Shown piece by piece: positions 1 through 64,000 of a DNA stretch of 64,000 nt (position 1 is its first letter; each line of letters begins with the position of its first letter). This DNA is from a virus. The stretch is from the IMG/VR virus record IMGVR_UViG_3300042945_003044; one strand, given 5' to 3'. The notes under the pieces are model-generated. The model did not search any database, was not told where the DNA came from, and was given only the letters and a program-made list of their open reading frames with translations. Both the position numbers and the translations under genes were made by a program.

Positions 1-2
1 CA

Positions 3-767
3 AAAAATGGTATTTATAATGTTACTCCAAGCCCCACATATTCTGGACAGCAAATACTATCAAGGGCGCCAGATGCCAATAGTGATGCTGAAGTTACCGC
101 TGGTATGTTCGTATTTGTTACAGAAGGTACTGTCAATGCCGATAGTGGTTGGGTACTTACAACAAATGATACTATTACGCTTGGAACAACAGCTCTAACT
201 TTTGCTCAATTCTCTGGTGCTGGTCAGATTACTGCTGGTGCTGGTATGGTCAAGAGCGGCAATACTCTAGATGTTGGTACTGCCAGTACTAGTCGAATTG
301 TTGTAAACGCAGACAATATTGATCTTGCTACAGTTACTCAGTCTGATGGTAGCGGATCAGCAGGCTCTACATTTGTTCAATCTGTTACTAGAGATAGTTA
401 TGGTAGAGTCACAGGAGTCACAACAGCGGCCGTGCAAGACGCAACAACTTCGGTTAAAGGTATTGCTAGTTTTGATACCGGAGACTTTAGCGTTAGCGGC
501 GGTGCTGTTAGTATTAAAACCGGAGGTGTCGATAATAGTCAGCTTGCTAATAGTTCTGTCACAGTTGGCTCAACCAGTATCAGCCTTGGTGGATCAGCTA
601 CTACAATAGCTGGTTTAACTAGTGTGTCTAGCACGAGTTTTACCGGGGCTTTGACTGGCAATGCTAGTACGGCTACAACTCTTCAAACAGCAAGGACTAT
701 TAACGGAACTAGTTTTAACGGTTCTGCTAATATTGAAATAGCGTTTGTAGACGGAGGAACTCCATGA
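3..767 (+). CDS. Tail fibre/whisker-like protein, 5' truncated by window edge
   Basis: Frame is open from base 3 (KNGIYNV...RAPDANSDAEVTAGMFVFVTEG), a motif typical of phage fibre proteins. Also GNASTATTLQTARTING repeat and C-terminal DGG. Confidence 0.8.
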   Translation, partial: KNGIYNVTPSPTYSGQQILSRAPDANSDAEVTAGMFVFVTEGTVNADSGWVLTTNDTITLGTTALTFAQFSGAGQITAGAGMVKSGNTLDVGTASTSRIVVNADNIDLATVTQSDGSGSAGSTFVQSVTRDSYGRVTGVTTAAVQDATTSVKGIASFDTGDFSVSGGAVSIKTGGVDNSQLANSSVTVGSTSISLGGSATTIAGLTSVSSTSFTGALTGNASTATTLQTARTINGTSFNGSANIEIAFVDGGTP

Positions 768-3700
768 CCAGTTTTCGAATAAAATCTGATAAAATATTTT
801 TTCGAAACGGTATCAAAACAGCTTTTCGTTCCATTCCGGATCCTCCAACAGAAGTTACAGGTTCTTCTGGCAACAATTCTATATCGTTGGTTTGGACAGC
901 GCCGGAGTTTAGCGGCACTAGTCCTATAACCGACTATATAGTTCAGTATAGCTCTGATAATGGAGGTTCTTGGACTACGGTATCAAAACCAGTATCTACC
1001 TCAACTTCTTTATTAGTTTCGGGACTAGTAAATGCACAAGATTATCTTTTTCGTGTAGCGGCCGTCAATCAGGTTGGTACCAGTTCTTATTCGATAAACA
1101 GTAATAGTTTAGCTCCATTTAATTATGATCCTAATAAATTAGTTTTAGTATACGATACCAGCAAAGAGTCTGTTAATAATACTATCACGCTTCATGTTAA
1201 TGGTACTTCGCCAAATATTTTAGTAGATTGGGGAGACGGAACGTCTTCTACTTATACAGCCACAGGGACTCAAACTAAGACATATACATCTCCAGGTATA
1301 TATGTAGTACAGATTAGTGGTTCTATGACTAGGTTTGGAACATCTCTTGATGGTTCTTCGCCCACAGCGGTAGTCAATATTTCATCAAACAGAAATAGAC
1401 GAAAGCTTGTCAGATGTTTGTCTTTTGGAAATATAGGTATTACGAGTCTTTCTTCCTGTTTTCTAAACTCCATAAATCTAATACAAGTCCCATTGAGCAT
1501 CCCATCTGCTGTAAGCAATATGTCCAGTATGTTTAAGGGTTGTACGTCTTTTAATCAGCCTATTGGTATGTGGAATGTATCTAATATTACAAATATGACT
1601 GATTTGTTTGTTAACGCTTCGTCTTTTAACAGATCCTTGAATTCTTGGGACGTATCTAAGCTTACGAATGCATATTTTATATTTAATAATGCTCTCGCTT
1701 TTAATCAGCCATTAAATAAATGGGATTTGTCGTCAGTCGTAGACGCTATATATATGTTAGATAATGCAAGAAGTTTTAATCAGCCAATAGAAGACTGGAA
1801 TATTTCAAATTTGTATAATACTCAAGACTTACTAAGAGACAATATTTCGTTTAATCAATCCTTAGCCGCTTGGCCTATTTATGGGTTTGATGTTAATACA
1901 TATTTCAATTTTAGTAATATTCCTATCGATATAGAAAACTATAGTAGAACTTTGATTGGCTGGGCTAATTTTGTTAATGATAATGGAGGCGCTCCAACAG
2001 GAGTAAGCTTATTATCTAATAATAGAAAATATCATGATATAGAATATACTTTTGATATGCCTAAATATAGACCTTTTTGGAAAGAAAATAATCTCAGTAT
2101 TACCGGTGGAGTTGGAGCTGTAGCATATGGAAATGGTCGTTCCGTAGGAGTAGGAGCCAATACAGTAGTAGTATCTGATGATGGCATATCGTGGACTAAT
2201 AAAACTATTTCTCAACAAAACTGGGCCGATATAGCTTATGGCAATGGTGTGTTTGTGGCAGTATCTAGGGTTGACTATCCTTTCTTTGGGGGCGTGGTTT
2301 CTGAGCCTACAATTATAAGATCTGTAGACTTTGGAGAAACATGGATTGCGGCGACCCAATCTCCTAATATGCGTATGATTGGAGTATGCTATGACGGTAG
2401 TCGTTTTATTGGTGTCGGTACCACATTTGGTCCCACCTCTCTATATGGCATTAGTTATATATTAGAGATTTTTAGTTCATTAGATGGTAATAGTTGGACA
2501 AAAATAAGCGATATTACAGCTAGTGCCGGAGCTCGCTGTAATAGAATACGATATTTAAATGGGGCTTACTATGTTTTAGATAGTATACATGGTAGGCTTT
2601 TTAGATCAATAGATGCTATTTCATGGACACAGCTAACCACATCTAATTCTACAGATGCTAACTGGTACGATATTGCTTTTGGCAATAACGTATTGGTAAT
2701 GGTTGGAGGAGGAAATAGCTCCTACAACACAGCAGTATCCACTGACGGCATTAATTGGCAAACCTATAAAGGGGCCGACGATTCCCCAGATTTTTTTTGG
2801 TATAGCGTTATATATGCTAACGGTCTTTTTATTAAATGCGGATACACGGGATTAGCATATAGCAGAGATGGCAAGGATTGGATCAGATTTCCGTTTAAGA
2901 AAAACAATGAATGGTATACTCCAGGCTATCATGCTAATGCTAATAGATTTTTTGTTTTCGGATCTGATAATTTGTACGCATATTCTTCTAATACAGGCAA
3001 ATATATTTCAGCTAGCGCAGCAAGAAATTATTTAACTGCGCCAATAGCAAATGGAGGTGCCGGATGGTCTATTACCGGAGATGTATCAGCAAACGAATTA
3101 GTAGTCATCGCCAATAAAATATTAAGACAAACGGTACCAGCATCCACGACCAATGTCGTAGTCAAAGACTCTAATTATACGCGACAAACCAATGGAGAAT
3201 TTGAAACAGACTATGACGTAAGATTACTTAAAAATGGAGATACTCCAGTTAGTGGAATATTAGTAAGCAATAATACTAATGTTATTACTAACCCAGTTCC
3301 TGCTTCTGGTGGTCTAGCCTCATTTGTTTTTCCTGGCGTGACAAAAATAACCGGAACAGACTCCTCCGGCGCTACGGCTTCTGTACAAGTAGTCACAGAA
3401 AGAATACAGGGTTCTGTGGTTGATACTTTTTCGTCATTCGTTAATGGTACAACTGCGCACAATATATCGTCTACAGTAGATACGTTATTAGCAGGTAAAA
3501 CAGCTTCGAGTTCTATTAGAAGATTTTCCGCTCAAAATCATACCACAAATCCTCCAAGCTATCCTTCCAATGCTTCGTTTTGGGCTTCTGCTCTTAATTT
3601 TAGTTGTTGTTCTGTTTGGAATTCTACAGGACTAAATACGATGGGTGGGACACTTATTAGTCCAAGGCACATACTATTTGCTGCTCACTACCAAATCAAT

Positions 3701-4234
3701 ACAGGAGCAATCGTTAGATTTATAGATAGTTCTGGTAATGTCGTTAATAGAACTATGGTTAATAAATTAGTACATCCAGATTACAAACCCTATTATCCTG
3801 ATATAGCTATAGGAGTTCTAGATTCAGACGTGCCAGCAACAGTATCTTTTGCTAAGGTATTACCGACCAATTGGGCCTCTTATTTACCTAATATTTCTTA
3901 TGCTGCTAGAGTGCCAATAATCATTGTGGATCAAGAAGAGAAAGCATTAGTCGGAGATATTGTTTCAGTATCTAATTCTCTAACTATAGCAGAGCCCGTA
4001 AACTCTCAAAGATTAGCGTTTTGGGAATCTATTATTACTGGTGATTCTGGCAGCCCAGGGTTCGTTGTTATTAATAACGAATTGGTTTTGGTTACGGTCC
4101 TAACGTATGGAGGACTATTTACTTCTGGTACTTTTCTTGTTCCTCACATTAGTGCTATTAATACAATGATGAATACTTTAGGTGGAGGATATCAATTATC
4201 TACAGCTAATTTAACAGGATTTCCAAGTTTCTAA
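764..4234 (+). CDS. Mosaic virion protein: FN3 + PKD-like + DUF285/BspA-like repeats + BNR/SxDG beta-propeller + C-terminal trypsin-like serine protease
   Basis: WTAP..YIVQYS..YLFRVAAVN (FN3); VDWGDG (PKD); FNQPIGMWNVSNITNM-type repeats; SDDGISW/SLDGNSW/STDGINW repeats; AAHY / DIAIG / GDSGSP triad motifs. Confidence 0.8.
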   Translation: MTSFRIKSDKIFFRNGIKTAFRSIPDPPTEVTGSSGNNSISLVWTAPEFSGTSPITDYIVQYSSDNGGSWTTVSKPVSTSTSLLVSGLVNAQDYLFRVAAVNQVGTSSYSINSNSLAPFNYDPNKLVLVYDTSKESVNNTITLHVNGTSPNILVDWGDGTSSTYTATGTQTKTYTSPGIYVVQISGSMTRFGTSLDGSSPTAVVNISSNRNRRKLVRCLSFGNIGITSLSSCFLNSINLIQVPLSIPSAVSNMSSMFKGCTSFNQPIGMWNVSNITNMTDLFVNASSFNRSLNSWDVSKLTNAYFIFNNALAFNQPLNKWDLSSVVDAIYMLDNARSFNQPIEDWNISNLYNTQDLLRDNISFNQSLAAWPIYGFDVNTYFNFSNIPIDIENYSRTLIGWANFVNDNGGAPTGVSLLSNNRKYHDIEYTFDMPKYRPFWKENNLSITGGVGAVAYGNGRSVGVGANTVVVSDDGISWTNKTISQQNWADIAYGNGVFVAVSRVDYPFFGGVVSEPTIIRSVDFGETWIAATQSPNMRMIGVCYDGSRFIGVGTTFGPTSLYGISYILEIFSSLDGNSWTKISDITASAGARCNRIRYLNGAYYVLDSIHGRLFRSIDAISWTQLTTSNSTDANWYDIAFGNNVLVMVGGGNSSYNTAVSTDGINWQTYKGADDSPDFFWYSVIYANGLFIKCGYTGLAYSRDGKDWIRFPFKKNNEWYTPGYHANANRFFVFGSDNLYAYSSNTGKYISASAARNYLTAPIANGGAGWSITGDVSANELVVIANKILRQTVPASTTNVVVKDSNYTRQTNGEFETDYDVRLLKNGDTPVSGILVSNNTNVITNPVPASGGLASFVFPGVTKITGTDSSGATASVQVVTERIQGSVVDTFSSFVNGTTAHNISSTVDTLLAGKTASSSIRRFSAQNHTTNPPSYPSNASFWASALNFSCCSVWNSTGLNTMGGTLISPRHILFAAHYQINTGAIVRFIDSSGNVVNRTMVNKLVHPDYKPYYPDIAIGVLDSDVPATVSFAKVLPTNWASYLPNISYAARVPIIIVDQEEKALVGDIVSVSNSLTIAEPVNSQRLAFWESIITGDSGSPGFVVINNELVLVTVLTYGGLFTSGTFLVPHISAINTMMNTLGGGYQLSTANLTGFPSF

Positions 4235-4251
4235 AATAGGAATTTATTTTG

Positions 4252-4977
4252 ATGACTAATTTTTCAAGCACAATACGTAATGGCCTAAGAATAGTTGGCG
4301 GTGTGGCGAAGATTAGAACAGCAGAATCTAAAGTCCTATATTACTTTGGTACTAGTAGTGATTGGAATAATTTAAATAATTGGTGGCTTAATGAACAGAA
4401 TACTATTCCATCTAGTCATTTGCCACGTAGTATTGATAGCGTGATACTGAAAACATCATGTTTGACTAACAGCGGTAATGCTCCAACAGTTGTGGATCTA
4501 ACAATGAATAATAATACTCTGGGTATTGTTGCCACTGTGACCGGAACTGCCTCTTTTATAAATAACTCAAGACTTGGCGCTGCTGGTACTATCAATGGAA
4601 GCGCAGCTTTTAGTAACACTGCAAGAAATCAAGGGACTGTTAACGGCGATGCTATTTTTAATGGTAATTCGTATAACATGGACTATGTAAACGGTAGTGC
4701 TTCTTTCAATGATACTTCTATCAACTATTTTGGAGTTGTAACAGGAAATGCTGTTTTTAAAAATAGTTCAGTCAACCAATCAGGCGATGTCTACGGGAGC
4801 GCTACTTTTAATGGCAACTCACAGAATACGGGCGCAGTTTATGGTAATGTTGTCTTTAATGACAGTTCTTATAATACAATAGGCGGATATATTGGAGGAA
4901 ATGCTATATTTGCTAATACGTCTTATAATTGTGGTACTGTCAATGGTTCTATAAGCGGTAATCCTCTGACTTGTTAA
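4252..4977 (+). CDS. Beta-solenoid repeat protein (F-N-x-x-S-x-N-x-G-x-V-x-G-x-A repeats), probable fibre/spike component
   Basis: About 8 tandem ~16-17-aa repeats after a WNNLNNWW...P N-terminal motif. ATG at 4252 follows AGGA. Confidence 0.65.
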   Translation: MTNFSSTIRNGLRIVGGVAKIRTAESKVLYYFGTSSDWNNLNNWWLNEQNTIPSSHLPRSIDSVILKTSCLTNSGNAPTVVDLTMNNNTLGIVATVTGTASFINNSRLGAAGTINGSAAFSNTARNQGTVNGDAIFNGNSYNMDYVNGSASFNDTSINYFGVVTGNAVFKNSSVNQSGDVYGSATFNGNSQNTGAVYGNVVFNDSSYNTIGGYIGGNAIFANTSYNCGTVNGSISGNPLTC

Positions 4978-5056
4978 TTAATAGATAAAAATAAAAGCAT
5001 GCCACTTGTTCTAAAGCTGATTGATTTTATATATAATAATACAATGAAAGTTTTTT

Positions 5057-6433
5057 ATGCCAGCTAATACAACCATAACTTTACGAAAAGGAACAGCTTC
5101 GTTATGGAGTTCTACCAATCCTGTATTGGCTAGTGGAGAGCCTGGATATGATGTTACTAATAATATCTTAAAAATTGGTAACGGTATTAATAACTGGAAT
5201 TCTTTGTCTAGTATTAATCCTAGAACAATTAAAGAAACTATCATATTAAATAGTCCTAGCGGCACTTTTAATGTTTCTGGCGGATATACGGTTGGTACTC
5301 TAGATATATTTTTAAATGGTATTAAACTATCTCAATATGGAGACTATACCGCCAATGACGGATCCACATTTTCTTTAACAGATATTGCTCCCAGCGGGTC
5401 TGTTATAGAGTATATGGCGGTTTCGCCTACTATTACCGATTTTTCTTTTCTAAGCTATAATGATTTTGCGGCCAATGTCAGCGGATTATTACCCGTTAAA
5501 AATATTTTAGCAGGGCCGAACGTATCTATTACTAATAGTAGTGGTAATTATTCTATTGGAGTTAGTGGGAGTTTAGGACTTACCACAGAAGAAGTAGATG
5601 ACAGAGTAGCTTCTCTTCTGGTGGCAGGAACAGGCATAAATATTAATTATGATGATGTTAATAATAGTTTAATAGTAAGCTCAGAAAATTATTATGGAGC
5701 CAATAGAGGTACTATTAATGTTACTTCTAACACTTCGTCTTTTAATGTTCCTGGTGGATATACCGCTGGCGCCTTCGATCTATTTCTTAACGGAGTTAAA
5801 CTAGTTAATGATATAGATTTTACAGCAACCAATGGGTACTCGTTCAGCACAATATCCCCGATACCTTCTGGTAGCGTATTGGAATATATTAGTTTGACCC
5901 TTGCTAATCCATTACATATTGCTACCGATCAATATAGCGCCGAAATTAGTAGAGATATTATTAGTGTCACGGGTTCATTGAGTACTATTAATATAGTCGG
6001 CGGATATGATGTAGGTGGTTTAGATATATATAAAGATGGATTAAAATTAATTAAAAACGCCCAGTATACGGCCAACGATGGGGCTACTGTTACGCTTAAT
6101 ACGCCAGCCGCCTCTGGATCGGTAATCGAGTATGTGTCTTTTATTTCGGGTAAAGCTAGAAGAAGCATAAATACTATATCGGCGTCAACTACCGCTGGCA
6201 CCACACCACAAACAGATTATATTTATGTAGCGACAGCACCGGGTGTCACCGTCACGATGCCATCGGCTGTTGATAATAATAATAGGTATACTATTAAAAA
6301 TTTAAGTAATGGAACAATCAACGTAATACCACAAAGTGGACAAACTATAGACAATCAGTCTATTATTGCTATAATAAATCAATACGTTTCTATTGATCTG
6401 GTCAGTAATAGTCAAAACTGGATCATTATTTAA
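5057..6433 (+). CDS. Fibre protein with Mtd-N/hyaluronidase-type N-terminal anchor and three internal ~60-aa repeats
   Basis: LRKGTASLW..NPVLASGEPGYD....LKIGNG...W anchor motif; 3x GGY..G.LDI(F/Y).(N/D)G.KL....(Y/F)TA..G. Confidence 0.8.
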   Translation: MPANTTITLRKGTASLWSSTNPVLASGEPGYDVTNNILKIGNGINNWNSLSSINPRTIKETIILNSPSGTFNVSGGYTVGTLDIFLNGIKLSQYGDYTANDGSTFSLTDIAPSGSVIEYMAVSPTITDFSFLSYNDFAANVSGLLPVKNILAGPNVSITNSSGNYSIGVSGSLGLTTEEVDDRVASLLVAGTGININYDDVNNSLIVSSENYYGANRGTINVTSNTSSFNVPGGYTAGAFDLFLNGVKLVNDIDFTATNGYSFSTISPIPSGSVLEYISLTLANPLHIATDQYSAEISRDIISVTGSLSTINIVGGYDVGGLDIYKDGLKLIKNAQYTANDGATVTLNTPAASGSVIEYVSFISGKARRSINTISASTTAGTTPQTDYIYVATAPGVTVTMPSAVDNNNRYTIKNLSNGTINVIPQSGQTIDNQSIIAIINQYVSIDLVSNSQNWIII

Positions 6434-6435
6434 TT

Positions 6436-6447
6436 GGTGTATTTTAT
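6436..6447 (+). promoter_or_regulatory. GGTGTA-W-rich putative late promoter element
   Basis: Intergenic GGTGTATTTTAT, 47 nt before ATG 6483. The motif recurs in other intergenic gaps. Confidence 0.55.
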
Positions 6448-6482
6448 CTTTGTGGTCTTTCAACTCTTTAAATAGGCTAATT

Positions 6483-6824
6483 ATGGCATATATCATAGGA
6501 AATAATCAAAACGGCCAAAACAATAATGCCAACAGCGCACCTGTTACTATTTCTAGCGACCAGATAAGTAATAATCAATTAGCTAGCGAAGAGGCATTAA
6601 TTTTACTTAGAAGAATGGTTAAGTTACTCGAAAGCAATGCTGTTGTAGATAGCGCTAATAGACAAAGAATGGTAGTAGATACTTTACCAACTTTGGCTAC
6701 AGTTAATACCGTGTCTACAGTAAGTAATATGGCTGCTATTGCTGGCCATGGACTTCAACAATTTGTAGATATAGCAAGAAACGCATATGCTAATGGAATC
6801 AGAAGCAAGCTAGATTTTTCATAA
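6483..6824 (+). CDS. Small virion-associated protein (start reassigned from 6393)
   Basis: ATG 6483 follows AATAGG and avoids overlap with the upstream gene and the promoter motif. Confidence 0.65.
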   Translation: MAYIIGNNQNGQNNNANSAPVTISSDQISNNQLASEEALILLRRMVKLLESNAVVDSANRQRMVVDTLPTLATVNTVSTVSNMAAIAGHGLQQFVDIARNAYANGIRSKLDFS

Positions 6825-6861
6825 CTAATTAATTCAAAATTTAAAATAATAGGAATTTAAA

Positions 6862-9462
6862 ATGACCTTAGTCAATACTCTTAGAACACAAGTAGACCTT
6901 CCAGTATGGGAATGGCTGAGATTTGCTCCTGCTGCTTCTTCTGCCGTTAGTGCCTCGTGTTCAGCGGACAATAGCCTATATCACCCTAATCATGGCAGAT
7001 ACATATACTATCTTATAGGAACGAACAGCTTTTGGAGATATGACACTATTACAGATGCCTATCTACAGCTAGCAAATCCTCCCTATACGCCCACTACTGC
7101 CTCAAGTATGAGATTTGCTGGGGCTGTAGGGTACTATGGTCGTGTTATATCAGCTGGCGCTAATAATATGGTGTCATCGGCACATTATGGAGAAATTTTA
7201 AAAGGTTTTGATGTTCGCATCGTATCGGGCACAGGAGCAGGACAACAAAGAGTAATAACAGCTGTTTCCGATCCAGTAACTATAGACTCAGGTATTGCTA
7301 CAGGTGTTTCATCCACAACTTCTTTGTTACAGATTACAGACTCTACCAAAAACTGGACAGCTAATCAATGGGTGGGATATCAGCTACGAATCACTTTTGG
7401 TTCTGGTATCAGTCAAGTGAGAAAAATATTATATAACAGTAATAATACATTAACGTTTGGTGACGTTAATTTATTTGCTACTAATCCATGGGACGCTATG
7501 GCTCCATTAGGAACGGCTGTTTCTTCAACTGCTGGTTCTCAGACCGTATACTCTATTGAAAGTTCCACTATTACTGTTGATACCAACTGGGCTACACAGC
7601 CAGACGCTACATCTAGATTTATGGTACAGTCTGGTGGCGTGTTTTTATATACATATGCTACAGGCATTTCGGCTTATTATGATATTGCAGCAGATACGTG
7701 GTATTATAGAAGTACTACGAACTTATCTAGCGGTACACCTACCGATCTCACCATAGAAAGACAAACCGAAAACTCTACAATATGGGAAAAGGGTGTCGCG
7801 ACTTCAGGCACCACTACTACTTTAGTAGATAATACAAAACAATGGAAGGTTAATCAATTCGCCGGTTATTATGTTAGGATTTACACCGGTACTGGTGAGA
7901 ATCAATTGCGTCAGATAGTATCCAATACCGTGGATACTCTTACCTGGTCGGGATCTGGTACTTCCCCGGACTCGACCTCTAGATATCTTATAGAAGGACT
8001 AGACGCAGGAACCACGACTAGCGCTACTGCTACAGCGCTTGTTGATTCTACCAAATCGTGGGCGGTAGACAGATGGAAAAACATGTCTGTATATATTACA
8101 TCTGGATCAGGCGCGGGACAACAACGTAGTATTATATCCAATACCAGTACTACACTTACTGTGAGCCCCCCATGGAATACCAATCCAGATTCTACATCTA
8201 CGTATAAAATACAAGGAGATTCTGATAAATTGTTCGTTATGTATGGTGGACAAGCTGCTGTGGTAGTTCATAATCTAGAACGAGATTCTATGTCTTATGG
8301 TAGAGAATATGATAATGGTCTTTGTAGGAGCGGCTCCGCTAGATATGGTAGCGACTATGCCATTCCTATAACGTCAACGACCAGATCGGGAACTACCGCA
8401 ACGGTCACAACGGCAGTGCCTCACAACTTTAGAACTGGACAATCCATATCCCATCTTGGTGCCACAGGAGCAGATGCTGCGCTATATAATATTACAGCTA
8501 GCATAACCGTTACCTCTACAACAACATATACTTATACAATGAGCGGTACTCCATCAGCTAATGCTGTGTTTAATACGATTTCAACGTCTGTTCTCGTAGA
8601 TGCTGCTAAAAATTGGACAACTAATCAGTGGGCTGGTTATATTGTATATATGAACACCAATCAGACAAGTCCTGGAACAAGCACCAATACTGTACAAGCC
8701 TTTAGAATAGCGTCTAATACAAGCAATACTTTAACTTTTCAAGCGGCTGGTACAGCCCCTGTTAATGGAGTATCTAGATATGTTATATCGACAGCTCCTG
8801 CTATCGGCGCGATAGATAGTGGTTTAGCCACAGGAACACAGAGTACTACTACTATACAGGACACCTCTAAGAATTGGGTAGTCAATATTTTCGCCGGTAG
8901 AAGAGTTAGATTTACCAGTGGTACGGGTATGAATCAAGAAGCCACTATATCATCTAATACAAGTAATACCTTGACCTTTTCAGCGGCTGTAACAACAGCA
9001 GCAGTAACTGCGAATACTACTTATTCGATATTGGGCATACCAGCAAGAGGTGCGGGTATAGAGCTTAGCTGGAATCAGGGGTCTTCGGATCTTGCCAAAA
9101 GAGGCAGATTTATGTTTGTGGCTAGAGGTGGTGCCGCTTCTGGTTTTGATAGGCTTAACTTAAATACCGATACTTGGGATACTATAGTAGTTAGTCCACA
9201 ATCAGAAACATTAACTACTGGTAGTATGTATATCTATGATGGACAAGATAGAATTTATTTTACTAAGGAAGCCACTTTAAGATGTTATTATTTAGATATA
9301 AATACTAATATAGTGCATGGGGCTGGTATCTACCCCTTCGTCGCTGGAACGGCTATCATAGGAAATAGAATGGAAATTTTTGAAACACCCGACCACTTGA
9401 AATATTTGTGGCTCAATAGACATTCTAATACTGAATGCTATAGATGTTTGTTATTTTATTAA
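6862..9462 (+). CDS. Virion protein: propeller-like termini with repeated 'TLVDxTKxWxxNQ(W/F)xG...GTG' domains and an FCCH-like insert
   Basis: About 6 copies of G.AT.G...TLVD.TK.W..NQ..G..V.I..GTG..Q.R.I.SNT; ATVTTAVPHNFRTGQ insert; FWRYD and FDRLNL blades. Confidence 0.7.
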   Translation: MTLVNTLRTQVDLPVWEWLRFAPAASSAVSASCSADNSLYHPNHGRYIYYLIGTNSFWRYDTITDAYLQLANPPYTPTTASSMRFAGAVGYYGRVISAGANNMVSSAHYGEILKGFDVRIVSGTGAGQQRVITAVSDPVTIDSGIATGVSSTTSLLQITDSTKNWTANQWVGYQLRITFGSGISQVRKILYNSNNTLTFGDVNLFATNPWDAMAPLGTAVSSTAGSQTVYSIESSTITVDTNWATQPDATSRFMVQSGGVFLYTYATGISAYYDIAADTWYYRSTTNLSSGTPTDLTIERQTENSTIWEKGVATSGTTTTLVDNTKQWKVNQFAGYYVRIYTGTGENQLRQIVSNTVDTLTWSGSGTSPDSTSRYLIEGLDAGTTTSATATALVDSTKSWAVDRWKNMSVYITSGSGAGQQRSIISNTSTTLTVSPPWNTNPDSTSTYKIQGDSDKLFVMYGGQAAVVVHNLERDSMSYGREYDNGLCRSGSARYGSDYAIPITSTTRSGTTATVTTAVPHNFRTGQSISHLGATGADAALYNITASITVTSTTTYTYTMSGTPSANAVFNTISTSVLVDAAKNWTTNQWAGYIVYMNTNQTSPGTSTNTVQAFRIASNTSNTLTFQAAGTAPVNGVSRYVISTAPAIGAIDSGLATGTQSTTTIQDTSKNWVVNIFAGRRVRFTSGTGMNQEATISSNTSNTLTFSAAVTTAAVTANTTYSILGIPARGAGIELSWNQGSSDLAKRGRFMFVARGGAASGFDRLNLNTDTWDTIVVSPQSETLTTGSMYIYDGQDRIYFTKEATLRCYYLDINTNIVHGAGIYPFVAGTAIIGNRMEIFETPDHLKYLWLNRHSNTECYRCLLFY

Positions 9463-9479
9463 ACATATAGGGAACTACT

Positions 9480-9791
9480 ATGAGTATAGCTTATAAAAAT
9501 GCGCTACTGGGTAGATCCATAAATGTTTCTGGCTCTAGAGACACTATTTTAGTAGACAGTAATCATGATGTGTCAGTAGTAAGCGGTGTTATTAGTGGAC
9601 CAGACGCAGCCTTTAATAATATATCTGTTAATAATTTAACTATTAACAGTAGTGGTGTCGCATTATCCGGTCATCAACATACTATACAAGATATACAAAA
9701 TTTACAAAATACCATAACATCACTATCAGGAATAGCACCAACCAATTCACAAAGCACAAACAATTTATTTTTATGGTCAAATTATAGATAA
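9480..9791 (+). CDS. Short fibre protein; N-terminus paralogous to 21198
   Basis: KNALLGRSINVSG and SGHQHTIQDIQNLQ match KNANLGQSINASG and GGHSHNISDINNLQ of the 21198 protein. Confidence 0.7.
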   Translation: MSIAYKNALLGRSINVSGSRDTILVDSNHDVSVVSGVISGPDAAFNNISVNNLTINSSGVALSGHQHTIQDIQNLQNTITSLSGIAPTNSQSTNNLFLWSNYR

Positions 9792-9803
9792 GGATCAATA
9801 ACA

Positions 9804-10184
9804 ATGGCAGCAACACCACAGTTTGCATCATCACCAAGACTAGGAATAGCAACAATATCTACTGCAAACACCAATCTTAATGGATCAGGAACTCTAGTTA
9901 ATGTTGTTGTAGCTGGTGCTTCTGGCACCAAAATTAATGAGATTACTATACAGGCGGCCGGTACTGTTACTTCTGGTATGGTTAGATTATTCATTTTTGA
10001 CGGAACTACCAATTATCTATTTGATGAGTTTCCTATATCCTCCACTATTCCTTCGTCTAGTGCCACAGCTTATAGAACATATAAAAGTTATGATAATTTT
10101 GTATTACCTTCTGGCAATACTCTTAGAGCATCTACAGCAAATGCAGAAACCTTCAACGTTATGGCTTGGGGTGGGGATCTATGA
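9804..10184 (+). CDS. Small beta-sandwich fibre adaptor protein
   Basis: MAATPQF...GGDL small all-beta protein of a type often found between phage fibre genes. AGGA RBS. Confidence 0.65.
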   Translation: MAATPQFASSPRLGIATISTANTNLNGSGTLVNVVVAGASGTKINEITIQAAGTVTSGMVRLFIFDGTTNYLFDEFPISSTIPSSSATAYRTYKSYDNFVLPSGNTLRASTANAETFNVMAWGGDL

Positions 10185-11476
10185 ACAATGGCATATTTAG
10201 CGCATATAATACAAGATATGATTCTTCAGTATATCCTGTTATTAATTTAACTGTAGATACCGACAACCTTTCTCTGCCCAAAAATTATGATATAATCAGA
10301 CTTACTAGTTCGTCTGTAATAACCATAACAGGATTAGTAGGTATCAAGGACAAGATTTTTACCATGTTTAACGTTGGATCTTATGATATTAGAATAGCTA
10401 ATCTATCTTCTTTTAGTATTTCTACGAATAAAATCTTAGTTTCTAATAATAATGATGTTATTCTATCTCCTAACGAATCTATTACTTTGTTTTATGATGA
10501 TTCTAATAAGCTTTGGAGAACAGCAGGGGTTATTAAAGCCTATAATCCAACAGATTTTACTTTTGCTAATGTTTATGATTTTACTGTTACAAGCGCTCCA
10601 AGTACCGCAACAGGATCATCTGGATCGTGGACATGGACCCTACCATCTTCCGCTAAGTTTATAGAGATTATAACTATTGGAGCGGGTGGAGGAGGCGGTA
10701 GTGGAAGAAGAGGTGCTGCTGGATCTACTAGGGGTGGTGGAGGCGGAGGAGGATCTGGTGGTATTAGTATACATAGAGTATCCACATCATTATTCTCTTC
10801 CTTAACTACAACAATAACAGTTGCTGCTGGCGGCGCTGGAGGGGCTGCTGTAACAGCAAATGATACGAATGGAAATAGTGGAGCTAATCCTACTACATTT
10901 ACTACTGTGTTTTTTCCTAGTAACTATAATTTTAGTACTGGTCCTGGAGATGGTGGTGGTGGAGGGTCTACTTCTGGAGGTGTCGGTGGTATCGCTGCTA
11001 ATTCCGGAAACGGAAGACCTTCGACATATCAAGGTTCTACTGGAGGTACTGGGGGAACAGGAAATGCTGGAGGTAATGGCCAATCTGTAGCCGGTTCTGC
11101 TAATAATTCTAGCGGATGGTGCAAAAGTGGTGGCGGTGGCGGTGGTATAAGTTCGTCAAATATTCATTATGCTGGTGGTACTGGGACTTTTCCTGGTGGC
11201 GATCTGTTCGGATATACGTCAACTGGAAGTTATAATCCCGCTGGAGGAGTTGCTGGAGGAGGCAATGGAGAAAGTGCTCCTGCTGTAGTATATCTGAACA
11301 GAATAGGTAGTGGAGGCGGCGGTGGAGGAGCTAATAATGCTGGCGCAGGTGGTGTTGGTGGTACTGCTAGTGTAGGAGGTGGTGGTGGCGGAGGAGGTGC
11401 TTCTGTTAATGGATTTAATAGTGGAGCTGGAGGGAATGGCGGAGATGGTTTTGTAAGAATTACAGTATGGAGCTAA
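10181..11476 (+). CDS. Glycine-rich (polyglycine-II type) fibre tip protein
   Basis: IGAGGGGGSG...GAGGNGGDGFVRITVW glycine-rich domain. An ATGA overlap with the upstream stop sets the start at 10181. Confidence 0.8.
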   Translation: MNNGIFSAYNTRYDSSVYPVINLTVDTDNLSLPKNYDIIRLTSSSVITITGLVGIKDKIFTMFNVGSYDIRIANLSSFSISTNKILVSNNNDVILSPNESITLFYDDSNKLWRTAGVIKAYNPTDFTFANVYDFTVTSAPSTATGSSGSWTWTLPSSAKFIEIITIGAGGGGGSGRRGAAGSTRGGGGGGGSGGISIHRVSTSLFSSLTTTITVAAGGAGGAAVTANDTNGNSGANPTTFTTVFFPSNYNFSTGPGDGGGGGSTSGGVGGIAANSGNGRPSTYQGSTGGTGGTGNAGGNGQSVAGSANNSSGWCKSGGGGGGISSSNIHYAGGTGTFPGGDLFGYTSTGSYNPAGGVAGGGNGESAPAVVYLNRIGSGGGGGGANNAGAGGVGGTASVGGGGGGGGASVNGFNSGAGGNGGDGFVRITVWS

Positions 11477-11480
11477 TATA

Positions 11481-12173
11481 ATGAATGAATTTGATAACAA
11501 TCCAGAAATCGATAACACTAATACTCCACCTGAGCCTACTGTTGAGACAGTTGTTGAAATTGTTCCAGATCCTACAAATAGTCCAGAGGTAGTATTAGAT
11601 CCAGAAATCACAACACCACCCGTTCCGGACGTATCACCAGAGGTGACTCCAGAATTAACCCCAGAGACTACACCGGAAGCAACACCAGAACCCGTAGTAG
11701 AAAGCCCCGTAGAAACTCCCGCTATTCCGACTACAACACCAGCTATAGTGCCACAGATAACTGAATTAACACAGTCTTGGGCTTTGGTAAGAGATTCGGA
11801 TGGATTAGTTGAAACATTTCTGAGACTTGATTTACCACTTGGCTGGAAAGCTCCAGAAGGCTTTAGTTTAATTCCTGATGATCAATTGCCAGCGGGATGG
11901 AGCAAAATACTTCAAGAAATACCAGTTCCACAAACCATTACAGCAACACAAATCCGACTATGGTTGGTCAACAATGGCTTCTCAATGAATCAAATATATG
12001 ATATTATTTCTCAGATTCCAGACCCATTATTAAAAGCACAAATAGAAGTTCAGTGGGAATATGCTCCTTATGTAGAGCGTGATCATCCTATGATAAATAC
12101 CTTGGGTGCCTCGTTAGGACTGAGTAGTGAACAAATAGACCAAGCATTTAGAGAAGCTTCAGTATTGCTCTAA
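11481..12173 (+). CDS. Tail fibre assembly chaperone-like protein with acidic Pro/Glu/Thr-rich N-terminus
   Basis: ITATQIRLWL...WEYA..VERDHP....G..LGLS.EQID..F.EA C-terminal motif typical of phage fibre-associated chaperones. Confidence 0.65.
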   Translation: MNEFDNNPEIDNTNTPPEPTVETVVEIVPDPTNSPEVVLDPEITTPPVPDVSPEVTPELTPETTPEATPEPVVESPVETPAIPTTTPAIVPQITELTQSWALVRDSDGLVETFLRLDLPLGWKAPEGFSLIPDDQLPAGWSKILQEIPVPQTITATQIRLWLVNNGFSMNQIYDIISQIPDPLLKAQIEVQWEYAPYVERDHPMINTLGASLGLSSEQIDQAFREASVLL

Positions 12174-12190
12174 ATCTATAAGGATAACTT

Positions 12191-15100
12191 ATGGGAAATT
12201 TAATTCCATCAAATAATAATGATGATAATTTAGACTTTAATCCAACCAAACTTCCTGGATGCAAGGTTTGGATAGATGCTACTGATGAATCTACACTATT
12301 TACCACCGATTATCAAGGATCTGTAACTGTTCCTGATAATTTTACACCCACCAGTGTTGGCGGTTGCTCTACTTGGTATGATAGCTCTGATGCCTCTACA
12401 TTATATAATACTAGTGCTGGGCCAGTTACTGCGGTTTCTAGTCCAACAGAAGTTAGTGGGTGTGCTTTGTGGCTGGATGCTGCTGATAATACATCAATAT
12501 ATAAAACTAATGTAGGACCACTATCTCCTGTATCTGCGCCTACAGACATTGGCGGTTGTCAATTCTGGCTTGATGCTTCAGATCCGGCTTCTATGTTTGA
12601 AGATACAGCGGGACTCACTCCTTCTTCGGTGGGCAATACGGTTGGACTATGGAGAGATAAGAGCGGTAATGCCAGACATGTTCAGCAGGCAACCGGGTCT
12701 AAAAAACCAATTCGGTCAACATCTGTCTTCTCTTCTGGAGCGGTGCATTTTGATGGCATAGATGATATCCTTTCTAATCAGACCGCTTCAGAATGGGGAT
12801 GGGCTACAGGAGGTAGTATGACATGGATCTTCGTTGGTCAACGAGGCGACACCCCGTCCGTATCATCAGATTATCGTTACTGGTTTGGAAACGGAGAGCC
12901 ATTATATCAATCAAACATCAATAGCTTCGGGATATTTGTAGAAGATCAAAATCCTCATAATGGTCGTTTACAATTTGTCATAAGCCAAGGTGGCGCCCAC
13001 AATAAACAGAACGTAACTTTTGATACAAATAGCTCCCCTGACGCAACAATATGGCTGCATACTCTGGCCTATGAAGCTTCTACTCCATCTGTATTCATGA
13101 GAGGACAGGGCTCTGATCGCACAATTACAACGGTCAATACTAATGTCGCTACTAGCGGAGTGTCCCCGAATTTTGGTCTTTCGGTAGGAGCAGATTCTCA
13201 CAACTCATACGCTGGCTCTAGGTTCGGAGATATTAGGCTGGCCGAGGTCTGTGCTTTTAATCGCAGGTTGACGAATGATGAAATATATAGAGTTGAAAAA
13301 TATCTAGCCGATAAGTGGAATATTTCTGATGTTAATGGTACCGTTACGAATAGCGGAGATACAATTGGAGCCTGGAGAGATAAAAGTGGCAACGGCTTCC
13401 ATGCGACTCAACTTAATAATAATCAAAGGCCTTCTAGAAATATTAATCCACAAAATAATTTACAGGGATTACAATTTTCTAATGCTAATTCAACATTATT
13501 AACTACTCAAATATCGGGCTCTCTTACTAGTAGTACGCAAGACTATACTGTGTTTTTAGTATGTCAAAGAACAGCAGTTCATGATGGAGAAGTAATTTTA
13601 GGTAGGCGAACCCCGGGCTGTTACGCAAGCGCTTTGTACTACAATAATCCTGGAGCAAATTCAACAAATATTCAGTTTTATAACTCTGGACCAGAAATAG
13701 CTTTTCCAACAGAAGTCGGCATACCCACCTCCGTACAAATGATATGTTTATCTAGATCTGGATCTACTAATTATAGTGGATGGCAAGCAGGACTATCTTC
13801 TTTTATCGATTCTTCTATGGGATCTGGCCCTGCATCGTCTCTGCTTTCTAATATTGGGGCATCGTGCAATGGGTCATCCGGAATGACCGGGTATATTTAT
13901 GAAATTTTAGCATATAATCGTAATTTAACCAGAGAAGAAAGAGCTTCTGTCGAAAAGTACTTAGCTAATAAGTGGAATACAACAGACAACCACGTTGCAA
14001 CAACCGCTAATAGCAAGGTAGGATATTGGGCAGATAAAACAGGAAATAATCGCCATGCTAGACAAGATGTTTCTAGCTATAGGCCATCATATTCAGGATC
14101 TATCAACGACCTTCCTGCTATAACATTTGATGGGGCGGATGATCATTTTTTAATAGGGAATTTATCTGCTGTGTTTCCTACTTTTGGCGAAGTCTTTATT
14201 GTTTTTGAACCTGATAATACAGTATCGTATTCTCTTTATCAGACTAAAGTTAACTATGCGTATTTTACATATGACGGATCTAGTAATTTTGGATATTTTA
14301 CTAATAATAAATCAGCAACCTTCACTTGGGATAGGCCCAGGACTGGAACTAATATTACTTCTGTTCGGTCAGCATCTGGAACTTTATTTGTTAGATTGAA
14401 TGGTAATCACATATATTCGCAATCAGGTCTTGGTCACGACGGAGGAAACAATCACGCTATTGGTTTTACTTACTCGGGCGGAGGTGGAGTTTCGGGAGTC
14501 GTCATGAAAGGTAAAATAGTAGAAGTTATTACCTTTAATACTGATATAGGAACTGAAAATAGAGCACGGGTAGAACAATACTTGTCTAAAAAATGGGGTA
14601 TGCAGACTACATTGCATGACAAAAGCAGTCAGCCCGGAGAAAAAATAGGTTATTGGAAGAATAAAACAGATTTAAATTTTGCTCTTTCTCAGTATAGAAT
14701 AGAAAAACAAGGAGAAATTGGTTTTATTAATGGTAAAAGAGCCGTGTCTTTTGAAAATAATTCTGGCTTTTTACTTGCTTATCTAGCTAATACTGTACCG
14801 GGAGAGGAACTAAGTTTTTTTTGGGTTTGTAATATTACAAAGCCTGGTGTTAATAATCAAGTAGTTTTTAGATTTGGTAATTATAGTGGATATACTCAAA
14901 TAGCAAAATTTGATGATCGTATAGAATATGGCGGAACTAATGGAATAACCATTAATAATCCTCCACAAACGAAGAACTTACCAATTATAGAATCTGTTAT
15001 TAAAAGTAATGGAACAATATGGAATTCTACTAACGTTTATCGTAATGGTATTTTATTACCAAAGAACAACCTCGGAGTAGATGGTAACCTATCTACTGGA

Positions 15101-18100
15101 TCTAATGATGTATTGATTATAGCCGGTTATAGTTCGGATGCTAATTTTCTTGGTACCGGCGGTATGATCATAGGAGAGTTTATTTGTTACAATAGGGCTG
15201 TGAGCGATCAAGAGCGCAAATTAGTTGAAAAATATCTGCACGATAAATGGAATATCAACAAATTAACTACATCTATATCTAAACCAACAGACATATCAAG
15301 ATGCTCTATGTGGCTTGATGCGAATGACCCTAAAACACTATTTGTTGATACGGCGGCAAGTACTAATGTTTCAGCGGACGGACAAACTATTGCATACTGG
15401 GCTGATAAAGTTTCTGGACAAGACGTTATTCAGGCTACGGTTTCTGCTCGCCCGACATATCGCACGAATATGCAAAATGGCAGACCTATGCTTTATTTTG
15501 ATGGCGGAGACGATCTTTTATCTCAGGTAAATAGACCATATGCGGCTCCTTGCACACTATTTGTGGTGTGCAGAATAGATTCTCACTCCGGAGATGTTTC
15601 TGGTATTGTGACACACGGAGATAGTACTGGAGGACTTAATGGTCCAGGATTTTGTTATATAGGATCAACGGCGGCAGGAGCTTGCTTGGTGTTTTTGGAT
15701 GGTGCTGGCGCTGGTACAACCTCTTCTAGTAACACAAACTCTAGTATGCTGGGTTTGCCCAGGGTTATTACGGGAGTTTATAATCAAAGCAATACCTCCA
15801 ATTCTCTAATATATGTGAATGGAAATCTAGAAGAAAACTTTACGGGTACCGGAGTTACATTAAACGCCGCAGCAAACAGAGTTCAAATAGGTGCAAGAAC
15901 AGGAGGAGGGCAAACAGCCAGAAGAATGATCGGGTATGTTGCCGAATGTATCAGATATGATCGTGTATTAACAGATAATGAAAGAGCCATGGTTGAGAAC
16001 TATCTCTCTGAAAAATGGGGATTAGGATCATACTCTTCACCAAATAGTATTGGATCGTCTATTGTTCGACACAACATTAAAGTCTCCAATAAAGATGCTC
16101 AAAATTGGGTAGATAGAGTTTTTCAAAACGGAGGAAGCGTTAGTGAACGAACAGCGGATCGGGTCAACTCTTTATGCAATAGAATAGACGCTGCTGGAAT
16201 TAGAAAGAAATTTTATAGAGTTAACTTATTTTGTGGTAATGACCTAGCTGCTTGCTTAACGCCGTTATATTTGGGTCCTGATAATAATACATTTTATGGA
16301 AGTAGAACGGATACAAATAACGGTTTTGTAGGACCTAATTATGATGAAAAAAATGGGCTGATTTCAACAGCACAGGGAAACCATTTATTGACAGGAGTAT
16401 CTTTTGATGCTATAGGAGCGTCAGATTTTGGTCATATGGCTTTTTATCAGACTCAATACAATATCGATACTAATGAATATGCTGGTGGTAACAGAGTAGT
16501 TATGGGCGGTGGATCAATTAGTATTGCTTTTTTTGATACCACAGACGGACACTATTTAGGTTCTAACTATGGGCCGTTTGTGCCGACAAGAAGCTCTTAT
16601 TTCGGGGGTTTATTTGTATCAAATAGAAGCAGTGCTACCAATTTTAAATCGTATGAACAAGGTAGCACCGTTTCCCAAAACTCTCTTAATATGTTGTATC
16701 AAACACCCCAAACATCACAGATCGGCATATTTACTAATGGATCAGTAGGAGCTTCTGGTTTCACATATATTTCCGGATATCTTAAAGGGTATAGTTTTGG
16801 CCATAGCATGTCTGATGCGGAAGTATCAACATATAGTAGTATTATGGAAGATTTCCAAACGTCTCTTGGAAGAGGACTCCCAATTCGACCATCGGCACAA
16901 TTCGCCTCCGTTACAAATAGCGAAGCTAAATCTTGGATAGATGCTGTTTATACTAATAATGGCACTGTAAGTATCAGTACGGCTTTGGCTGTTAATAATT
17001 TTTGTAATAGTATAGATGCTGCTGGATTACGAAATAAGTTTTATAGACTTAATTTATTCTGTGGAAATACTATTAATAGTTGCTTAGTGCCTTTATATAG
17101 AGCACCAGCTCGCCTAGGTCCTAGATATGGCAATCAAAATGACATTAATATACCTATATCATACGGATACTATGTTAATTCTGACGATTTTAACTATATA
17201 GAAAATCAAGGATTGTTAGGAAATACTCAAGAAATTGCTGGAAATAGCAATATTTCTAGAAGATATTTAGACACTGGTCTTATTACAGGATCTATTAGTC
17301 AGTTAAATAACGACATGCACTATGCTATTTATAGCAAAGATCTAACTAGTGGTGGATATGCTATGGGAGCATATGATGGTGCTAGTACAGGATTTTCATT
17401 ACAAATAGGTTTGGCCGGGTATAATGTTGGAGCTTTTGCTAATGCTCGGTTAAATCAAACTAATACCTCAACCACAGCTATATATCCAACAAGAAAAGGA
17501 CTTTATGTTGGTAATTATTCTAATTACATACTTAATCTTTATGAGGGTAGAGCTAATGTGGTGGGACAGCGAGATCTAACGTTTGCAAATGCTTTGAATC
17601 CCACCACAGTTAGTACTGTTTCAATTTTTGCTGAAAATAGAGTAGGAAACGGCATTGCTCTATTTAATTATTTGGATAGATTACAAGGCTATTCTATAGG
17701 AACATCATTAACATCTGCTGATGTACAGAATTACTACGATATAATGCAAACTTTCCAAGCGGCATTATCACGAGCACAACAAACAACACTAAGTTCAACT
17801 TTTGATAGTATCACTAATGCTGATGCTAGAGATTGGCTTACTAGAGTATATGAAAACGGTGGAACTGTCAGCCTGTCAACCGCAACTGCTGTACAAAATT
17901 TTTGTAACACTATAGATTCTGCCGGATTAAGAAGCAGGTTCTTTAGACTCAATTTATTCTGTGGAGACAACTTAAATGCTGCTACTGTACCTCTTTATAG
18001 AGGACAGGGTGTTAGCAGTACACAGCATGGATTTCTAATTGATATAAATACTAACTTTACTAGTTCCGACTATAATCAGAGCGGTAGTTTTGCTGGTATT

Positions 18101-21100
18101 AAGGGCAATGGTTCAAATAAAAGGTTAGACACCGGACTTGGCACAGATTATACTAATAATTCTAGTATATCTTTTGGAGCATTTATTTCTGAGCCTACAT
18201 CCAAAGCATTTAGTACCTATCTAGGAGTCGCCCAAAACACTAATGCAGATACGACCGTTTTGTATTATAGAGATGGATTTACTAGAGGGTTGGATGGTGC
18301 CACATACTATCCAGCTGAACCAACCAACTCTACTCTTTTTGGTTATCATGTTTATTCTAGGACAGCCGGTAATAATTTCTTCCATTCTTGGAACGGAATA
18401 TCTGGCTCATCATCCAATTCCGTGTCTGCAGCCAGAGGATCAGACGGATTTGTTATTCACGCTCTAAATAATAACGGAACACTAGCGAATTACGGAGATG
18501 GTAGAATTTCAATGTATCATATAGGCTTAGGATTAACTTCGGCCGAAACCGTTACTCTTTACAACGCCATCGATGCGTTCAATACGTCTATGGGTCGAAC
18601 AAGACCAAGCGCTTCTTTTGCATCAGTTACGAATGAAGATGCGAAGATTTGGGTAGATAATGTATACTATAATGGCGGCACGGTATCTAGTACTACAGCA
18701 AATCTTCTTAATACGTTTTGCAATAGTATAGATTCTGCTGGTCTTAGGGGTAAAATCTATCGATTAAATTTGATGTGCGGAAATAATGTGAATGCAGCGA
18801 GTGTTCCGCTGTACAAAGGAATTGATCGCACTATTCAGTATGGTAGTTTAATTGACGCTAACAATAACTTTACTAGTTCGGATTATGTTGAAACAGGAGT
18901 AGGGGCAGGGTTACGTGGTGATGGATCCACCAAATTTTTGAATACTGGTTTGGCCCCCAATAAACTTCCCGACAATCTCCGAACAGGACATATTGGCATA
19001 TATATGACCAAAAGCAGTCAATCTAATAACAGAAGATTGATAGGCACAACTAACGACTTAAATAATGACAGATTTCAAATAAATCATGCTGTCTTATCTA
19101 ATACTATGTCTGCGGTTTTTAGCGGATCGGGGGGTGGTGGTACAATAATATCTTATAAAAACAATGCTCAAGAACTTTATGTAGTTAATCGCAATGCCAA
19201 TAATAGCGCTAGATTTTATACTGGAGGAGTAGGAGGCGTAGTTACAACCACTAATATTAGCGGTCAGTTATCAGACACAAACCCTAATTCTTTTGTTATT
19301 TTAGCTACAAATAGTAGTGCTGGTGTATCCTCGCACTCTGACGCTACTGTTGCTGGTTATACCATAGGCTTGCCGCTCACAGACTCCGAACACAACGTAT
19401 TATATCAAATTATAGAAACATTTAATTTGGGTTTAAATAGAGGTAGATCTAGTACTGGATTTGCGGGAATAGATAATGAAGACGCTAAAATTTGGATAGA
19501 TACGGTATACTCTAAGGGCGGTTCGGCATCGTCTAGCACCGCTAATTTGGTTAATACTTTTTGTAATAGTATAGACGCTGCCGGATTAAGAAATAAATTC
19601 TATCGAGTTAATTTATTTTGCGGAAACGGCTTGGAGTCTTGTTTAACGCCGATATATTGTAGCCAAACAACTTCTGGAATCAGATACGGAGGCGTAGAAG
19701 ACACAAATAATAACTTTGTATCAGCTGACTATAGTGAAAATAGTGGATTAATAGGCAACGCCTCAAATAAGTGGCTAGACACTATGCTGCCACAAAATTT
19801 TGCTACATATAGACATTTGGGCGTGGTTATGAATAAGTTACCTTCTGCGCCATACAGAATGATTATGGGCGCAAAAACCAATGCCGCTACGCTCGACTGG
19901 ACTTCTGATACCAGACTACAAACAGATGTTGGTACAAATGTAGCAAGTTTTTGGACAGGTAATGCGTCTGGACAACTATCCACAGGTATTAGTATGTTAA
20001 TGACGGAAAAAACATTTGTGATTGGTCTTACCGATAGTGATGGGTTGAATAAGCTATATTCGGATACTTTAACCACCAATTCTGTTAACACTATCAGTGC
20101 CCCAGATACTACTTCTATAGGAATATTTGCTCAAAAAATAGGAGCAACAAGTGTTGGTAGTACTCATACAGACGCTAGATTGTCTTTATATACTATTGGT
20201 ATAAATTTAACAAGTTCAGAAATAGCCACACTAACATCTATTATAGACGCATTTAATGATGGTCTTGCTAGAGGCAAACCAAGCAACACCTTCGCTTCCG
20301 TAACAAACAATGATGCTAAACTATGGATTAATAGAGTTTATACAAATGGAGGTTCTATATCTTCTAATACTGCTAGCTCTGTAAATAGTTTTTGCAATAG
20401 TATTAATGCAAATGGTTTGAGAGATAAATTTTATAGATTAAATCTATTTTGTGGAAACAATCTAGTTTCTGCTTTGACTCCGTTATATTTAGGCCCTTCA
20501 GCTACTGTTCTTTATGGATCTCATATTGATATTAATAATAATTTTATAGCTTCCGATTACTCAGAAACTTCTGGATTACAAGGGTCTTTTTCTGGTAATA
20601 AGTATTTGTTGACCAATTTGGCTCAATCGGTTTTAACCACGAATAATCGCCACTTATCTGCTTATGAAACGGTAAAAAATACGCGAGGTTATGGAGCTTT
20701 AATAGGATCCGATAATGGAGCTAGTAATGTTAGCTCATGGAGTATCAGCGCAAACGGAGAGGCCTCTTCTATGGGATATTATTCAGGGGCTGGGAATGAT
20801 TATGTTTGGGGTACTTCTTATACTCCTCCTACTTTTTGGTTAGGTACAGGCTCTTCTACTCAAGGAAGGATTTATAAAAACGGGATATTTGACGTTGACG
20901 GTTCGACCGTTGTAACCCCCGGAACTCCAGGATCGTCCACAATTGGGATTTTTAACAAAAATTCATCAACACATGGCCCAGGCGTACTAACAAATGCTGC
21001 TATAGGAATGTATTCGGTGGGATTATCTTTTACGGATGCTGAAATTATTAGCTTAAATCAGATATTAAACGCTTTTAATAGTAATATTTTACGGGCTTAA
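12191..21100 (+). CDS. Giant (2969 aa) LamG/ConA-like repeat fibre or decoration protein: 5 type-A and 6 type-B domains
   Basis: Type A: GC..W.DA.D / W.DKSG / VE.YL..KW. Type B (6x ~280 aa): N.(D/E)A..W...V...GG.VS...FC..ID..GLR.KFYR.NLFCG. Confidence 0.85.
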   Translation: MGNLIPSNNNDDNLDFNPTKLPGCKVWIDATDESTLFTTDYQGSVTVPDNFTPTSVGGCSTWYDSSDASTLYNTSAGPVTAVSSPTEVSGCALWLDAADNTSIYKTNVGPLSPVSAPTDIGGCQFWLDASDPASMFEDTAGLTPSSVGNTVGLWRDKSGNARHVQQATGSKKPIRSTSVFSSGAVHFDGIDDILSNQTASEWGWATGGSMTWIFVGQRGDTPSVSSDYRYWFGNGEPLYQSNINSFGIFVEDQNPHNGRLQFVISQGGAHNKQNVTFDTNSSPDATIWLHTLAYEASTPSVFMRGQGSDRTITTVNTNVATSGVSPNFGLSVGADSHNSYAGSRFGDIRLAEVCAFNRRLTNDEIYRVEKYLADKWNISDVNGTVTNSGDTIGAWRDKSGNGFHATQLNNNQRPSRNINPQNNLQGLQFSNANSTLLTTQISGSLTSSTQDYTVFLVCQRTAVHDGEVILGRRTPGCYASALYYNNPGANSTNIQFYNSGPEIAFPTEVGIPTSVQMICLSRSGSTNYSGWQAGLSSFIDSSMGSGPASSLLSNIGASCNGSSGMTGYIYEILAYNRNLTREERASVEKYLANKWNTTDNHVATTANSKVGYWADKTGNNRHARQDVSSYRPSYSGSINDLPAITFDGADDHFLIGNLSAVFPTFGEVFIVFEPDNTVSYSLYQTKVNYAYFTYDGSSNFGYFTNNKSATFTWDRPRTGTNITSVRSASGTLFVRLNGNHIYSQSGLGHDGGNNHAIGFTYSGGGGVSGVVMKGKIVEVITFNTDIGTENRARVEQYLSKKWGMQTTLHDKSSQPGEKIGYWKNKTDLNFALSQYRIEKQGEIGFINGKRAVSFENNSGFLLAYLANTVPGEELSFFWVCNITKPGVNNQVVFRFGNYSGYTQIAKFDDRIEYGGTNGITINNPPQTKNLPIIESVIKSNGTIWNSTNVYRNGILLPKNNLGVDGNLSTGSNDVLIIAGYSSDANFLGTGGMIIGEFICYNRAVSDQERKLVEKYLHDKWNINKLTTSISKPTDISRCSMWLDANDPKTLFVDTAASTNVSADGQTIAYWADKVSGQDVIQATVSARPTYRTNMQNGRPMLYFDGGDDLLSQVNRPYAAPCTLFVVCRIDSHSGDVSGIVTHGDSTGGLNGPGFCYIGSTAAGACLVFLDGAGAGTTSSSNTNSSMLGLPRVITGVYNQSNTSNSLIYVNGNLEENFTGTGVTLNAAANRVQIGARTGGGQTARRMIGYVAECIRYDRVLTDNERAMVENYLSEKWGLGSYSSPNSIGSSIVRHNIKVSNKDAQNWVDRVFQNGGSVSERTADRVNSLCNRIDAAGIRKKFYRVNLFCGNDLAACLTPLYLGPDNNTFYGSRTDTNNGFVGPNYDEKNGLISTAQGNHLLTGVSFDAIGASDFGHMAFYQTQYNIDTNEYAGGNRVVMGGGSISIAFFDTTDGHYLGSNYGPFVPTRSSYFGGLFVSNRSSATNFKSYEQGSTVSQNSLNMLYQTPQTSQIGIFTNGSVGASGFTYISGYLKGYSFGHSMSDAEVSTYSSIMEDFQTSLGRGLPIRPSAQFASVTNSEAKSWIDAVYTNNGTVSISTALAVNNFCNSIDAAGLRNKFYRLNLFCGNTINSCLVPLYRAPARLGPRYGNQNDINIPISYGYYVNSDDFNYIENQGLLGNTQEIAGNSNISRRYLDTGLITGSISQLNNDMHYAIYSKDLTSGGYAMGAYDGASTGFSLQIGLAGYNVGAFANARLNQTNTSTTAIYPTRKGLYVGNYSNYILNLYEGRANVVGQRDLTFANALNPTTVSTVSIFAENRVGNGIALFNYLDRLQGYSIGTSLTSADVQNYYDIMQTFQAALSRAQQTTLSSTFDSITNADARDWLTRVYENGGTVSLSTATAVQNFCNTIDSAGLRSRFFRLNLFCGDNLNAATVPLYRGQGVSSTQHGFLIDINTNFTSSDYNQSGSFAGIKGNGSNKRLDTGLGTDYTNNSSISFGAFISEPTSKAFSTYLGVAQNTNADTTVLYYRDGFTRGLDGATYYPAEPTNSTLFGYHVYSRTAGNNFFHSWNGISGSSSNSVSAARGSDGFVIHALNNNGTLANYGDGRISMYHIGLGLTSAETVTLYNAIDAFNTSMGRTRPSASFASVTNEDAKIWVDNVYYNGGTVSSTTANLLNTFCNSIDSAGLRGKIYRLNLMCGNNVNAASVPLYKGIDRTIQYGSLIDANNNFTSSDYVETGVGAGLRGDGSTKFLNTGLAPNKLPDNLRTGHIGIYMTKSSQSNNRRLIGTTNDLNNDRFQINHAVLSNTMSAVFSGSGGGGTIISYKNNAQELYVVNRNANNSARFYTGGVGGVVTTTNISGQLSDTNPNSFVILATNSSAGVSSHSDATVAGYTIGLPLTDSEHNVLYQIIETFNLGLNRGRSSTGFAGIDNEDAKIWIDTVYSKGGSASSSTANLVNTFCNSIDAAGLRNKFYRVNLFCGNGLESCLTPIYCSQTTSGIRYGGVEDTNNNFVSADYSENSGLIGNASNKWLDTMLPQNFATYRHLGVVMNKLPSAPYRMIMGAKTNAATLDWTSDTRLQTDVGTNVASFWTGNASGQLSTGISMLMTEKTFVIGLTDSDGLNKLYSDTLTTNSVNTISAPDTTSIGIFAQKIGATSVGSTHTDARLSLYTIGINLTSSEIATLTSIIDAFNDGLARGKPSNTFASVTNNDAKLWINRVYTNGGSISSNTASSVNSFCNSINANGLRDKFYRLNLFCGNNLVSALTPLYLGPSATVLYGSHIDINNNFIASDYSETSGLQGSFSGNKYLLTNLAQSVLTTNNRHLSAYETVKNTRGYGALIGSDNGASNVSSWSISANGEASSMGYYSGAGNDYVWGTSYTPPTFWLGTGSSTQGRIYKNGIFDVDGSTVVTPGTPGSSTIGIFNKNSSTHGPGVLTNAAIGMYSVGLSFTDAEIISLNQILNAFNSNILRA

Positions 21101-21161
21101 TGGGTCAATGAGGTTTGTTTTTTATGGTATCTATCCTTTCATGACCAGGAATTATGATAAA

Positions 21162-21173
21162 GGTGTAAATAAA
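21162..21173 (+). promoter_or_regulatory. GGTGTA-W-rich putative late promoter element
   Basis: Intergenic GGTGTAAATAAA, 36 nt before ATG 21198. Confidence 0.55.
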
Positions 21174-21197
21174 TAAATATTACAAGAGATTATCAAT

Positions 21198-22901
21198 ATG
21201 ACCATATCTAGAAAAAACGCTAATTTAGGACAGTCTATTAATGCTTCTGGCATTAGTGATACTATTTATATAGCTAATAATAATGTTGGTATAAATGTTA
21301 GCAATCCATTATATCAATTAGATGTGGCTGGTACTGGTAATTTTAGTCAGGGTATTTTTGTTAATGGCACGGGCGTTAGTATTGGTGGTCATTCACATAA
21401 TATTTCCGATATTAATAATTTACAGTCTACACTAAATAATATATCCACTATTCAAGGTACTCAGGGCGTTCAGGGAATTATTGGTACACAAGGAATACAG
21501 GGTTTATTTGGTATTCAGGGGTTTATTGGTAGTCAAGGTACCACGGGTAGCACGGGAGGTCAAGGTGTTCAAGGCATTACGGGTAGTCAAGGCGTTCAAG
21601 GAATAACTGGTAGTCAAGGAACTACGGGCAACACTGGCAGTCAGGGAATAACTGGCTTACAAGGAACCACAGGTAGTCAGGGAGTAACCGGTAGTCAAGG
21701 CACTACTGGTAGTCAGGGCTTAACAGGAAGTCAAGGAATTGATGGCGTTCAAGGTTTGACCGGTAGTCAGGGCTTAACGGGCAGTCAAGGCACCATGGGT
21801 AGCCAAGGAATCACAGGCAGTCAAGGCTTAACGGGCAATCAAGGTATTCAAGGCCTAACAGGCAGTCAAGGTTTGACTGGTAGTCAAGGCTTAACGGGTT
21901 CGCAAGGCGTTCAAGGTTTGACGGGTAGTCAAGGCACCACGGGTAGCGCTGGCAGTCAAGGAGTTCAAGGTATTACGGGTAGTCAAGGCACCACGGGTAG
22001 CGCTGGCAGTCAAGGAGTTCAAGGTATCACGGGCAGCCAAGGTATTCAAGGTATTACGGGTAGTCAAGGTACTACTGGTAGTCAGGGCTTAACGGGCAGC
22101 CAGGGTATTGCTGGAAGTCAAGGTATCACGGGCAGTCAAGGCTTAACCGGTAGTCAAGGTACCACCGGAAGTCAAGGAGCCTCCGGTAGCGCGGGAGGTC
22201 AAGGTGTTCAAGGTATCACGGGCAGTCAAGGCGTTACGGGTAGTCAGGGGATAACAGGCCCGCAGGGTACCATTGGAGCAACCGGTCCTGTAGGTCAAGG
22301 TTTTTCAGATGGTAATAAAGGAGATATTACGATAAGCAATGGCGGAGCTACTTTGAGTATTAATACCGACTCTGTTACAACAGTAGATATTGCTAACGGG
22401 GCTATTACCACATCAAAACTAGATACTAATATTACCATCGATTGTGGCGTGATCCTACCTCCCAATACTCCCACAATAACCAGTACTCCTACTCAGACGC
22501 CCACATTGACTCCCACTCCAACAGCCAGTTCGGTATTATCAGCCTCTTTACAAAAAGCTTCAACTGGAGTATTTGATTCGGCTACAGGTTCTGGTACATC
22601 TTCTAGCCCATTAACATGGAATGGGTTGGTTGAAAATAATGGCACATATTTAATGTTCACATGTCTTGCTACAGGAACATTAAACCTAACAACGACAGTA
22701 CGCAGTGGTTGTGGCGATTTTGGGTGCGATGTAATACAGGTCACGAAAAACAATCTATTGGCTTGGGAGATACCCTTAACAAACGGAGCCACGCTGTCTA
22801 GATCTACGACATTTTCTGTAGCTACTAATGATATAATCAGATTATATATCTTAAATGAATGGGGAGCGAGAGTACAATCTTTTTCGGCTAATATACAATG
22901 A
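21198..22901 (+). CDS. Collagen-like fibre protein with PT linker and C-terminal beta domain
   Basis: About 94 continuous Gly-X-Y triplets, then DGNKGDITIS, IDCG and a PT tract. Confidence 0.9.
   Translation: MTISRKNANLGQSINASGISDTIYIANNNVGINVSNPLYQLDVAGTGNFSQGIFVNGTGVSIGGHSHNISDINNLQSTLNNISTIQGTQGVQGIIGTQGIQGLFGIQGFIGSQGTTGSTGGQGVQGITGSQGVQGITGSQGTTGNTGSQGITGLQGTTGSQGVTGSQGTTGSQGLTGSQGIDGVQGLTGSQGLTGSQGTMGSQGITGSQGLTGNQGIQGLTGSQGLTGSQGLTGSQGVQGLTGSQGTTGSAGSQGVQGITGSQGTTGSAGSQGVQGITGSQGIQGITGSQGTTGSQGLTGSQGIAGSQGITGSQGLTGSQGTTGSQGASGSAGGQGVQGITGSQGVTGSQGITGPQGTIGATGPVGQGFSDGNKGDITISNGGATLSINTDSVTTVDIANGAITTSKLDTNITIDCGVILPPNTPTITSTPTQTPTLTPTPTASSVLSASLQKASTGVFDSATGSGTSSSPLTWNGLVENNGTYLMFTCLATGTLNLTTTVRSGCGDFGCDVIQVTKNNLLAWEIPLTNGATLSRSTTFSVATNDIIRLYILNEWGARVQSFSANIQ
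21456..22301 (+). repeat. Collagen Gly-X-Y coding repeat, including a 54-bp tandem duplication (21921-22028)
   Basis: Recurrent GGYAGTCAAGG units. 21921-21974 repeats at 21975-22028 with one mismatch. Confidence 0.9.
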
Positions 22902-23344
22902 ATTTTAAATTAAATAACATCAATATTACAGAACTATTAAGTAATAAACATATAAATTATGTTAATACGCCAGGTTTTAATTTTGATAAATTATTTGATA
23001 GGCCATCAGACTTGTTGGATTATGAAAACAAAACCGGCTATTTTCAAAAAATATTTTTAGAAGAGCACATGGAAATTTTAGGGTACAGATGCAAAAATCT
23101 CATATTTTATCCACCACGCGGCGGTATGGGGTGGCATACTAACGGTCCAAAATCTGGCAAAAGAATATATATATCATGGTCAGAAAGTGGTGATAGTGGT
23201 ATGAATTGGTACGATATTGAAAAAGATAATATTCTAATAGATAGAGATGAGATTGGTTTTAATATTAGAATATTTAATATCCCCCAGTGGCACTGTGTTT
23301 GGTCAAAATGTAATAGATTTTCTATCGGATTTGATATAGGCTAA
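22898..23344 (+). CDS. 2OG-Fe(II) oxygenase-like (double-stranded beta-helix) protein
   Basis: YPP.GGMGWHTN...WHCV....NRFSIGF, i.e. Hx(D/N)...H...RxS pattern. Confidence 0.7.
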   Translation: MNFKLNNINITELLSNKHINYVNTPGFNFDKLFDRPSDLLDYENKTGYFQKIFLEEHMEILGYRCKNLIFYPPRGGMGWHTNGPKSGKRIYISWSESGDSGMNWYDIEKDNILIDRDEIGFNIRIFNIPQWHCVWSKCNRFSIGFDIG

Positions 23345-23383
23345 GAATATACTGATAAAAAAGTTTTTATAGAGGTTGTTATA

Positions 23384-24016
23384 ATGCCAACAATTCAAAA
23401 CAAACGAGGAACAGCCGCTACTTTGGCTTCTGTTAATCCTATACTTGCGGCCGGCGAAATTGTTTTTGAAATAGATACACAGAGGTTTAAAGTAGGAGAC
23501 GGTGTTACTGCTTGGAACACGTTAGTCTATGTAAATACCGCAGGTCCGTCCGGTAGTCAGGGCGTTCAAGGTATCACGGGCAGTCAAGGTACCGCCGGTA
23601 GCACGGGTAGTCAGGGTGTTCAAGGAATAACTGGTAGTCAAGGCACCTCCGGTAGTACGGGAAGTCAAGGCGTTCAAGGCATCACGGGCAGCCAAGGTAT
23701 TCAAGGTATTACGGGTAGTCAAGGTTTAACCGGCAGTCAAGGAATAGACGGCAGTCAGGGCTTAACGGGCAGTCAAGGAATTCAAGGCCTAACCGGCAGT
23801 CAAGGAATTCAAGGCCTAACCGGCAGTCAAGGTTTAACCGGCAGTCAAGGTATCACGGGCAGTCAAGGAGTCCAAGGCTTAACCGGCAGTCAAGGAATAG
23901 ACGGCGTTCAAGGTTTGACCGGCAGTCAAGGTTTGACCGGCAGTCAAGGCATTCAAGGCATTCAAGGAACCAATGCCACTAAAAACTCTTACTATATAGG
24001 TACAATTTTTAACTAG
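23384..24016 (+). CDS. Mtd-N anchored collagen-like fibre protein
   Basis: IQNKRGTAA...[23 protein letters not shown] followed by about 48 Gly-X-Y triplets. Confidence 0.9.
23543..23974 (+). repeat. Collagen Gly-X-Y coding repeat, including an exact 27-bp tandem duplication (23768-23821)
   Basis: GGCAGTCAAGGAATTCAAGGCCTAACC occurs twice in tandem. Confidence 0.9.
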
Positions 24017-24027
24017 GAAACTAATAA

Positions 24028-24612
24028 ATGATTGATAATAATTTAATTTTAAAATACTATGGACAGCCTCCTTATTACAGAAATAAATTAACCGGGCTAA
24101 TTGAGACGCTTCCTAATAGAATTAGATTACCTGACGGGTCAACAAGAACGGATCCATCACAATGGTCAAATGATCCCGAAATATTAGAGCTGTCCGGCTT
24201 TATGATCACGGAGATTACTCAAGAAGATATTAATTTAAAAATGCCCAGCCTTGAAGAAGCCAAACAACAAAAATTAGAAGCTCTTGACGAGGTTTGGAAA
24301 GAAAAAATCAAATCGGGATGGGCTACTCCTTATGGTTGGAGCCTCGGTTTAGATATTTCTGATGTTACATTGCTTATGGGAGCATTCTTATTGCTCAAAG
24401 AAGCTTCGGCTCTGGGATTGCAGAACTCAACCACGATCATAGATATTGAAGGAGTTAGCCACGAATTGAATATTCAGGACTTGACTTCTTTGATGCTAGC
24501 CTATGGACAAGCAAGATCTCAACTAAGCCAAGAAGATTCATTGTTAAGACTTCAAATAAAATCATCAACCACTATAGAGGAACTGGAGGGAATAAATTAT
24601 GGTAACGCCTAA
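24028..24612 (+). CDS. Tail fibre assembly chaperone-like protein (DUF4376-like)
   Basis: LP.RIRL.DGSTRTD N-terminus; SLEEAKQQKL...IKSSTTIEELEGI C-terminal pattern. Confidence 0.6.
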   Translation: MIDNNLILKYYGQPPYYRNKLTGLIETLPNRIRLPDGSTRTDPSQWSNDPEILELSGFMITEITQEDINLKMPSLEEAKQQKLEALDEVWKEKIKSGWATPYGWSLGLDISDVTLLMGAFLLLKEASALGLQNSTTIIDIEGVSHELNIQDLTSLMLAYGQARSQLSQEDSLLRLQIKSSTTIEELEGINYGNA

Positions 24613-24970
24613 TCTCATGTCGCCAACGACCGTTAATGGAAAAACAACATATTTAACGCTCGCAAACACAACAGAAACCAATCTTTTAGTTAATGCAGCT
24701 AACTCCGATGCTGCTATAAAAATAGTATCTATTTATGCAGCGAATATTGACGGAGTGGTTTCGGTCGATTGTACTTTGAGGATATACAATTCCGCCACGG
24801 CTGGAACGGGTTTTCCAATCGTCAATACCGTTACTGTTCCAGCGGATGCTACCGTTGTTTTAGTAGGCAGAGACGCTCCAATTTGGCTTGAAGAAGACAG
24901 AAGGCTCACAGTTCAGGCTAGTGCGGGTGGAGATCTGACAATTGTGTGCTCTTATGAAGAGGTGCGTTGA
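24599..24970 (+). CDS. Small beta-sandwich fibre adaptor protein
   Basis: PN......GKT...AANIDG...TVTVPADAT.V......IWLEED...SYEE pattern, typical of small phage fibre adaptors. Confidence 0.7.
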   Translation: MVTPNLMSPTTVNGKTTYLTLANTTETNLLVNAANSDAAIKIVSIYAANIDGVVSVDCTLRIYNSATAGTGFPIVNTVTVPADATVVLVGRDAPIWLEEDRRLTVQASAGGDLTIVCSYEEVR

Positions 24971-25785
24971 TGGGTGTTGTTTTTCGAGAAGGAAACATGA
25001 TAGGAGCAACAAGAACATCTTCATTATCTGCTGGTAATGGAATTTGGAATATTTATGAGATTGAAAATAGGAATAGACGGAATCAGTGGCCAGTTCAGAT
25101 AGTCGGAGATGGATTGCAAATGAATATGGATGCGGGCATTCCCGAGTCATATGCCGGGTCGGGTAGCACATGGAATGATTTAAGCGGAAACAATCGTCAC
25201 GTAACATTGGTTAACTCTCCCTCATACAGTTCAAATAACGGGGGATTTTTAAGTTTCAACGGAACCAACCAGAGTGCAAACCGAACATACGAAAACATCG
25301 GAACAAACAACTTTTCATTAGACGTGTGGGCGAGACCAACCGCGACCATAACCGTTAACGCCCAGGCCACTTCTGGAACAACAGGATTGACAGGACAAAG
25401 ATATCTTCTTTTCCCAGCTCAGTCCGCAACAAACGGTGGAGCAGGAATATCTCTTGGGACGAACGGCCTCAGTGTTTATGAGCATGGAAACGCTTATCTC
25501 GCCCCTTTATTATCTCATGCTGTAGCCATATCCAATACTATTTTTACTAATATTGTCATTGTTTATACCAACAAACTGCCAAGTCTGTATATCAATAATG
25601 TTTTTATAAAAAATGGGTTTACGAGTCTGAGAGCAAGCGTTTTTTATAATTCGGGAGAGTTTATCGCCGGTCAATACGGTCTTTTCTCGGGTGCTGTGAG
25701 TAGCGTTAAAATATATAACAAATCGCTTTCGGCAAGCGAGATATCTCAAAACTTCAATGCTCTCCGAAACAGGTATGGTGTTTAA
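24970..25785 (+). CDS. LamG/ConA-like fibre tip protein
   Basis: GIW..E......WP; DAG..SY.GSG.TW.DLSGN; IYNKSLS..EI.QNFNA...RYGV. Confidence 0.85.
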   Translation: MGVVFREGNMIGATRTSSLSAGNGIWNIYEIENRNRRNQWPVQIVGDGLQMNMDAGIPESYAGSGSTWNDLSGNNRHVTLVNSPSYSSNNGGFLSFNGTNQSANRTYENIGTNNFSLDVWARPTATITVNAQATSGTTGLTGQRYLLFPAQSATNGGAGISLGTNGLSVYEHGNAYLAPLLSHAVAISNTIFTNIVIVYTNKLPSLYINNVFIKNGFTSLRASVFYNSGEFIAGQYGLFSGAVSSVKIYNKSLSASEISQNFNALRNRYGV

Positions 25786-26579
25786 TGGGAAAAAGATTTG
25801 CAAATACAATAGGAAACGCAAACACTCCCACAGATTTACTAGCTAGTGGAGTTTGGTCTTTAGATCAAGTAAGTTCATCTATTAGGAATAATCAATGGCC
25901 AAGTATCGTTGATGGACTAATACTATTTTTTGATGCAGCAAACCCAAACAGCTATCCTGGATCTGGCACTGTTGTAAACGATGTTAGTATAAATAGGAAT
26001 TCAGGCACATTATTAAACGGCGTTGGATATTCTTCGCTAAATAGTGGCTATTTTACATTTGATGGGGTAAATGATTCAATAGTCATGAATAACACAATGT
26101 CATCGCTTACAGATTTTAGCATAGAAACTTGGTTTTTTTTGACGACAACGGATGCAAACTATAGAGAGTTGTTTACTTCTGGTCTTCTGGGAATTAGATT
26201 TGGTAATACTGGATTTGGAGACAGGCTTCAAGTAGGGGTTGATTTGAGCACGGTCAATGGTTGTTTTAATACAAGCTTAAATAAAGCGGGCGCGGTCAAT
26301 ACCTGGAGACATTTATGTTGGACTAGACAGTCAGGAGTTAATAGAGTTTTTCTTGGTGGGGTTCAGCAAAATTTGGCGCAAGGCACTGGATTTACATATA
26401 ATTTGACTTCTTTTACAAATGGCACCGGTGTCACTCTGGTTAGTACTTCTGCTGCTTGGGGTTCTGGCGGCGGTCGGTTTTTAGGACGACTGCCTGTTTT
26501 GAGAATTTATAACAGAGCTTTATCGCAATCAGAAATTTCTTCCAATTTCAATCAATTGAGAGGAAGATATGGTGTCTAA
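25785..26579 (+). CDS. LamG/ConA-like fibre tip protein (paralog of 24970)
   Basis: Same N-terminal GVW...WP and C-terminal IYNRALS..EI..NFN..RGRYGV motifs. Confidence 0.85.
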   Translation: MGKRFANTIGNANTPTDLLASGVWSLDQVSSSIRNNQWPSIVDGLILFFDAANPNSYPGSGTVVNDVSINRNSGTLLNGVGYSSLNSGYFTFDGVNDSIVMNNTMSSLTDFSIETWFFLTTTDANYRELFTSGLLGIRFGNTGFGDRLQVGVDLSTVNGCFNTSLNKAGAVNTWRHLCWTRQSGVNRVFLGGVQQNLAQGTGFTYNLTSFTNGTGVTLVSTSAAWGSGGGRFLGRLPVLRIYNRALSQSEISSNFNQLRGRYGV

Positions 26580-26592
26580 TAAATTAATAGAT

Positions 26593-26623
26593 TTGACATT
26601 ATTTAAGAACTCATTAGTATAAT
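26593..26623 (+). promoter_or_regulatory. Sigma70-like promoter
   Basis: Perfect TTGACA at 26593-26598, with TAGTAT at 16-nt or TATAAT at 19-nt spacing, about 20 nt before ATG 26644. Confidence 0.55.
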
Positions 26624-26643
26624 TTATACTCTAGAGAATTCTT

Positions 26644-27633
26644 ATGAAAAGCGAACTTTCAAATTTTGTCAAATATTGTGTAGACCAAGGAGGTGGCTTA
26701 TATCCATTATTAGTATCTAGTAATGACATAATTGGACCATCATTAACTAATCCTTCTATTATTAATCTAAATGGACAATTATTAGTTAATTTACGTAATG
26801 TTAATTATGTCCTATACCATGCTGAACACGGCATTAATGAACACGTATGGGGACCATTATGCTACTTACACACCGAACAACATCAAGTATTAGCAACCCA
26901 TAATATACTTTGCGAATTAGATAGTAATCTAAATATAGTTTCTAATTCTATAGCGGACACTAAGAATCTAGACGCTAAGCCACTATGGGAGTTTATTGGA
27001 CTAGAAGACTGCAGGCTGGTTCATTGGGATCAGAAATTATTTTTGAGCGGCGTGAGACGGGATACAACACCAAATGGTCAAGGAAGAATAGAACTATCGG
27101 AAATAGTTTCTGAACAAAATAGCTGGAAAGAAATTTCGAGACAAAGACTACCGGCTCCATATCCAGATAATTCATATTGTGAAAAAAATTGGATGCCCAT
27201 TATGGATAGGCCGTATCAGTATGTGAAATGGACAAACCCCACAGAAGTCGTGGAATATAATCCAGAAACTAAAGAGACTAAAACGGTTATTTTAACAGAA
27301 TATCAAAATTTGAACACTAGAGATTTAAGGGGCGGTTCTCAGGTTATCCCCTATAAAGATTATTACTTAGCTATTGTTCATGAAGTAGACTTATTTAAGA
27401 GTGAAGCGGGTCGCAAAAATGCCACATATAGACATAGGTTTATTTTATGGGACAAGGACTTTAATCTACTTAGAGTATCTCCGTTGTTTGACTTTATGGG
27501 CGGAGAAATAGAATTCGCTTGCGGTATGACACGTTATAACAATCAAATATTAATAACTTTTGGGTTTCAAGACAATGCCTCTTATTTACTAGCTGTTAAT
27601 ACTACTACTATAGACGAGATTATGGGATTATGA
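26644..27633 (+). CDS. Five-bladed beta-propeller glycoside hydrolase/phosphorylase/transferase-like protein (GH130/GT91-like)
   Basis: NPSI, GLEDCRL, EKNWMP, LRGGS and IEFACG motifs. Confidence 0.7.
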   Translation: MKSELSNFVKYCVDQGGGLYPLLVSSNDIIGPSLTNPSIINLNGQLLVNLRNVNYVLYHAEHGINEHVWGPLCYLHTEQHQVLATHNILCELDSNLNIVSNSIADTKNLDAKPLWEFIGLEDCRLVHWDQKLFLSGVRRDTTPNGQGRIELSEIVSEQNSWKEISRQRLPAPYPDNSYCEKNWMPIMDRPYQYVKWTNPTEVVEYNPETKETKTVILTEYQNLNTRDLRGGSQVIPYKDYYLAIVHEVDLFKSEAGRKNATYRHRFILWDKDFNLLRVSPLFDFMGGEIEFACGMTRYNNQILITFGFQDNASYLLAVNTTTIDEIMGL

Positions 27634-28874
27634 GAGAGTTATCAGATTATATAAAAGACCCCGACAATGATCTCAATAATTTTTATTTAGGTCTATTTTA
27701 TGAGAATCAGAACCACCACGCTCCCGCATCAGGTTTTTATTTGAGGTGTGCAGAAAAAACTTCTAGTATTGACTTACGATATGAGTCTTTATTAAGGATG
27801 TATCTATGCTATAGAAATCTAGGAGGCAGAGACTATACATGTGAAACACTATTAAAACAAGCTATATCTTTGTGTCCACGCAAACCAGAAGCTTATTTTT
27901 TTCTCACTCAATATTACGAAGCTAAATCAGATTGGTCTAGCATATATACCTATGCTAGTATATCTTTAGATATCTGCGAAGAGAAGTCGGTATTTTTTTC
28001 TACAATAGAATTTCCTGATTTATATGCTTTGTTATTCCAGAAAGCGGCCTCGGCGTGGTGGATAGGAAAACCCCTAGAGGCAAGGAAATTATTTAAGGAG
28101 CTGTTTAATAATTATATTGATAAGATGACAGATAAGTATAAAACTTTATTAGAAAATAATTTATCTAGACTAGGTAGTGGCCCAGAGTCTCAGGCCATAA
28201 GACCATACAATAAAAATCTTAAAGATAACTTAAACTTTACTTTTAAAGGTATAGATTTAGTAGATCATAATTTTTCTCAAGTATATCAGGATATGTTTAT
28301 ACTGACTGCCCTAAATGGCAAGCGTAATGGGTCATACTTAGAAATAGGCTCGTCCGACGCTTTAAAAAACAGCAATACCGCACTACTAGAGACCAAGTTT
28401 GATTGGACAGGAATTGGTATAGAATTTAATCAGGACTTTGTTAACACCCATAAAAATCAAAGAAAAAACCCTGTATTATGTACGGATGCTCTGATCGTGA
28501 ACTATGAGAAATTGTTAACTAAATATTTTCCAGGTCAAAACAATATAGATTATTTACAACTAGATATAGAGCCGCCCAAAAACACATATGAGGCCTTATT
28601 AAGTATTCCTTTTGATAAATATAAATTTGCCGTAATAACATATGAGCACGATGACTATATAGATATATCTCGTTCATATAAACAAAAATCTAGAGAGTAT
28701 TTACAGTCTCTGGGTTATATTTTAGTGGTCAATGACGTATCTCCCGATCAAAATAGTTCTTTTGAGGATTGGTGGGCTCACCCAGATTTAGTAGACATTG
28801 ATATAATAAAAGGGCTAAAATCTCAAATATCAGAAGATCTAAACCAAGTAGAACGAGTCTTTTTGCATAAATAG
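27630..28874 (+). CDS. TPR-repeat + FkbM-family SAM methyltransferase
   Basis: Helical TPR-like N-terminus (AISLCPRKPEAYFFL); SQ..QD.F, YLEIGS, SNT..LE...W.GI.IE, IDYLQLDIE, IT.EHD, EDWW motifs. Confidence 0.8.
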   Translation: MRELSDYIKDPDNDLNNFYLGLFYENQNHHAPASGFYLRCAEKTSSIDLRYESLLRMYLCYRNLGGRDYTCETLLKQAISLCPRKPEAYFFLTQYYEAKSDWSSIYTYASISLDICEEKSVFFSTIEFPDLYALLFQKAASAWWIGKPLEARKLFKELFNNYIDKMTDKYKTLLENNLSRLGSGPESQAIRPYNKNLKDNLNFTFKGIDLVDHNFSQVYQDMFILTALNGKRNGSYLEIGSSDALKNSNTALLETKFDWTGIGIEFNQDFVNTHKNQRKNPVLCTDALIVNYEKLLTKYFPGQNNIDYLQLDIEPPKNTYEALLSIPFDKYKFAVITYEHDDYIDISRSYKQKSREYLQSLGYILVVNDVSPDQNSSFEDWWAHPDLVDIDIIKGLKSQISEDLNQVERVFLHK

Positions 28875-28890
28875 ACGCCGTTGATTATAT

Positions 28891-28902
28891 GGTGTATTTT
28901 TT
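28891..28902 (+). promoter_or_regulatory. GGTGTA-W-rich putative late promoter element
   Basis: Intergenic GGTGTATTTTTT, 60 nt before ATG 28951. Confidence 0.55.
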
Positions 28903-28950
28903 ATTAGATGCTATCAAAACTTTGAACCCGTATATTTAAAAGGCTAATTT

Positions 28951-29472
28951 ATGAGCTGGCAAATAGAAATACCTATAATTGTTCGTACTCTGATTAATGA
29001 TTTGGGAGATACGCCGGTTTATAGCGATGAAAGAATACAGCAGACTATAGCGGTCGCTGCTAAATACGTTCAATTCGACGTGGTATTAGACCATAAATAT
29101 AATATTGACGTGGCTAATCCAAATATTAGCCCAGACCCAACTAGCGACCGAGATGAAATCTTTATTAGTTTGGTCAGTTTGAAGGCTGCTTGTATCATAG
29201 ATCAAAGTGCTCTAAGAACCAAAGCCGCTTTGGAAGGCATAAGAGCCGCTCTTGGCCCTGCTAGCCTAAGTGTTGCGGGACAAAGCGCCGCGTGGAAAAC
29301 AATAATAGAGCATGGCCCATGCGCTTTATACGAAGAGCTTACTTCTCATTGGGATGTTAAAGAGGCCACAGCTATACGAGCTGTGCTTAGTCCGTTTGTG
29401 GGTAATAATTTTGATCCAAGAAATATTAATTTCCATAATAACAGCGTTCGCAACAGAAACTTTTTTTCATAA
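28951..29472 (+). CDS. Putative head-tail adaptor
   Basis: VRTLINDLG..P.YSDE.I motif of helical adaptor proteins; first gene of the neck block. Confidence 0.6.
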   Translation: MSWQIEIPIIVRTLINDLGDTPVYSDERIQQTIAVAAKYVQFDVVLDHKYNIDVANPNISPDPTSDRDEIFISLVSLKAACIIDQSALRTKAALEGIRAALGPASLSVAGQSAAWKTIIEHGPCALYEELTSHWDVKEATAIRAVLSPFVGNNFDPRNINFHNNSVRNRNFFS

Positions 29473-29481
29473 GAATAAACT

Positions 29482-30399
29482 ATGGCAGCTATTACTTACG
29501 ACTTCAATATAGAGCAAGGGTCTTATTACGAAATTACATTTGTCTATCAGGACCCTAATGGTAATCCTGTAGATATATCCGACTGGTGCGCCGTACTCCA
29601 GTGGACAGACTCGAATAATAATAGGACAGTATTTAGTAATAGAAATAAAAATTTAAATTATGACTTATCTACTTATTCGGATGGCAGGATAACATTTAGT
29701 CTACCGGCTACTACAACGAATACATACTCTTTTGATTTTGCTTTATACGATCTGGATCTTCAAGAACCCAATGAGCAATATCAGGGTAGCGGCTATAGAA
29801 CTTTTAGATTGTCTACAGGAAGGGCGTTTATTATAAGAAGATCTAACCCCCAAGAACTAATCACCAACTGTATAGATTTACCATCAACAGAATCTGTATG
29901 TCCAACAGAATGCTTATCAACAGATATTTATGCTGTTAAATATTCTGGTGGAGGCATTAATATTCCAGATAATGGATCAGCCTCTTCGACTATACAAATA
30001 ACAGACACCAGAACCATCGAGAATATAGAACTAGCAATCAACGGGTTGGTGCATAAAAATCCACAAGATCTAGTCTTTGTTTTAGTTCCACCAACAGGGT
30101 CGTCTATTCTACTGTCGGCAAATCAAAAAATTAAAAATTATAGACCAGGATTCAATTATATTATTTCTGATTCCGCTCCTGCGGATGCCTACTTACATAA
30201 TATAACTAATAATAGTAAATGTAGAATTTATGATAAGACACAGATTATCAATTCTGATTCCCCGTTGGTCCCCTCCTTTGTCCATCTGCAAAACCAGCTG
30301 GCTAATGGAACCTGGGAATTGTTAATTGAAGATACCGATCCAAGCGAGTCCGGCAGTATCGTTTCTTGGACCCTGATAGTCACATATCATTCAGAATAA
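29482..30399 (+). CDS. BppU-like Ig domain fused to proprotein-convertase P-domain
   Basis: FNIEQGS...F.Y.D.NG.PVDI...YDL.L (BppU-like); IPDN...H....DL...L..P.G...NGTW.L.I.D...G.I.SW.L (P-domain). Confidence 0.7.
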   Translation: MAAITYDFNIEQGSYYEITFVYQDPNGNPVDISDWCAVLQWTDSNNNRTVFSNRNKNLNYDLSTYSDGRITFSLPATTTNTYSFDFALYDLDLQEPNEQYQGSGYRTFRLSTGRAFIIRRSNPQELITNCIDLPSTESVCPTECLSTDIYAVKYSGGGINIPDNGSASSTIQITDTRTIENIELAINGLVHKNPQDLVFVLVPPTGSSILLSANQKIKNYRPGFNYIISDSAPADAYLHNITNNSKCRIYDKTQIINSDSPLVPSFVHLQNQLANGTWELLIEDTDPSESGSIVSWTLIVTYHSE

Positions 30400-30402
30400 T
30401 CA

Positions 30403-30594
30403 ATGAATTATAACATAGCGCTATTTAAAAAATACGGATTAGTTGTTGTGAGTCAAAACTTGATACCGGTTCTGATTGACACCATAGCAAATAAGATAAC
30501 TATACAACGCAATATAATATTAGAACCTAAATACGCAACAGAGGAGCGGATCTCTGTGATTAAGTCGGACAATACCATTCCTTTGAAGCAATAA
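30403..30594 (+). CDS. Small hypothetical protein
   Basis: 63-aa ORF that exactly fills the gap between co-oriented genes. Confidence 0.5.
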   Translation: MNYNIALFKKYGLVVVSQNLIPVLIDTIANKITIQRNIILEPKYATEERISVIKSDNTIPLKQ

Positions 30595-30613
30595 TAAATA
30601 GAAAAGATTTATT

Positions 30614-31990
30614 ATGGTACAATTCATAAATACACCCGACACCATTAGCTGTAACAGTATCTCTCTGTTTAGAAATTCTACTCCTAATACCTATACCTTT
30701 AACATGGATCTAGGATCGGGAGTTGGTCCTATAACCATTAATTATCATGCTAATCCTCCATGTGCGAGCGGAGAACTAAATTGCGGAACCTCGTTCGGAG
30801 ATCCAGAGCTGGCAGTACCCGACAAATTTACTGTGATATGGAATGGACAGAGCGTTACTAGTGGGTATAGGGGAGGTAGCGCATTCAACACCTCTCTTAC
30901 AAACAAGTTATTAGAGTTAGGCAGGCCGGTAGAAAATATATCCGGAAATGGTATTGGTTCGATCATACTAAACAAATCTTCTGCCGCACCCAATACCGCT
31001 ACGTTAGTTGTAGATAGCCCTATTATATCTGTCAGATGGTCTGTGGAAGTTCTGTGTGCTGGTCCTACGCCTACACCAACCATTACTAGCTCTAACACTC
31101 CTACCCCAACACCGACCGTTACTCGTACCAGTACCGCTACCCCTACCCCTTCAATCACCAGTACGGCAACCAGTACCGCCACCCCCACCCCGTCCATAAC
31201 CAGTACTGTTACTAGTACCGCTACTCCTACACCTTCTATAACCGGTACGGTTACCAGTACGCCAACACCAACCGTTACCCATACCGGTACCGCTACTCCT
31301 ACTCCTTCGATAACTAGTACTGTTACAGCTACGCCGACAGCGACCCCTACTGTAACACCATCTCCTACCGTTACAGTTAGTCCTTCTAATAATGTAATTA
31401 TACCGCCACATAGAAAATTACAAACACCAAAATTAAGCAGCGATTTATCATGCGGGACCGGGATCTTTTCCGGTTTACTAGGAGATGAGTTTCAAAGTCT
31501 TTTTAATAACGCTATAGACTCCTTATTAAATATTAATGCGTTATCTGTTCCTTGTATACTAAGATACGCCAACGCGTCTCAACAAAATAATTTATGTAAT
31601 AATTGTATTTATAGCACAACAACCCGCTCGTCATCTGGCAAATATTTGATAGGCGGTCCCGTACCATTTGCTGATGGGTCAGTATGTCCTATATGTGCTG
31701 GGAACGGTATTATTTCTAATTCCACTAGCGAAGAAATCGTTAATATGATGGTTATTTTCGATAGCAAATATTTTATGAATTGGTCTAATAAAAATACTAA
31801 TATAGTCGAAGGCATGGCTCAGTCCATATCATGTATTAGTCTATTGCCTAAACTAAGAAATGCTAGCGAAGTTATTTTTGATAAAGATATTAGCGCATTA
31901 GGTCATTATCGTTACGAAAGATATTCTGATCCCCAACCGGCTGGATTAGGACACAATAAATACGTTTTTACGATGTGGAAAAGAAAATGA
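30614..31990 (+). CDS. Putative neck/head-closure protein with N-terminal accessory beta domain and PT linker
   Basis: C-terminal domain with CNNC/CPIC pairs in the neck block; ~108-aa Thr/Pro linker; N-terminal PDKF.V..NG....SGY.G domain. Confidence 0.6.
   Translation: MVQFINTPDTISCNSISLFRNSTPNTYTFNMDLGSGVGPITINYHANPPCASGELNCGTSFGDPELAVPDKFTVIWNGQSVTSGYRGGSAFNTSLTNKLLELGRPVENISGNGIGSIILNKSSAAPNTATLVVDSPIISVRWSVEVLCAGPTPTPTITSSNTPTPTPTVTRTSTATPTPSITSTATSTATPTPSITSTVTSTATPTPSITGTVTSTPTPTVTHTGTATPTPSITSTVTATPTATPTVTPSPTVTVSPSNNVIIPPHRKLQTPKLSSDLSCGTGIFSGLLGDEFQSLFNNAIDSLLNINALSVPCILRYANASQQNNLCNNCIYSTTTRSSSGKYLIGGPVPFADGSVCPICAGNGIISNSTSEEIVNMMVIFDSKYFMNWSNKNTNIVEGMAQSISCISLLPKLRNASEVIFDKDISALGHYRYERYSDPQPAGLGHNKYVFTMWKRK
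31064..31387 (+). repeat. Pro/Thr-rich linker (TPTPSITST-like repeats)
   Basis: Degenerate ~42-bp period; protein-level repeat. Confidence 0.85.
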
Positions 31991-32631
31991 AAATTTCTCT
32001 CGCCCTATTAGAAACAAATAGTGAAATTAATAAGTCTATATTATCTGGCATAGCAGATCATATGAGAGAGACTATGGTTAAGTCTCAACCATCTATATTG
32101 GAAGATATTCGCGGTTTGATAAGAGATGCTTTGAAACAAGAACCAGAATACTCATCCTTAACAAGCGGTAAGCTACGAGCAGAGTTAGGTATTCCAAATC
32201 CGTCGATAGTGGATTCTATTGTCAACAAAATAGCAGACACAGTTACTATATCTATGAATCCTGTTAGGGCTACAAATAGAGGCGTTTTAGGCGGATTCAC
32301 ATTAACTGCCATATCTTCTCTAGATATCGGGGGTTTGATAGGAGATCCCGACGCTTTTGTTCAGGATAGCTTAAATGGTTATTCTTTACCTTGGCTAGAA
32401 TGGCTCATGCTAAGAGGTACTTCTGAGATAGTTAAAAATTATACCGTTGATATGACATCGAATCCTAATTCCAGAAGCGGTATGGCACTGATGGTTACAG
32501 ATACTAATTCGTGGAGAGTCCCTTCTGAATTTGCGGGAGTCGCAGAGAATAATTGGTCTACTAGAGCAATAGAGCGCATTGAAAAAAATATACCCACCAC
32601 TATTCAAACACATATTGAAAAGAATTTATGA
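31987..32631 (+). CDS. Putative tail completion/neck protein (HK97 gp10-like position)
   Basis: SGKLRAELG and PWLEWL..G motifs; position in the block; ATGA overlap sets the start at 31987. Confidence 0.5.
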   Translation: MKISLALLETNSEINKSILSGIADHMRETMVKSQPSILEDIRGLIRDALKQEPEYSSLTSGKLRAELGIPNPSIVDSIVNKIADTVTISMNPVRATNRGVLGGFTLTAISSLDIGGLIGDPDAFVQDSLNGYSLPWLEWLMLRGTSEIVKNYTVDMTSNPNSRSGMALMVTDTNSWRVPSEFAGVAENNWSTRAIERIEKNIPTTIQTHIEKNL

Positions 32632-33563
32632 CAAATCTATTTCATAATATTTCAGATATATCGTCTTCTCCTTCTATATCTACATTAGAAGAGAATATAA
32701 AACTATTTTTAGATTATGCCTTATTAGAAATTGGCGGATTTATCAATATTAATAAGCCATCATCTGGCGCTCAAACTCAAGGTCTTCATATCTTAAACTA
32801 TGTTAATGACCCAGCTATGCTAGGCAGGGTTTGGGAATCTAATAAAAAAGATTGGGTATATGAAACCGAAGTGGCTTATAATGGCGTTTCCCCCAATAGT
32901 CCGTCCGGAATTTATATAAATGACACATTTGTTCCCATAACCGACACAGGTCCTTTCTCATATAAGATTAACTATCCTTTGGGTAGAGTTGTTTTTAATA
33001 GTCCCATGAGCACTAGTCTAAAGGTTGAAGCAAGCTATTCGTATAGATATATTCAAACCTATATACCCGACAATGCCCCATGGTTTAAAGAAATACAAAA
33101 ACAGTCTTTTGACAAATCTCAGTTTCAATTTTTTGGCGATAGTTTCATAACAGCAAATCATAGGGTTCAACTACCTTGCATAATTATAGAACTAGCCCCT
33201 AGAACTATTCTAGCTCCATATGAACTAGGAAATGTTAAAAACTATATTACTCAAGACGTATTATTCCATATTCTAACAGAAAATACTAATAAGTCTAAAA
33301 ATATAGCCGATTTATTGTTAATGCAAAAAGATAATACTTTCAATCTACTAAATCTGAGAAAAATAGCTATTGATAACCTTTCTGATGTAGATTATATCGG
33401 CCAAAAAAATCCAAATAGACAGGCATATAGACTATTGTCTGAAAATATTAATTATATTACTAATAAATGCATTATAAAAAACTCTACTATAAATGGGTTT
33501 TCTTCGTTGACTAGTAATTTATATAGCACATTAGCAAGATGGACCATAGAGATTTTCCCCTGA
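32628..33563 (+). CDS. Putative tail terminator
   Basis: QLPCIIIE...PYELG...QDVLFHIL motif; lies immediately before the tube gene. Confidence 0.55.
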   Translation: MTNLFHNISDISSSPSISTLEENIKLFLDYALLEIGGFININKPSSGAQTQGLHILNYVNDPAMLGRVWESNKKDWVYETEVAYNGVSPNSPSGIYINDTFVPITDTGPFSYKINYPLGRVVFNSPMSTSLKVEASYSYRYIQTYIPDNAPWFKEIQKQSFDKSQFQFFGDSFITANHRVQLPCIIIELAPRTILAPYELGNVKNYITQDVLFHILTENTNKSKNIADLLLMQKDNTFNLLNLRKIAIDNLSDVDYIGQKNPNRQAYRLLSENINYITNKCIIKNSTINGFSSLTSNLYSTLARWTIEIFP

Positions 33564-33575
33564 TTTGATTTTTTA

Positions 33576-33587
33576 GGTGTATTTGAT
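33576..33587 (+). promoter_or_regulatory. GGTGTA-W-rich putative late promoter element
   Basis: Intergenic GGTGTATTTGAT, 48 nt before ATG 33624. Confidence 0.55.
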
Positions 33588-33623
33588 TATTGACCAAGCC
33601 AAAATTAACATGGAGATATTCAA

Positions 33624-34622
33624 ATGAGTAATAAAAGAATTTTTTACGCTTGCCAGGCAATCGAAATTCAGCCAATAGCCGCAAATGGTACAACAAGTAC
33701 AGCTGTTAAGCCCAAGGGTGTACAGAGCGTTGGAATGAACACCAACTTCAATCTCGAAAAGATCTTCCAGCTTGGTCAAATCGATCTTTATGATAATATC
33801 GAGAACAATCCCGAAGTTGAAATCACAGTCAATAAAGTATTTGACGGAACCGTACCTGTTTATCTTTTAGCGATGGGTGGCGGTCAGGTAGAGGGCAATA
33901 TAGGCGATTTTGCCAACAACAGAGCAAATGTTAAGCTTGGCATCTATAGTGATACCGGCGCCCTAGCTAGTGGCACAGCACAGCACACAGTAACATGCAC
34001 AGGCATGTATGTTTCCAGTGTTGGTTTTACCTTCCCAACCGATGGTAATGCTACAGAAGATGTTACCTTAGTTGGCAACAGTAAGACTTGGAGCGCTGGT
34101 GGTCTCAGTGCTTTCGTACCAAGTTCCGGCCCATACACAGCCCCAGCCACAGCTCGCAGATGGAAGTTCAATAGAGCAGAGAGCGTATTTCCTACTGGCG
34201 CAGGTGGTATAGGTAGTACCGCTCCTATTCAAAGCGTATCAGTAAATGCTGACTTTGGTAGAGAGTCTATTTACGAACTTGGTTCGTATACTCCATATCA
34301 TAGATACGTCAATTTCCCCGTTGAAGTCACTTCGGAAATTGAGGTTCTTGCTACTACTGGTGATTATTTAAACATCAGCGAAGCCACATATTCCTGCACC
34401 GGAACAGGAGAGGGTAGAGTACAAGATAAAGAAATTAAATTTGTTATTTGCGGTAGTGGCACAGGAGATAATCTAACTATCGATCTTGGCAAGAAAAACA
34501 AGATCACTTCTGTAAACTATCAAGGTGGAGATACTGGTGGTGGTAATGCTACAATTACTTATAGCTTTACTACAGATAACTACCTTAAGGTCACAGCAAA
34601 CGGCACCTTCGAGTCTGTTTAA
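33624..34622 (+). CDS. Major tail tube protein
   Basis: Internal duplication of the tube motif (GVQSVG..TNF.LE.IFQLG / IQSVSV..DFGRE.IYELG); GGAG RBS; position before chaperones and tape measure gene. Confidence 0.75.
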   Translation: MSNKRIFYACQAIEIQPIAANGTTSTAVKPKGVQSVGMNTNFNLEKIFQLGQIDLYDNIENNPEVEITVNKVFDGTVPVYLLAMGGGQVEGNIGDFANNRANVKLGIYSDTGALASGTAQHTVTCTGMYVSSVGFTFPTDGNATEDVTLVGNSKTWSAGGLSAFVPSSGPYTAPATARRWKFNRAESVFPTGAGGIGSTAPIQSVSVNADFGRESIYELGSYTPYHRYVNFPVEVTSEIEVLATTGDYLNISEATYSCTGTGEGRVQDKEIKFVICGSGTGDNLTIDLGKKNKITSVNYQGGDTGGGNATITYSFTTDNYLKVTANGTFESV

Positions 34623-34684
34623 TTTTTGGTTGATTCTAGTCGGTTATATAGGAATAAAAGGACGGACATTTATTAGGAGAATGT

Positions 34685-34828
34685 ATGGAAGAACTATTTC
34701 AGATTATAGGACGACTATATACCGATATGTATAATATGCAAAAGTATATGGAAGTATTACAGAATAAACTTAAAGAACAGGAACAGGAGCTTCTGGCGCT
34801 TAAAAATAAGGGCGCGCAAAACGACTAG
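34685..34828 (+). CDS. 47-aa coiled-coil protein, not in the ORF track
   Basis: AGGAG at 34675-34679; MEELFQIIGRLYTDMYNMQKYMEVLQNKLKEQEQELLALKNKGAQND-TAG; fills the gap before 34833. Confidence 0.7.
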   Translation: MEELFQIIGRLYTDMYNMQKYMEVLQNKLKEQEQELLALKNKGAQND

Positions 34829-34832
34829 ATAA

Positions 34833-35870
34833 ATGATTGATCCGGATATTGCTTTATCTTTATATAGAATTTTTACTGGGGCCCTATTTTTTTATTATGG
34901 TGGAGAGCAGTACGAACTAAGGTCTCCATCCAAAGAGATAAGATATAAAGCAGAGTTGTTATATAATAATATAATTAATGAAGAAAAATTTCATAATTGG
35001 ATTAGAGAAGAGAATCTTATTCCGACTATGATATCGTTAGGCGTTTGGCATATGAATACAGATAATTTGATCAAACAGCTAGAGAATAAATTAGATGCGT
35101 TAAAAGTTGACCTATATACTGATAGATTAAAGACTAAAGAAACCGAGAATAATAGAAAAAAAATTAAAACAACTCATAAAGAAATAAATAAAATAAGCAA
35201 CACCAAACTAAATTTTCAGGCCAATACCCTAGAAGGATATGCCAGCTCTATAAAGAACGAATATATAATATGTTCAACTTTATATAAAAATAATAAAAGG
35301 GTTTTTTCTAATTCGCCCAAAGACTCAGCCTCGTATGTTCATTTTAATAATATAGTAAACGAAATTAATTCCTATGTACTCTCTGTATCAGATTATAAGT
35401 CCATAGCCAGAAGCGCTTTATGGAAATCTTATTGGAATTGTGGGAATAAAACATCGATATTTTGTAAGTATACTATAGACTTGACAGATGAACAAAGGTC
35501 TTTATTAAATATTAGTAGAATGTATGACAGTATATATGAGCATCCAGAATGTCCAGAAGATATTGTTATAGAAGATGACGATATGCTGGATGGATGGATG
35601 ATTATCCAAAAGAAGAATAATGAACAGGCTAAAAAACAAAAATTAGGAAACAAAAACGCTAAGATAGAGAATGCTTCTGAAGTTTTTTTAATGACGGACG
35701 AACAGGATATTGGAAAGGTATTAGATCTAAATACCGATCAATCAAAATTTGTATTACAGGAAAAACTAGGATATATCAATAGCAATAAAGGATCGGAAGT
35801 AGAAGATTTTAATTTGCCGGATGTACAGAGAGACTTAATTACAAAAGCACAAAGCATGCGTAAACAATAA
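34833..35870 (+). CDS. Putative tail assembly chaperone (long form)
   Basis: Charged helical protein between tube and tape measure genes; N-terminal half paralogous to 36187. Confidence 0.55.
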   Translation: MIDPDIALSLYRIFTGALFFYYGGEQYELRSPSKEIRYKAELLYNNIINEEKFHNWIREENLIPTMISLGVWHMNTDNLIKQLENKLDALKVDLYTDRLKTKETENNRKKIKTTHKEINKISNTKLNFQANTLEGYASSIKNEYIICSTLYKNNKRVFSNSPKDSASYVHFNNIVNEINSYVLSVSDYKSIARSALWKSYWNCGNKTSIFCKYTIDLTDEQRSLLNISRMYDSIYEHPECPEDIVIEDDDMLDGWMIIQKKNNEQAKKQKLGNKNAKIENASEVFLMTDEQDIGKVLDLNTDQSKFVLQEKLGYINSNKGSEVEDFNLPDVQRDLITKAQSMRKQ

Positions 35871-35882
35871 GAGAAAGTTTTT

Positions 35883-36197
35883 ATGAAAAATAAACAAGAG
35901 CTAATCAAATCTATAGAGAAAAGAATACAAACTACTATGATAGGGGCTTTGGCCAGATTCGAAGAGAATTTTGGTCATTTATGGAATACAGAAGAGGATT
36001 CTGATGAGGCCGAAAGATTTTGGACAATTTGGGAAAACACCAGAAATCAAGTTTTGAATAATGGTAATAATCAGTTGAGATCAGCTTTAGACGATTTGGG
36101 GAATTATTTGTATAGCTCTGGCAAGCAAGATAAACACAAACATCCGTATCGATATAAATTCTATTTTAAAGATGGAGATAGCAGCAATGAAAACTAA
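35883..36197 (+). CDS. Hypothetical helical protein of the tail block
   Basis: 104-aa ORF, TTMIGAL..FE..FG.LW motif, tightly packed with neighbours. Confidence 0.65.
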   Translation: MKNKQELIKSIEKRIQTTMIGALARFEENFGHLWNTEEDSDEAERFWTIWENTRNQVLNNGNNQLRSALDDLGNYLYSSGKQDKHKHPYRYKFYFKDGDSSNEN

Positions 36198-37071
36198 AAC
36201 TTTTAAGGTTAAGATCAACGATAGTGATAGAGAAGTACTGGTTCGTACCCCTTCTTTAAATGACCAGAGAGAAGCTCAAAAGGTTTATAACCAGGCCTTT
36301 ACAGACGCTATAAAGAGCAAGAGCGTGGTTCGGGCCAAGCTCGATGACTTACTAGAAGATCAGGGACTATGGAATGCTGAAAAGCAAAAGAAGTTTAACG
36401 AGCTTCAAAAGGAGCTACTAGAGGGCGAAAAGAAACTAGCTAAGGGCGGATTTGGCCTAAATGAAGCTAAGGATCTTGCCATTCGCATGAAGGTTATTAG
36501 AGACGAAATCAGAGATTTAATAAGCGTACGAACCTCTTTAGATAACCATAGTGCAGAAGGACAGGCAGATAATGCTAGATTTAATTATTTAGTATCATCA
36601 TGCGTGGTGTATAATGATACCAAAGAGACTGTTTTTTCTAGCTTGGAAGACTATATGAATAGAGCCACAGAAGAGGTGGCAATATTGGCCGCCCAGAATT
36701 TGGCTAATATGTTATATGGTTTGGATAACGATTATGAATCTAACTTGCCAGAAAATAAGTTCCTTAAAAAGTATAGATTTGTTGATGATAAATTAAGACT
36801 AGTGGACAAAAAAGGAAGACTGATAGACGCGGAAGGCAGGCTAGTCAATGAAGACGGTAGATTTATTGATGAAGAAGGCAATTTTGTAGATAAGTTCGGC
36901 AATAAGGTAGATAAAGATGGTGATTATGTTGTTGACCCTCAACCGTTTTTAGATGAAAATGGAAATCCTGTCATTTTGGACGAAGCAAACAATGATAAAC
37001 AAGAACCAAATACTGAATCTGACAAGACTACAGATCAGTCATCAACAGAAAACACAGAGTCTACCACATAA
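36187..37071 (+). CDS. Putative tail assembly chaperone with acidic DxxG hairpin repeats
   Basis: ATG 36187 follows GGAG; last gene before the tape measure gene; LVDKKGRLIDAEGRLVNEDGRFIDEEGNFVDKFGNKVDKDG repeats. Confidence 0.6.
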   Translation: MKTKTFKVKINDSDREVLVRTPSLNDQREAQKVYNQAFTDAIKSKSVVRAKLDDLLEDQGLWNAEKQKKFNELQKELLEGEKKLAKGGFGLNEAKDLAIRMKVIRDEIRDLISVRTSLDNHSAEGQADNARFNYLVSSCVVYNDTKETVFSSLEDYMNRATEEVAILAAQNLANMLYGLDNDYESNLPENKFLKKYRFVDDKLRLVDKKGRLIDAEGRLVNEDGRFIDEEGNFVDKFGNKVDKDGDYVVDPQPFLDENGNPVILDEANNDKQEPNTESDKTTDQSSTENTESTT

Positions 37072-37100
37072 TTCTTTGTTGCTATCAGATAGTTTTCATT

Positions 37101-37145
37101 CAGAATCCCTAGCGTCTTTTATTGATTCTAGGGATTTTGTTTTTT
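37101..37145 (+). terminator. Rho-independent terminator-like hairpin
   Basis: AATCCCTAG (37104-37112) pairs with CTAGGGATT (37128-37136), followed by TTGTTTTTT. Confidence 0.7.
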
Positions 37146-37171
37146 ATTATCCTCCAATTGTATAAAATATT

Positions 37172-40100
37172 ATGTCACAATCGTTTAATTTAACAGCCCA
37201 GCTAAATTTAAGAGGACCATCTAATGTTAGAAATATTGTATCTGATATTAGAAGACAATTGGGGTCAATTTCCGCAGATGTGAACTTACGATTGGACCAA
37301 AATGCCTCACGCAATGTTACTCAGCTCAATGCTGCTTTAAGAAATCTTAACAATACTTTTGGCACTACTCAGACAGCGGCCAGAAATGCTGCAAATGCTA
37401 TTAGAGATTTTTCTCAGGCGGTCGGTAATGCCGGAGTGGCTAATTTACCAAGACAGCTCAATAATGTCGTTACCGCTACACAAAGAGTCGGAGCTACTAG
37501 CACCACAGCGGCCAGACAGTTAAATGTTGCTAGAACAGAAATGGAAGAGTTCGGAAGACAGTCGGCCTTAGCTATTAGAAGATTTGCTGCATTTAGCTTA
37601 GCCACCGGCGCCGTATTTTCTTTTACAGGAGCCATCAATAAAGGCATAGCCGCATTTATCGAGTTTGATAAAGAATTCGTTAAGCTGCAACAGGTTACAG
37701 GCGAATCTGCAGATGGTCTTAAGAGACTATCGAATACTATTACGTCATTATCTGTTGATTTTGGAGTAGCATCAGGAGACCTTATCAAAGTATCATCAAC
37801 ATTAGCCCAGGCCGGTTTAAGCGCCAAAGATACCGAGAGAGCATTAAAAGCATTGGCTCTTAGTGCTTTAGCTCCGTCTTTTGATGATATGAATAAAACG
37901 GTGGAAGGCTCTATTGCTTTGATGAGACAGTTCGGCATTGGAGCGTCTGATCTAGAAAAAGCGCTAGGCTCTGTTAACTCGGTTGCTGCCAGATTCGCAG
38001 TAGAAGCCAGCGATATTATAGCCGCTATTCAGCGTACTGGTGGAGTGTTCGCTTCTGCTAGTAATGGAGTTAGTCAGGGTACCGATGCTCTTAATGAGTT
38101 TATAGCGGTATTTACTAGTATACGAGCCACTACTCGTGAAAGCGCAGAAACTATTGCTACTGGTTTACGTACTATTTTTACTAGAGTTCAAAGAGGAGGA
38201 ACTATAGAGGCTCTGAAAGAATTCGGGGTTAATCTAACCGATGCAGAGGGCAAGTTCGTTGGAGCATATAAGGCTGTTGAGTTATTGTCTAGAGGATTAA
38301 ATCAAATAGATCCGAGAGATTTAAAGTTTTCTCAGATTGTTGAGGAGCTTGGCGGCTTCCGTCAGATCGGTAAGGTTATTCCATTAATTCAGCAATTCGG
38401 AACAGCCCAGGAAGCTTTGAAGGTAGCACAGACTGGGCAGGGGTCTTTGGCGGCAGACGCGGCAACAGCCCAGTTGTCCCTGGCTAATCAGATAGCCAAA
38501 GTAAGAGAAGAATTTACTGCTCTTGTAAGAGATATTGGTGGCTCAGATACTTTTCAGACACTGGCAAAGGGAGCGCTGCAGCTCGCTAGTGGTTTGATTC
38601 AAGTAGCGGATAGCGTTAAAGGAGTTTTGCCTATTCTTGGATTGATGATGGCCGTTAGAGGAGCTAGTGTAGCGACTCAATATGGTTCTGGTTTTATAGG
38701 AGGTCTTCGTAGAGGCAACGCTGGGGGAGCAGCTGCTCCTAGAAGAAATGCTTATGGGGGTTATATAAGTAGATATAAAAAAGGAGGACCAGTAGATGTT
38801 CCAGTTGCTTTGATGCCGGGAGAGGCCGTGGTATATCCTGAAGCGGTTAAAGAAGTAGGCGTATCTAAATTAAGAAAAATGAATTATGCAGACAGAAAAC
38901 CTATGGCCAAAGGAGGTAAGGTTGGATTGGTTCCAGGATCTGGCAATACCGATAGTTTTTATACTACTCTTCCAGAAGGTAGTTTTGTTATAAGAAAAAA
39001 GGCTACGGAAGCACTCGGTGGACCAGAAGGTATTTTAGGGTCTTCGGGTTATCAATACGGCGGTTCTGTGCAAAGATTCCGCGGAGGATCTTCTTCCGGT
39101 CTCAAGGAGACGCAAAGAACTCACATAGGACCAAAAGTTCCTCTTAGTTATCGAGAGGCGATGGCAGCGAAAAAAAGAGGCACCGGTTCACTAAAGGTGG
39201 TGAGTGGTAAAACAGAAAGACAAATTAATTTTGAACCCAATATATCTACGTTAATAAATCAGAGACTTAGAAGAAAGACAGGAAAAACTGGAGTTACTAA
39301 AAAAGAGTTAGTCGAAGACATCTCAAAAAGATCCCCCGAACAACTTTTTGGCGATGGAGGCGTACCATCTGTTATATTCAAAGAGTTGCTTGCATCAAAA
39401 AAGCTTGAGGGTCTTAAGACGGCCTTGTTGAGAGGTGTTAAGTCTAGATCTGTACCTCAGACTCTAAGATCAGACTCAGAATTAGACTTTATTCTGGAAA
39501 AGAATATTAAACCATATTTATCTAAAATTAATACTCAGGTCGGTAGTTTGTGGGATGAATTAATGCAGTACCAGGCGCTCACCAATCCTAGAGAGGTTGG
39601 TGGTCGTACAACCCTCCCAGCTGTTAAAAAGGTTTTAGGAAAATCTTTCGGCTCAACTTTTGCATCTGGAGGTCTTATACAAAAATTTGCCAGAGGTACC
39701 TCTAAGCCTTTGGAGGCCATGGGTAAGGCTGATTTACTTAAGGAAGCAGAAAGGCTAGGAGTCAATATTCCTATAGAGCTTAGACGTTTTCTAGATCCAA
39801 GAGCAAAGGGGTCTGAACAGACCAGAGCAAAGATCATTAAAGATCTACAAGAAAAAAGAACTATCACCAAAACATCCGAAGAGAATATTGCCAATAGGGC
39901 TAAAAACAGAAAATTAGCCGTTGTTGGACTACGAGGCGATACGTCCTCTTCTACCGTTACGACTCCGGGACTTAAAGATAAAACAGGAAGACAAAGATTA
40001 CGAGGGGTCCCAGCGACCCTGCAAACCGGCAGTCTACCAAATGATCTAGCGACACAAGTGGAAGATATTATACGTTCTCAATCAGAAAGCATAGTAGCTC

Positions 40101-43100
40101 AAATAGGTCAAGCTATTGCCAAAGCCGCCGGAACAACACCTATTACGGACCAAAAAAGAATTAGTGAAATTTTAACTAAACAGTTACCCAATTTATCTGG
40201 ATTGATGTTTGAGAGCGGATTGGCTGTTGCTGGGGCTCCATATGATCCTAAATCAAAAGCTATTGATTTTAATATGGGATTAGGTAAAAAATTAGCAAAC
40301 CTTTTTGGAGTAGATCCTAAAGCATTAACAGACGCCACAAATGATGCAACAAAAGAACAGGCTAAAAGAAAACTTACAAAAGGACAATTTGATAGAGGTC
40401 GTAGAGATAAGTTAAGGACTAAAAGATTATCTAGAGCTCTTGGTGGTTTTATAGCTATGGCTAAAGGAGGCATGCCTTTAGTAGACGATCTCCCCAACGC
40501 TCCTGGATCTATGTTGCCGATGCCTGGTATGAAACCTGGTTCTCCATTATATGAAATAATACGTAATGGAGGAGGGGCTATTGATTATGATAGGACTTTG
40601 CAAAGAACCACTGGAGATGCAGCATATGCAAGCGCAAAAACTCCAGAACAAAAAGAAGCGGTTTTAACCAAATATTTCAGAGACCCCCAAGCAAGAATCA
40701 AAGATGCTCAAAGTGCTAGATTAACACAATTTGGCAAACAATTACAAGAGCTAGTCAAAAAGGGCGTTATACAGCCGAAAAACTTATCTATAATTAGTAA
40801 ATCTAGTAGAACTCCTGGATTAGCTGAGCATATTAATCAATTATTCGGTATACCTGTTCAAAATATGGTATTTACCAGAGGAGGTAGCAAATTACCCGCT
40901 CTTGAAGCACTAAGAACTAAAGGGCCTAGAATAAATAGAGTAGCTAGGGCTTCTGGCGGAGAAGTCCCCATCATGGCTCAGGAAGGGGAATATGTTATTA
41001 ATAGAAAATCCGCAAAAGCTATAGGATATGGCAATCTTCATACATTAAATAAATATCATAGTGGTGGAATAGTACAAAGATTTGCTAGAGGTTCCGATTC
41101 TCCTCTTAAGATGGCTATGTCAGGGCAGGGTAGGGTTCAAATAGCCAAACAATTGATGGATCAGGGCATGTCTGCTGCCAAAGCATTGGCCGAGGCAACT
41201 AAAGCTATTGAGTCTATGTCTCAGGCGGCTCAACAAACGGCTGCGAGTCTTAAAAAACAATCTCAGAGCGTTGGTTACAGAGGTATGAATGTGTTAGCCG
41301 GTAGAGGAGTGGATATTACTACCGGAGGCGTTCTTGATCAAGCAAAAGAAAAAGAATATAGAGACAATCAAAGAGCTAATAGGGTTGTAAGGAGAGCTTC
41401 TAGAACAAGATTAGCTGTTGATACTAATGCTTATGGTCCTTTGCTGCCTGGCCAAAAGGGTGTTGTTACCAGAACTCCTAGCGCTATAGATAATGCTAGA
41501 AACGAAGCCGTTCAATCGGTATTAGGCAGAGAACGAGCTGGCGGAGCGGGTTCAGTAAAACAAATGATGAGAACTCAATTATCGAATGATAGAAGCTCCC
41601 TCAGAGACAGAGTAGCAGCAAGATTCAAAGACAGATACGATGCCGCGTCCGATCCAGCAGAAAAACAAAAGGTTCAAGATAGAGCTAACAAAGTATTTGC
41701 TAGAGCTAATCAATCATTAACGGCAAATGCTCAACAAAATTATGTACAGCAAATCAATGCTAAGATGCAGATTGCTCAACAAGCCGCTGCTGATGACGCT
41801 GCTGCTAGAATTCGTATTGCTAATTTTGCTAAACAAAGCGCCACTGCGGCACAACAACAGCCAACGCTATTTCAAAAAATTACTCAGGGAATTAGTAAAA
41901 TGGCGACGGCCGCACAAAAGTCTGCTGGTTTTGGCGGCGGATCAGGAGGAGGACTAATACCTTCTGGCAGCAGAGGAGCAAATATGATGGCCCAGGCTAG
42001 AGATGCTAGGGCTCAAGGTTTACGAGGTCAGGCTTTTAGAGATAGCATGGCAGGATCGGCTGGCGGAGGTATAGGTAGTAAAATAGGAAATGCGGCTATG
42101 GGGCTTTCCTTTGCCATACCAATGATCGCAGATCAGTTTACGACAGCAGACCCAAAAACAGCAGAGCAGGCTAAGAACAATGCTATGATATCTGGTAGTA
42201 GCACAGCTATTGGTAGCGCAGCTATGCTTGCCTCTATGGGTCCTGTTGGCATAGCTGCTGGTATAGTAGCCGGAGCAGCAGGATTAGCTAAAGCATTTAC
42301 AGACGCAGAAAATGCAGCAAATGATTTTAATAGAGGTTTAAAGGTAGATAAATTAGAGCAAACGCTTGAGGCAGCAGCCAAGTCCCTAGATAAATTCTCT
42401 AAAGACATAAAGAACAACGTATTTGCTACAGACGCCAAGAAAAATGTAGTAGAAGCCACTAAACAAGCCCAAGCTATCACAGACTCAGACTCACAAACAG
42501 TAAAAAGAGGACTATTTAATTTTTTTGACACTGCCGATAATGGTACGAGCTCAGAGAAACGAGCGGCAGCAGAAAGATCTCAAATATTGGATAAACAAGG
42601 GATAATGGCATATTTGCGTTCTACAGAGATGTTTGGTGGGGAAGACGCTAAATCCAACCGGGCGTTTTCAATGAGTCAAAATATACCAGAACTATCTAGA
42701 GAAAGAGCGAAGAATTTTACCGGAGCGGCTGATGCCTCCAGACAATTTATAACAAGTAAAATCAGATCAGGATCTTCTATTGAAGGTCTCAAATCGGACA
42801 AAGATTTTGCTGGTTTCACTAAAAGCTTAGCTCTTGCAGACGCAGCGCTACAAGAACAAATTCTAACTATACAAAATAATACTTCGTTAGAAGAAAATAA
42901 AAAGAAAGCTCTCATAGATAGTACTATTGCGACAGTAGCAGACGCTAAAGCCAGAGAAATTCAGTCTCAAACTCTAAAAGAGATGGATCTAGAAGCTCTT
43001 AGCAAGTCTACTATTGTTTTACAAAATAGCTTAGAGAGAATGTTTCAAAATATGGAACAGTCTATTATGGCGAATGCTTTTGCGCTAGATAAGCTTACCG

Positions 43101-46100
43101 CTAGTGCAGAGCTCACCACCTCAGCACTATCAGGATCTGCCAGGGTAGGATCTGTAAAGCTAGATAGTATAAACGTATTGCAAAATAGTAGAGCTTATGG
43201 GGCTAATGCGAATGCGGGAGCTGTAGACCAGGCAGCTTCTATGTTCGGCAGCGAAGCTAAGTCAATGAAAGGGATATTACAGGTTTCTGGTAGACTTGAG
43301 GATACGTTATTATCTACAATCAATAGTACTTTAAAAAATAATCCATCCGCAAGTAACGAGGCCGTTGGTATCAAATTAGACCAAGCTATATTTAAAGCTT
43401 TAAACGACTTAGAGCTGCCACCAGACCTATCAACTAAATTATCTGGCGAGGTAAAGAGCGCCGTACAGGATATGAGGAAATCTGGGGATGATAAAATTGA
43501 TTTTAGTCAATTGGTAGAAAAAATTCCACAACTCGGAAACGTTGTAGACAGTGCAAAGAGAGCTCAAGAAACTGCGATACGAGCTCTAGAAAACTGGCAG
43601 AATGCACTAAACGATTATGCCAATACAACTAATCAATTGATAGATCTACAAATTGATAGTAATCAAAAGCTAAGACGAGCTACTGATACCCTGGTTTCTG
43701 GGCAAAATGAGCTTAATAGAGTTTTAGGTAAAACAGTATCATTACAAAGCGTAGTGGCTGACACTAGAGCTGCAACTGCGTCTCAGACCGGAGGCCCAAC
43801 ATCTGCTGTAGATATTAGAAGACAGATACAAGATTTAGAATTGACCAGACAATCTCAACAATCAAGATCCGACGCCGCCGCTCAAAAGGGTTTTTCTGGT
43901 AAAGACGAATTTATGATGATGCAGGGAAGGCTGAGGGAAACAAGTGTTGCGTTAAGAGAGTCATACGATGCGCTTAAAGGCCTTAGCGAAAACACTACTG
44001 TTGCTAGTGCAGCGTTAAATAAAATGTCGGAGATTCAACAGAAGCAACAAGCTGGAGTAGCCATCATTGAGAAATTGGTCACCAGCACCCCAGCAGAAAT
44101 TAATAAATTTAATCAGGCCTTGGCTAGATTAGATAACAATATGAAGGGTCGGGCTAATTTTGGGACCAATGCCGACCAGAGACGCGACAGCCTAGAAGCT
44201 TTTAACATGATCATGCCGTTTCTCGGAGATAAGCAGAGTGGTATGAAGGCCAATGTTCTAGAATCTATGCTTAGAGAATCTGGCATAAACTCTTCGCCAA
44301 TGATGCAGCAAGTGATAGATTCTTTAAGAAATCCAGAAGCCGATCCACAAATGGCAGAAGCTATAGGTATATATAGAGAAGCGCTAGCTGAACAAGCATT
44401 TGCAAATGAACAGTTAGCTGCCTTGAATCAGCTTATTGCGGAGAATAATTCTGACACCGCCGCTGTTAAATTAGCTACAGCTATCGGAGGTGTCTCATTA
44501 AACTTTGAAAGCAGGCAACTGCAAGATATTAATGATAATATTAAAAATTTAATTACTGTTGTTAAAAATAATAGGGAGGATAAGAAGCCAGCAGCAGCTG
44601 AGGCAGAGATGCTCGCAAGAGGAGGTGTTGTATATGCTTCCGCGGGTCAGTTAATTAATTTTGCTCCAAAGGGGACGGATACAGTACCGGCTATGTTGAC
44701 CCCAGGAGAATTTGTTGTCAATAGATCTGCTACTCAAAAAAATCTACCTCTTTTAAAATCTATTAACAATGGATACTCGAATGGTGGAAGAGTACAGTAC
44801 TATAATCAAGGAGGTTTAGTATTTGGCGGAGGTTGGGGATTGGATCAAAAGCAAGATGCGGAAAAGCAGGCCGGGATTCAACAACAAGAGACAGCGACAC
44901 AATATCCAGACATATTATCTCTTAACGCTAATCCATATGACCACATGACAAAGGCCGTCGCTCTGCCGGGGTATTTTTACGCCTCGAATCCGGCACCAGG
45001 AGATATTTCAGATTGGTTCAGTCCTAAAGTTGGACGGAAGCCTTTGGTGAGTATCGGCGCCAATGCGAGTTTAGGAGCATCTTATGATACTATTAGTATG
45101 ACTACAGAGGATGATCGACCTACGATTGAGAAAAGAACTACTTTTACAGGTCCCATAGATGTGGGTTATGTGCCGCAATCAGATTTTTTTGATAATGTAA
45201 TATCTGAGAGAGATATTCAAAGAAAAAAACATATCACAAAAAATCAAATAGAGGACTATAAAAATAAATTAGAAACGCTGTTAAAACTTAAAAGATTTGT
45301 TGTGCAAAGTTCTGATGCCGGTACGTTTATGGGGTCTATTGACACAGGTTCAAAAAAAATAGCCACAAAAGTAGACGCGGATAATAGACCTAAAATAGAG
45401 CCAACTATTGAAGTGGGTAAATATGTCAATAGAGGATTGTCTAGTGTGCCACTAGTAACACTGAGCGGTCTAACAAAAACCACTAACGGTCTTTATGGCC
45501 TATACTCAGTAGCAGATCTAGAAGGAGAAGGGTCTTCTGGTCAAAATACTAATGCTGGAAACCCTTATGGTTTTACAAATAGATCAACAGCCACTACTAT
45601 CATTTCTCCGGACATGAAGGTGGTTGCCGGGTTATCCAATATGAAGCATGATACTGTTGATCCGTCTATAGGCATGGCATTATCTAAATACGTCACTAAT
45701 TATGACGGTATGGCTAAGGCTACTGGTCCGATAATGCAAAACAATATCCAGTCATTATCAAGAGTATTTGATGCTTTGTCTCAAACTAAGATTCCAGAGA
45801 TCGAGGCAGACGGTTCGATTTCTGAACCATTGAAAGAAACCGATTCTTCCTTAAAGAATAAAACATATATTAACAAATTACAACAGCTATTATCTGGTGC
45901 AATATTTTCGGCTCAATTCGATGAGACAGAAATTAAGGGTAAAGACAATGTTAAACCACCAATAACATTATTTAATTTAACGGCCGATAAATGGAATAAT
46001 TTAGCTAATTCTTTTAAAAATTATCAGCCTGCGCCGCCCACCAATAGCTATGCTGAAAACAGTAGTAATTTTATACCTATAAATCCAGCGCAAAAATCAC

Positions 46101-48280
46101 TACCGTGGATAGCTGCTGGATTTAATCATGTAGATGCTATCAATAACCTAAAGGGAGAATATCAAAAAAATAATACATCTAATATAAAAGTTACATCAGG
46201 TTCCGTCGAAGATGAGTTCATGAAATTTAACTACAAAACTATTCAAGGAGGATTTGGCACCAATAAAACATTAGATCAGTCATTAGGAGCCATTAAATAT
46301 GTTGTTGCTGATTTAGATGCCAACAGCAAAGAACAGCCGCTAAACCCATTCAAAGATTTAGACCCTGTTAATTTAATTGGTAGATCGATATATGCGGATA
46401 GTATCGAAACCTTAAAAGGGCGTATTCAACCAATAATTAATGCAGTGACAGGAGGTCTCAATACAGATAATTTGCCGCCAGTGCCTTACGCCACTGTGCA
46501 AAAAATAAATAGCACTGATCTTGGTGCGCTAGATTATTCCGAAGACACAAAAAATAATGCTTATATGCCAAAGACAGCTGTTCTTGGCGGTAACTTTAAT
46601 GCTACTAATTACATTAATGAAATTAAAGGATTATTTAATAAAAAAGAACTAATAGCAGGAGCTGTGGCAGCTGAAACTACTGATAAACGCACTGATGCTG
46701 GTATAAAACAAGCAAATATAGAAAATCCGTTGGGTATAGCTAGGGGCATTATACAGAAAGTACTAGCTCCTATAAGCGGCGTTTTATCGGCATACAATAT
46801 GAAGCTGATGCCCTTAACAAAAGCGACAGACATATTGCCATACGGTAATCTTTTATTTGGTGGGCAAAAGTTTTTTGGACAAGCTGTTATGGAAAAAATG
46901 AAAGGGAGGACTCCGCCAGAGGCGTTGTATAATGTTTGGGGAGCAATAGGAGCTGCCGCACAAACATTTTTAAAACTAGGAGCAGGAGATTCTCAAGGAT
47001 TGTCTTCGATGCTAGGCGTTAGCTTTGACGGTAAACCAGACGCTACAATACCAGACAAAGTTAATCAATACGCAAAGTTTTTAGCTAAGCAAGGAATGAT
47101 GTCCCAGGGTCTGGGGGCAGATATCTTGGATAAAGAAATAAATAAAGACAATCAAAAGGCAATCGAGGGGGCTTTTGGGGATAAAAACCAATCGATTTTT
47201 GAGGCTACTGGACTAGAGAAAACAACTTGGAATAAACAATCTGATAGAACTTCTCCCAAAACCATATTAGATTTGGGTAAAAAGATACTGAATCCATACT
47301 CTATGTTTCCTACGGAAACAAGAAATAATCTCTTTGGTATTTTAGAGAAAGAGCTTGCTAATCAAAAGGTTAACCAGGGCGTTATTGATACTATCAAGAA
47401 GGTTCGATCTTTCTACAATACTTTTTTGGATCCTTTTGTGAATGGTGATGGTCAAGCCGGCAATGATAAATGGAGACGTGGTTTTGATAGCCTATACCCC
47501 GACGCCAATTCTGCTTTACAGCTATTAACGAATGGAGCATTTGGAAAATTACCAGATTATAATATGGCGTTACAGCTCCAAGCAAAGAGAAAAGCCTTAG
47601 CAGAGGAAGTCAAAAAGCCGCAGAAGAAAGCCAGAGGGGGCATAATCTATGCTCAAACAGGCACTCTAGTTGATTATCAGCCCAGAGGCACCGATACCGT
47701 TCCAGCCATGTTGACCCCCGGAGAATTTGTGGTCAATAGAGCGGCCACTCAAAAACATCTACCTGTCTTAAAAGCTATTAATAGTGGCCAATATTCTACT
47801 GGTGGAATGGTTAATTATCTTAATCAAGGGGGTATTATTATACCTCAATATCACTCTAATATCCCAAATGTATCGTCTACAAATAAGACTGTAGGTGTAT
47901 CTAATTTACAGCTGGGCTTGGCCCCATCGGCTGTAAGTGCTTTGGAAAATTTTAATCGCGCTTTTGCTCAAAATGCAGCATTACTAAATATTAATTTAGA
48001 TGATAAGAGTCAAAAGGCTATTGATAATTTTACAATTAGATTACAGAATGTGGCTAATACTATCAGTGGTTTGGCTATTCCAGAAAATATTCAAATTACA
48101 GCACAACATAAAGTAGAGGTTATAATAAATGGCGGAGAGGCACTAAAGGGAATGAGCGAAGGAATGAAAGAATATGTTGTTTCTTCGATCAATACTGCCG
48201 TCAGTAGGCTTAATGTTACTACAGAGAATGCTCTTGGGGAACAATCTAATCAAATACTTAAAGGTAGTTCATCAGTATGA
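37172..48280 (+). CDS. Tape measure protein (TP901-type core) with multiple cargo segments
   Basis: Helical core (LAQAG, ETIATGLRTIFTR, LGGFRQ); hydrophobic Ala/Gly helices; repeated GTDTVPAMLTPGEFVVN motifs; 3702 aa. Confidence 0.92.
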   Translation: MSQSFNLTAQLNLRGPSNVRNIVSDIRRQLGSISADVNLRLDQNASRNVTQLNAALRNLNNTFGTTQTAARNAANAIRDFSQAVGNAGVANLPRQLNNVVTATQRVGATSTTAARQLNVARTEMEEFGRQSALAIRRFAAFSLATGAVFSFTGAINKGIAAFIEFDKEFVKLQQVTGESADGLKRLSNTITSLSVDFGVASGDLIKVSSTLAQAGLSAKDTERALKALALSALAPSFDDMNKTVEGSIALMRQFGIGASDLEKALGSVNSVAARFAVEASDIIAAIQRTGGVFASASNGVSQGTDALNEFIAVFTSIRATTRESAETIATGLRTIFTRVQRGGTIEALKEFGVNLTDAEGKFVGAYKAVELLSRGLNQIDPRDLKFSQIVEELGGFRQIGKVIPLIQQFGTAQEALKVAQTGQGSLAADAATAQLSLANQIAKVREEFTALVRDIGGSDTFQTLAKGALQLASGLIQVADSVKGVLPILGLMMAVRGASVATQYGSGFIGGLRRGNAGGAAAPRRNAYGGYISRYKKGGPVDVPVALMPGEAVVYPEAVKEVGVSKLRKMNYADRKPMAKGGKVGLVPGSGNTDSFYTTLPEGSFVIRKKATEALGGPEGILGSSGYQYGGSVQRFRGGSSSGLKETQRTHIGPKVPLSYREAMAAKKRGTGSLKVVSGKTERQINFEPNISTLINQRLRRKTGKTGVTKKELVEDISKRSPEQLFGDGGVPSVIFKELLASKKLEGLKTALLRGVKSRSVPQTLRSDSELDFILEKNIKPYLSKINTQVGSLWDELMQYQALTNPREVGGRTTLPAVKKVLGKSFGSTFASGGLIQKFARGTSKPLEAMGKADLLKEAERLGVNIPIELRRFLDPRAKGSEQTRAKIIKDLQEKRTITKTSEENIANRAKNRKLAVVGLRGDTSSSTVTTPGLKDKTGRQRLRGVPATLQTGSLPNDLATQVEDIIRSQSESIVAQIGQAIAKAAGTTPITDQKRISEILTKQLPNLSGLMFESGLAVAGAPYDPKSKAIDFNMGLGKKLANLFGVDPKALTDATNDATKEQAKRKLTKGQFDRGRRDKLRTKRLSRALGGFIAMAKGGMPLVDDLPNAPGSMLPMPGMKPGSPLYEIIRNGGGAIDYDRTLQRTTGDAAYASAKTPEQKEAVLTKYFRDPQARIKDAQSARLTQFGKQLQELVKKGVIQPKNLSIISKSSRTPGLAEHINQLFGIPVQNMVFTRGGSKLPALEALRTKGPRINRVARASGGEVPIMAQEGEYVINRKSAKAIGYGNLHTLNKYHSGGIVQRFARGSDSPLKMAMSGQGRVQIAKQLMDQGMSAAKALAEATKAIESMSQAAQQTAASLKKQSQSVGYRGMNVLAGRGVDITTGGVLDQAKEKEYRDNQRANRVVRRASRTRLAVDTNAYGPLLPGQKGVVTRTPSAIDNARNEAVQSVLGRERAGGAGSVKQMMRTQLSNDRSSLRDRVAARFKDRYDAASDPAEKQKVQDRANKVFARANQSLTANAQQNYVQQINAKMQIAQQAAADDAAARIRIANFAKQSATAAQQQPTLFQKITQGISKMATAAQKSAGFGGGSGGGLIPSGSRGANMMAQARDARAQGLRGQAFRDSMAGSAGGGIGSKIGNAAMGLSFAIPMIADQFTTADPKTAEQAKNNAMISGSSTAIGSAAMLASMGPVGIAAGIVAGAAGLAKAFTDAENAANDFNRGLKVDKLEQTLEAAAKSLDKFSKDIKNNVFATDAKKNVVEATKQAQAITDSDSQTVKRGLFNFFDTADNGTSSEKRAAAERSQILDKQGIMAYLRSTEMFGGEDAKSNRAFSMSQNIPELSRERAKNFTGAADASRQFITSKIRSGSSIEGLKSDKDFAGFTKSLALADAALQEQILTIQNNTSLEENKKKALIDSTIATVADAKAREIQSQTLKEMDLEALSKSTIVLQNSLERMFQNMEQSIMANAFALDKLTASAELTTSALSGSARVGSVKLDSINVLQNSRAYGANANAGAVDQAASMFGSEAKSMKGILQVSGRLEDTLLSTINSTLKNNPSASNEAVGIKLDQAIFKALNDLELPPDLSTKLSGEVKSAVQDMRKSGDDKIDFSQLVEKIPQLGNVVDSAKRAQETAIRALENWQNALNDYANTTNQLIDLQIDSNQKLRRATDTLVSGQNELNRVLGKTVSLQSVVADTRAATASQTGGPTSAVDIRRQIQDLELTRQSQQSRSDAAAQKGFSGKDEFMMMQGRLRETSVALRESYDALKGLSENTTVASAALNKMSEIQQKQQAGVAIIEKLVTSTPAEINKFNQALARLDNNMKGRANFGTNADQRRDSLEAFNMIMPFLGDKQSGMKANVLESMLRESGINSSPMMQQVIDSLRNPEADPQMAEAIGIYREALAEQAFANEQLAALNQLIAENNSDTAAVKLATAIGGVSLNFESRQLQDINDNIKNLITVVKNNREDKKPAAAEAEMLARGGVVYASAGQLINFAPKGTDTVPAMLTPGEFVVNRSATQKNLPLLKSINNGYSNGGRVQYYNQGGLVFGGGWGLDQKQDAEKQAGIQQQETATQYPDILSLNANPYDHMTKAVALPGYFYASNPAPGDISDWFSPKVGRKPLVSIGANASLGASYDTISMTTEDDRPTIEKRTTFTGPIDVGYVPQSDFFDNVISERDIQRKKHITKNQIEDYKNKLETLLKLKRFVVQSSDAGTFMGSIDTGSKKIATKVDADNRPKIEPTIEVGKYVNRGLSSVPLVTLSGLTKTTNGLYGLYSVADLEGEGSSGQNTNAGNPYGFTNRSTATTIISPDMKVVAGLSNMKHDTVDPSIGMALSKYVTNYDGMAKATGPIMQNNIQSLSRVFDALSQTKIPEIEADGSISEPLKETDSSLKNKTYINKLQQLLSGAIFSAQFDETEIKGKDNVKPPITLFNLTADKWNNLANSFKNYQPAPPTNSYAENSSNFIPINPAQKSLPWIAAGFNHVDAINNLKGEYQKNNTSNIKVTSGSVEDEFMKFNYKTIQGGFGTNKTLDQSLGAIKYVVADLDANSKEQPLNPFKDLDPVNLIGRSIYADSIETLKGRIQPIINAVTGGLNTDNLPPVPYATVQKINSTDLGALDYSEDTKNNAYMPKTAVLGGNFNATNYINEIKGLFNKKELIAGAVAAETTDKRTDAGIKQANIENPLGIARGIIQKVLAPISGVLSAYNMKLMPLTKATDILPYGNLLFGGQKFFGQAVMEKMKGRTPPEALYNVWGAIGAAAQTFLKLGAGDSQGLSSMLGVSFDGKPDATIPDKVNQYAKFLAKQGMMSQGLGADILDKEINKDNQKAIEGAFGDKNQSIFEATGLEKTTWNKQSDRTSPKTILDLGKKILNPYSMFPTETRNNLFGILEKELANQKVNQGVIDTIKKVRSFYNTFLDPFVNGDGQAGNDKWRRGFDSLYPDANSALQLLTNGAFGKLPDYNMALQLQAKRKALAEEVKKPQKKARGGIIYAQTGTLVDYQPRGTDTVPAMLTPGEFVVNRAATQKHLPVLKAINSGQYSTGGMVNYLNQGGIIIPQYHSNIPNVSSTNKTVGVSNLQLGLAPSAVSALENFNRAFAQNAALLNINLDDKSQKAIDNFTIRLQNVANTISGLAIPENIQITAQHKVEVIINGGEALKGMSEGMKEYVVSSINTAVSRLNVTTENALGEQSNQILKGSSSV

Positions 48281-50631
48281 TAAATTCATATATTAAAATT
48301 CCAGATAATGTTGGCGCATCTTTCGAAATAGTCAATGGAAGATTTATTTTACAGGCACCAGAGCCGACGTTTGTTGGTCTCGACGCTTCTTTAATAGGTC
48401 ATTTTATACCATATTTTGCCAAAAATCTTTTATCCACTGGTGCAACAGAATGGGAAGCCGGTATAGGCAAAGTAATATCTACCACTATAGTGGAAAGAGA
48501 AGAGGTTTCTGGTTCGTCTAACAATGATGAGTTAGTATTTTTTAGTTTCGGTGGGACAAAAACGTTTTTCGTATATCCTAATCAGTATTCTGTGGATCTT
48601 GGGTATAATAATTTAATTACCAGTACGGGCGTGTTCAATATTGGAGACGTAAGGTCTACATACGTTGTAGATCTATCTACCAATCATGCTTCTGGTACTC
48701 TGCCCGTAGCATCCGGTAATCGCGGTCTTATACTAGATTTTAAAGCATATAATAGAAATAATAAGGATTTACATATTATTGCTTCTAGTGGAGATTTAAT
48801 AGATGGTTCAGCTTCTTTAACTATAGATTATGATAATGCCTACACCTCTTTGGTATCGAATGGTTCTGGCTGGATAGAACTAAAAAATGAGGTTAATCTA
48901 AATATAGATCCGGATTTGATGGGTACTCCACAAGGACCAAATGGCTCTATTCAATACAAAGTTAATTCTACCTCTTTTGGTGGCTCAAATATATATTATA
49001 GCAACGCTTCTAATAGCCTGCTATTTGGCGGTACGGGATCGGAACAATCCGCCGATACAGTCATATCAGGATCTGGTACAACCATTTTTAATAAAACATC
49101 CAAGAATACAGACTTTATTATTAATGGTAGTGGTAATAGAAATTGTATTTTTGATGCTTCTGGAAAGATAGGTTTAAATTTGCCGTCGGGAGCAAAGCCC
49201 GCCACATTACTACACATCGTTGGACAGGGATGCGATAGTAACATAAGATTGGAGAATAGGAGTTCCTGCTCCACTCCTAAACTTGTACTTTATCATAAGC
49301 CCTCTACCACTCTTGATAGTGGGTCATTAGTTGGTAGCATACATCTAGCAGGCAAAAATTCTGTTGGATCAGAGATAGACTATTCTCAAATTCGCACAAG
49401 AGCCATTTCTTCTCAAGCCTCTAGTCCTAGTGGAGAACTTGTTGTATCAATAAATAATGGCGGTTCCTCATTAGATAGCTTAACCGTTAATTCAGATTCG
49501 GTTGCTATTAGAAATAAAAACAGACAATTACAAATATCTACAAGCGGTGTGATTGCTGATAAAATAGTCGTTTCGGATTCTTTACATTTATTGCCATTGT
49601 CTATTAGTGGTAGTATACTGAGCGTAGGACAATCTGGTATTTTAGAGAGCGCAGGATATACCAAGTCGGATCTAGCTTCGATTGGAACTAAAGCGTCCTT
49701 ATCTGGCGCTATTTTTAGCGGTAATATTACTGCTCCCAGGATTAATGCTCCAGCACTTTCTCAGTCGTCTGGATCTTACATAGATTTTTCTAGCTCTACT
49801 CTTATTGGTAATTGGAATATAGGAGCAGACACGATATTAGCAAAGGATACAAATAACACATCCGATCAAGGCTCTGTTTTAACGCATACTGGATCTGGAA
49901 TAGCATGGTCAAAACCAAGCGCAGATAATTTTATATGGTCGGGCTTAGATATATCTTGGGAAAAATATCCTATAAGATCTTGCTTTATACAAAACGGGGG
50001 AGACGTTTTAGCTATTAGTGCTATCGGTTTAAGCAATGAGTTTAGTGTTGGAGATACGGTAAAAATTAGTGTTAATACCAATAATTATTTTAGAACAATT
50101 AATAGCATTACAGAAAGTAATGGCTATACAAATATCGTATTGAATCAGATTCTACCGATCTCTGGAACGGGTAATATTTTCTCCATAAATAAAGGAGGAT
50201 ATTTAAATCTTAGTGTAGAAAATTCCGGAGCACCAGCTATTTCGCCTCAGACAACAATTAGTTGCAGACCTCTTACCAATACTATTTTTAATCAAAATAA
50301 GCATTCTATAGACTTTCAGATTAATGGCGAATCAGTTGCTCCAGCAATTTATGTAAATGCTAAGCCGTCCAATAGATTAGAGGCCGTCTCCGCCACTGTT
50401 ATTAATGGATCGTCACCTAAGATTGTTCAACAGTCCGGTAATTTAAATAGATATGCATCTTTAAGCGTTAGTGGCTATATTTATACAGACAGTATTAGTA
50501 TAGGTCAAACACCAGTGCCTTCTGGATATATTTTAACTTCTACATCTGGTAATATTGCGCAATGGCAGTCTACAAATACTATTAGTGATCTAGACGGCGG
50601 CGTAATTGTATTTAGCGGAGTAAGTCTATGA
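48277..50631 (+). CDS. Ser/Gly-rich tail fibre-like protein
   Basis: EWE.GIG.......R..V..SSN N-terminal motif; PQGPNGSIQY; KIGLN..P...LHIVG fibre motifs; C-terminal DGG. Confidence 0.7.
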   Translation: MINSYIKIPDNVGASFEIVNGRFILQAPEPTFVGLDASLIGHFIPYFAKNLLSTGATEWEAGIGKVISTTIVEREEVSGSSNNDELVFFSFGGTKTFFVYPNQYSVDLGYNNLITSTGVFNIGDVRSTYVVDLSTNHASGTLPVASGNRGLILDFKAYNRNNKDLHIIASSGDLIDGSASLTIDYDNAYTSLVSNGSGWIELKNEVNLNIDPDLMGTPQGPNGSIQYKVNSTSFGGSNIYYSNASNSLLFGGTGSEQSADTVISGSGTTIFNKTSKNTDFIINGSGNRNCIFDASGKIGLNLPSGAKPATLLHIVGQGCDSNIRLENRSSCSTPKLVLYHKPSTTLDSGSLVGSIHLAGKNSVGSEIDYSQIRTRAISSQASSPSGELVVSINNGGSSLDSLTVNSDSVAIRNKNRQLQISTSGVIADKIVVSDSLHLLPLSISGSILSVGQSGILESAGYTKSDLASIGTKASLSGAIFSGNITAPRINAPALSQSSGSYIDFSSSTLIGNWNIGADTILAKDTNNTSDQGSVLTHTGSGIAWSKPSADNFIWSGLDISWEKYPIRSCFIQNGGDVLAISAIGLSNEFSVGDTVKISVNTNNYFRTINSITESNGYTNIVLNQILPISGTGNIFSINKGGYLNLSVENSGAPAISPQTTISCRPLTNTIFNQNKHSIDFQINGESVAPAIYVNAKPSNRLEAVSATVINGSSPKIVQQSGNLNRYASLSVSGYIYTDSISIGQTPVPSGYILTSTSGNIAQWQSTNTISDLDGGVIVFSGVSL

Positions 50632-51146
50632 GCTTTAAATTTAAAAGAGATATTTCTACAACCCTGGCCCCAGCCTTAGATCAGGTTGACGTGGGAGAAC
50701 TAGTACTAAATGTGCAGACCGGTACTCTCTATACAAAGAAAAGAGATTCAGAAGGCAATGAAAGTATAGTCAAGTTTATTTCTGTACCACTATCTTCTTC
50801 TGGAGATGGGTCTTGTAGCAATATGCTACCGGTTATATCTTTTGCTGATGTCACTAATTTTTGCTGCAATGGTTCGGTATTAGTGGCTACTATTAATAAC
50901 CTCATGGCTAGCTCAATATACAAATATAGTGTACAAGATTTAACCAGTAATTCTACTGTCATATTTTCTCAGAGTTCTGGGGACATCACTCCGCTTGGTA
51001 GATCCACTAGACAAGTTCCTATTTCTATTAACATCAACACTAATCAGCCTAATGCTTTAATAAAGTTTAGTGTTTTAGACAATAACAACAATTTACAAAG
51101 CGAAGCTATAGTGGCCATTTGTTGCAAGAACTGTGCCGCAACATAA
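50628..51146 (+). CDS. Fibre-anchor domain + one Cys-bounded beta-sandwich module
   Basis: FKR.....P......GELVLN...G.LY.K anchor, then CC...Y.Y...SG...IKF...AICCKNC. Confidence 0.7.
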   Translation: MSFKFKRDISTTLAPALDQVDVGELVLNVQTGTLYTKKRDSEGNESIVKFISVPLSSSGDGSCSNMLPVISFADVTNFCCNGSVLVATINNLMASSIYKYSVQDLTSNSTVIFSQSSGDITPLGRSTRQVPISININTNQPNALIKFSVLDNNNNLQSEAIVAICCKNCAAT

Positions 51147-51155
51147 GGATAAAAC

Positions 51156-52379
51156 ATGATTCAAAAAAGACAGATTTCGCAAAACCTATGTTCTAGTGGC
51201 GTAGCTATCACCTTTAGTGGAATACCAGTAGATATAAGTAATGATTATAGATTAAGCTTTTGGAAAGATAGTTGCATCCCTCAGCAGTCAGATATTATTA
51301 TTAATCCAACAGGATATCAAATTAGACCAGCTTCTAACACAATAGACGCTGTGGTATATGTATCCTCTAATACTGCTTATACCGTAGATAATTCTTCTTC
51401 ATCCGTTATAGGGTTGAGCGTTGTAGATATTGCTTCTAGTGGCGAAGTATATAGAGATTACATACATATTTCATGTGGTAATTTATGCAGCGATGCGGGT
51501 AAGCCGTTGGACACCGCTGTTCCAACCCGTACTCCCACCCCTACCCCAACCAACACTACCACACCAACCCCAACAACCACGATCACCCCAACAGTCACCA
51601 ACTCGCCGTCTGTGACGCCAACAGTGACGCCGACAATATCGATAACACCATCCAAAACACCAACTAGGACGCCTACTCCTACCAGAACAAATACTCCTAC
51701 TGTGTCTATAACTCCTTCATTTACCCCATCGAGCACAGTAACTCCAACCAATACTCCGACAAATACTCCTACTGCTTCGGTTACAGTTACTCCTTCGATT
51801 ACCCCATCTAACACCACCACTCACACCCCTCCACCTACGCCTGGTCTTACAAGTACTCCAACCCCAACAGTTACTCCAACTATATCCTTAACTCCCACCC
51901 AAACTATCACCCCTAGTATTACTGCTACTAATACCGTTACGCCCACCCAGACGCCTACGTCATCGGTCACCCCTACTATTTCACAAACACCAGAACCAAC
52001 ACCAACGACCACCCCTACGCCAACACTCACTCCGACAATGACTCCTTTATATACTAGGCCTAGTTTTGCGGTTACTTTTGATCAAATTAATTTTTCAGGT
52101 AAGTGCGATACCGGTATATTAATATCCGCTAATGTCTCTGGTGTACCAAATACCGTTTATAACTATAGCTTTAATGTAGAATCTATTGGTAATAATAACA
52201 ATATTAATAATATTTTTATTGAGCCAAGAACCGGCCAATTTGCAATGTCCAATAACAATAATAAAATTTTTACTTACGTTTATACACTAGAAAAAATAGG
52301 CTCTTTTGTAGTTAGTTGTAGTGTTTCAGATAGCACAAGCACAGCACAAAGTTTGACAACAATTGCTTGTCAAAGTTAA
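51156..52379 (+). CDS. Two Cys-bounded modules separated by a ~175-aa PT linker
   Basis: Module-PT-module layout; modules end HISCGNLC and TIACQS. Confidence 0.75.
51519..52046 (+). repeat. Pro/Thr-rich linker
   Basis: TPT/TPS repeats with heavy synonymous variation. Confidence 0.9.
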
Positions 52380-52397
52380 TTCAAAAAGAAACTATAT

Positions 52398-52451
52398 TGT
52401 GTATAATAGTTTAGAATCTTTTATTTTGAAGGAGATTTTGGTATATTTATA
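52398..52451 (+). promoter_or_regulatory. Variant late-promoter-like elements (TGTGTATAATAG; GGTATATTTATA)
   Basis: Two single-mismatch copies of the GGTGTA motif in the gap before ATG 52468. Confidence 0.4.
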
Positions 52452-52467
52452 ATGATTTTAGGAATAT

Positions 52468-53283
52468 ATGGCTAATTTATTTATTAAATTCCCCAGCACA
52501 CAACAAGAGCCCCCGATGCCAGAAACAGTAAATACCTCACCTTCGCTGTCTGTTAAGTTTGATTTTTCTCATTATGGTATAGAGGGAAATTCTAAAACTA
52601 TTACTTTGCCAAATGCCCAATGTCTTAAGGGCTCCTTTATCGTTGTAGCGGAGGCTTCTAACTTAATACCGGGTAGACAATATACTATATTATTTGAATT
52701 ATTGAACCCGTCATCTACTCGACAGGTGTTTGACCCGGCAGCTATAACGATCTTTGCTTCGACACCAACGCAAAAATTTACCACGGTAGCTAACGTAGAT
52801 CCACAGTATAATTATATTTTAAAAGCAACCATTAATCAGACAGATACTGGTATAGCTGCCTCTGATATGGTAGCCGCTAGCTGTGCTTCTATTCCAGCGG
52901 TACCTACACCAACCCCAACCGCTAGGCCTGTCACTGCATCTATGCCTCGTGTAAACTTTGATGCTGGTCCGGTCATGATGGTAAATCCTCCCAATAGGTG
53001 CAGAGAACAACTCAACATTATTTGCACCATATCAAATGCCCGTATCGGAACTACATATAAATACGACTTTGTTTGTCTTACTAGCGATGCGGCGCCACTA
53101 TTGTCACCGGCTACCGGCTTTGTGACCGCAGGCTTCTCCGAACAAAACATAAATACCGTAGTGACCGTTAATCCATCCAAAGGCAATATGGTTAGTTTAC
53201 AGGTTAGAGTATTTGATGCTAAATATCCTGATATAATACTAGATGAAGATATATTACTAATTCAATGCTATGGGTGCGAATAA
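52468..53283 (+). CDS. Two Cys-bounded modules with short PT linker
   Basis: NLIPGRQY...ILKA...AASC and NARIG..Y.Y.F...QNINTV...EDILLIQCYGC. Confidence 0.75.
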   Translation: MANLFIKFPSTQQEPPMPETVNTSPSLSVKFDFSHYGIEGNSKTITLPNAQCLKGSFIVVAEASNLIPGRQYTILFELLNPSSTRQVFDPAAITIFASTPTQKFTTVANVDPQYNYILKATINQTDTGIAASDMVAASCASIPAVPTPTPTARPVTASMPRVNFDAGPVMMVNPPNRCREQLNIICTISNARIGTTYKYDFVCLTSDAAPLLSPATGFVTAGFSEQNINTVVTVNPSKGNMVSLQVRVFDAKYPDIILDEDILLIQCYGCE

Positions 53284-54848
53284 TGAGTAATTTAATTGTA
53301 AAATTTGCAGAAAAAAATATTTTAGTGAATAACGAAGGATGTTGTTCTACCGGAGTATCTAGCATAGTTACCGTATCGGGTATGATACCCGGACATAAAT
53401 ATTATTGCGAACTATCTTCTATATCTAGAGGCTCTATTGTTTTTGCTCAAAACAATTTCTATGTTATGACACAGTCTCTAAATCAGCCTATGAATATACC
53501 AATAGGATTTTCTTTAGAGGGGTCTAGATCTTATATTATTAAATTCAAAATTACGGACCTTGATTATAGAAAAGACGCAAAGTATTGGCTGCCTAATCGC
53601 AATGAATGGTATAAGAGCGCTTATTATAATGCAGATACAGAAGAATATTCTCAATACGCAACTATGAGCAATAATAATCCTGTTGCAGTAACCAGTAATA
53701 CTTCTGGCGACGGTTCTGCTGGGGCATCGGGCAATTTTGCGAATTTTGGAAATACAGCCGATTGGAATGGTCAAGACGGCAATTTGACTACCGTTGGTAC
53801 CAATGGCGGGCCGAGTTATTATGGTACCTATGATCAAAATGGAAATATTAATGAATGGCTTGATGATATATCGACCTCTCTTAAACCATATACTGGTGGT
53901 TCTTGGAATAGTCCGATCTCTGAACTTGGACAAATAGTTGAAAACAAACCGGTTTTTGAGTCTAGTTCTTTAGGACTTCGTATTGCTGCCGAGGTTAATC
54001 AAACCCTTAGTATTGATACATCTACTTTTTCCATGGTATCAGGATCTTTTCTAGGCATGAACGATGCGGATGATAATGGGATAGGCTCTGTTCCGCATTC
54101 TTTTTATATGAAAAAGCATCCGGTAACTAATAATGAATATATGGTATTTTTAAATTCCGTCGCTGCGAAATCTGATAGATATGGCTTATACAATAGTAAA
54201 ATGACCACAGACCCTAGAGGCGGCATTACTAGATCATCGAATACTAATCAAACATTTAGCTATACTTGTAAGCCCAATATGGAAAATAAGCCAGTGAATT
54301 TTGTGAGCTGGTTAGATGGAGCAAGATATTGCAACTGGTTATATAATACCTCTATTGATCCCAATAGTGTTGAGACGGAGAAGGGGTCGTATGAAATGCC
54401 CGCTGATGCTACTAATGTGCCGTATGTGGGCTTCAATTATGGTGAAGATATTCTTACGGTAGAGTGCGGCAGACCATCTGCGCCAGACGTTGAATTTGTT
54501 ACGGATTCCAAAGAACTTATGAAGAGTTGTGGTCAGTATAAGAGTGTGGTTGCTTCGATTAAAAATGCTAAAATTGGTAGATCATATTCTTATCTATTTT
54601 CTACTCCTGATGATTATTTTGCTAATATATCGCCTAAAAGCGGAACGATAATAGCTGGTAATAATATTCAAAATATTAATACAGTATTTAGTTATAGTGG
54701 GTCTCTTAAGAAAATTAGCTTGAAGCTAGAGGTAACAGATTTATTAGATAATATAAAAACAGATACAATCTTGTTTTTTGATTGCGATACGTGTTTTCCG
54801 ACTCCTACGCCCACCCCGACCCCAACACCTACGCCAACTAATATATAA
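53283..54848 (+). CDS. Cys-module protein carrying a circularly permuted FGE-sulfatase (SUMF1-like, C-type-lectin fold) domain; C-terminal PT tail
   Basis: LP..NEWYK.AYY, GTYDQNGN..EW, GGSW and GLRIA precede VTN.EY..FLN, NKPV.FVSW.D.ARYCNW and TE.G.Y. TAATG overlap sets the start. Confidence 0.8.
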   Translation: MSNLIVKFAEKNILVNNEGCCSTGVSSIVTVSGMIPGHKYYCELSSISRGSIVFAQNNFYVMTQSLNQPMNIPIGFSLEGSRSYIIKFKITDLDYRKDAKYWLPNRNEWYKSAYYNADTEEYSQYATMSNNNPVAVTSNTSGDGSAGASGNFANFGNTADWNGQDGNLTTVGTNGGPSYYGTYDQNGNINEWLDDISTSLKPYTGGSWNSPISELGQIVENKPVFESSSLGLRIAAEVNQTLSIDTSTFSMVSGSFLGMNDADDNGIGSVPHSFYMKKHPVTNNEYMVFLNSVAAKSDRYGLYNSKMTTDPRGGITRSSNTNQTFSYTCKPNMENKPVNFVSWLDGARYCNWLYNTSIDPNSVETEKGSYEMPADATNVPYVGFNYGEDILTVECGRPSAPDVEFVTDSKELMKSCGQYKSVVASIKNAKIGRSYSYLFSTPDDYFANISPKSGTIIAGNNIQNINTVFSYSGSLKKISLKLEVTDLLDNIKTDTILFFDCDTCFPTPTPTPTPTPTPTNI

Positions 54849-54863
54849 GAAGAAGGTTTCGTA

Positions 54864-57800
54864 ATGAGTAGCGTTAAAATTAGTTTCGGTAATAAAATAG
54901 TACTTAAAGCTGATACTCCGAGCTGTTGCTCTGTAGGACTCTCTATACCTATTTTGCTTGAGAATCTAATTCCTTATGATACATACACAGTAGAATATAG
55001 CTCCATAGGTCCCGGCTCAGCCTCGTTCGCTAGTGCGTCAACCGAGATAATAGCCTCCGCATCATCAGAATCTATAGACAATATAGTATATTTAGAAGGT
55101 TCCGAAAGCTTTGTTATCAAAGCCCGCGTAACTATTAACGATAATGGTGTTATTAAGACCCTATCAGAAGATATATTGGGTATAGATTGTGGAGGACTAC
55201 CACCAGCTAAGCCTTCTCCAACTCCAACCTCAACCGTAACCAAGACTCCAACGCAAACACCCACTAAGACCCCAACAAATACTCCAACTGGTACACAGGT
55301 TCCTAATACACCCACACCAACCCCTACCACAAGTGTTACAGCATCAGTCACGCCAACAATTACTGTAACATCATCAAACACCCCTACTCCTACTCCTACA
55401 GCGTCTGTTACGCCCACTATTAGTGTTACTCCTTCTGTAACACCCAGTATAACCCCAACACTTACTCCATCGCCAACCAGAGGCTTGCCCAAAATCAGCA
55501 TTAGGCTCGGTAATGACTCTGAATCTTGCGGCTCGGATGATCTAGTTATATATACCACTATCAGTGGACTATTACCAAATACTACATATAAATATGCTTT
55601 AAATTTACCGGCTGGGCTAGAAGGGGTTCCTAATTTTGGCACTATCAATAGCTCTTCATCAGGATTCGCCACCTGTAAGAATTATTTGATCTATCAGAGT
55701 CAATTATCTAATAAAGTATGTGGCTTAACAAATTATCCTTTAATATATAGTGTTTATCTAACAGACAATACGCTGCTTAGAACATACGCTATTAATCTTA
55801 CATGCGATTCCACAGATTGTCATTGTCCTAATTTCACAATCTCTGGCACCATACCGGTGATAGACGGACCCTCTGTAACACCCACGCCCACCAGAGAAGC
55901 CCTATCTATTCCAGGGGTAGGAGACTTGGGTTCTTTACCTAGATTCCTGTGTCCATCTATAATTACTAAGAAAAAATTAAGCGGTAATAAATTCGTTGTG
56001 GATTTACTATCTACGAACAATTATGAGATTAATTTAACATATAGTTTTTATGGATCCCCAGAAAAGCTGTCTCTCTATGATCTTGATGGTACAGAATTAT
56101 ACAATAGTGGATATATTGGTACTGTAGATAAAGACGATAATAATGAGTATTTATTTTGTGCGGGTATAGATCGCAAAAATCATACCTATGGTACATATGA
56201 CACTATTAAAATACCTAATAGGGGATCGAGATATATTGTTTGTATCTTGGAGTCTGCGTGTGACGAAAGCACAGAATGGAAGATTTCGTTCTCTTGTGCT
56301 CCGGTACCAACACCTACTCCCACCTCTACAGTAAAACCATGTCCACCTTGTCCATCGTCAACCCCAGCACCTACCACTACGCCCACTAGCGACACTGGCT
56401 GTTCATATAGATTTAATAATTTTGTTGATTCTGATGCCAGAAAAGAGAAGAAGTTTGCTGTAGCCTGTAGCGATGTAACAGATACGGATCTTACTAGTCC
56501 AATTTCTATAGATAAGCCAATTGATGCAGCTATAGTTGCTAATACCTTATTATTAGCGGGATCGTCGATCTGTGTTGGTGTTCCGTATACCAATGTAGCA
56601 AGTAAAATATCTTTATCTAAGATTAAAAATAACGGTTTAGATATTTCGTTCGGAGTATCCGGGTCCACAACCCATTCCTTTAAAAACGATATCGGCGCTC
56701 AAGTTAGTGTGAACGCTAAGAAAATTCTACCTCAAGGCGGTAAGTTTCTGGTTGTTAGCTATACCAGTGGTAGCGCTGTGATATCAAGACATTTTGCTTC
56801 AACAGGTTCTATAGACACGACCTTTGGAAACAGAGGCTTTTTAGAGATATCTGCTATCGAAGACACAAAAATAGTAGGAATAGGGGACGCTTTAATAGTA
56901 AATAATAATATTATATTGTTCTTAGAAACTTATGATATAGTTAATAAAAAATATACATATAGCGCAGCTAGTATTTCTGGTGCTGGTCGAATCAATACTT
57001 CGTTTGGTACCGGAGGCATTGTGAACATAGACGCCGGATCGGTTTCTACTCAGTATCAGATTAAAAGGGCTGCTGTAATAGATCAAAAATTATTAGTTGT
57101 TGCACAAAATAAAAACGAAACAGGATCTTCGGTTGTTGTCGTGTCCCGCATAAATCTGAATGGTTCTGTTGATACTAGTTTCTATAATAATGGTACTCTT
57201 AAGATCCAACCCTCTGATCTGATTGTCGACCCCTTGATAAAAACAGAGCCGATGCTCAAAACATGTCTCATAAATAATGAAGGCATATACTTAGCAATAA
57301 CATATGCTGATAGTAATATGGTTGGAGTATGCAAATACAAATATCAAAATGGTAAAGACGGATCTTGGAAACTTGCGATACCACAGCCGTATAGCGGAGC
57401 AGTAACGGTTTTACCAGAATATGATGCGTCAATGTTTGTAGAAGATGGTCAATCATGGTATGTTGGTTATAATATAGCTTACAACGAATATACTATCTCA
57501 GACACGGAATTCAATAGCCCAATTCCGAGAAAGGGACCCGTTACACTTAGAACCGTTGCTGATACTATTAGTCGTAATCAAATACCTTATAGTTTAGATC
57601 CAGAACCAATGCAGAGAGAAGTCCTACAAGATATATCGGATGTCACAGCATCATACGCCCGTAAATCTTATAGATTCGTTATAGCCAAATACAATTTATC
57701 ATCTGGTAATACGACTCCTGTACTTTTGGGCGGTACAGAGACCGATCTATTCGGAAACCAGAGAAAGAATAGGCTTAGTGCTCAAAATATACAGTCTGAG

Positions 57801-58397
57801 ACCATTTCTGCGCTAGTAGTCTATAATAATAAGCTGTATATAGTTGGCTTTGGGGGTAACGACTATAACTATTCTTTCAGAGTCGCTAGAAGATCCAAAG
57901 ACACGTCTGGAGAATTTACTGTTGCTGATACTACATTCGGTAATAATGGTTATATAGAATCAGATTTTGATTATCTATGTAATTACGATATAGAAAACAT
58001 AGAACCTCCCATGTTTGAGGATAATCCCTGTGAAATATTCCCAACACCAACACCAACCCAGTCGTCTATCCCCGCTTCTGTAACCGTCTCATCCACCGAG
58101 TATGGCTGTTCAGGGGGTGCTCCGAGAATTACACTGAATTGGTTAACTAATAAGGCCTCTTCTGTCGCTCAAGAATATATAGCAAGAATTATTGTACAAG
58201 GAACCTCGCCAATCACCACAGTATCTGCTTCTGCTTTAACGATTCCGGCTCAGACATTATCTGGATCTATTAATATATCGTTAGCAAATGCCGCTAATTT
58301 TAATAATCAGATTTGTCAAATACAAATCTTAAAAACAGACTCTCTAGATATTTTATATAACAATGCTTTGGTCTTAAACATACCATCGTGTAATTAA
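54864..58397 (+). CDS. Large Cys-module/PT-linker protein with delta-60-type propeller repeats
   Basis: Two to three Cys modules, four PT tracts, and LDISFG.SG / IDTTFGNRG / INTSFGTGG / VDTSFYNNG / ADTTFGNNG repeats. Confidence 0.75.
55212..55478 (+). repeat. Pro/Thr-rich linker
   Basis: [17 protein letters not shown]... tract. Confidence 0.9.
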
Positions 58398-58410
58398 GGA
58401 ATGATTAATA

Positions 58411-60549
58411 ATGGCTACACTTCAATTTCAACAAGATATATGGAACTTTTGTGATCTAGAGAGCTGTTTGGAAACATATACTCTCCCTATTATATGCACA
58501 GAGCTGGCTACTAATCAATACTATACGCTAAGCTATGAGGTTGTTGCTGTACAATATTTTGATAATGTCATAGGAGAGATACGTTTTCCAGAAGACGATA
58601 ATAGATTCTTTAGCGCCTCGTCACAAAGTATTAGGCGCGAACCCTCCGTGCTTTTAATAGGTGTAAAAACAGCTATTATTAAAGCTTATCTAAAAAACGA
58701 TTCTGGACAAGCGTTAGCTCATAATACCACTTTGGTACGATGCACAAAATGTCATGACAAATATAGGTCAGATTTTAGTGTTAAATTAATATTAGACGAT
58801 ATCAATAAGTCGGGAGATAAGCTGCTACCAAACTGTGATCTCCCAATCAATCTTGTAGCGGTTGCAGAAAATTTAGTACCTGGCCGCAAATACAGATATT
58901 CTTTTAGTTCTGCGCCTAGTACTGGTGTTCATTTTTCAAACGCTTCGGGTGAACTATTCGCTAGTAGTGAAACTGAGCAAAATTTTAACACATTAGTATC
59001 CATAATTTCAGCCAATACGTCTCCTGTGTTTTATATTAGTTTTAATTTAACAGATTTATCCACCAACGTGTCTAAAAGAACGCCTCTATATGTATTTAGC
59101 TGTGGTAATACTTGTGGAGTTTTGCCAGAATCAATAGATATCAATTTAGATACAGAGACTGTAGATAATGCTTTATCAAGCTCTAGAGTATTTACTATAT
59201 CATTCAAAGATATACAAAATAGTAACGATATAGATCTTTCGGATGCGGCATTAACAATATCTAATGTCAGATACAACGGAGTATTGCAACAAAATCGTTT
59301 ATTGAATATTCAAAAAATCAACAAATCTTCTGTTGGTATTAATCTATTAGATAATTCACCTATCCTAAGTCATAATCATAATATTACTTTTTACCTAAAA
59401 GTTATTAAACCGGGCTTCATGCATACTGGACAAAATCTTGTATTAGCAGACAAATCCAATAGAACCATCGAAATAAACCTATTAAACAATAGCGGTATGC
59501 CCACATCTGTGTCACACGCAACAGTTACGACTACCACTAACAATATTGGAGAAATTACTAATTCAGTCGTACTAACTTGCGAGCCCACACAACTAAAACC
59601 GGAAACATGTGATATTATCGTACCAAGTGGAACTGTGTTGAGATCAAAAACTGGTACGGTTTTGAACGGAGATATAACTTTTAGAGCTATTCACTTCGGA
59701 GTATCTGATGAAAAGGCTTTAAAAATATTTCCTGGCGGATTCAATGTGTCTAATTATTTAGATAATAATTATAACTTGGTATCAGATAATGCGGTATTTT
59801 ATACTTATGCCCTTTTCTCTATAGAAGCCACGGATCAATTCGGTAATGTCGCTTATACTATGTCTAAGTCAGCTACCGTAACACTAGAGCTCAATAGTCA
59901 AATACAATCAAATACTATTCCGCTATGGTCTATGGACACAGATATTGGTATATGGACACAAGAAAATCCAGTAACTTATGATAATGGTTTAGTAGATATG
60001 CCTATTAACAGATTATCTGTGTGGAATTTAGGCATTAAATCAACAGATGTATGCACCACACTATCTTTACCATTTCCGTCCACAGTCTTAACTAATTATT
60101 TAGAAGAGATAGACGAGACTGGTCTATATATTAAGAAAACCCCTTTCTTAGCTGGAGATGGTAGTGGGGTTAATATAATAAAAAGTAATCCAGGACAAAG
60201 ATCTATAAATATCGTTCGATTTGCTAAAAAATATGGAAATCTAACTAATTCTAGCACATTCTCTTTTTATCTAACAAGAGAAAATGCAATCGCAAATACT
60301 AATAGCATAGGATCCATAAGTTATACAAATTATACTTCCGGTACTACCAAGTGCGAATGCGGAACCATGGATTGCACAGATAATACCGTAACTCCTACTC
60401 CAACACCGACAATAACAGTCACTAGTAGTATTACGCCCACGATAACCAGAACCTCTACCCCCACTCCTACTAGTACTAGTACATCTACCCCGACTCCAAC
60501 ACCAACAATGACACAAACACCACTGCCTCTTGGGGTGTCATCTAACTAA
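58411..60549 (+). CDS. Two Cys modules + ZU5/FAM171/CILP-like domain + C-terminal PT tail
   Basis: NLVPGRKYRYSF...QNFNTLV; FPGGF...PLWSMD...G.W..E...LSVWN. Confidence 0.65.
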   Translation: MATLQFQQDIWNFCDLESCLETYTLPIICTELATNQYYTLSYEVVAVQYFDNVIGEIRFPEDDNRFFSASSQSIRREPSVLLIGVKTAIIKAYLKNDSGQALAHNTTLVRCTKCHDKYRSDFSVKLILDDINKSGDKLLPNCDLPINLVAVAENLVPGRKYRYSFSSAPSTGVHFSNASGELFASSETEQNFNTLVSIISANTSPVFYISFNLTDLSTNVSKRTPLYVFSCGNTCGVLPESIDINLDTETVDNALSSSRVFTISFKDIQNSNDIDLSDAALTISNVRYNGVLQQNRLLNIQKINKSSVGINLLDNSPILSHNHNITFYLKVIKPGFMHTGQNLVLADKSNRTIEINLLNNSGMPTSVSHATVTTTTNNIGEITNSVVLTCEPTQLKPETCDIIVPSGTVLRSKTGTVLNGDITFRAIHFGVSDEKALKIFPGGFNVSNYLDNNYNLVSDNAVFYTYALFSIEATDQFGNVAYTMSKSATVTLELNSQIQSNTIPLWSMDTDIGIWTQENPVTYDNGLVDMPINRLSVWNLGIKSTDVCTTLSLPFPSTVLTNYLEEIDETGLYIKKTPFLAGDGSGVNIIKSNPGQRSINIVRFAKKYGNLTNSSTFSFYLTRENAIANTNSIGSISYTNYTSGTTKCECGTMDCTDNTVTPTPTPTITVTSSITPTITRTSTPTPTSTSTSTPTPTPTMTQTPLPLGVSSN

Positions 60550-60569
60550 GATAATATAGGAAATTTAAT

Positions 60570-61097
60570 ATGTCTCAAAAAAATTACATGTTACTTAAAG
60601 CTATTTTAACAGATGGTAACTATACATCTGAGGATTTAATGATGGTAGAGTGCCTAGAAAACCCTGCCACTCCTGGACCTACGCCTTCTGTGTCGAGATC
60701 TCCAACCCCGACCCCTACTCTTACTCCTAATATGACGCCTAACCCCACTCCAACAGTAACTCCCTCTATGCAAGTGGATCCAGAGATAGTGCTCAATCTT
60801 GCAAATAATTGGACATATAGATACAACAATCTACTAATTATTAGAGTTATCCCTGCTAATTCATCATCTAATATATCCGTATTGGTACCCGTTTTACCTT
60901 CTGCTTTACTTCCTCAGCCCGGCCAGCCTGCGCCAATACCATCTTCTGCTAGCCTCTTTGTTGGAGGAAATAAAGTTGGAGATTTATCTTTTATCGGGCC
61001 GTACTTTGGTAAAAGTATTAAATTAACACTAAATGGTTCACAATATATTGGCACAATAAATATAGGTCAAATTATTTTAACTAATACCGGTGTATAA
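60570..61097 (+). CDS. Protein with partial Cys module, PT linker and small beta domain
   Basis: Begins MLLKAILTD....EDLMMVEC, followed by a PT tract. Confidence 0.7.
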   Translation: MSQKNYMLLKAILTDGNYTSEDLMMVECLENPATPGPTPSVSRSPTPTPTLTPNMTPNPTPTVTPSMQVDPEIVLNLANNWTYRYNNLLIIRVIPANSSSNISVLVPVLPSALLPQPGQPAPIPSSASLFVGGNKVGDLSFIGPYFGKSIKLTLNGSQYIGTINIGQIILTNTGV

Positions 61098-61100
61098 CTA
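61089..61100 (+). promoter_or_regulatory. GGTGTA-W-rich putative late promoter element
   Basis: GGTGTATAACTA overlaps the stop of 60570 and lies 55 nt before ATG 61144. Confidence 0.5.
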
Positions 61101-61143
61101 AATATATCGCATAGATACAAAGAGTAATAATAAGAGGCAAAAC

Positions 61144-62235
61144 ATGTTGATTACTAATGAGTTTATAATAGAAAGATATTTAGGTAGTGAACCTTTGCCA
61201 CTATTATCAGCTCCCGCTGGATTAGAACCTAGTTTATTATTACAATATAATAATTTTATTAGCAACATATATACAATATATGGTAGTCAAGAAGAGAATG
61301 GTATAATTCCAGTTTTTTTTAAAAATATAGACGGATCTCCTGGTTCCAGTAGTAGTTTAACCGAGCTTAAAAGCGGACAAGAGTACTATTTTATTTCTAA
61401 AAATTCCGCATCTTTTCCATATGTTATTCCAGCTATCGGCGGCACCATTTCTAATCCTTTGCCACCAGAAAAATGTGCCACATTATCTCCATGCTGTCCA
61501 ACCGTTTCGTTCCCTAATAATTCTGTTTCTTTATCTGGTTCTGGAAATATCTATGCGGATATATCAGCTAATACAAGTGGGTTAATCCCCGGTAGACAAT
61601 ATTCATACTCTTATAGTTCATTAGCCTCCAATTGGCCCAGCACAATCACTCCGTTATCTGGAACATTTATTCCATCGACTTCTGGAGATTCTATAACTAA
61701 TATATTTAATTTTGCTCCAACTACTGGTAATTACTCTGGCTATTTTCCTTATAAGTTGGATATCTATCCAGATAAAGATTTTAGTCAAAAAAATATATAT
61801 TCTATATTAGAATTAAGGGTAACAGGTCCAGATAATCTGGGCTGTCCGGTTATGTCGGATACTATTATGGTAAAATGCAATCAATGCATACCTCCAAAAT
61901 GCGCAGTTAAAAAACCAAAACCAGTTTTTGTTGGAGGTCCCAAGCTGTCTGTTGGGGGCAACTGCTGTGCAGTAGGTGTGCCATTAGCGGTGAATATTTC
62001 CGGAGCAGAGCCTGGGAGATCCTATAATTTTGGTTTTGAGAGTTGGCCATCGGATATCAGTGTATCGCCAGCTAGTGGAATTTCTGGATTTGGAGACGGT
62101 AATGGTAAGATAGCGTGTTTAGTAGATATGGCGGGACAAACAAAAGCTATAGTAAAGTGCGTTATAGAAGATCCAGAATCGAATGAGCATCTTGTGGACT
62201 TTATTTCTATACAGTGCTCCTACAATTGTCCGTAA
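61144..62235 (+). CDS. N-terminal small domain + two Cys-bounded modules
   Basis: LTELKSGQEYYFIS domain; GLIPGRQYSY...VKCNQC; CCAVG...GAEPGRSY.F...IQCSYNC. Confidence 0.75.
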   Translation: MLITNEFIIERYLGSEPLPLLSAPAGLEPSLLLQYNNFISNIYTIYGSQEENGIIPVFFKNIDGSPGSSSSLTELKSGQEYYFISKNSASFPYVIPAIGGTISNPLPPEKCATLSPCCPTVSFPNNSVSLSGSGNIYADISANTSGLIPGRQYSYSYSSLASNWPSTITPLSGTFIPSTSGDSITNIFNFAPTTGNYSGYFPYKLDIYPDKDFSQKNIYSILELRVTGPDNLGCPVMSDTIMVKCNQCIPPKCAVKKPKPVFVGGPKLSVGGNCCAVGVPLAVNISGAEPGRSYNFGFESWPSDISVSPASGISGFGDGNGKIACLVDMAGQTKAIVKCVIEDPESNEHLVDFISIQCSYNCP

Positions 62236-62316
62236 TTATTCTGTATAATAAAAATCGCGCTCTTTAAGTTTAGCTATAAATAGCCGATTTACGCTTAAAA
62301 ATAAATATCTATAATA

Positions 62317-62328
62317 GGTGTATTATCT
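62317..62328 (+). promoter_or_regulatory. GGTGTA-W-rich putative late promoter element
   Basis: GGTGTATTATCT, 52 nt before ATG 62369. Confidence 0.55.
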
Positions 62329-62368
62329 TATTAGATACCTTACACGAATCCATAGGAACTTAGTTTTT

Positions 62369-63013
62369 ATGTCAACTACCGAACCTGGGTCAGAACTTAT
62401 TTCTCAACCCACTCCAACTCCAACAATTACTCCAACGGCTACTAATAAGCCGTGTATCAAGCCACCCAGAATATCATTTGATAATGGTAGTAAAACATCA
62501 TTGACTGGAACAGAATGCTGCTGCCCGGACAGCATCATATTGAAGTGCGAGCATCTTCATCCTGGGAAAAAATATACAGCTAAAATCGTTAGCATGGGTC
62601 CAGCAAAATCTAGAATATTTCCCAATTCCATATCCTTTGTAGCCTCACAAAGAACTCAGGAGTTAGAGTTTTTTAGTCAATTTGTATGCGATGATAATAA
62701 CATCAGACCTCTTAAAAATGCTGCATATATTTTACAAATTAATAATGCTAATAATTTAGATATGTCAAGACTCGATATCGGATTATTAGATGTTAAGTAT
62801 GGAAATACCACTATCGGCAGTAATAAATATAATTTATTTATAGATACAAATAGTCGTAAGATATTTGTGGAATTTGATAATGCTTTAATTCCGTCATCCA
62901 CAAACCCTATTACTTTTATGCTTTCTATAGATGGAGATGGTATTGTTGTATTGCCTAGAAATATTATTTTGGACACTGTTGGTATAGTACAAGAGTCTAT
63001 TGCTTTGTCTTAA
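62369..63013 (+). CDS. PT tract + truncated Cys module + domain shared with 58411 (start reassigned from GTG 62318)
   Basis: ATG 62369 follows AGGA; CCC...HLHPGKKY; INNANNLDMS..DVKY..ITF.L resembles IQNSNDIDLS..NVRY..ITF.L of 58411. Confidence 0.7.
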   Translation: MSTTEPGSELISQPTPTPTITPTATNKPCIKPPRISFDNGSKTSLTGTECCCPDSIILKCEHLHPGKKYTAKIVSMGPAKSRIFPNSISFVASQRTQELEFFSQFVCDDNNIRPLKNAAYILQINNANNLDMSRLDIGLLDVKYGNTTIGSNKYNLFIDTNSRKIFVEFDNALIPSSTNPITFMLSIDGDGIVVLPRNIILDTVGIVQESIALS

Positions 63014-63115
63014 CTATATCATATAATGATTAATAAAAAAAGAATATGATACTACAGGAGTATCTTTAATTATATATAATTTGTAATATTGCAAATAATA
63101 TAACAGGATAATAAT

Positions 63116-64000
63116 ATGCCGCCATTCTTCCCTCCTCCGCCCAATCCACCAGGAACATCGACTAAATCTTCTGTTGCTATACTATATAACGGCTCGGGAC
63201 TACACAGTATAGTGGGACCAACGCCTTTTATGTCTATAGATAGAACTATTAATAGGGACAATGCTGGTGTGCCAACTAGCATGATTACTTCTATCAATCT
63301 CGATGGGAAAATCGTTAAAACCACAGGGTCTCAGTCTGGTATATCGGCTGTTTATAAAGCCATAAATGATCTTAAAGATCTTTTTACTAAATGCGAGCAA
63401 GGGGTTTTGGAGGTCCAGTGCAATGGTACGAACCTAGCTGAGTTTTCAGGGGTTAGAGTTTCAAATTTTAAGGCAGATAAATCAAGCGACAATTGGGTAT
63501 TTACAGCAGATTATTCTATAGGCTTAGAAATAGTAGAATCTGCTATTAGCGGAGAGCCACCGGTATCGAACACTTCTGATAGTTGGTCTATAGAGCCTAT
63601 AGAGGATTATATCTATATGACCTGGGATTCCGGAGTACAAAAGAAGCCAGAAGGATCCGAAAATACTAGGATAGGCTCTTTAGGCGGTAGTAATTTTAAA
63701 TTTACTAATATGCCCCAGTATAGAGTTTCGCATAGGGTGTCCGCTGCTGGCCTACAATCGTCTGGTAATTCTTCAAGCAGCACTCCTGGTAACAATAATA
63801 CTTCTTGTCCTGCTGGTAAAGCAGGTGAGATGAGTAAGGCCTATTTGAATGCTAAAAAGTGGGTGGAACAAAGACTGGCCTGGCCTTTTCAAGGTAGCGG
63901 GGCCTATATTGCTGGCGGAGGCGCTGGTGGCGGGTCTACTACATTACCTTTTGGTTCTTCGATATCTCTCTTCAACCATGTTAGATCTATTAATTTTAGT
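63116..64000 (+). CDS. Putative distal tail/baseplate hub protein, 3' truncated, not in the ORF track
   Basis: ATG 63116 follows AGGA; 295 codons open to the window end (MPPFFPPPP...GPTPFMSI...LDGKI...DNWVFTADYSIGLE...DSWSIEP). Confidence 0.6.
   Translation, partial: MPPFFPPPPNPPGTSTKSSVAILYNGSGLHSIVGPTPFMSIDRTINRDNAGVPTSMITSINLDGKIVKTTGSQSGISAVYKAINDLKDLFTKCEQGVLEVQCNGTNLAEFSGVRVSNFKADKSSDNWVFTADYSIGLEIVESAISGEPPVSNTSDSWSIEPIEDYIYMTWDSGVQKKPEGSENTRIGSLGGSNFKFTNMPQYRVSHRVSAAGLQSSGNSSSSTPGNNNTSCPAGKAGEMSKAYLNAKKWVEQRLAWPFQGSGAYIAGGGAGGGSTTLPFGSSISLFNHVRSINFS

Follow-up and report, generated by a model that had tools for sequence, protein, structure and literature searches.

A predicted nest of LamG-like domains in a fibre-like protein of an uncultured tailed phage

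Gene layout and motif order

The window analysed here is a 64,000-nucleotide stretch of an IMG/VR virus record (IMGVR_UViG_3300042945_003044) that is 99.8 kb long and ~67% complete. The gene for a 2969-residue protein, P0001, sits in the tail/fibre module of this tailed-phage genome (Table 1). PHROG scans of further ORFs in the window gave no clue to the host, and a search for tRNA genes there came back empty. P0001 is most likely a phage receptor-binding fibre or adhesin, an assignment that we treat as putative. Its first 17 residues, which have a mean pairwise identity of 0.68 among 13 depth-4 homologues and a low pLDDT in the AF2 model, are possibly the virion-attachment end.

Table 1. Features of P0001 and neighbouring genes (nt, positions in the window; aa, residues of P0001)
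Feature	Position (nt)	Strand	Residues (aa)	Description	Basis
Mtd_N fibre protein gene	5057-6433			Neighbour	
Gly_rich_2/minor tail gene	10166-11476			Neighbour	
P0001 gene	12191..21100	+	1-2969	Fibre/adhesin-like protein	ORF list, translation; fold matches of predicted models
N-terminal peptide	12191..12241	+	1-17	MGNLIPSNNNDDNLDF; conserved; putative virion-attachment end	
Head H1	12242..12346	+	18-52	Predicted first beta-strand of outermost domain; pairs with B4	Motif, AF2, VIA ranges
Head H2	12347..12442	+	53-84	Predicted first strand of second domain; pairs with B3	Motif, AF2, VIA ranges
Head H3	12443..12538	+	85-116	Predicted first strand of third domain; pairs with B2	Motif, AF2, elimination, ESMFold2 split-chain
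H4+B1	12539..13318	+	117-376 (B1, 152-376)	Predicted innermost, contiguous domain	VIA ranges
Body B2	13367..13975	+	393-595	Headless LamG	Motif, AF2, phmmer, split-chain
Body B3	14021..14596	+	611-802	Headless LamG	Motif, AF2, VIA
Body B4	14648..15250	+	820-1020	Headless LamG; predicted to close the nest with H1	Motif, AF2, VIA
LamG5 (H5+B5)	15284..16018	+	1032-1276	Contiguous LamG domain	Head/body motifs; Pfam Laminin_G_3
Six tandem repeats	16070..21097	+	1294-1567, 1570-1867, 1870-2139, 2142-2420, 2423-2697, 2700-2969	270-298 aa each	Repeat boundaries; AF2 of last unit
Collagen-like tail fibre gene	21198-22901			Neighbour	
Tail-tube-like gene	33624-34622			Neighbour	Weak match

Regular-expression searches of the translated ORF delineate two kinds of segment, namely heads (PT..GC..W.D..D) and bodies that begin with G.W.(D/N)K and close on VE.YL..KW. 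The heads start at nt 12242, 12347, 12443, 12539 and 15284, exactly where an earlier note on this DNA had placed them, the four N-terminal ones beginning at aa 18, 53, 85 and 117. The four body starts listed in that note were also found, at nt 12644, 13367, 14021 and 14648, each 6 nt upstream of the figure it gave. The closing motif that it had assigned to each body is likewise present, with starts at nt 13292, 13949, 14570, 15224 and 15992; the positions quoted earlier were motif ends. Along the protein the order is H1 H2 H3 H4 B1 B2 B3 B4, followed by a contiguous H5+B5, and the same search finds no head motif between bodies B1-B4. This order agrees with the previously claimed equality of heads and bodies and with an intact domain at nt 15284. 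B1-B5 are homologous to one another (phmmer, E 1e-5 to 1e-13). The DNA of the heads is old and diverged, with a mean column identity of 63%, and TRF detects no tandem array in it; the heads are therefore neither a recent repeat nor a product of misassembly.

LamG5 (aa 1028-1285) passes the Pfam Laminin_G_3 threshold (PF13385; score 28.8 bits, cut-off 27.6, E 1.6e-6), and precomputed matches to the same family exist in several homologues. Pfam recognises LamG5 alone and has no family for full-length P0001, nor for B1-B4 alone; the nest architecture escapes annotation pipelines. The predicted models of the nested domains H1+B4, H2+B3 and H4+B1 (Z 17-19.6) and of the C-terminal repeat (Z 17.1) adopt a two-sheet jelly-roll beta-sandwich, the fold of the Laminin_G_3/ConA-like domains (PF13385) that occur in tail fibres and tailspikes of phages (Pan3 cyanopodophage tailspike, 9vyh; AbnA domain 4, 5hon). 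H4+B1 and the C-terminal repeats also resemble the N-terminal lectin-like jelly roll of clostridial neurotoxin Hc (1fv2, 3azv; Z 15-18), a likeness of fold alone at ~10% identity, P0001 having neither a toxin domain nor sequence kinship with these proteins. In each C-terminal repeat, a ConA-like beta-sandwich is flanked by two helices on its N-terminal side and one on its C-terminal side. The last one, modelled by AF2 with a 106-row alignment (pLDDT 93.6, pTM 0.92), has 5hon_B as its best VIA match (Z 17.1, 188/206 aligned), and related folds occur in many phage proteins (BFVD). Because the remainder beyond the nest and LamG5 consists of six ConA-like tandem repeats, P0001 is predicted to comprise 11 ConA-like/LamG-fold domains: four nested, LamG5 and the six repeats.

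Predicted pairing of heads and bodies

The motif order had been read in the earlier note as recursive self-insertion, each domain being placed in the same loop of the previous one, a reading that the structural alignments to the AF2 model and the balanced homologues described below both support. In the AF2 model of aa 1-1040 (pLDDT 76.4, pTM 0.67) the heads form strands at pLDDT 88-96, at residues 24-29 for H1 (~90), 59-64 for H2 and 91-96 for H3 (>90), and B2 contains a low-confidence stretch (485-512). Pairings were read from the outermost aligned residues in VIA-align structural alignments of PDB domains with the predicted model. The single 206-aa domain 5hon_A aligns over 192 residues (Z 19.2, rmsd 2.9) with a model range of 20..1017; other single ConA-like domains cover ranges of 44-59..~800, and those placed on H4+B1 cover 112-122..~380 (Z 17-18). 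Since single domains of ~200 residues span 20..1017, 44-59..~800 and 112..380, H1 is paired with B4, H2 with B3 and H4 with B1, and each pair is predicted to be one compact ConA-like domain (VIA-align Z 17-19.6, 190-230 residues aligned). These are the nested pairs that the note had expected from AlphaFold. In these alignments the outer domains are interrupted along the sequence, a whole domain lying between their parts.

By elimination, H3 would pair with B2, and split-chain modelling with ESMFold2 agrees. Run without alignments, ESMFold2 places the H3 peptide on B2 at an ipSAE of 0.94 (best control, 0.07). Among solved complexes, 51 of 78 reach that mark; among mismatched pairs, 2 of 108 do. 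Contacts agree between runs to at least 89%, and the partner pLDDT is at least 76. In these models, H3 residues 90-97 contact B2 residues 395-399 and 570-575, that is, between the first and last strands of B2. This pass has no head specificity, because close cousins pass too, and LamG folds already learnt by the predictor may account for it; structure predictors may complete a familiar fold irrespective of nature. Neither VIA-align match list has a row for H3+B2, and an ESM Atlas shape search (TM at most 0.28 by query) gave no clean range for it. Head-body identity co-variation (Spearman, 78 homologue pairs) yields a signal for H4-B1 only, with a rho of 0.02 for H3-B2. Taking three pairs from AF2 and the fourth from elimination and split-chain modelling, the inserted domains are themselves hosts, over at least two levels.

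The same heads could also fill the bodies of a neighbouring chain, an intermolecular strand complementation that would produce domain-swapped or daisy-chained oligomers and interlocked fibres. Phage fibres are usually oligomeric, this arrangement would account equally well for the matching numbers of heads and bodies, and in silico B2 accepts the H3 peptide in trans. We nevertheless regard it as unlikely, given that the AF2 monomer satisfies all heads in cis at the scores stated above, that the VIA-align ranges agree with pairing in cis, and that the linkers (16-25 aa) correspond in length to the two halves of the split loop, as judged from the contiguous domains H4+B1 and LamG5.

Homologue architectures and cassette variation

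Homologue architectures were written as strings of heads (H) and bodies (E) from family HMMs. Thirteen homologues read HHHHEEEE; depth 3 is represented by two HHHEEE proteins and by P0045 (HE HHHEEE), depth 2 by 37 proteins (HHEE, HEHHEE, HHEHEE), and depth 5 by the branched P0002 (HHHH E HH EEEEE). Heads equal bodies in all complete nested homologues inspected, across depths 2, 3, 4 and 5 and including branched forms, which is the variable depth with matched counts anticipated in the earlier note. The seemingly unbalanced nested homologues that were checked turned out to be incomplete (fragments or N-truncated calls) or to have heads that are divergent or matched only in part. The depth-3 proteins lack precisely the innermost head tail and B1. 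A tblastn search with the N-terminal 1300 aa and the depth-2 P0093 against 50,697 records of cultured phages returned weak single-domain cyanophage matches only, so that the nest has no relative among these cultured phages. A Foldseek comparison of the whole nest with BFVD returned single-domain superpositions only (TMq at most 0.20).

These architectures bear on two further readings. The heads might be a separate repeat linker of 32-35 aa, self-folding or flexible, with B2-B4 as LamG variants devoid of the first strand. The heads are indeed short and tandem, and pentraxin-type fold relatives without that strand exist (VIA-align rows from 847), but we find this reading very improbable: head count follows body count over at least five architectures, branched ones included, the head strand is predicted in mid-sheet, flanked by the first and last strands of the body, and the heads fall inside the VIA-align ranges. 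Pairing in cis but crossed, for example H1-B2 and H2-B4, can hardly be credited either, since, although the heads are all alike so that any could in principle suit any body and H3-B2 lacks a co-variation signal, three of the four pairs come out nested in the AF2 model, linkers are shortest in a nested arrangement, and depth-3 relatives miss exactly the innermost unit.

The inner parts of the nest vary most (H4 0.50, B1 0.33 and B2 0.34, versus 0.74 for H2 and 0.62 for B3, the best-conserved body). H4+B1, the most variable cassette, is 90% identical to a cassette of P0002 located at a different nest position; compared with the cassettes of most other homologues its identity is 29-36%, with 40% along the aligned part of P0013. 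Judging from these comparisons, the cassettes are mosaic and the inner ones are exchanged between relatives.

A proposed nest and its significance

We consider it probable that P0001 is, in an uncultured tailed phage, a structural protein of tail-fibre/adhesin type whose first ~1020 residues form four recursively nested ConA-like/LamG domains. Each LamG domain would sit whole in the loop after strand 1 of the next-outer domain, so that the chain would go out through the strands of H1-H4 and come back through B1-B4. The head strand would lie in the sheet between the next strand of the body (W.DK) and its last, an arrangement modelled directly for H3-B2 only, and no body would thus be complete without its head. 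Two linkers would join neighbouring domains, and the outermost domain would carry both the N-terminus and the point where the chain leaves for LamG5, the inner domains probably forming a doubly tethered side arm. The innermost, variable and exchangeable cassettes, B1 and B2, are candidate tips for host recognition through glycan binding. The remaining fibre would comprise the outer domains together with LamG5 and the six tandem helix-capped lectin-fold domains. Lastly, the family would gain or lose entire head+body cassettes at the same loop.

Domain insertion is common, and recursive nesting of the same fold is rare. The description of depth-four self-insertion as very unusual in the earlier note has to be tempered, because a nest of six levels has been published for Si3 of RNA polymerase beta' (PMC13114784). 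In Si3 of the cyanobacterial subunit (RpoC2), SBHM/HABAS domains are nested recursively, up to six levels (PMC13114784; PMC11515920). Si3 and P0001 nest alike, with same-fold domains inserted recursively (A1-B1-C-B2-A2... in Si3), a depth that differs among lineages and an elongated appendage as the outcome. The resemblance is architectural only, the P0001 domains being ConA-like/LamG and not SBHM/HABAS homologues: Si3 uses a different, small fold in a cellular enzyme, whereas P0001 uses lectin folds of ~200 aa in a phage fibre. Unlike in Si3, insertion in the P0001 family is always in the post-strand-1 loop, cassettes are shuffled and branched forms occur. Inserts are typically smaller than their hosts in a survey (115 vs 199 aa), whereas those of the P0001 nest are as large as the host domain or far larger. 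Known PF13385 proteins and more distant relatives, the tandem LamG arrays of phage and bacterial surface proteins, are arranged as beads on a string (HEHEHE), in contrast to nesting 2-5 deep in the P0001 family. Our search of the literature turned up no specific account of LamG or jelly-roll domains nested within phage fibres, and led to the Si3 precedent.

Si3, the published extreme of recursive nesting, is made of small domains within one enzyme (PMC13114784). The P0001 family adds phage fibres in which lectin domains of ~200 residues would be both host and guest, with a natural depth series and exchangeable cassettes, and represents a rare, evolvable mode of protein building. It poses a folding question, as the outer domains would remain unfinished until ~800 residues have been made, and raises further ones about the origin of new layers and about rigidity or mechanical shielding through nesting; the nest could also serve as a template for the design of multi-lectin scaffolds. 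More tentatively, the insertion of LamG cassettes into a single fixed loop, the one following strand 1, may be a general rule of growth for tree-shaped, "matched-bracket" lectin arrays, in which depth and branching are free (2-5 levels in the P0001 family), the double tether makes a rigid arm with inner domains shielded from mechanical load, and inner cassettes are swapped between phages, retargeting host binding. The inner cassettes are also flagged as likely host-range determinants.

Domain order and lectin fold of P0001

The tail-fibre/adhesin-like protein P0001 carries four heads (H1-H4, LamG first-strand segments) followed by four headless LamG bodies (B1-B4), in the order H1 H2 H3 H4 B1 B2 B3 B4, and then a single contiguous head+body domain (LamG5). 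A regex scan finds no head motif between B1 and B4, where the inter-body gaps are merely 16-18 residues. The scan bears out the motif order described in the earlier note, with body marks shifted by a few codons.

Features of P0001 and of the surrounding tail region
Feature	P0001 residues	Window position (nt)	Strand	Basis
P0001 gene, single ORF of 2969 codons		12191-21100	+	ORF list, translation
Head motif PT..GC..W.D..D	18, 53, 85, 117, 1032	12242, 12347, 12443, 12539, 15284	+	regex
Body-start motif G.W.(D/N)K	152, 393, 611, 820			regex
Body-end motif VE.YL..KW	368, 587, 794, 1012, 1268			regex
Six-residue strand in each head	H1 24-29, H2 59-64, H3 91-96, H4 123-128			AlphaFold2 model
Six tandem repeats, 270-298 aa each	1294-2969	16070-21097	+	repeat boundaries
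1156-aa protein, FN3 domain + DUF285 repeats		764-4234		Pfam 5.4e-46
Mtd_N fibre protein		5057-6433
Gly_rich_2/minor-tail protein		10166-11476
Collagen-like tail fibre gene, directly 3' of P0001 gene		21198-22901		Pfam Collagen 1.5e-43; PHROG tail fibre 1.7e-72
GH130-like and glycosyltransferase-like matches		26644-28874		Pfam E 4.6e-4 (weak, below cut-off); PHROG 7.7e-6
Tail-tube-like match, weak		33624-34622
3702-codon ORF		37172-48280

Full-length P0001 has no match in Pfam. LamG5 (aa 1028-1285), scanned alone, matches Laminin_G_3 at 28.8 bits, above the cut-off of 27.6, and phmmer identifies each of B1-B4 as its homologue (E 1e-5 to 1e-13). The AlphaFold2 model of residues 1-1040, obtained from a 25-row alignment, has a mean pLDDT of 76.4 and a pTM of 0.67; residues 20-130, which include all four heads, reach pLDDT 88-96, and a low-confidence stretch lies in B2 at residues 485-512. 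AlphaFold2 modeling of the last C-terminal repeat, from a 106-row alignment of such units (pLDDT 93.6, pTM 0.92), gives a ConA-like β-sandwich preceded by two helices and followed by one, a build assigned to each of the six repeats, and its PDB matches in VIA-align are ConA-like domains (5hon_B, Z 17.1, 188/206 aligned). This module is present in many phage proteins in BFVD; numerous proteins of uncultured phages and of Rhizobium phages contain the unit. The models show a predicted lectin fold in every modeled domain, although B2 by itself gave no VIA-align match. P0001 has 11 lectin-fold domains in all: the nest contributes four, LamG5 one and the tandem repeats six.

Predicted pairing of heads and bodies

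Pairing was read from the residue ranges aligned between the AlphaFold2 model and PDB structures by VIA-align. A first group of matches consists of single compact ConA-like domains, with 190-230 residues aligned, that span model range 20..1017; it includes domain 4 of AbnA (5hon_A), of whose 206 residues 192 align at Z 19.2 and rmsd 2.9, as well as collagen IX NC4 (2uur, 182 aligned). Since a domain of about 200 residues here spans 1000 model residues, the H1 strand and B4 would form one domain. By the same reasoning, a second group with range 44-59..~800 (2d43_A, 1ms9_A, 2a75_A, 7oa8_A, 1za4_A and others) would pair H2 with B3. The third group, at 112-122..~380, comprises clostridial Hc-N lectin domains (Z 17-18), and would pair H4 with B1, which are contiguous. 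Pentraxins, without the first strand, begin aligning at residue 847.

No match to the H3+B2 range was found among the top 50 VIA-align rows, and H3 would pair with B2 by elimination. In an independent check, B2 (385-600) and H3 (78-116) were given as separate pieces to ESMFold2 without alignments and reached an ipSAE of 0.94 (best control, 0.07). Among solved complexes, 51 of 78 attain that mark, and among mismatched pairs 2 of 108 do; this pass does not discriminate among similar heads and may partly mirror the predictor's memory of the fold. The runs share at least 89% of contacts, with a partner pLDDT of at least 76. H3 residues 90-97 are placed against the last strand of B2 (570-575) and against its W.DK strand (395-399); because the head packs between these two strands, it would lie in the interior of the sheet, where a headless body would have a gap. 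Of the fourfold nesting inferred from sequence in the earlier note, the models thus predict H1+B4, H2+B3 and H4+B1 from the VIA-align ranges, while H3+B2 follows by elimination, together with a predicted head slot in B2.

Depth, balance and cassette mosaicism among relatives

A word-index search and an exhaustive representative search (13,132 hits, E up to 0.001) yielded 183 relatives, which were scanned together with P0001 (184 sequences) using family-built HMMs for heads (H) and body ends (E). The architecture HHHHEEEE+HE is found in 13 proteins, HHHEEE+HE in P0013 and P0014, HE HHHEEE in P0045, HE HHEE in P0017, and depth-2 forms (HHEE in ~750-800-aa proteins, HEHHEE, HHEHEE) in 37; P0002 has a branched, depth-5 arrangement, HHHH E HH EEEEE + HE. 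The ~780-aa depth-2 relatives consist of HHEE plus one C-terminal repeat unit at their end. In more distant relatives the domains simply follow one another in tandem (HEHEHE...), and there the family-specific head HMM often overlooks heads.

Stacked-head runs in complete proteins are always succeeded by equal body runs, an observation independent of structure predictors; the expectation that head count equals body count at variable depth accordingly holds in the complete nested relatives inspected, of depth 2-5. A re-check covered unbalanced cases with two stacked heads and several depth-1 cases: P0096 and P0131 are fragments, P0090 and P0183 are N-truncated gene calls, and the remainder have partial or divergent head matches, P0071, P0092 and P0105 among them being HHEHEE. 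P0012 is likewise an N-truncated call. In seven relatives of 1000-1200 aa from other genomes (P0060, P0066, P0071, P0092, P0105, P0107, P0123) the architecture is H [H B][H B] B: a single host loop contains a pair of complete LamG domains, one next to the other. Branching is therefore a common feature of nests in this family.

In the 25-row alignment, the depth-3 proteins lack exactly the H3 tail, the H4 core and B1, that is, the innermost cassette. We propose that whole head+body cassettes would be gained or lost as layers, at the loop after strand 1. Alternatively, layers may have arisen stepwise, by head duplication first and body duplication second. Recent duplication or an assembly artefact is excluded as the source of the head pattern, since the DNA of the heads has a mean column identity of 63%, which marks them as old and diverged, and a tandem-repeat caller called none in it.

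Across 13 depth-4 homologues, pairwise identity averages 0.70, 0.74, 0.59 and 0.50 for H1-H4, and 0.33, 0.34, 0.62 and 0.45 for B1-B4; heads and their predicted bodies have the same rank order, with the inner domains most variable. A formal head-versus-body co-variation test was uninformative. Compared domain by domain, the proteins are mosaic. The H4+B1 cassette of P0001 (window 12539-13318) is 90% identical to a cassette of P0002 (locus L001 2626-12114) that sits elsewhere, deeper in the nest; its identity to one in P0017 is 75%, but to those of most other homologues only 29-36% (P0013, 40%, partial alignment). LamG5 shows 84-91% identity to P0002, P0003 and P0004, and the C-terminal units differ again in their identity patterns from the nest and LamG5. 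This displaced near-copy, in a protein whose other domains are patterned otherwise, indicates cassette exchange: judged from sequence, cassettes appear to have been swapped between nest positions and between phages.

Genome context and proposed mechanism

The source genome is a single IMG/VR virus record (99,836 bp, linear, ~67% complete by CheckV). The large ORFs of the window all lie on one strand, and the neighboring fibre and minor-tail genes place the P0001 gene in a tail-module context. The homologues P0002 and P0093 are encoded on phage-like contigs; no nest was found in cultured phages. Downstream of the weak tail-tube-like match, the 3702-codon ORF may encode a very long tape-measure protein. 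The GH130-like and glycosyltransferase-like matches, inside the structural region, may point to virion or fibre glycosylation.

Based on these data, we propose that the nest would be intramolecular and would form a doubly tethered arm. Its innermost, variable cassettes would be putative host-glycan binders, while the outermost domain, along with the conserved peptide at the N-terminus, would fix the arm beside the rest of the fibre.

A literature search for nested LamG domains found no describing paper. A survey from 2026, covering 2.7 million ECOD domains, reports insertions to be mostly single-level and inserts to be smaller than their hosts; as a recursive case it cites Si3, a region of cyanobacterial RpoC2 in which hybrid-motif domains are nested to six levels (PMC13114784). 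Si3 is the closest known architecture in its recursive nesting, but both fold and setting differ, its hybrid-motif domains being part of an RNA polymerase. The relatives of the P0001 nest form a graded series.

Follow-up and report, generated by a model that had tools for sequence, protein, structure and literature searches.

A repeated junction module divides a giant phage tape measure protein that is probably built from exchangeable cassettes

We describe a tail tape measure protein (TMP) of 3,702 residues in which a short junction module occurs five times and partitions the chain. Among related phages, these modules are where segments are exchanged, inserted, reordered and replaced. The protein, P0001, is probably a giant, cassette-built TMP of an uncultured freshwater phage. 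Its gene lies in a 64,000-nucleotide stretch of viral DNA (the window) from IMG/VR record IMGVR_UViG_3300042945_003044, and the parts of the protein are listed in Table 1.

Sequence profiles confirmed the original prediction that this open reading frame encodes a TMP. Both the Pfam family PF10145 (PhageMin_Tail; E 2e-21, 77 bits against a cut-off of 33.2 bits) and phrog_28 (tail length tape measure protein; E 5e-29) matched, and the N-terminal domain containing the Pfam match was found in 119 of 119 relatives, with an identity of 58-76% in many. Directly upstream of the gene are two small overlapping open reading frames (35883-36197 and 36172-37071); further upstream, the orthologue of ORF 33624-34622 gave a faint match to Phi812_tail_tube, and the genes neighbouring the TMP gave no firm family matches. 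No cultured phage was close to P0001 by DNA, and by protein there were distant N-terminal TMP matches only. No matches outside the junction module came from searching PDB sequences with the full-length TMP, module M4 alone or a profile of segment S3.

Table 1 Features of the tape measure protein and their positions in the window
Feature	Residues (aa)	Nucleotides	Strand	Properties
TMP open reading frame (P0001)		37172..48280	+	one open frame, 3,702 aa
N-terminal TMP domain S0	1-505	37172..38686	+	PF10145 at aa 188-393; best conserved of the large blocks
Junction module M1	523-582	38738..38917	+	HMM i-E 5.5e-13; GG motif NAYGGYISRYKKGG at aa 526, nt 38747; predicted strand-strand-helix-helix, pLDDT 66-79
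Junction module M2	583-645	38918..39106	+	HMM i-E 1.6e-14; degenerate core TTLPEGSFVI; GG motif YQYGGSVQRFRGG at aa 627, nt 39050
Cassette S1a	646-825	39107..39646	+	predicted small folded domain; pLDDT 75-91 for aa ~689-800
Isolated GG motif FASGGLIQKFARG	826-848	39647..39715	+	half-motif at aa 830, nt 39659; GG-motif HMM 14.1 bits; relatives' homology blocks begin at aa 831-837
Cassette S1b	849-1085	39716..40426	+	confidently predicted alpha/beta domain, pLDDT 90-97; no matched fold
Isolated double-GG motif ALGGFIAMAKGG	1086-1101	40427..40474	+	half-motif at aa 1088, nt 40433; in P0031 an ADP-ribosyltransferase lies between its two GGs
Cassette S1c	1102-1250	40475..40921	+	pLDDT 81-94; weakly HAD-phosphatase-like
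Junction module M3	1251-1315	40922..41116	+	HMM i-E 1.3e-20; GG motif YHSGGIVQRFARG at aa 1295, nt 41054
Segment S2	1316-2480	41117..44611	+	Gly-rich/hydrophobic stretch, then long Pro/Gly-poor helical region
Junction module M4	2481-2560	44612..44851	+	HMM i-E 6e-25; GG motif YSNGGRVQYYNQGG at aa 2535, nt 44774; left breakpoint of S3 swap
Segment S3	2561-3485	44852..47626	+	925 aa; predicted beta-rich, then alpha/beta, then helical bundle; most blocks pLDDT 80-95
Junction module M5	3486-3565	47627..47866	+	HMM i-E 5.5e-24; GG motif YSTGGMVNYLNQGG at aa 3541, nt 47792; right breakpoint of S3 swap
C-terminal tail S4	3566-3702	47867..48277	+	found in 59 relatives, always after last module

All of the GG motifs and VPxMLxPGExV modules that had originally been read from the DNA were recovered at their positions. 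Each of the five modules spans 50-75 aa and consists of FAxGG followed by GTDTVPAMLTPGEFVVN, L..LN and Y..GG.V..F..GG; the VPxMLxPGExV cores lie at aa 538-582, 589-639, 1261-1307, 2499-2548 and 3503-3554. An iterated HMM detected the copies with i-E values of 5e-13 to 6e-25 and found no matches in decoys, and a six-frame scan of the whole window revealed no module core outside the TMP frame. A shorter HMM of the GG motif made 463 matches in 121 relatives and none in reversed sequences. M4 and M5 are the most similar pair (BLAST E 5e-32, 68% identity, against 1e-3 to 1e-6 for the other pairs), and the likeness proposed between the modules at 44.6 kb and 47.6 kb extends to the DNA, where they are about 75-80% alike over ~210 nt. 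Since many of the differences are synonymous, we attribute this likeness to constraint at the protein level and not to recent duplication. In AlphaFold2 models the modules form a repeatable strand-strand-helix-helix unit of low confidence (pLDDT 43-79), the GG linkers are predicted to be disordered and the intervening segments are predicted to fold autonomously; a three-copy (homotrimer) prediction of the module scored 0.01, which speaks neither for nor against such a complex.

The protein was compared with 121 listed giant relatives of 2,875-6,427 aa, from various samples and assemblers, with segment detection counted over 119 of them. Every one of the 121 carries modules, three to nine in number and most often five. 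The family plan comprises an N-terminal domain of ~530-650 aa, gaps holding S2 (~1,050-1,550 aa) and S3 (~950-1,100 aa), a slot after the first modules that ranges from 259 to 2,281 aa across the 121, and between zero and four additional module-bounded segments after S3. Module cores were invariant in 58 of 58 aligned relatives, against a mean column identity of 21% inside S3; the M4 core is nearly invariant family-wide, and the near-invariant module residues are G, E and N.

Gain, loss and replacement of segments at the motifs, as had been proposed, were all observed in this set, and so was reordering. Homology blocks of relatives begin or end at aa 831-837, 1088-1102 and 1307-1312; one relative (P0075) has S1c before S1b, another (P0031) has an ADP-ribosyltransferase cassette inserted inside a double-GG, and a third (P0072) has a staphylococcal-type nuclease (SNase) directly after M1. 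EF-hand domains also occur in relatives' slots. The idea that such slots carry enzymes was thus borne out, in the relatives only, by the ADP-ribosyltransferase and the SNase. For 37% of HSP endpoints a GG landmark was no more than 10 aa away, compared with 7% for random positions, figures drawn from many related, non-independent pairs and from alignments that tend to stop at conserved motifs.

A clean exchange separates P0001 from P0002, a 3,697-aa open reading frame on an independent freshwater contig with identical flanks. The two proteins are ~100% identical at aa 1-1750 and 3501-3702 and 20-64% identical across S3; their DNA is 95.4% identical as far as nt 44859, drops to a patchy 66-75%, and is 98.9% identical once nt 47667 is reached. 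On the left side the divergence sets in gradually across S2, where DNA identity after nt 41230 is 64-91%, and only the S3 block has sharp module edges on both sides.

Four of the segments between motifs had been described as non-helical and enzyme-like. Composition and AlphaFold2 agree that they are not helical ruler, the models giving confident globular regions of ~190, ~245, ~160 and ~940 aa, and these lengths, which had been estimated beforehand, fit the distances of about 200, 258, 175 and 970 aa between motif centres. The enzyme-like description fared less well, as none of the window's own segments matched an enzyme family by sequence (Pfam) and none did so convincingly by fold. Foldseek (against the PDB and BFVD) and wider fold searches with S1a-c and S3 gave a weak HAD-like signal for S1c and nothing convincing for S1a, S1b or S3, a negative that does not make these folds new, the queries being multi-domain models, parts of which were barely probed.

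S1c aligned with class C and class B acid phosphatases (Z 6.5-5.5, about 128 residues, rmsd ~4). HAD motif I, in the form (I/L/V)D(Y/F/I/V)D(R/G)T, is kept in all true S1c homologues, and D1138, present in 16 of 18 homologues, sits at the end of modelled strand 1; K1240 is also conserved, as are S1209/S1211, which end a strand, and a weak superposition would equate these residues with HAD motifs II/III. The acidic pair of motif IV is absent, T-x-G-G-S-K following the corresponding strand, and the model has three core strands only, compared with the five-stranded Rossmann-like HAD core. For these reasons, and because a best Z of 6.5 is not outstanding, we call S1c weakly HAD-like on its model and do not count it as a member of the superfamily. 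S1b occupies other positions in relatives, and no free-standing homologue was found among proteins of 135-431 aa; its conserved residues E1014, D1032 and D1054 invite the guess, to which the fold lends no support, of a PD-(D/E)xK-type nuclease. S1a is rare and was found in only three relatives.

Segment S2 is conserved in 109 of 119 relatives and has a hydrophobic peak at aa 1683-1710, a weak coiled-coil-type Pfam match at aa 1726-1781, and a 780-aa part, S2c, in which helix formers make up 51% of residues, Pro 1.5% and Gly 5.1%; by composition S2 is likely to be the ruler together with a membrane-channel part. At 1.5 Å per residue, all 3,702 aa would correspond to a tail of about 555 nm, and S0 plus S2 by themselves to about 250 nm. 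S3 is collinear and homologous in at least 100 of the 121 relatives, yet hypervariable. A protein cluster search returned only 11 clusters for it among 1.84 billion representatives, and a pattern scan of IMG/VR returned nothing. The proposal that this 940-aa stretch is a swappable payload therefore survives in part: it is exchanged as divergent alleles, but on a collinear backbone and not as unrelated cargo. The C-terminal tail is 130-160 aa long in nearly all relatives and, by analogy of position, would be the counterpart of the end by which lambda gpH and Douge gp16 are bound at the tip (PMC10721106, PMC13033339).

In the reading we prefer, the chain would run from the N-terminal TMP domain through a variable slot, here holding three small folded cassettes, to the S2 ruler/channel, the 925-aa hypervariable domain and a C-terminus presumed to dock at the tail tip. 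Conservation of the module at the protein level may supply the homology for exchanges, and would imply a molecular job of the module's own, for example in processing, docking or refolding. TMPs generally leave the tail ahead of the DNA. By the same token the segments of P0001 may travel in the tail and exit before the genome, the small cassettes acting inside the host and the hypervariable domain perhaps handling a variable host-side partner at DNA entry. It counts against this explanation that folded domains of ~100 kDa, in three to six copies, must fit the tail lumen.

The module matched no Pfam family, and a search of open-access papers and preprints found no prior description of it or of TMP polyproteins. 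Its profile matched lambda gpH at residues 733-794 (E 6e-6), mycobacteriophage Douge gp16 in two stretches (E 2e-14) and the JBD30 TMP (E 6e-3), and 183 cultured-phage records carry it. Four modules (aa 929-976, 1231-1265, 1606-1648 and 1943-1988) are present in gp18 of Gordonia phage Yeezy, a 2,109-aa TMP in which an SLT transglycosylase domain (aa 1511-1601) abuts and ends right at the third. C-terminal to the last module, 148 aa follow M5 before the stop, and 59 aa follow the module of lambda. We considered and rejected a LysM identity: the G-E-F-V...L..LN...GG spacing is alike and a LysM receptor kinase matched at E 0.56, but searching the genome with Pfam's LysM model gave no match at E <= 10, none of 40 module copies matched LysM, and when 622 module copies were compared by hhalign with eight LysM domains from E. 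coli the probability was 0.3%.

The module's job might instead be one of assembly or docking, in which it would bind or fold uncut, at the tail assembly chaperone, the tube lumen or the tip or in refolding or oligomerisation, with exchange a by-product of its conservation. We regard this as possible though somewhat improbable. The module is common to phages of Proteobacteria, Actinobacteria and cyanobacteria, a spread that suggests a core virion function, and this reading also draws on the invariance of the cores, which makes the module the best-conserved part of the protein, on the repeatable unit predicted by AlphaFold2 and on the constant place of the last copy before the putative tip-docking tail. 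It is weakened by the low confidence of that model, and by the fact that the TMP residues modelled in solved tails, 818-849 in lambda and 1658-1699 in Douge, exclude the module in both (PMC10721106, PMC13033339).

Cleavage is a different matter. Double-glycine leaders are short and N-terminal, end in GG and lie beside a C39 peptidase or ABC exporter; we rejected this identity for the GG motifs, which are internal and repeated in a 3,702-aa virion protein. The broader claim that they are cleavage or export signals was not borne out either, its one argument being analogy with lambda, where the estimated cut in gpH falls some 40 residues ahead of the one module, its exact position and its catalyst still to be established (PMC12617516). 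In a true polyprotein, the motifs or modules would be cut by the protein itself or by a phage or host protease, and the pieces would be independent host effectors. We consider this unlikely, even though the lambda module lies inside gpHC, the near-invariant G, E and N exceed the needs of a passive linker, and disordered GG linkers are predicted between autonomous folds. The cut in lambda is near the module and not demonstrably within it; only the TMPs of lambda and T5 are known to be cut (PMC12617516), neither of them a multi-module TMP; the motif is unlike the N-terminal leaders described above; and searches of the 99.8-kb record (67% complete) gave no match to Prok-JAB, NlpC/P60 or S78 proteases. 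Less likely again is a reading in which the module by itself suffices as a signal for processing, whether autocatalytic or recognised by a protease, making giant TMPs plug-and-play polyproteins. Were processing real, a domain placed between GG joints would be loaded into the tail, released by cutting and delivered before the DNA; the independent effectors would be phosphatase- or nuclease-like here and an ADP-ribosyltransferase in relatives; and the cut from gpH to gpH* in lambda would be explained by the same chemistry.

An artefact, in which misassembly or a read-through gene fusion produced the protein and assembly induced its repeats, is very improbable: the record is metagenome-derived and M4 and M5 are alike as DNA, but these two differ at many synonymous sites, the order of parts recurs across the 121 listed relatives, whose samples and assemblers differ, P0002 repeats it on an independent freshwater contig with identical flanks, and finding the architecture on more than 100 independent contigs makes an assembly chimera unlikely.

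Among known systems, lambda gpH resembles P0001 in that its module follows the ruler and a hydrophobic stretch and precedes a short C-terminal tip-docking helix, and it matures to gpH* and gpHC by a cut close to the module region (PMC12617516). It differs in having 853 residues, one module and no embedded folded cassettes, where P0001 has five modules and two half-motifs, and its globular domains add up to about 1,500 residues. The 5,002-aa TMP of Thermus phage P23-45, gp96, is likewise a giant, fused to a virion RNA polymerase (bioRxiv 10.1101/2022.12.01.518664); it brings an enzyme, already folded, into the host by way of the tail and is the published precedent for TMP-borne cargo other than cell-wall hydrolases. 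Unlike P0001, it is a single N-terminal fusion in a phage of a thermophile, with no repeated modules or cassette slots reported. Actinobacteriophage TMPs embed cell-wall hydrolase motifs, the case of TM4 being that of Piuri and Hatfull 2006 as cited in PMC12617516. Yeezy gp18, with modules bracketing domains, is the P0001 arrangement in miniature, but what it carries is a peptidoglycan hydrolase, an accessory already known from TMPs, and it is far shorter and lacks an equivalent of the 925-aa hypervariable domain. In T5, according to PMC12617516, pb2 is cut to pb2* and a 92-residue pb2C, and the C-terminal part acts on the host envelope; there is one cut, unlike the array of joints in P0001, and a PDB sequence search found no module match in pb2.

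TMPs are usually seen as rulers, sometimes with a cell-wall enzyme. Here a large TMP family of uncultured phages (hundreds of clusters, up to 6,427 aa) consists of exchangeable folded units, joined by an element that is short, strongly conserved, absent from Pfam and invisible in solved tails. That this element adjoins the unmapped cut of lambda gpH makes an old question testable in a model phage. The slot contents of relatives, with their ADP-ribosyltransferase, nuclease and EF-hand domains, suggest that this may be a general means of sending proteins in along with the genome. The clean swap of 925 aa between two near-identical phages points to a fast-evolving determinant inside the tail, distinct from the receptor-binding fibres; if the 925-aa domain is such a determinant, there would be an arms race at the step of DNA entry.

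The N-terminal part of ORF 37172–48280 matches PF10145 PhageMin_Tail at aa 188–393 (Pfam, 77 bits against a cut-off of 33.2), and PHROG 28, ‘tail length tape measure protein’, also matches the product (PHROGs); these profiles identify this part as a genuine tape measure protein (TMP) domain. None of the cultured phages compared was close to the window. Directly upstream, ORFs 35883–36197 (104 aa) and 36172–37071 (299 aa) overlap in a layout as in tail assembly chaperone pairs; the second ORF is read in frame +1 with respect to the first, and ATGAAAACTAA lies where they overlap, which may be a programmed frameshift, possibly other than the usual −1 type.

Every GG motif of the original prediction was found where it had been placed, and the five VPxMLxPGExV cores proved to be significant copies of one junction module, M1–M5, with pairwise BLAST E values from 5e-32 (M4 vs M5, 68% identity) to about 1e-3 and HMM i-E values of 5e-13 to 6e-25. 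Scanning all six frames of the window gave no significant match besides these five, and a short HMM built from just the GG motif gave 463 matches in relatives and 0 in reversed sequences. Over 676 copies (G 99%, N 88% and E 87% conserved), the consensus reads P-x-G-T-D-T-V-P-A-M-L-T-P-G-E-F-V-(V/I)-N and, after a gap, L-x-x-(I/M/L)-N-x-Y-x-x-G-G-x-V-x-x-(F/L/Y)-A-x-G-G. At the DNA level, M4 and M5 share about 75–80% identity, and the many synonymous differences between them fit protein-level constraint and not recent duplication. No Pfam family corresponds to the module; kinship with LysM was tested and rejected.

A word-indexed search returned 386 relatives of 2,036–6,479 aa. All those examined (the best 120 of the 386) carried three to nine modules, most often five, with the order of parts constant. 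Single-sequence searches among them with the window’s own segments found the N-terminal domain in 119, S2 in 109, the C-terminal tail in 59, the small cassettes S1a, S1b and S1c in 3, 27 and 15, respectively, and S3 in only 14. With an iterated HMM, a homologous, collinear S3 was recognised in 100 of the 121 relatives and lay between two modules in each; in an alignment of M4–S3–M5 from 58 relatives, the module cores were invariant against a mean column identity of 21%. Among 1.84 billion representative proteins, S3 had only 11 detectable relatives, all giant TMPs or TMP fragments.

Parts of the TMP in the window and in its relatives; pLDDT from the AlphaFold2 model of aa 500–1320
Feature	Position	Size or number in relatives	pLDDT	Remark
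TMP ORF	37172–48280 (+)			single open reading frame, 3,702 codons
N-terminal TMP domain		~530–650 aa		first part; then one or two modules
M1 and M2	aa 523–582, 583–645		62–79	strand-strand-helix-helix units
Variable slot		259–2,281 aa		then module
S1a	aa 646–825		75–91
S1b	aa 849–1085		90–97
S1c	aa 1102–1250		81–94
GG linkers			below 50
M3	aa 1251–1315
S2	aa 1316–2480	~1,050–1,550 aa		then module
M4	aa 2481–2560
S3	aa 2561–3485	~950–1,100 aa		then module
M5	aa 3486–3565
Extra module-bounded segments		0–4 per relative		after S3 and its module
C-terminal tail	aa 3566–3702	~130–160 aa		last part

In composition, S2 has little Pro or Gly, many helix-forming residues and a single Gly-rich hydrophobic stretch (aa 1561–1710); Pro, Gly and aromatic residues are more frequent in S3 and the small cassettes. 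Two AlphaFold2 models were built with family alignments. That of M4–S3–M5 (mean pLDDT 78.7; most of S3 80–95, modules 43–62) showed S3 as beta-rich towards its N terminus, alpha/beta in the middle and a helical bundle towards its C terminus, and that of aa 500–1320 had a mean pLDDT of 71.5; the folds of S1b and S3 are confident predictions. From the pLDDT of segments against that of GG linkers, the segments are predicted to be autonomous folded domains on flexible, glycine-marked joints and not plain ruler, in agreement with the non-helical segments read earlier between the motifs. Fold searches with S3, S1a and S1b gave no convincing match, a weak negative since both query models are multi-domain. 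S1b has conserved E1014, D1032 and D1054 and no assigned fold. For S1c, HAD phosphatases gave weak alignments (Z 6.5–5.5 with class C and B acid phosphatases, Z 5.1 with the T4 Pnkp phosphatase). A DxDxT where a strand ends is conserved, as are a Ser and a Lys, but acidic motif IV is absent and core strands are too few, so that S1c is described as weakly HAD-like and not classed as a member.

Local alignments of the TMP with its relatives start and stop at the motifs (aa 831–837, 1088–1102 and 1307–1312). S1b sits at about aa 1357–1630 and 1407–1683 in two relatives (P0013 and P0018), and S1c precedes S1b in another (P0075). In relative P0031, the motif with the sequence ALGGFIAMAKGG in the window TMP has an ADP-ribosyltransferase domain (PF03496, E 2e-9) inserted between its two GGs; P0072 has a staphylococcal-nuclease domain (aa ~726–822) after its first module, and P0052 has EF-hand calcium-binding motifs (aa ~3955–4005) in a post-S3 slot. 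The transferase (aa ~1156–1370) is of the R-S-E type and shows STS and EQE motifs. In the variable slot of 96 relatives, 37% of the endpoints of long HSPs fell within 10 aa of a GG landmark, compared with 7% of random positions, a supportive figure only, as pairs are not independent.

The clearest case of exchange, judged from aligned sequences, is the replacement of S3 between the window phage and a freshwater-metagenome contig (run SRR3184736, locus L015). Its TMP (P0002) is essentially 100% identical at aa 1–1750 and 3501–3702 and 20–64% identical over S3. DNA identity is 95.4% over 27130–44859 and 98.9% over 47667–58280, with patchy 66–75% matches only at 44860–47666; the swap has its left edge within the GG motif at the C-terminal end of M4 and its right edge within the M5 core. 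Because the ten kb of downstream tail genes are 98.9% identical, they are unlikely to include the gene for a partner of S3; this suggests that S3 acts on the host side or is self-contained in its role. Other divergence is concentrated in S2 (64–91% DNA identity from nt 41230), where 42430–43009 (aa ~1753–1946) forms a second hot spot (64–68%) in a helical region that is 90–100% identical elsewhere; no modules lie at the edges of this hot spot. The only other patch below 93% in the 31 kb in common, 31030–31329 (78%; ORF 30614–31990), may be another host-interaction site. Elsewhere, the L015 orthologue (6453–7451) of ORF 33624–34622 (332 aa) has a faint match to Pfam Phi812_tail_tube, a myovirus tube family, and PHROGs adds a weak ‘virion structural protein’ match; the orthologue (2353–3270) of ORF 29482–30399 (305 aa) has a weak proprotein-convertase P-domain match, which is probably a decoration domain of beta-sandwich type rather than a protease.

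A profile of 40 module copies matched three TMPs from solved tails: mycobacteriophage Douge gp16 (two copies, E 2e-14), lambda gpH (residues 733–794, E 6e-6) and that of Pseudomonas phage JBD30. The module is invisible in all three structures; gpH is modelled at 818–849 only (PMC10721106) and the Douge TMP at 1658–1699 only (PMC13033339). Using a single copy, tblastn found 183 cultured-phage records, mostly Gordonia, Arthrobacter and Rhodococcus TMPs, often in two places per record, and cyanomyoviruses too. Four copies occur in gp18 of Gordonia phage Yeezy (2,109 aa), where the end of an SLT transglycosylase domain coincides with the third. In the T4-like cyanophage S-SM2 of Synechococcus, SSM2_012 (L014 4005–6305; annotated solely as ‘transmembrane protein’) has one strong copy (E 1e-18) and adjoins the baseplate hub gene gp26; a transglycosylase-domain protein comes next.

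The original prediction of GG motifs acting as signals for cleavage or export found no direct support: no candidate protease (Prok-JAB, NlpC/P60 or S78) was found in the 99.8-kb IMG/VR source record (completeness estimate 67%). In lambda, a ~14-kDa C-terminal piece of gpH, gpHC (about residues 690–853), is removed within a glycine-rich region (PMC12617516); this places the lambda module within gpHC, roughly 40 residues away from the estimated cut, and the analogy is suggestive but imprecise. The module’s near-invariance argues for a specific function of its own, and a processing site and a docking or assembly element, which are not mutually exclusive, seem about equally likely.

The proposal that the motifs are recombination joints is supported: homology blocks and the S3 swap break at motifs or modules, and cassettes change order between relatives. 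A swappable payload describes the variable slot well and S3 in a modified sense only, since S3, on its alignments, is a fixed backbone part replaced by divergent alleles. Ejection of the segments into the host would be expected from the established behaviour of TMPs in general, and a direct precedent exists in Thermus phage P23-45, whose TMP is fused to a virion RNA polymerase (bioRxiv 10.1101/2022.12.01.518664). The best-supported reading is that this TMP is built from cassettes, with a conserved junction module that lies at the domain boundaries and acts as the joint for exchange during evolution.
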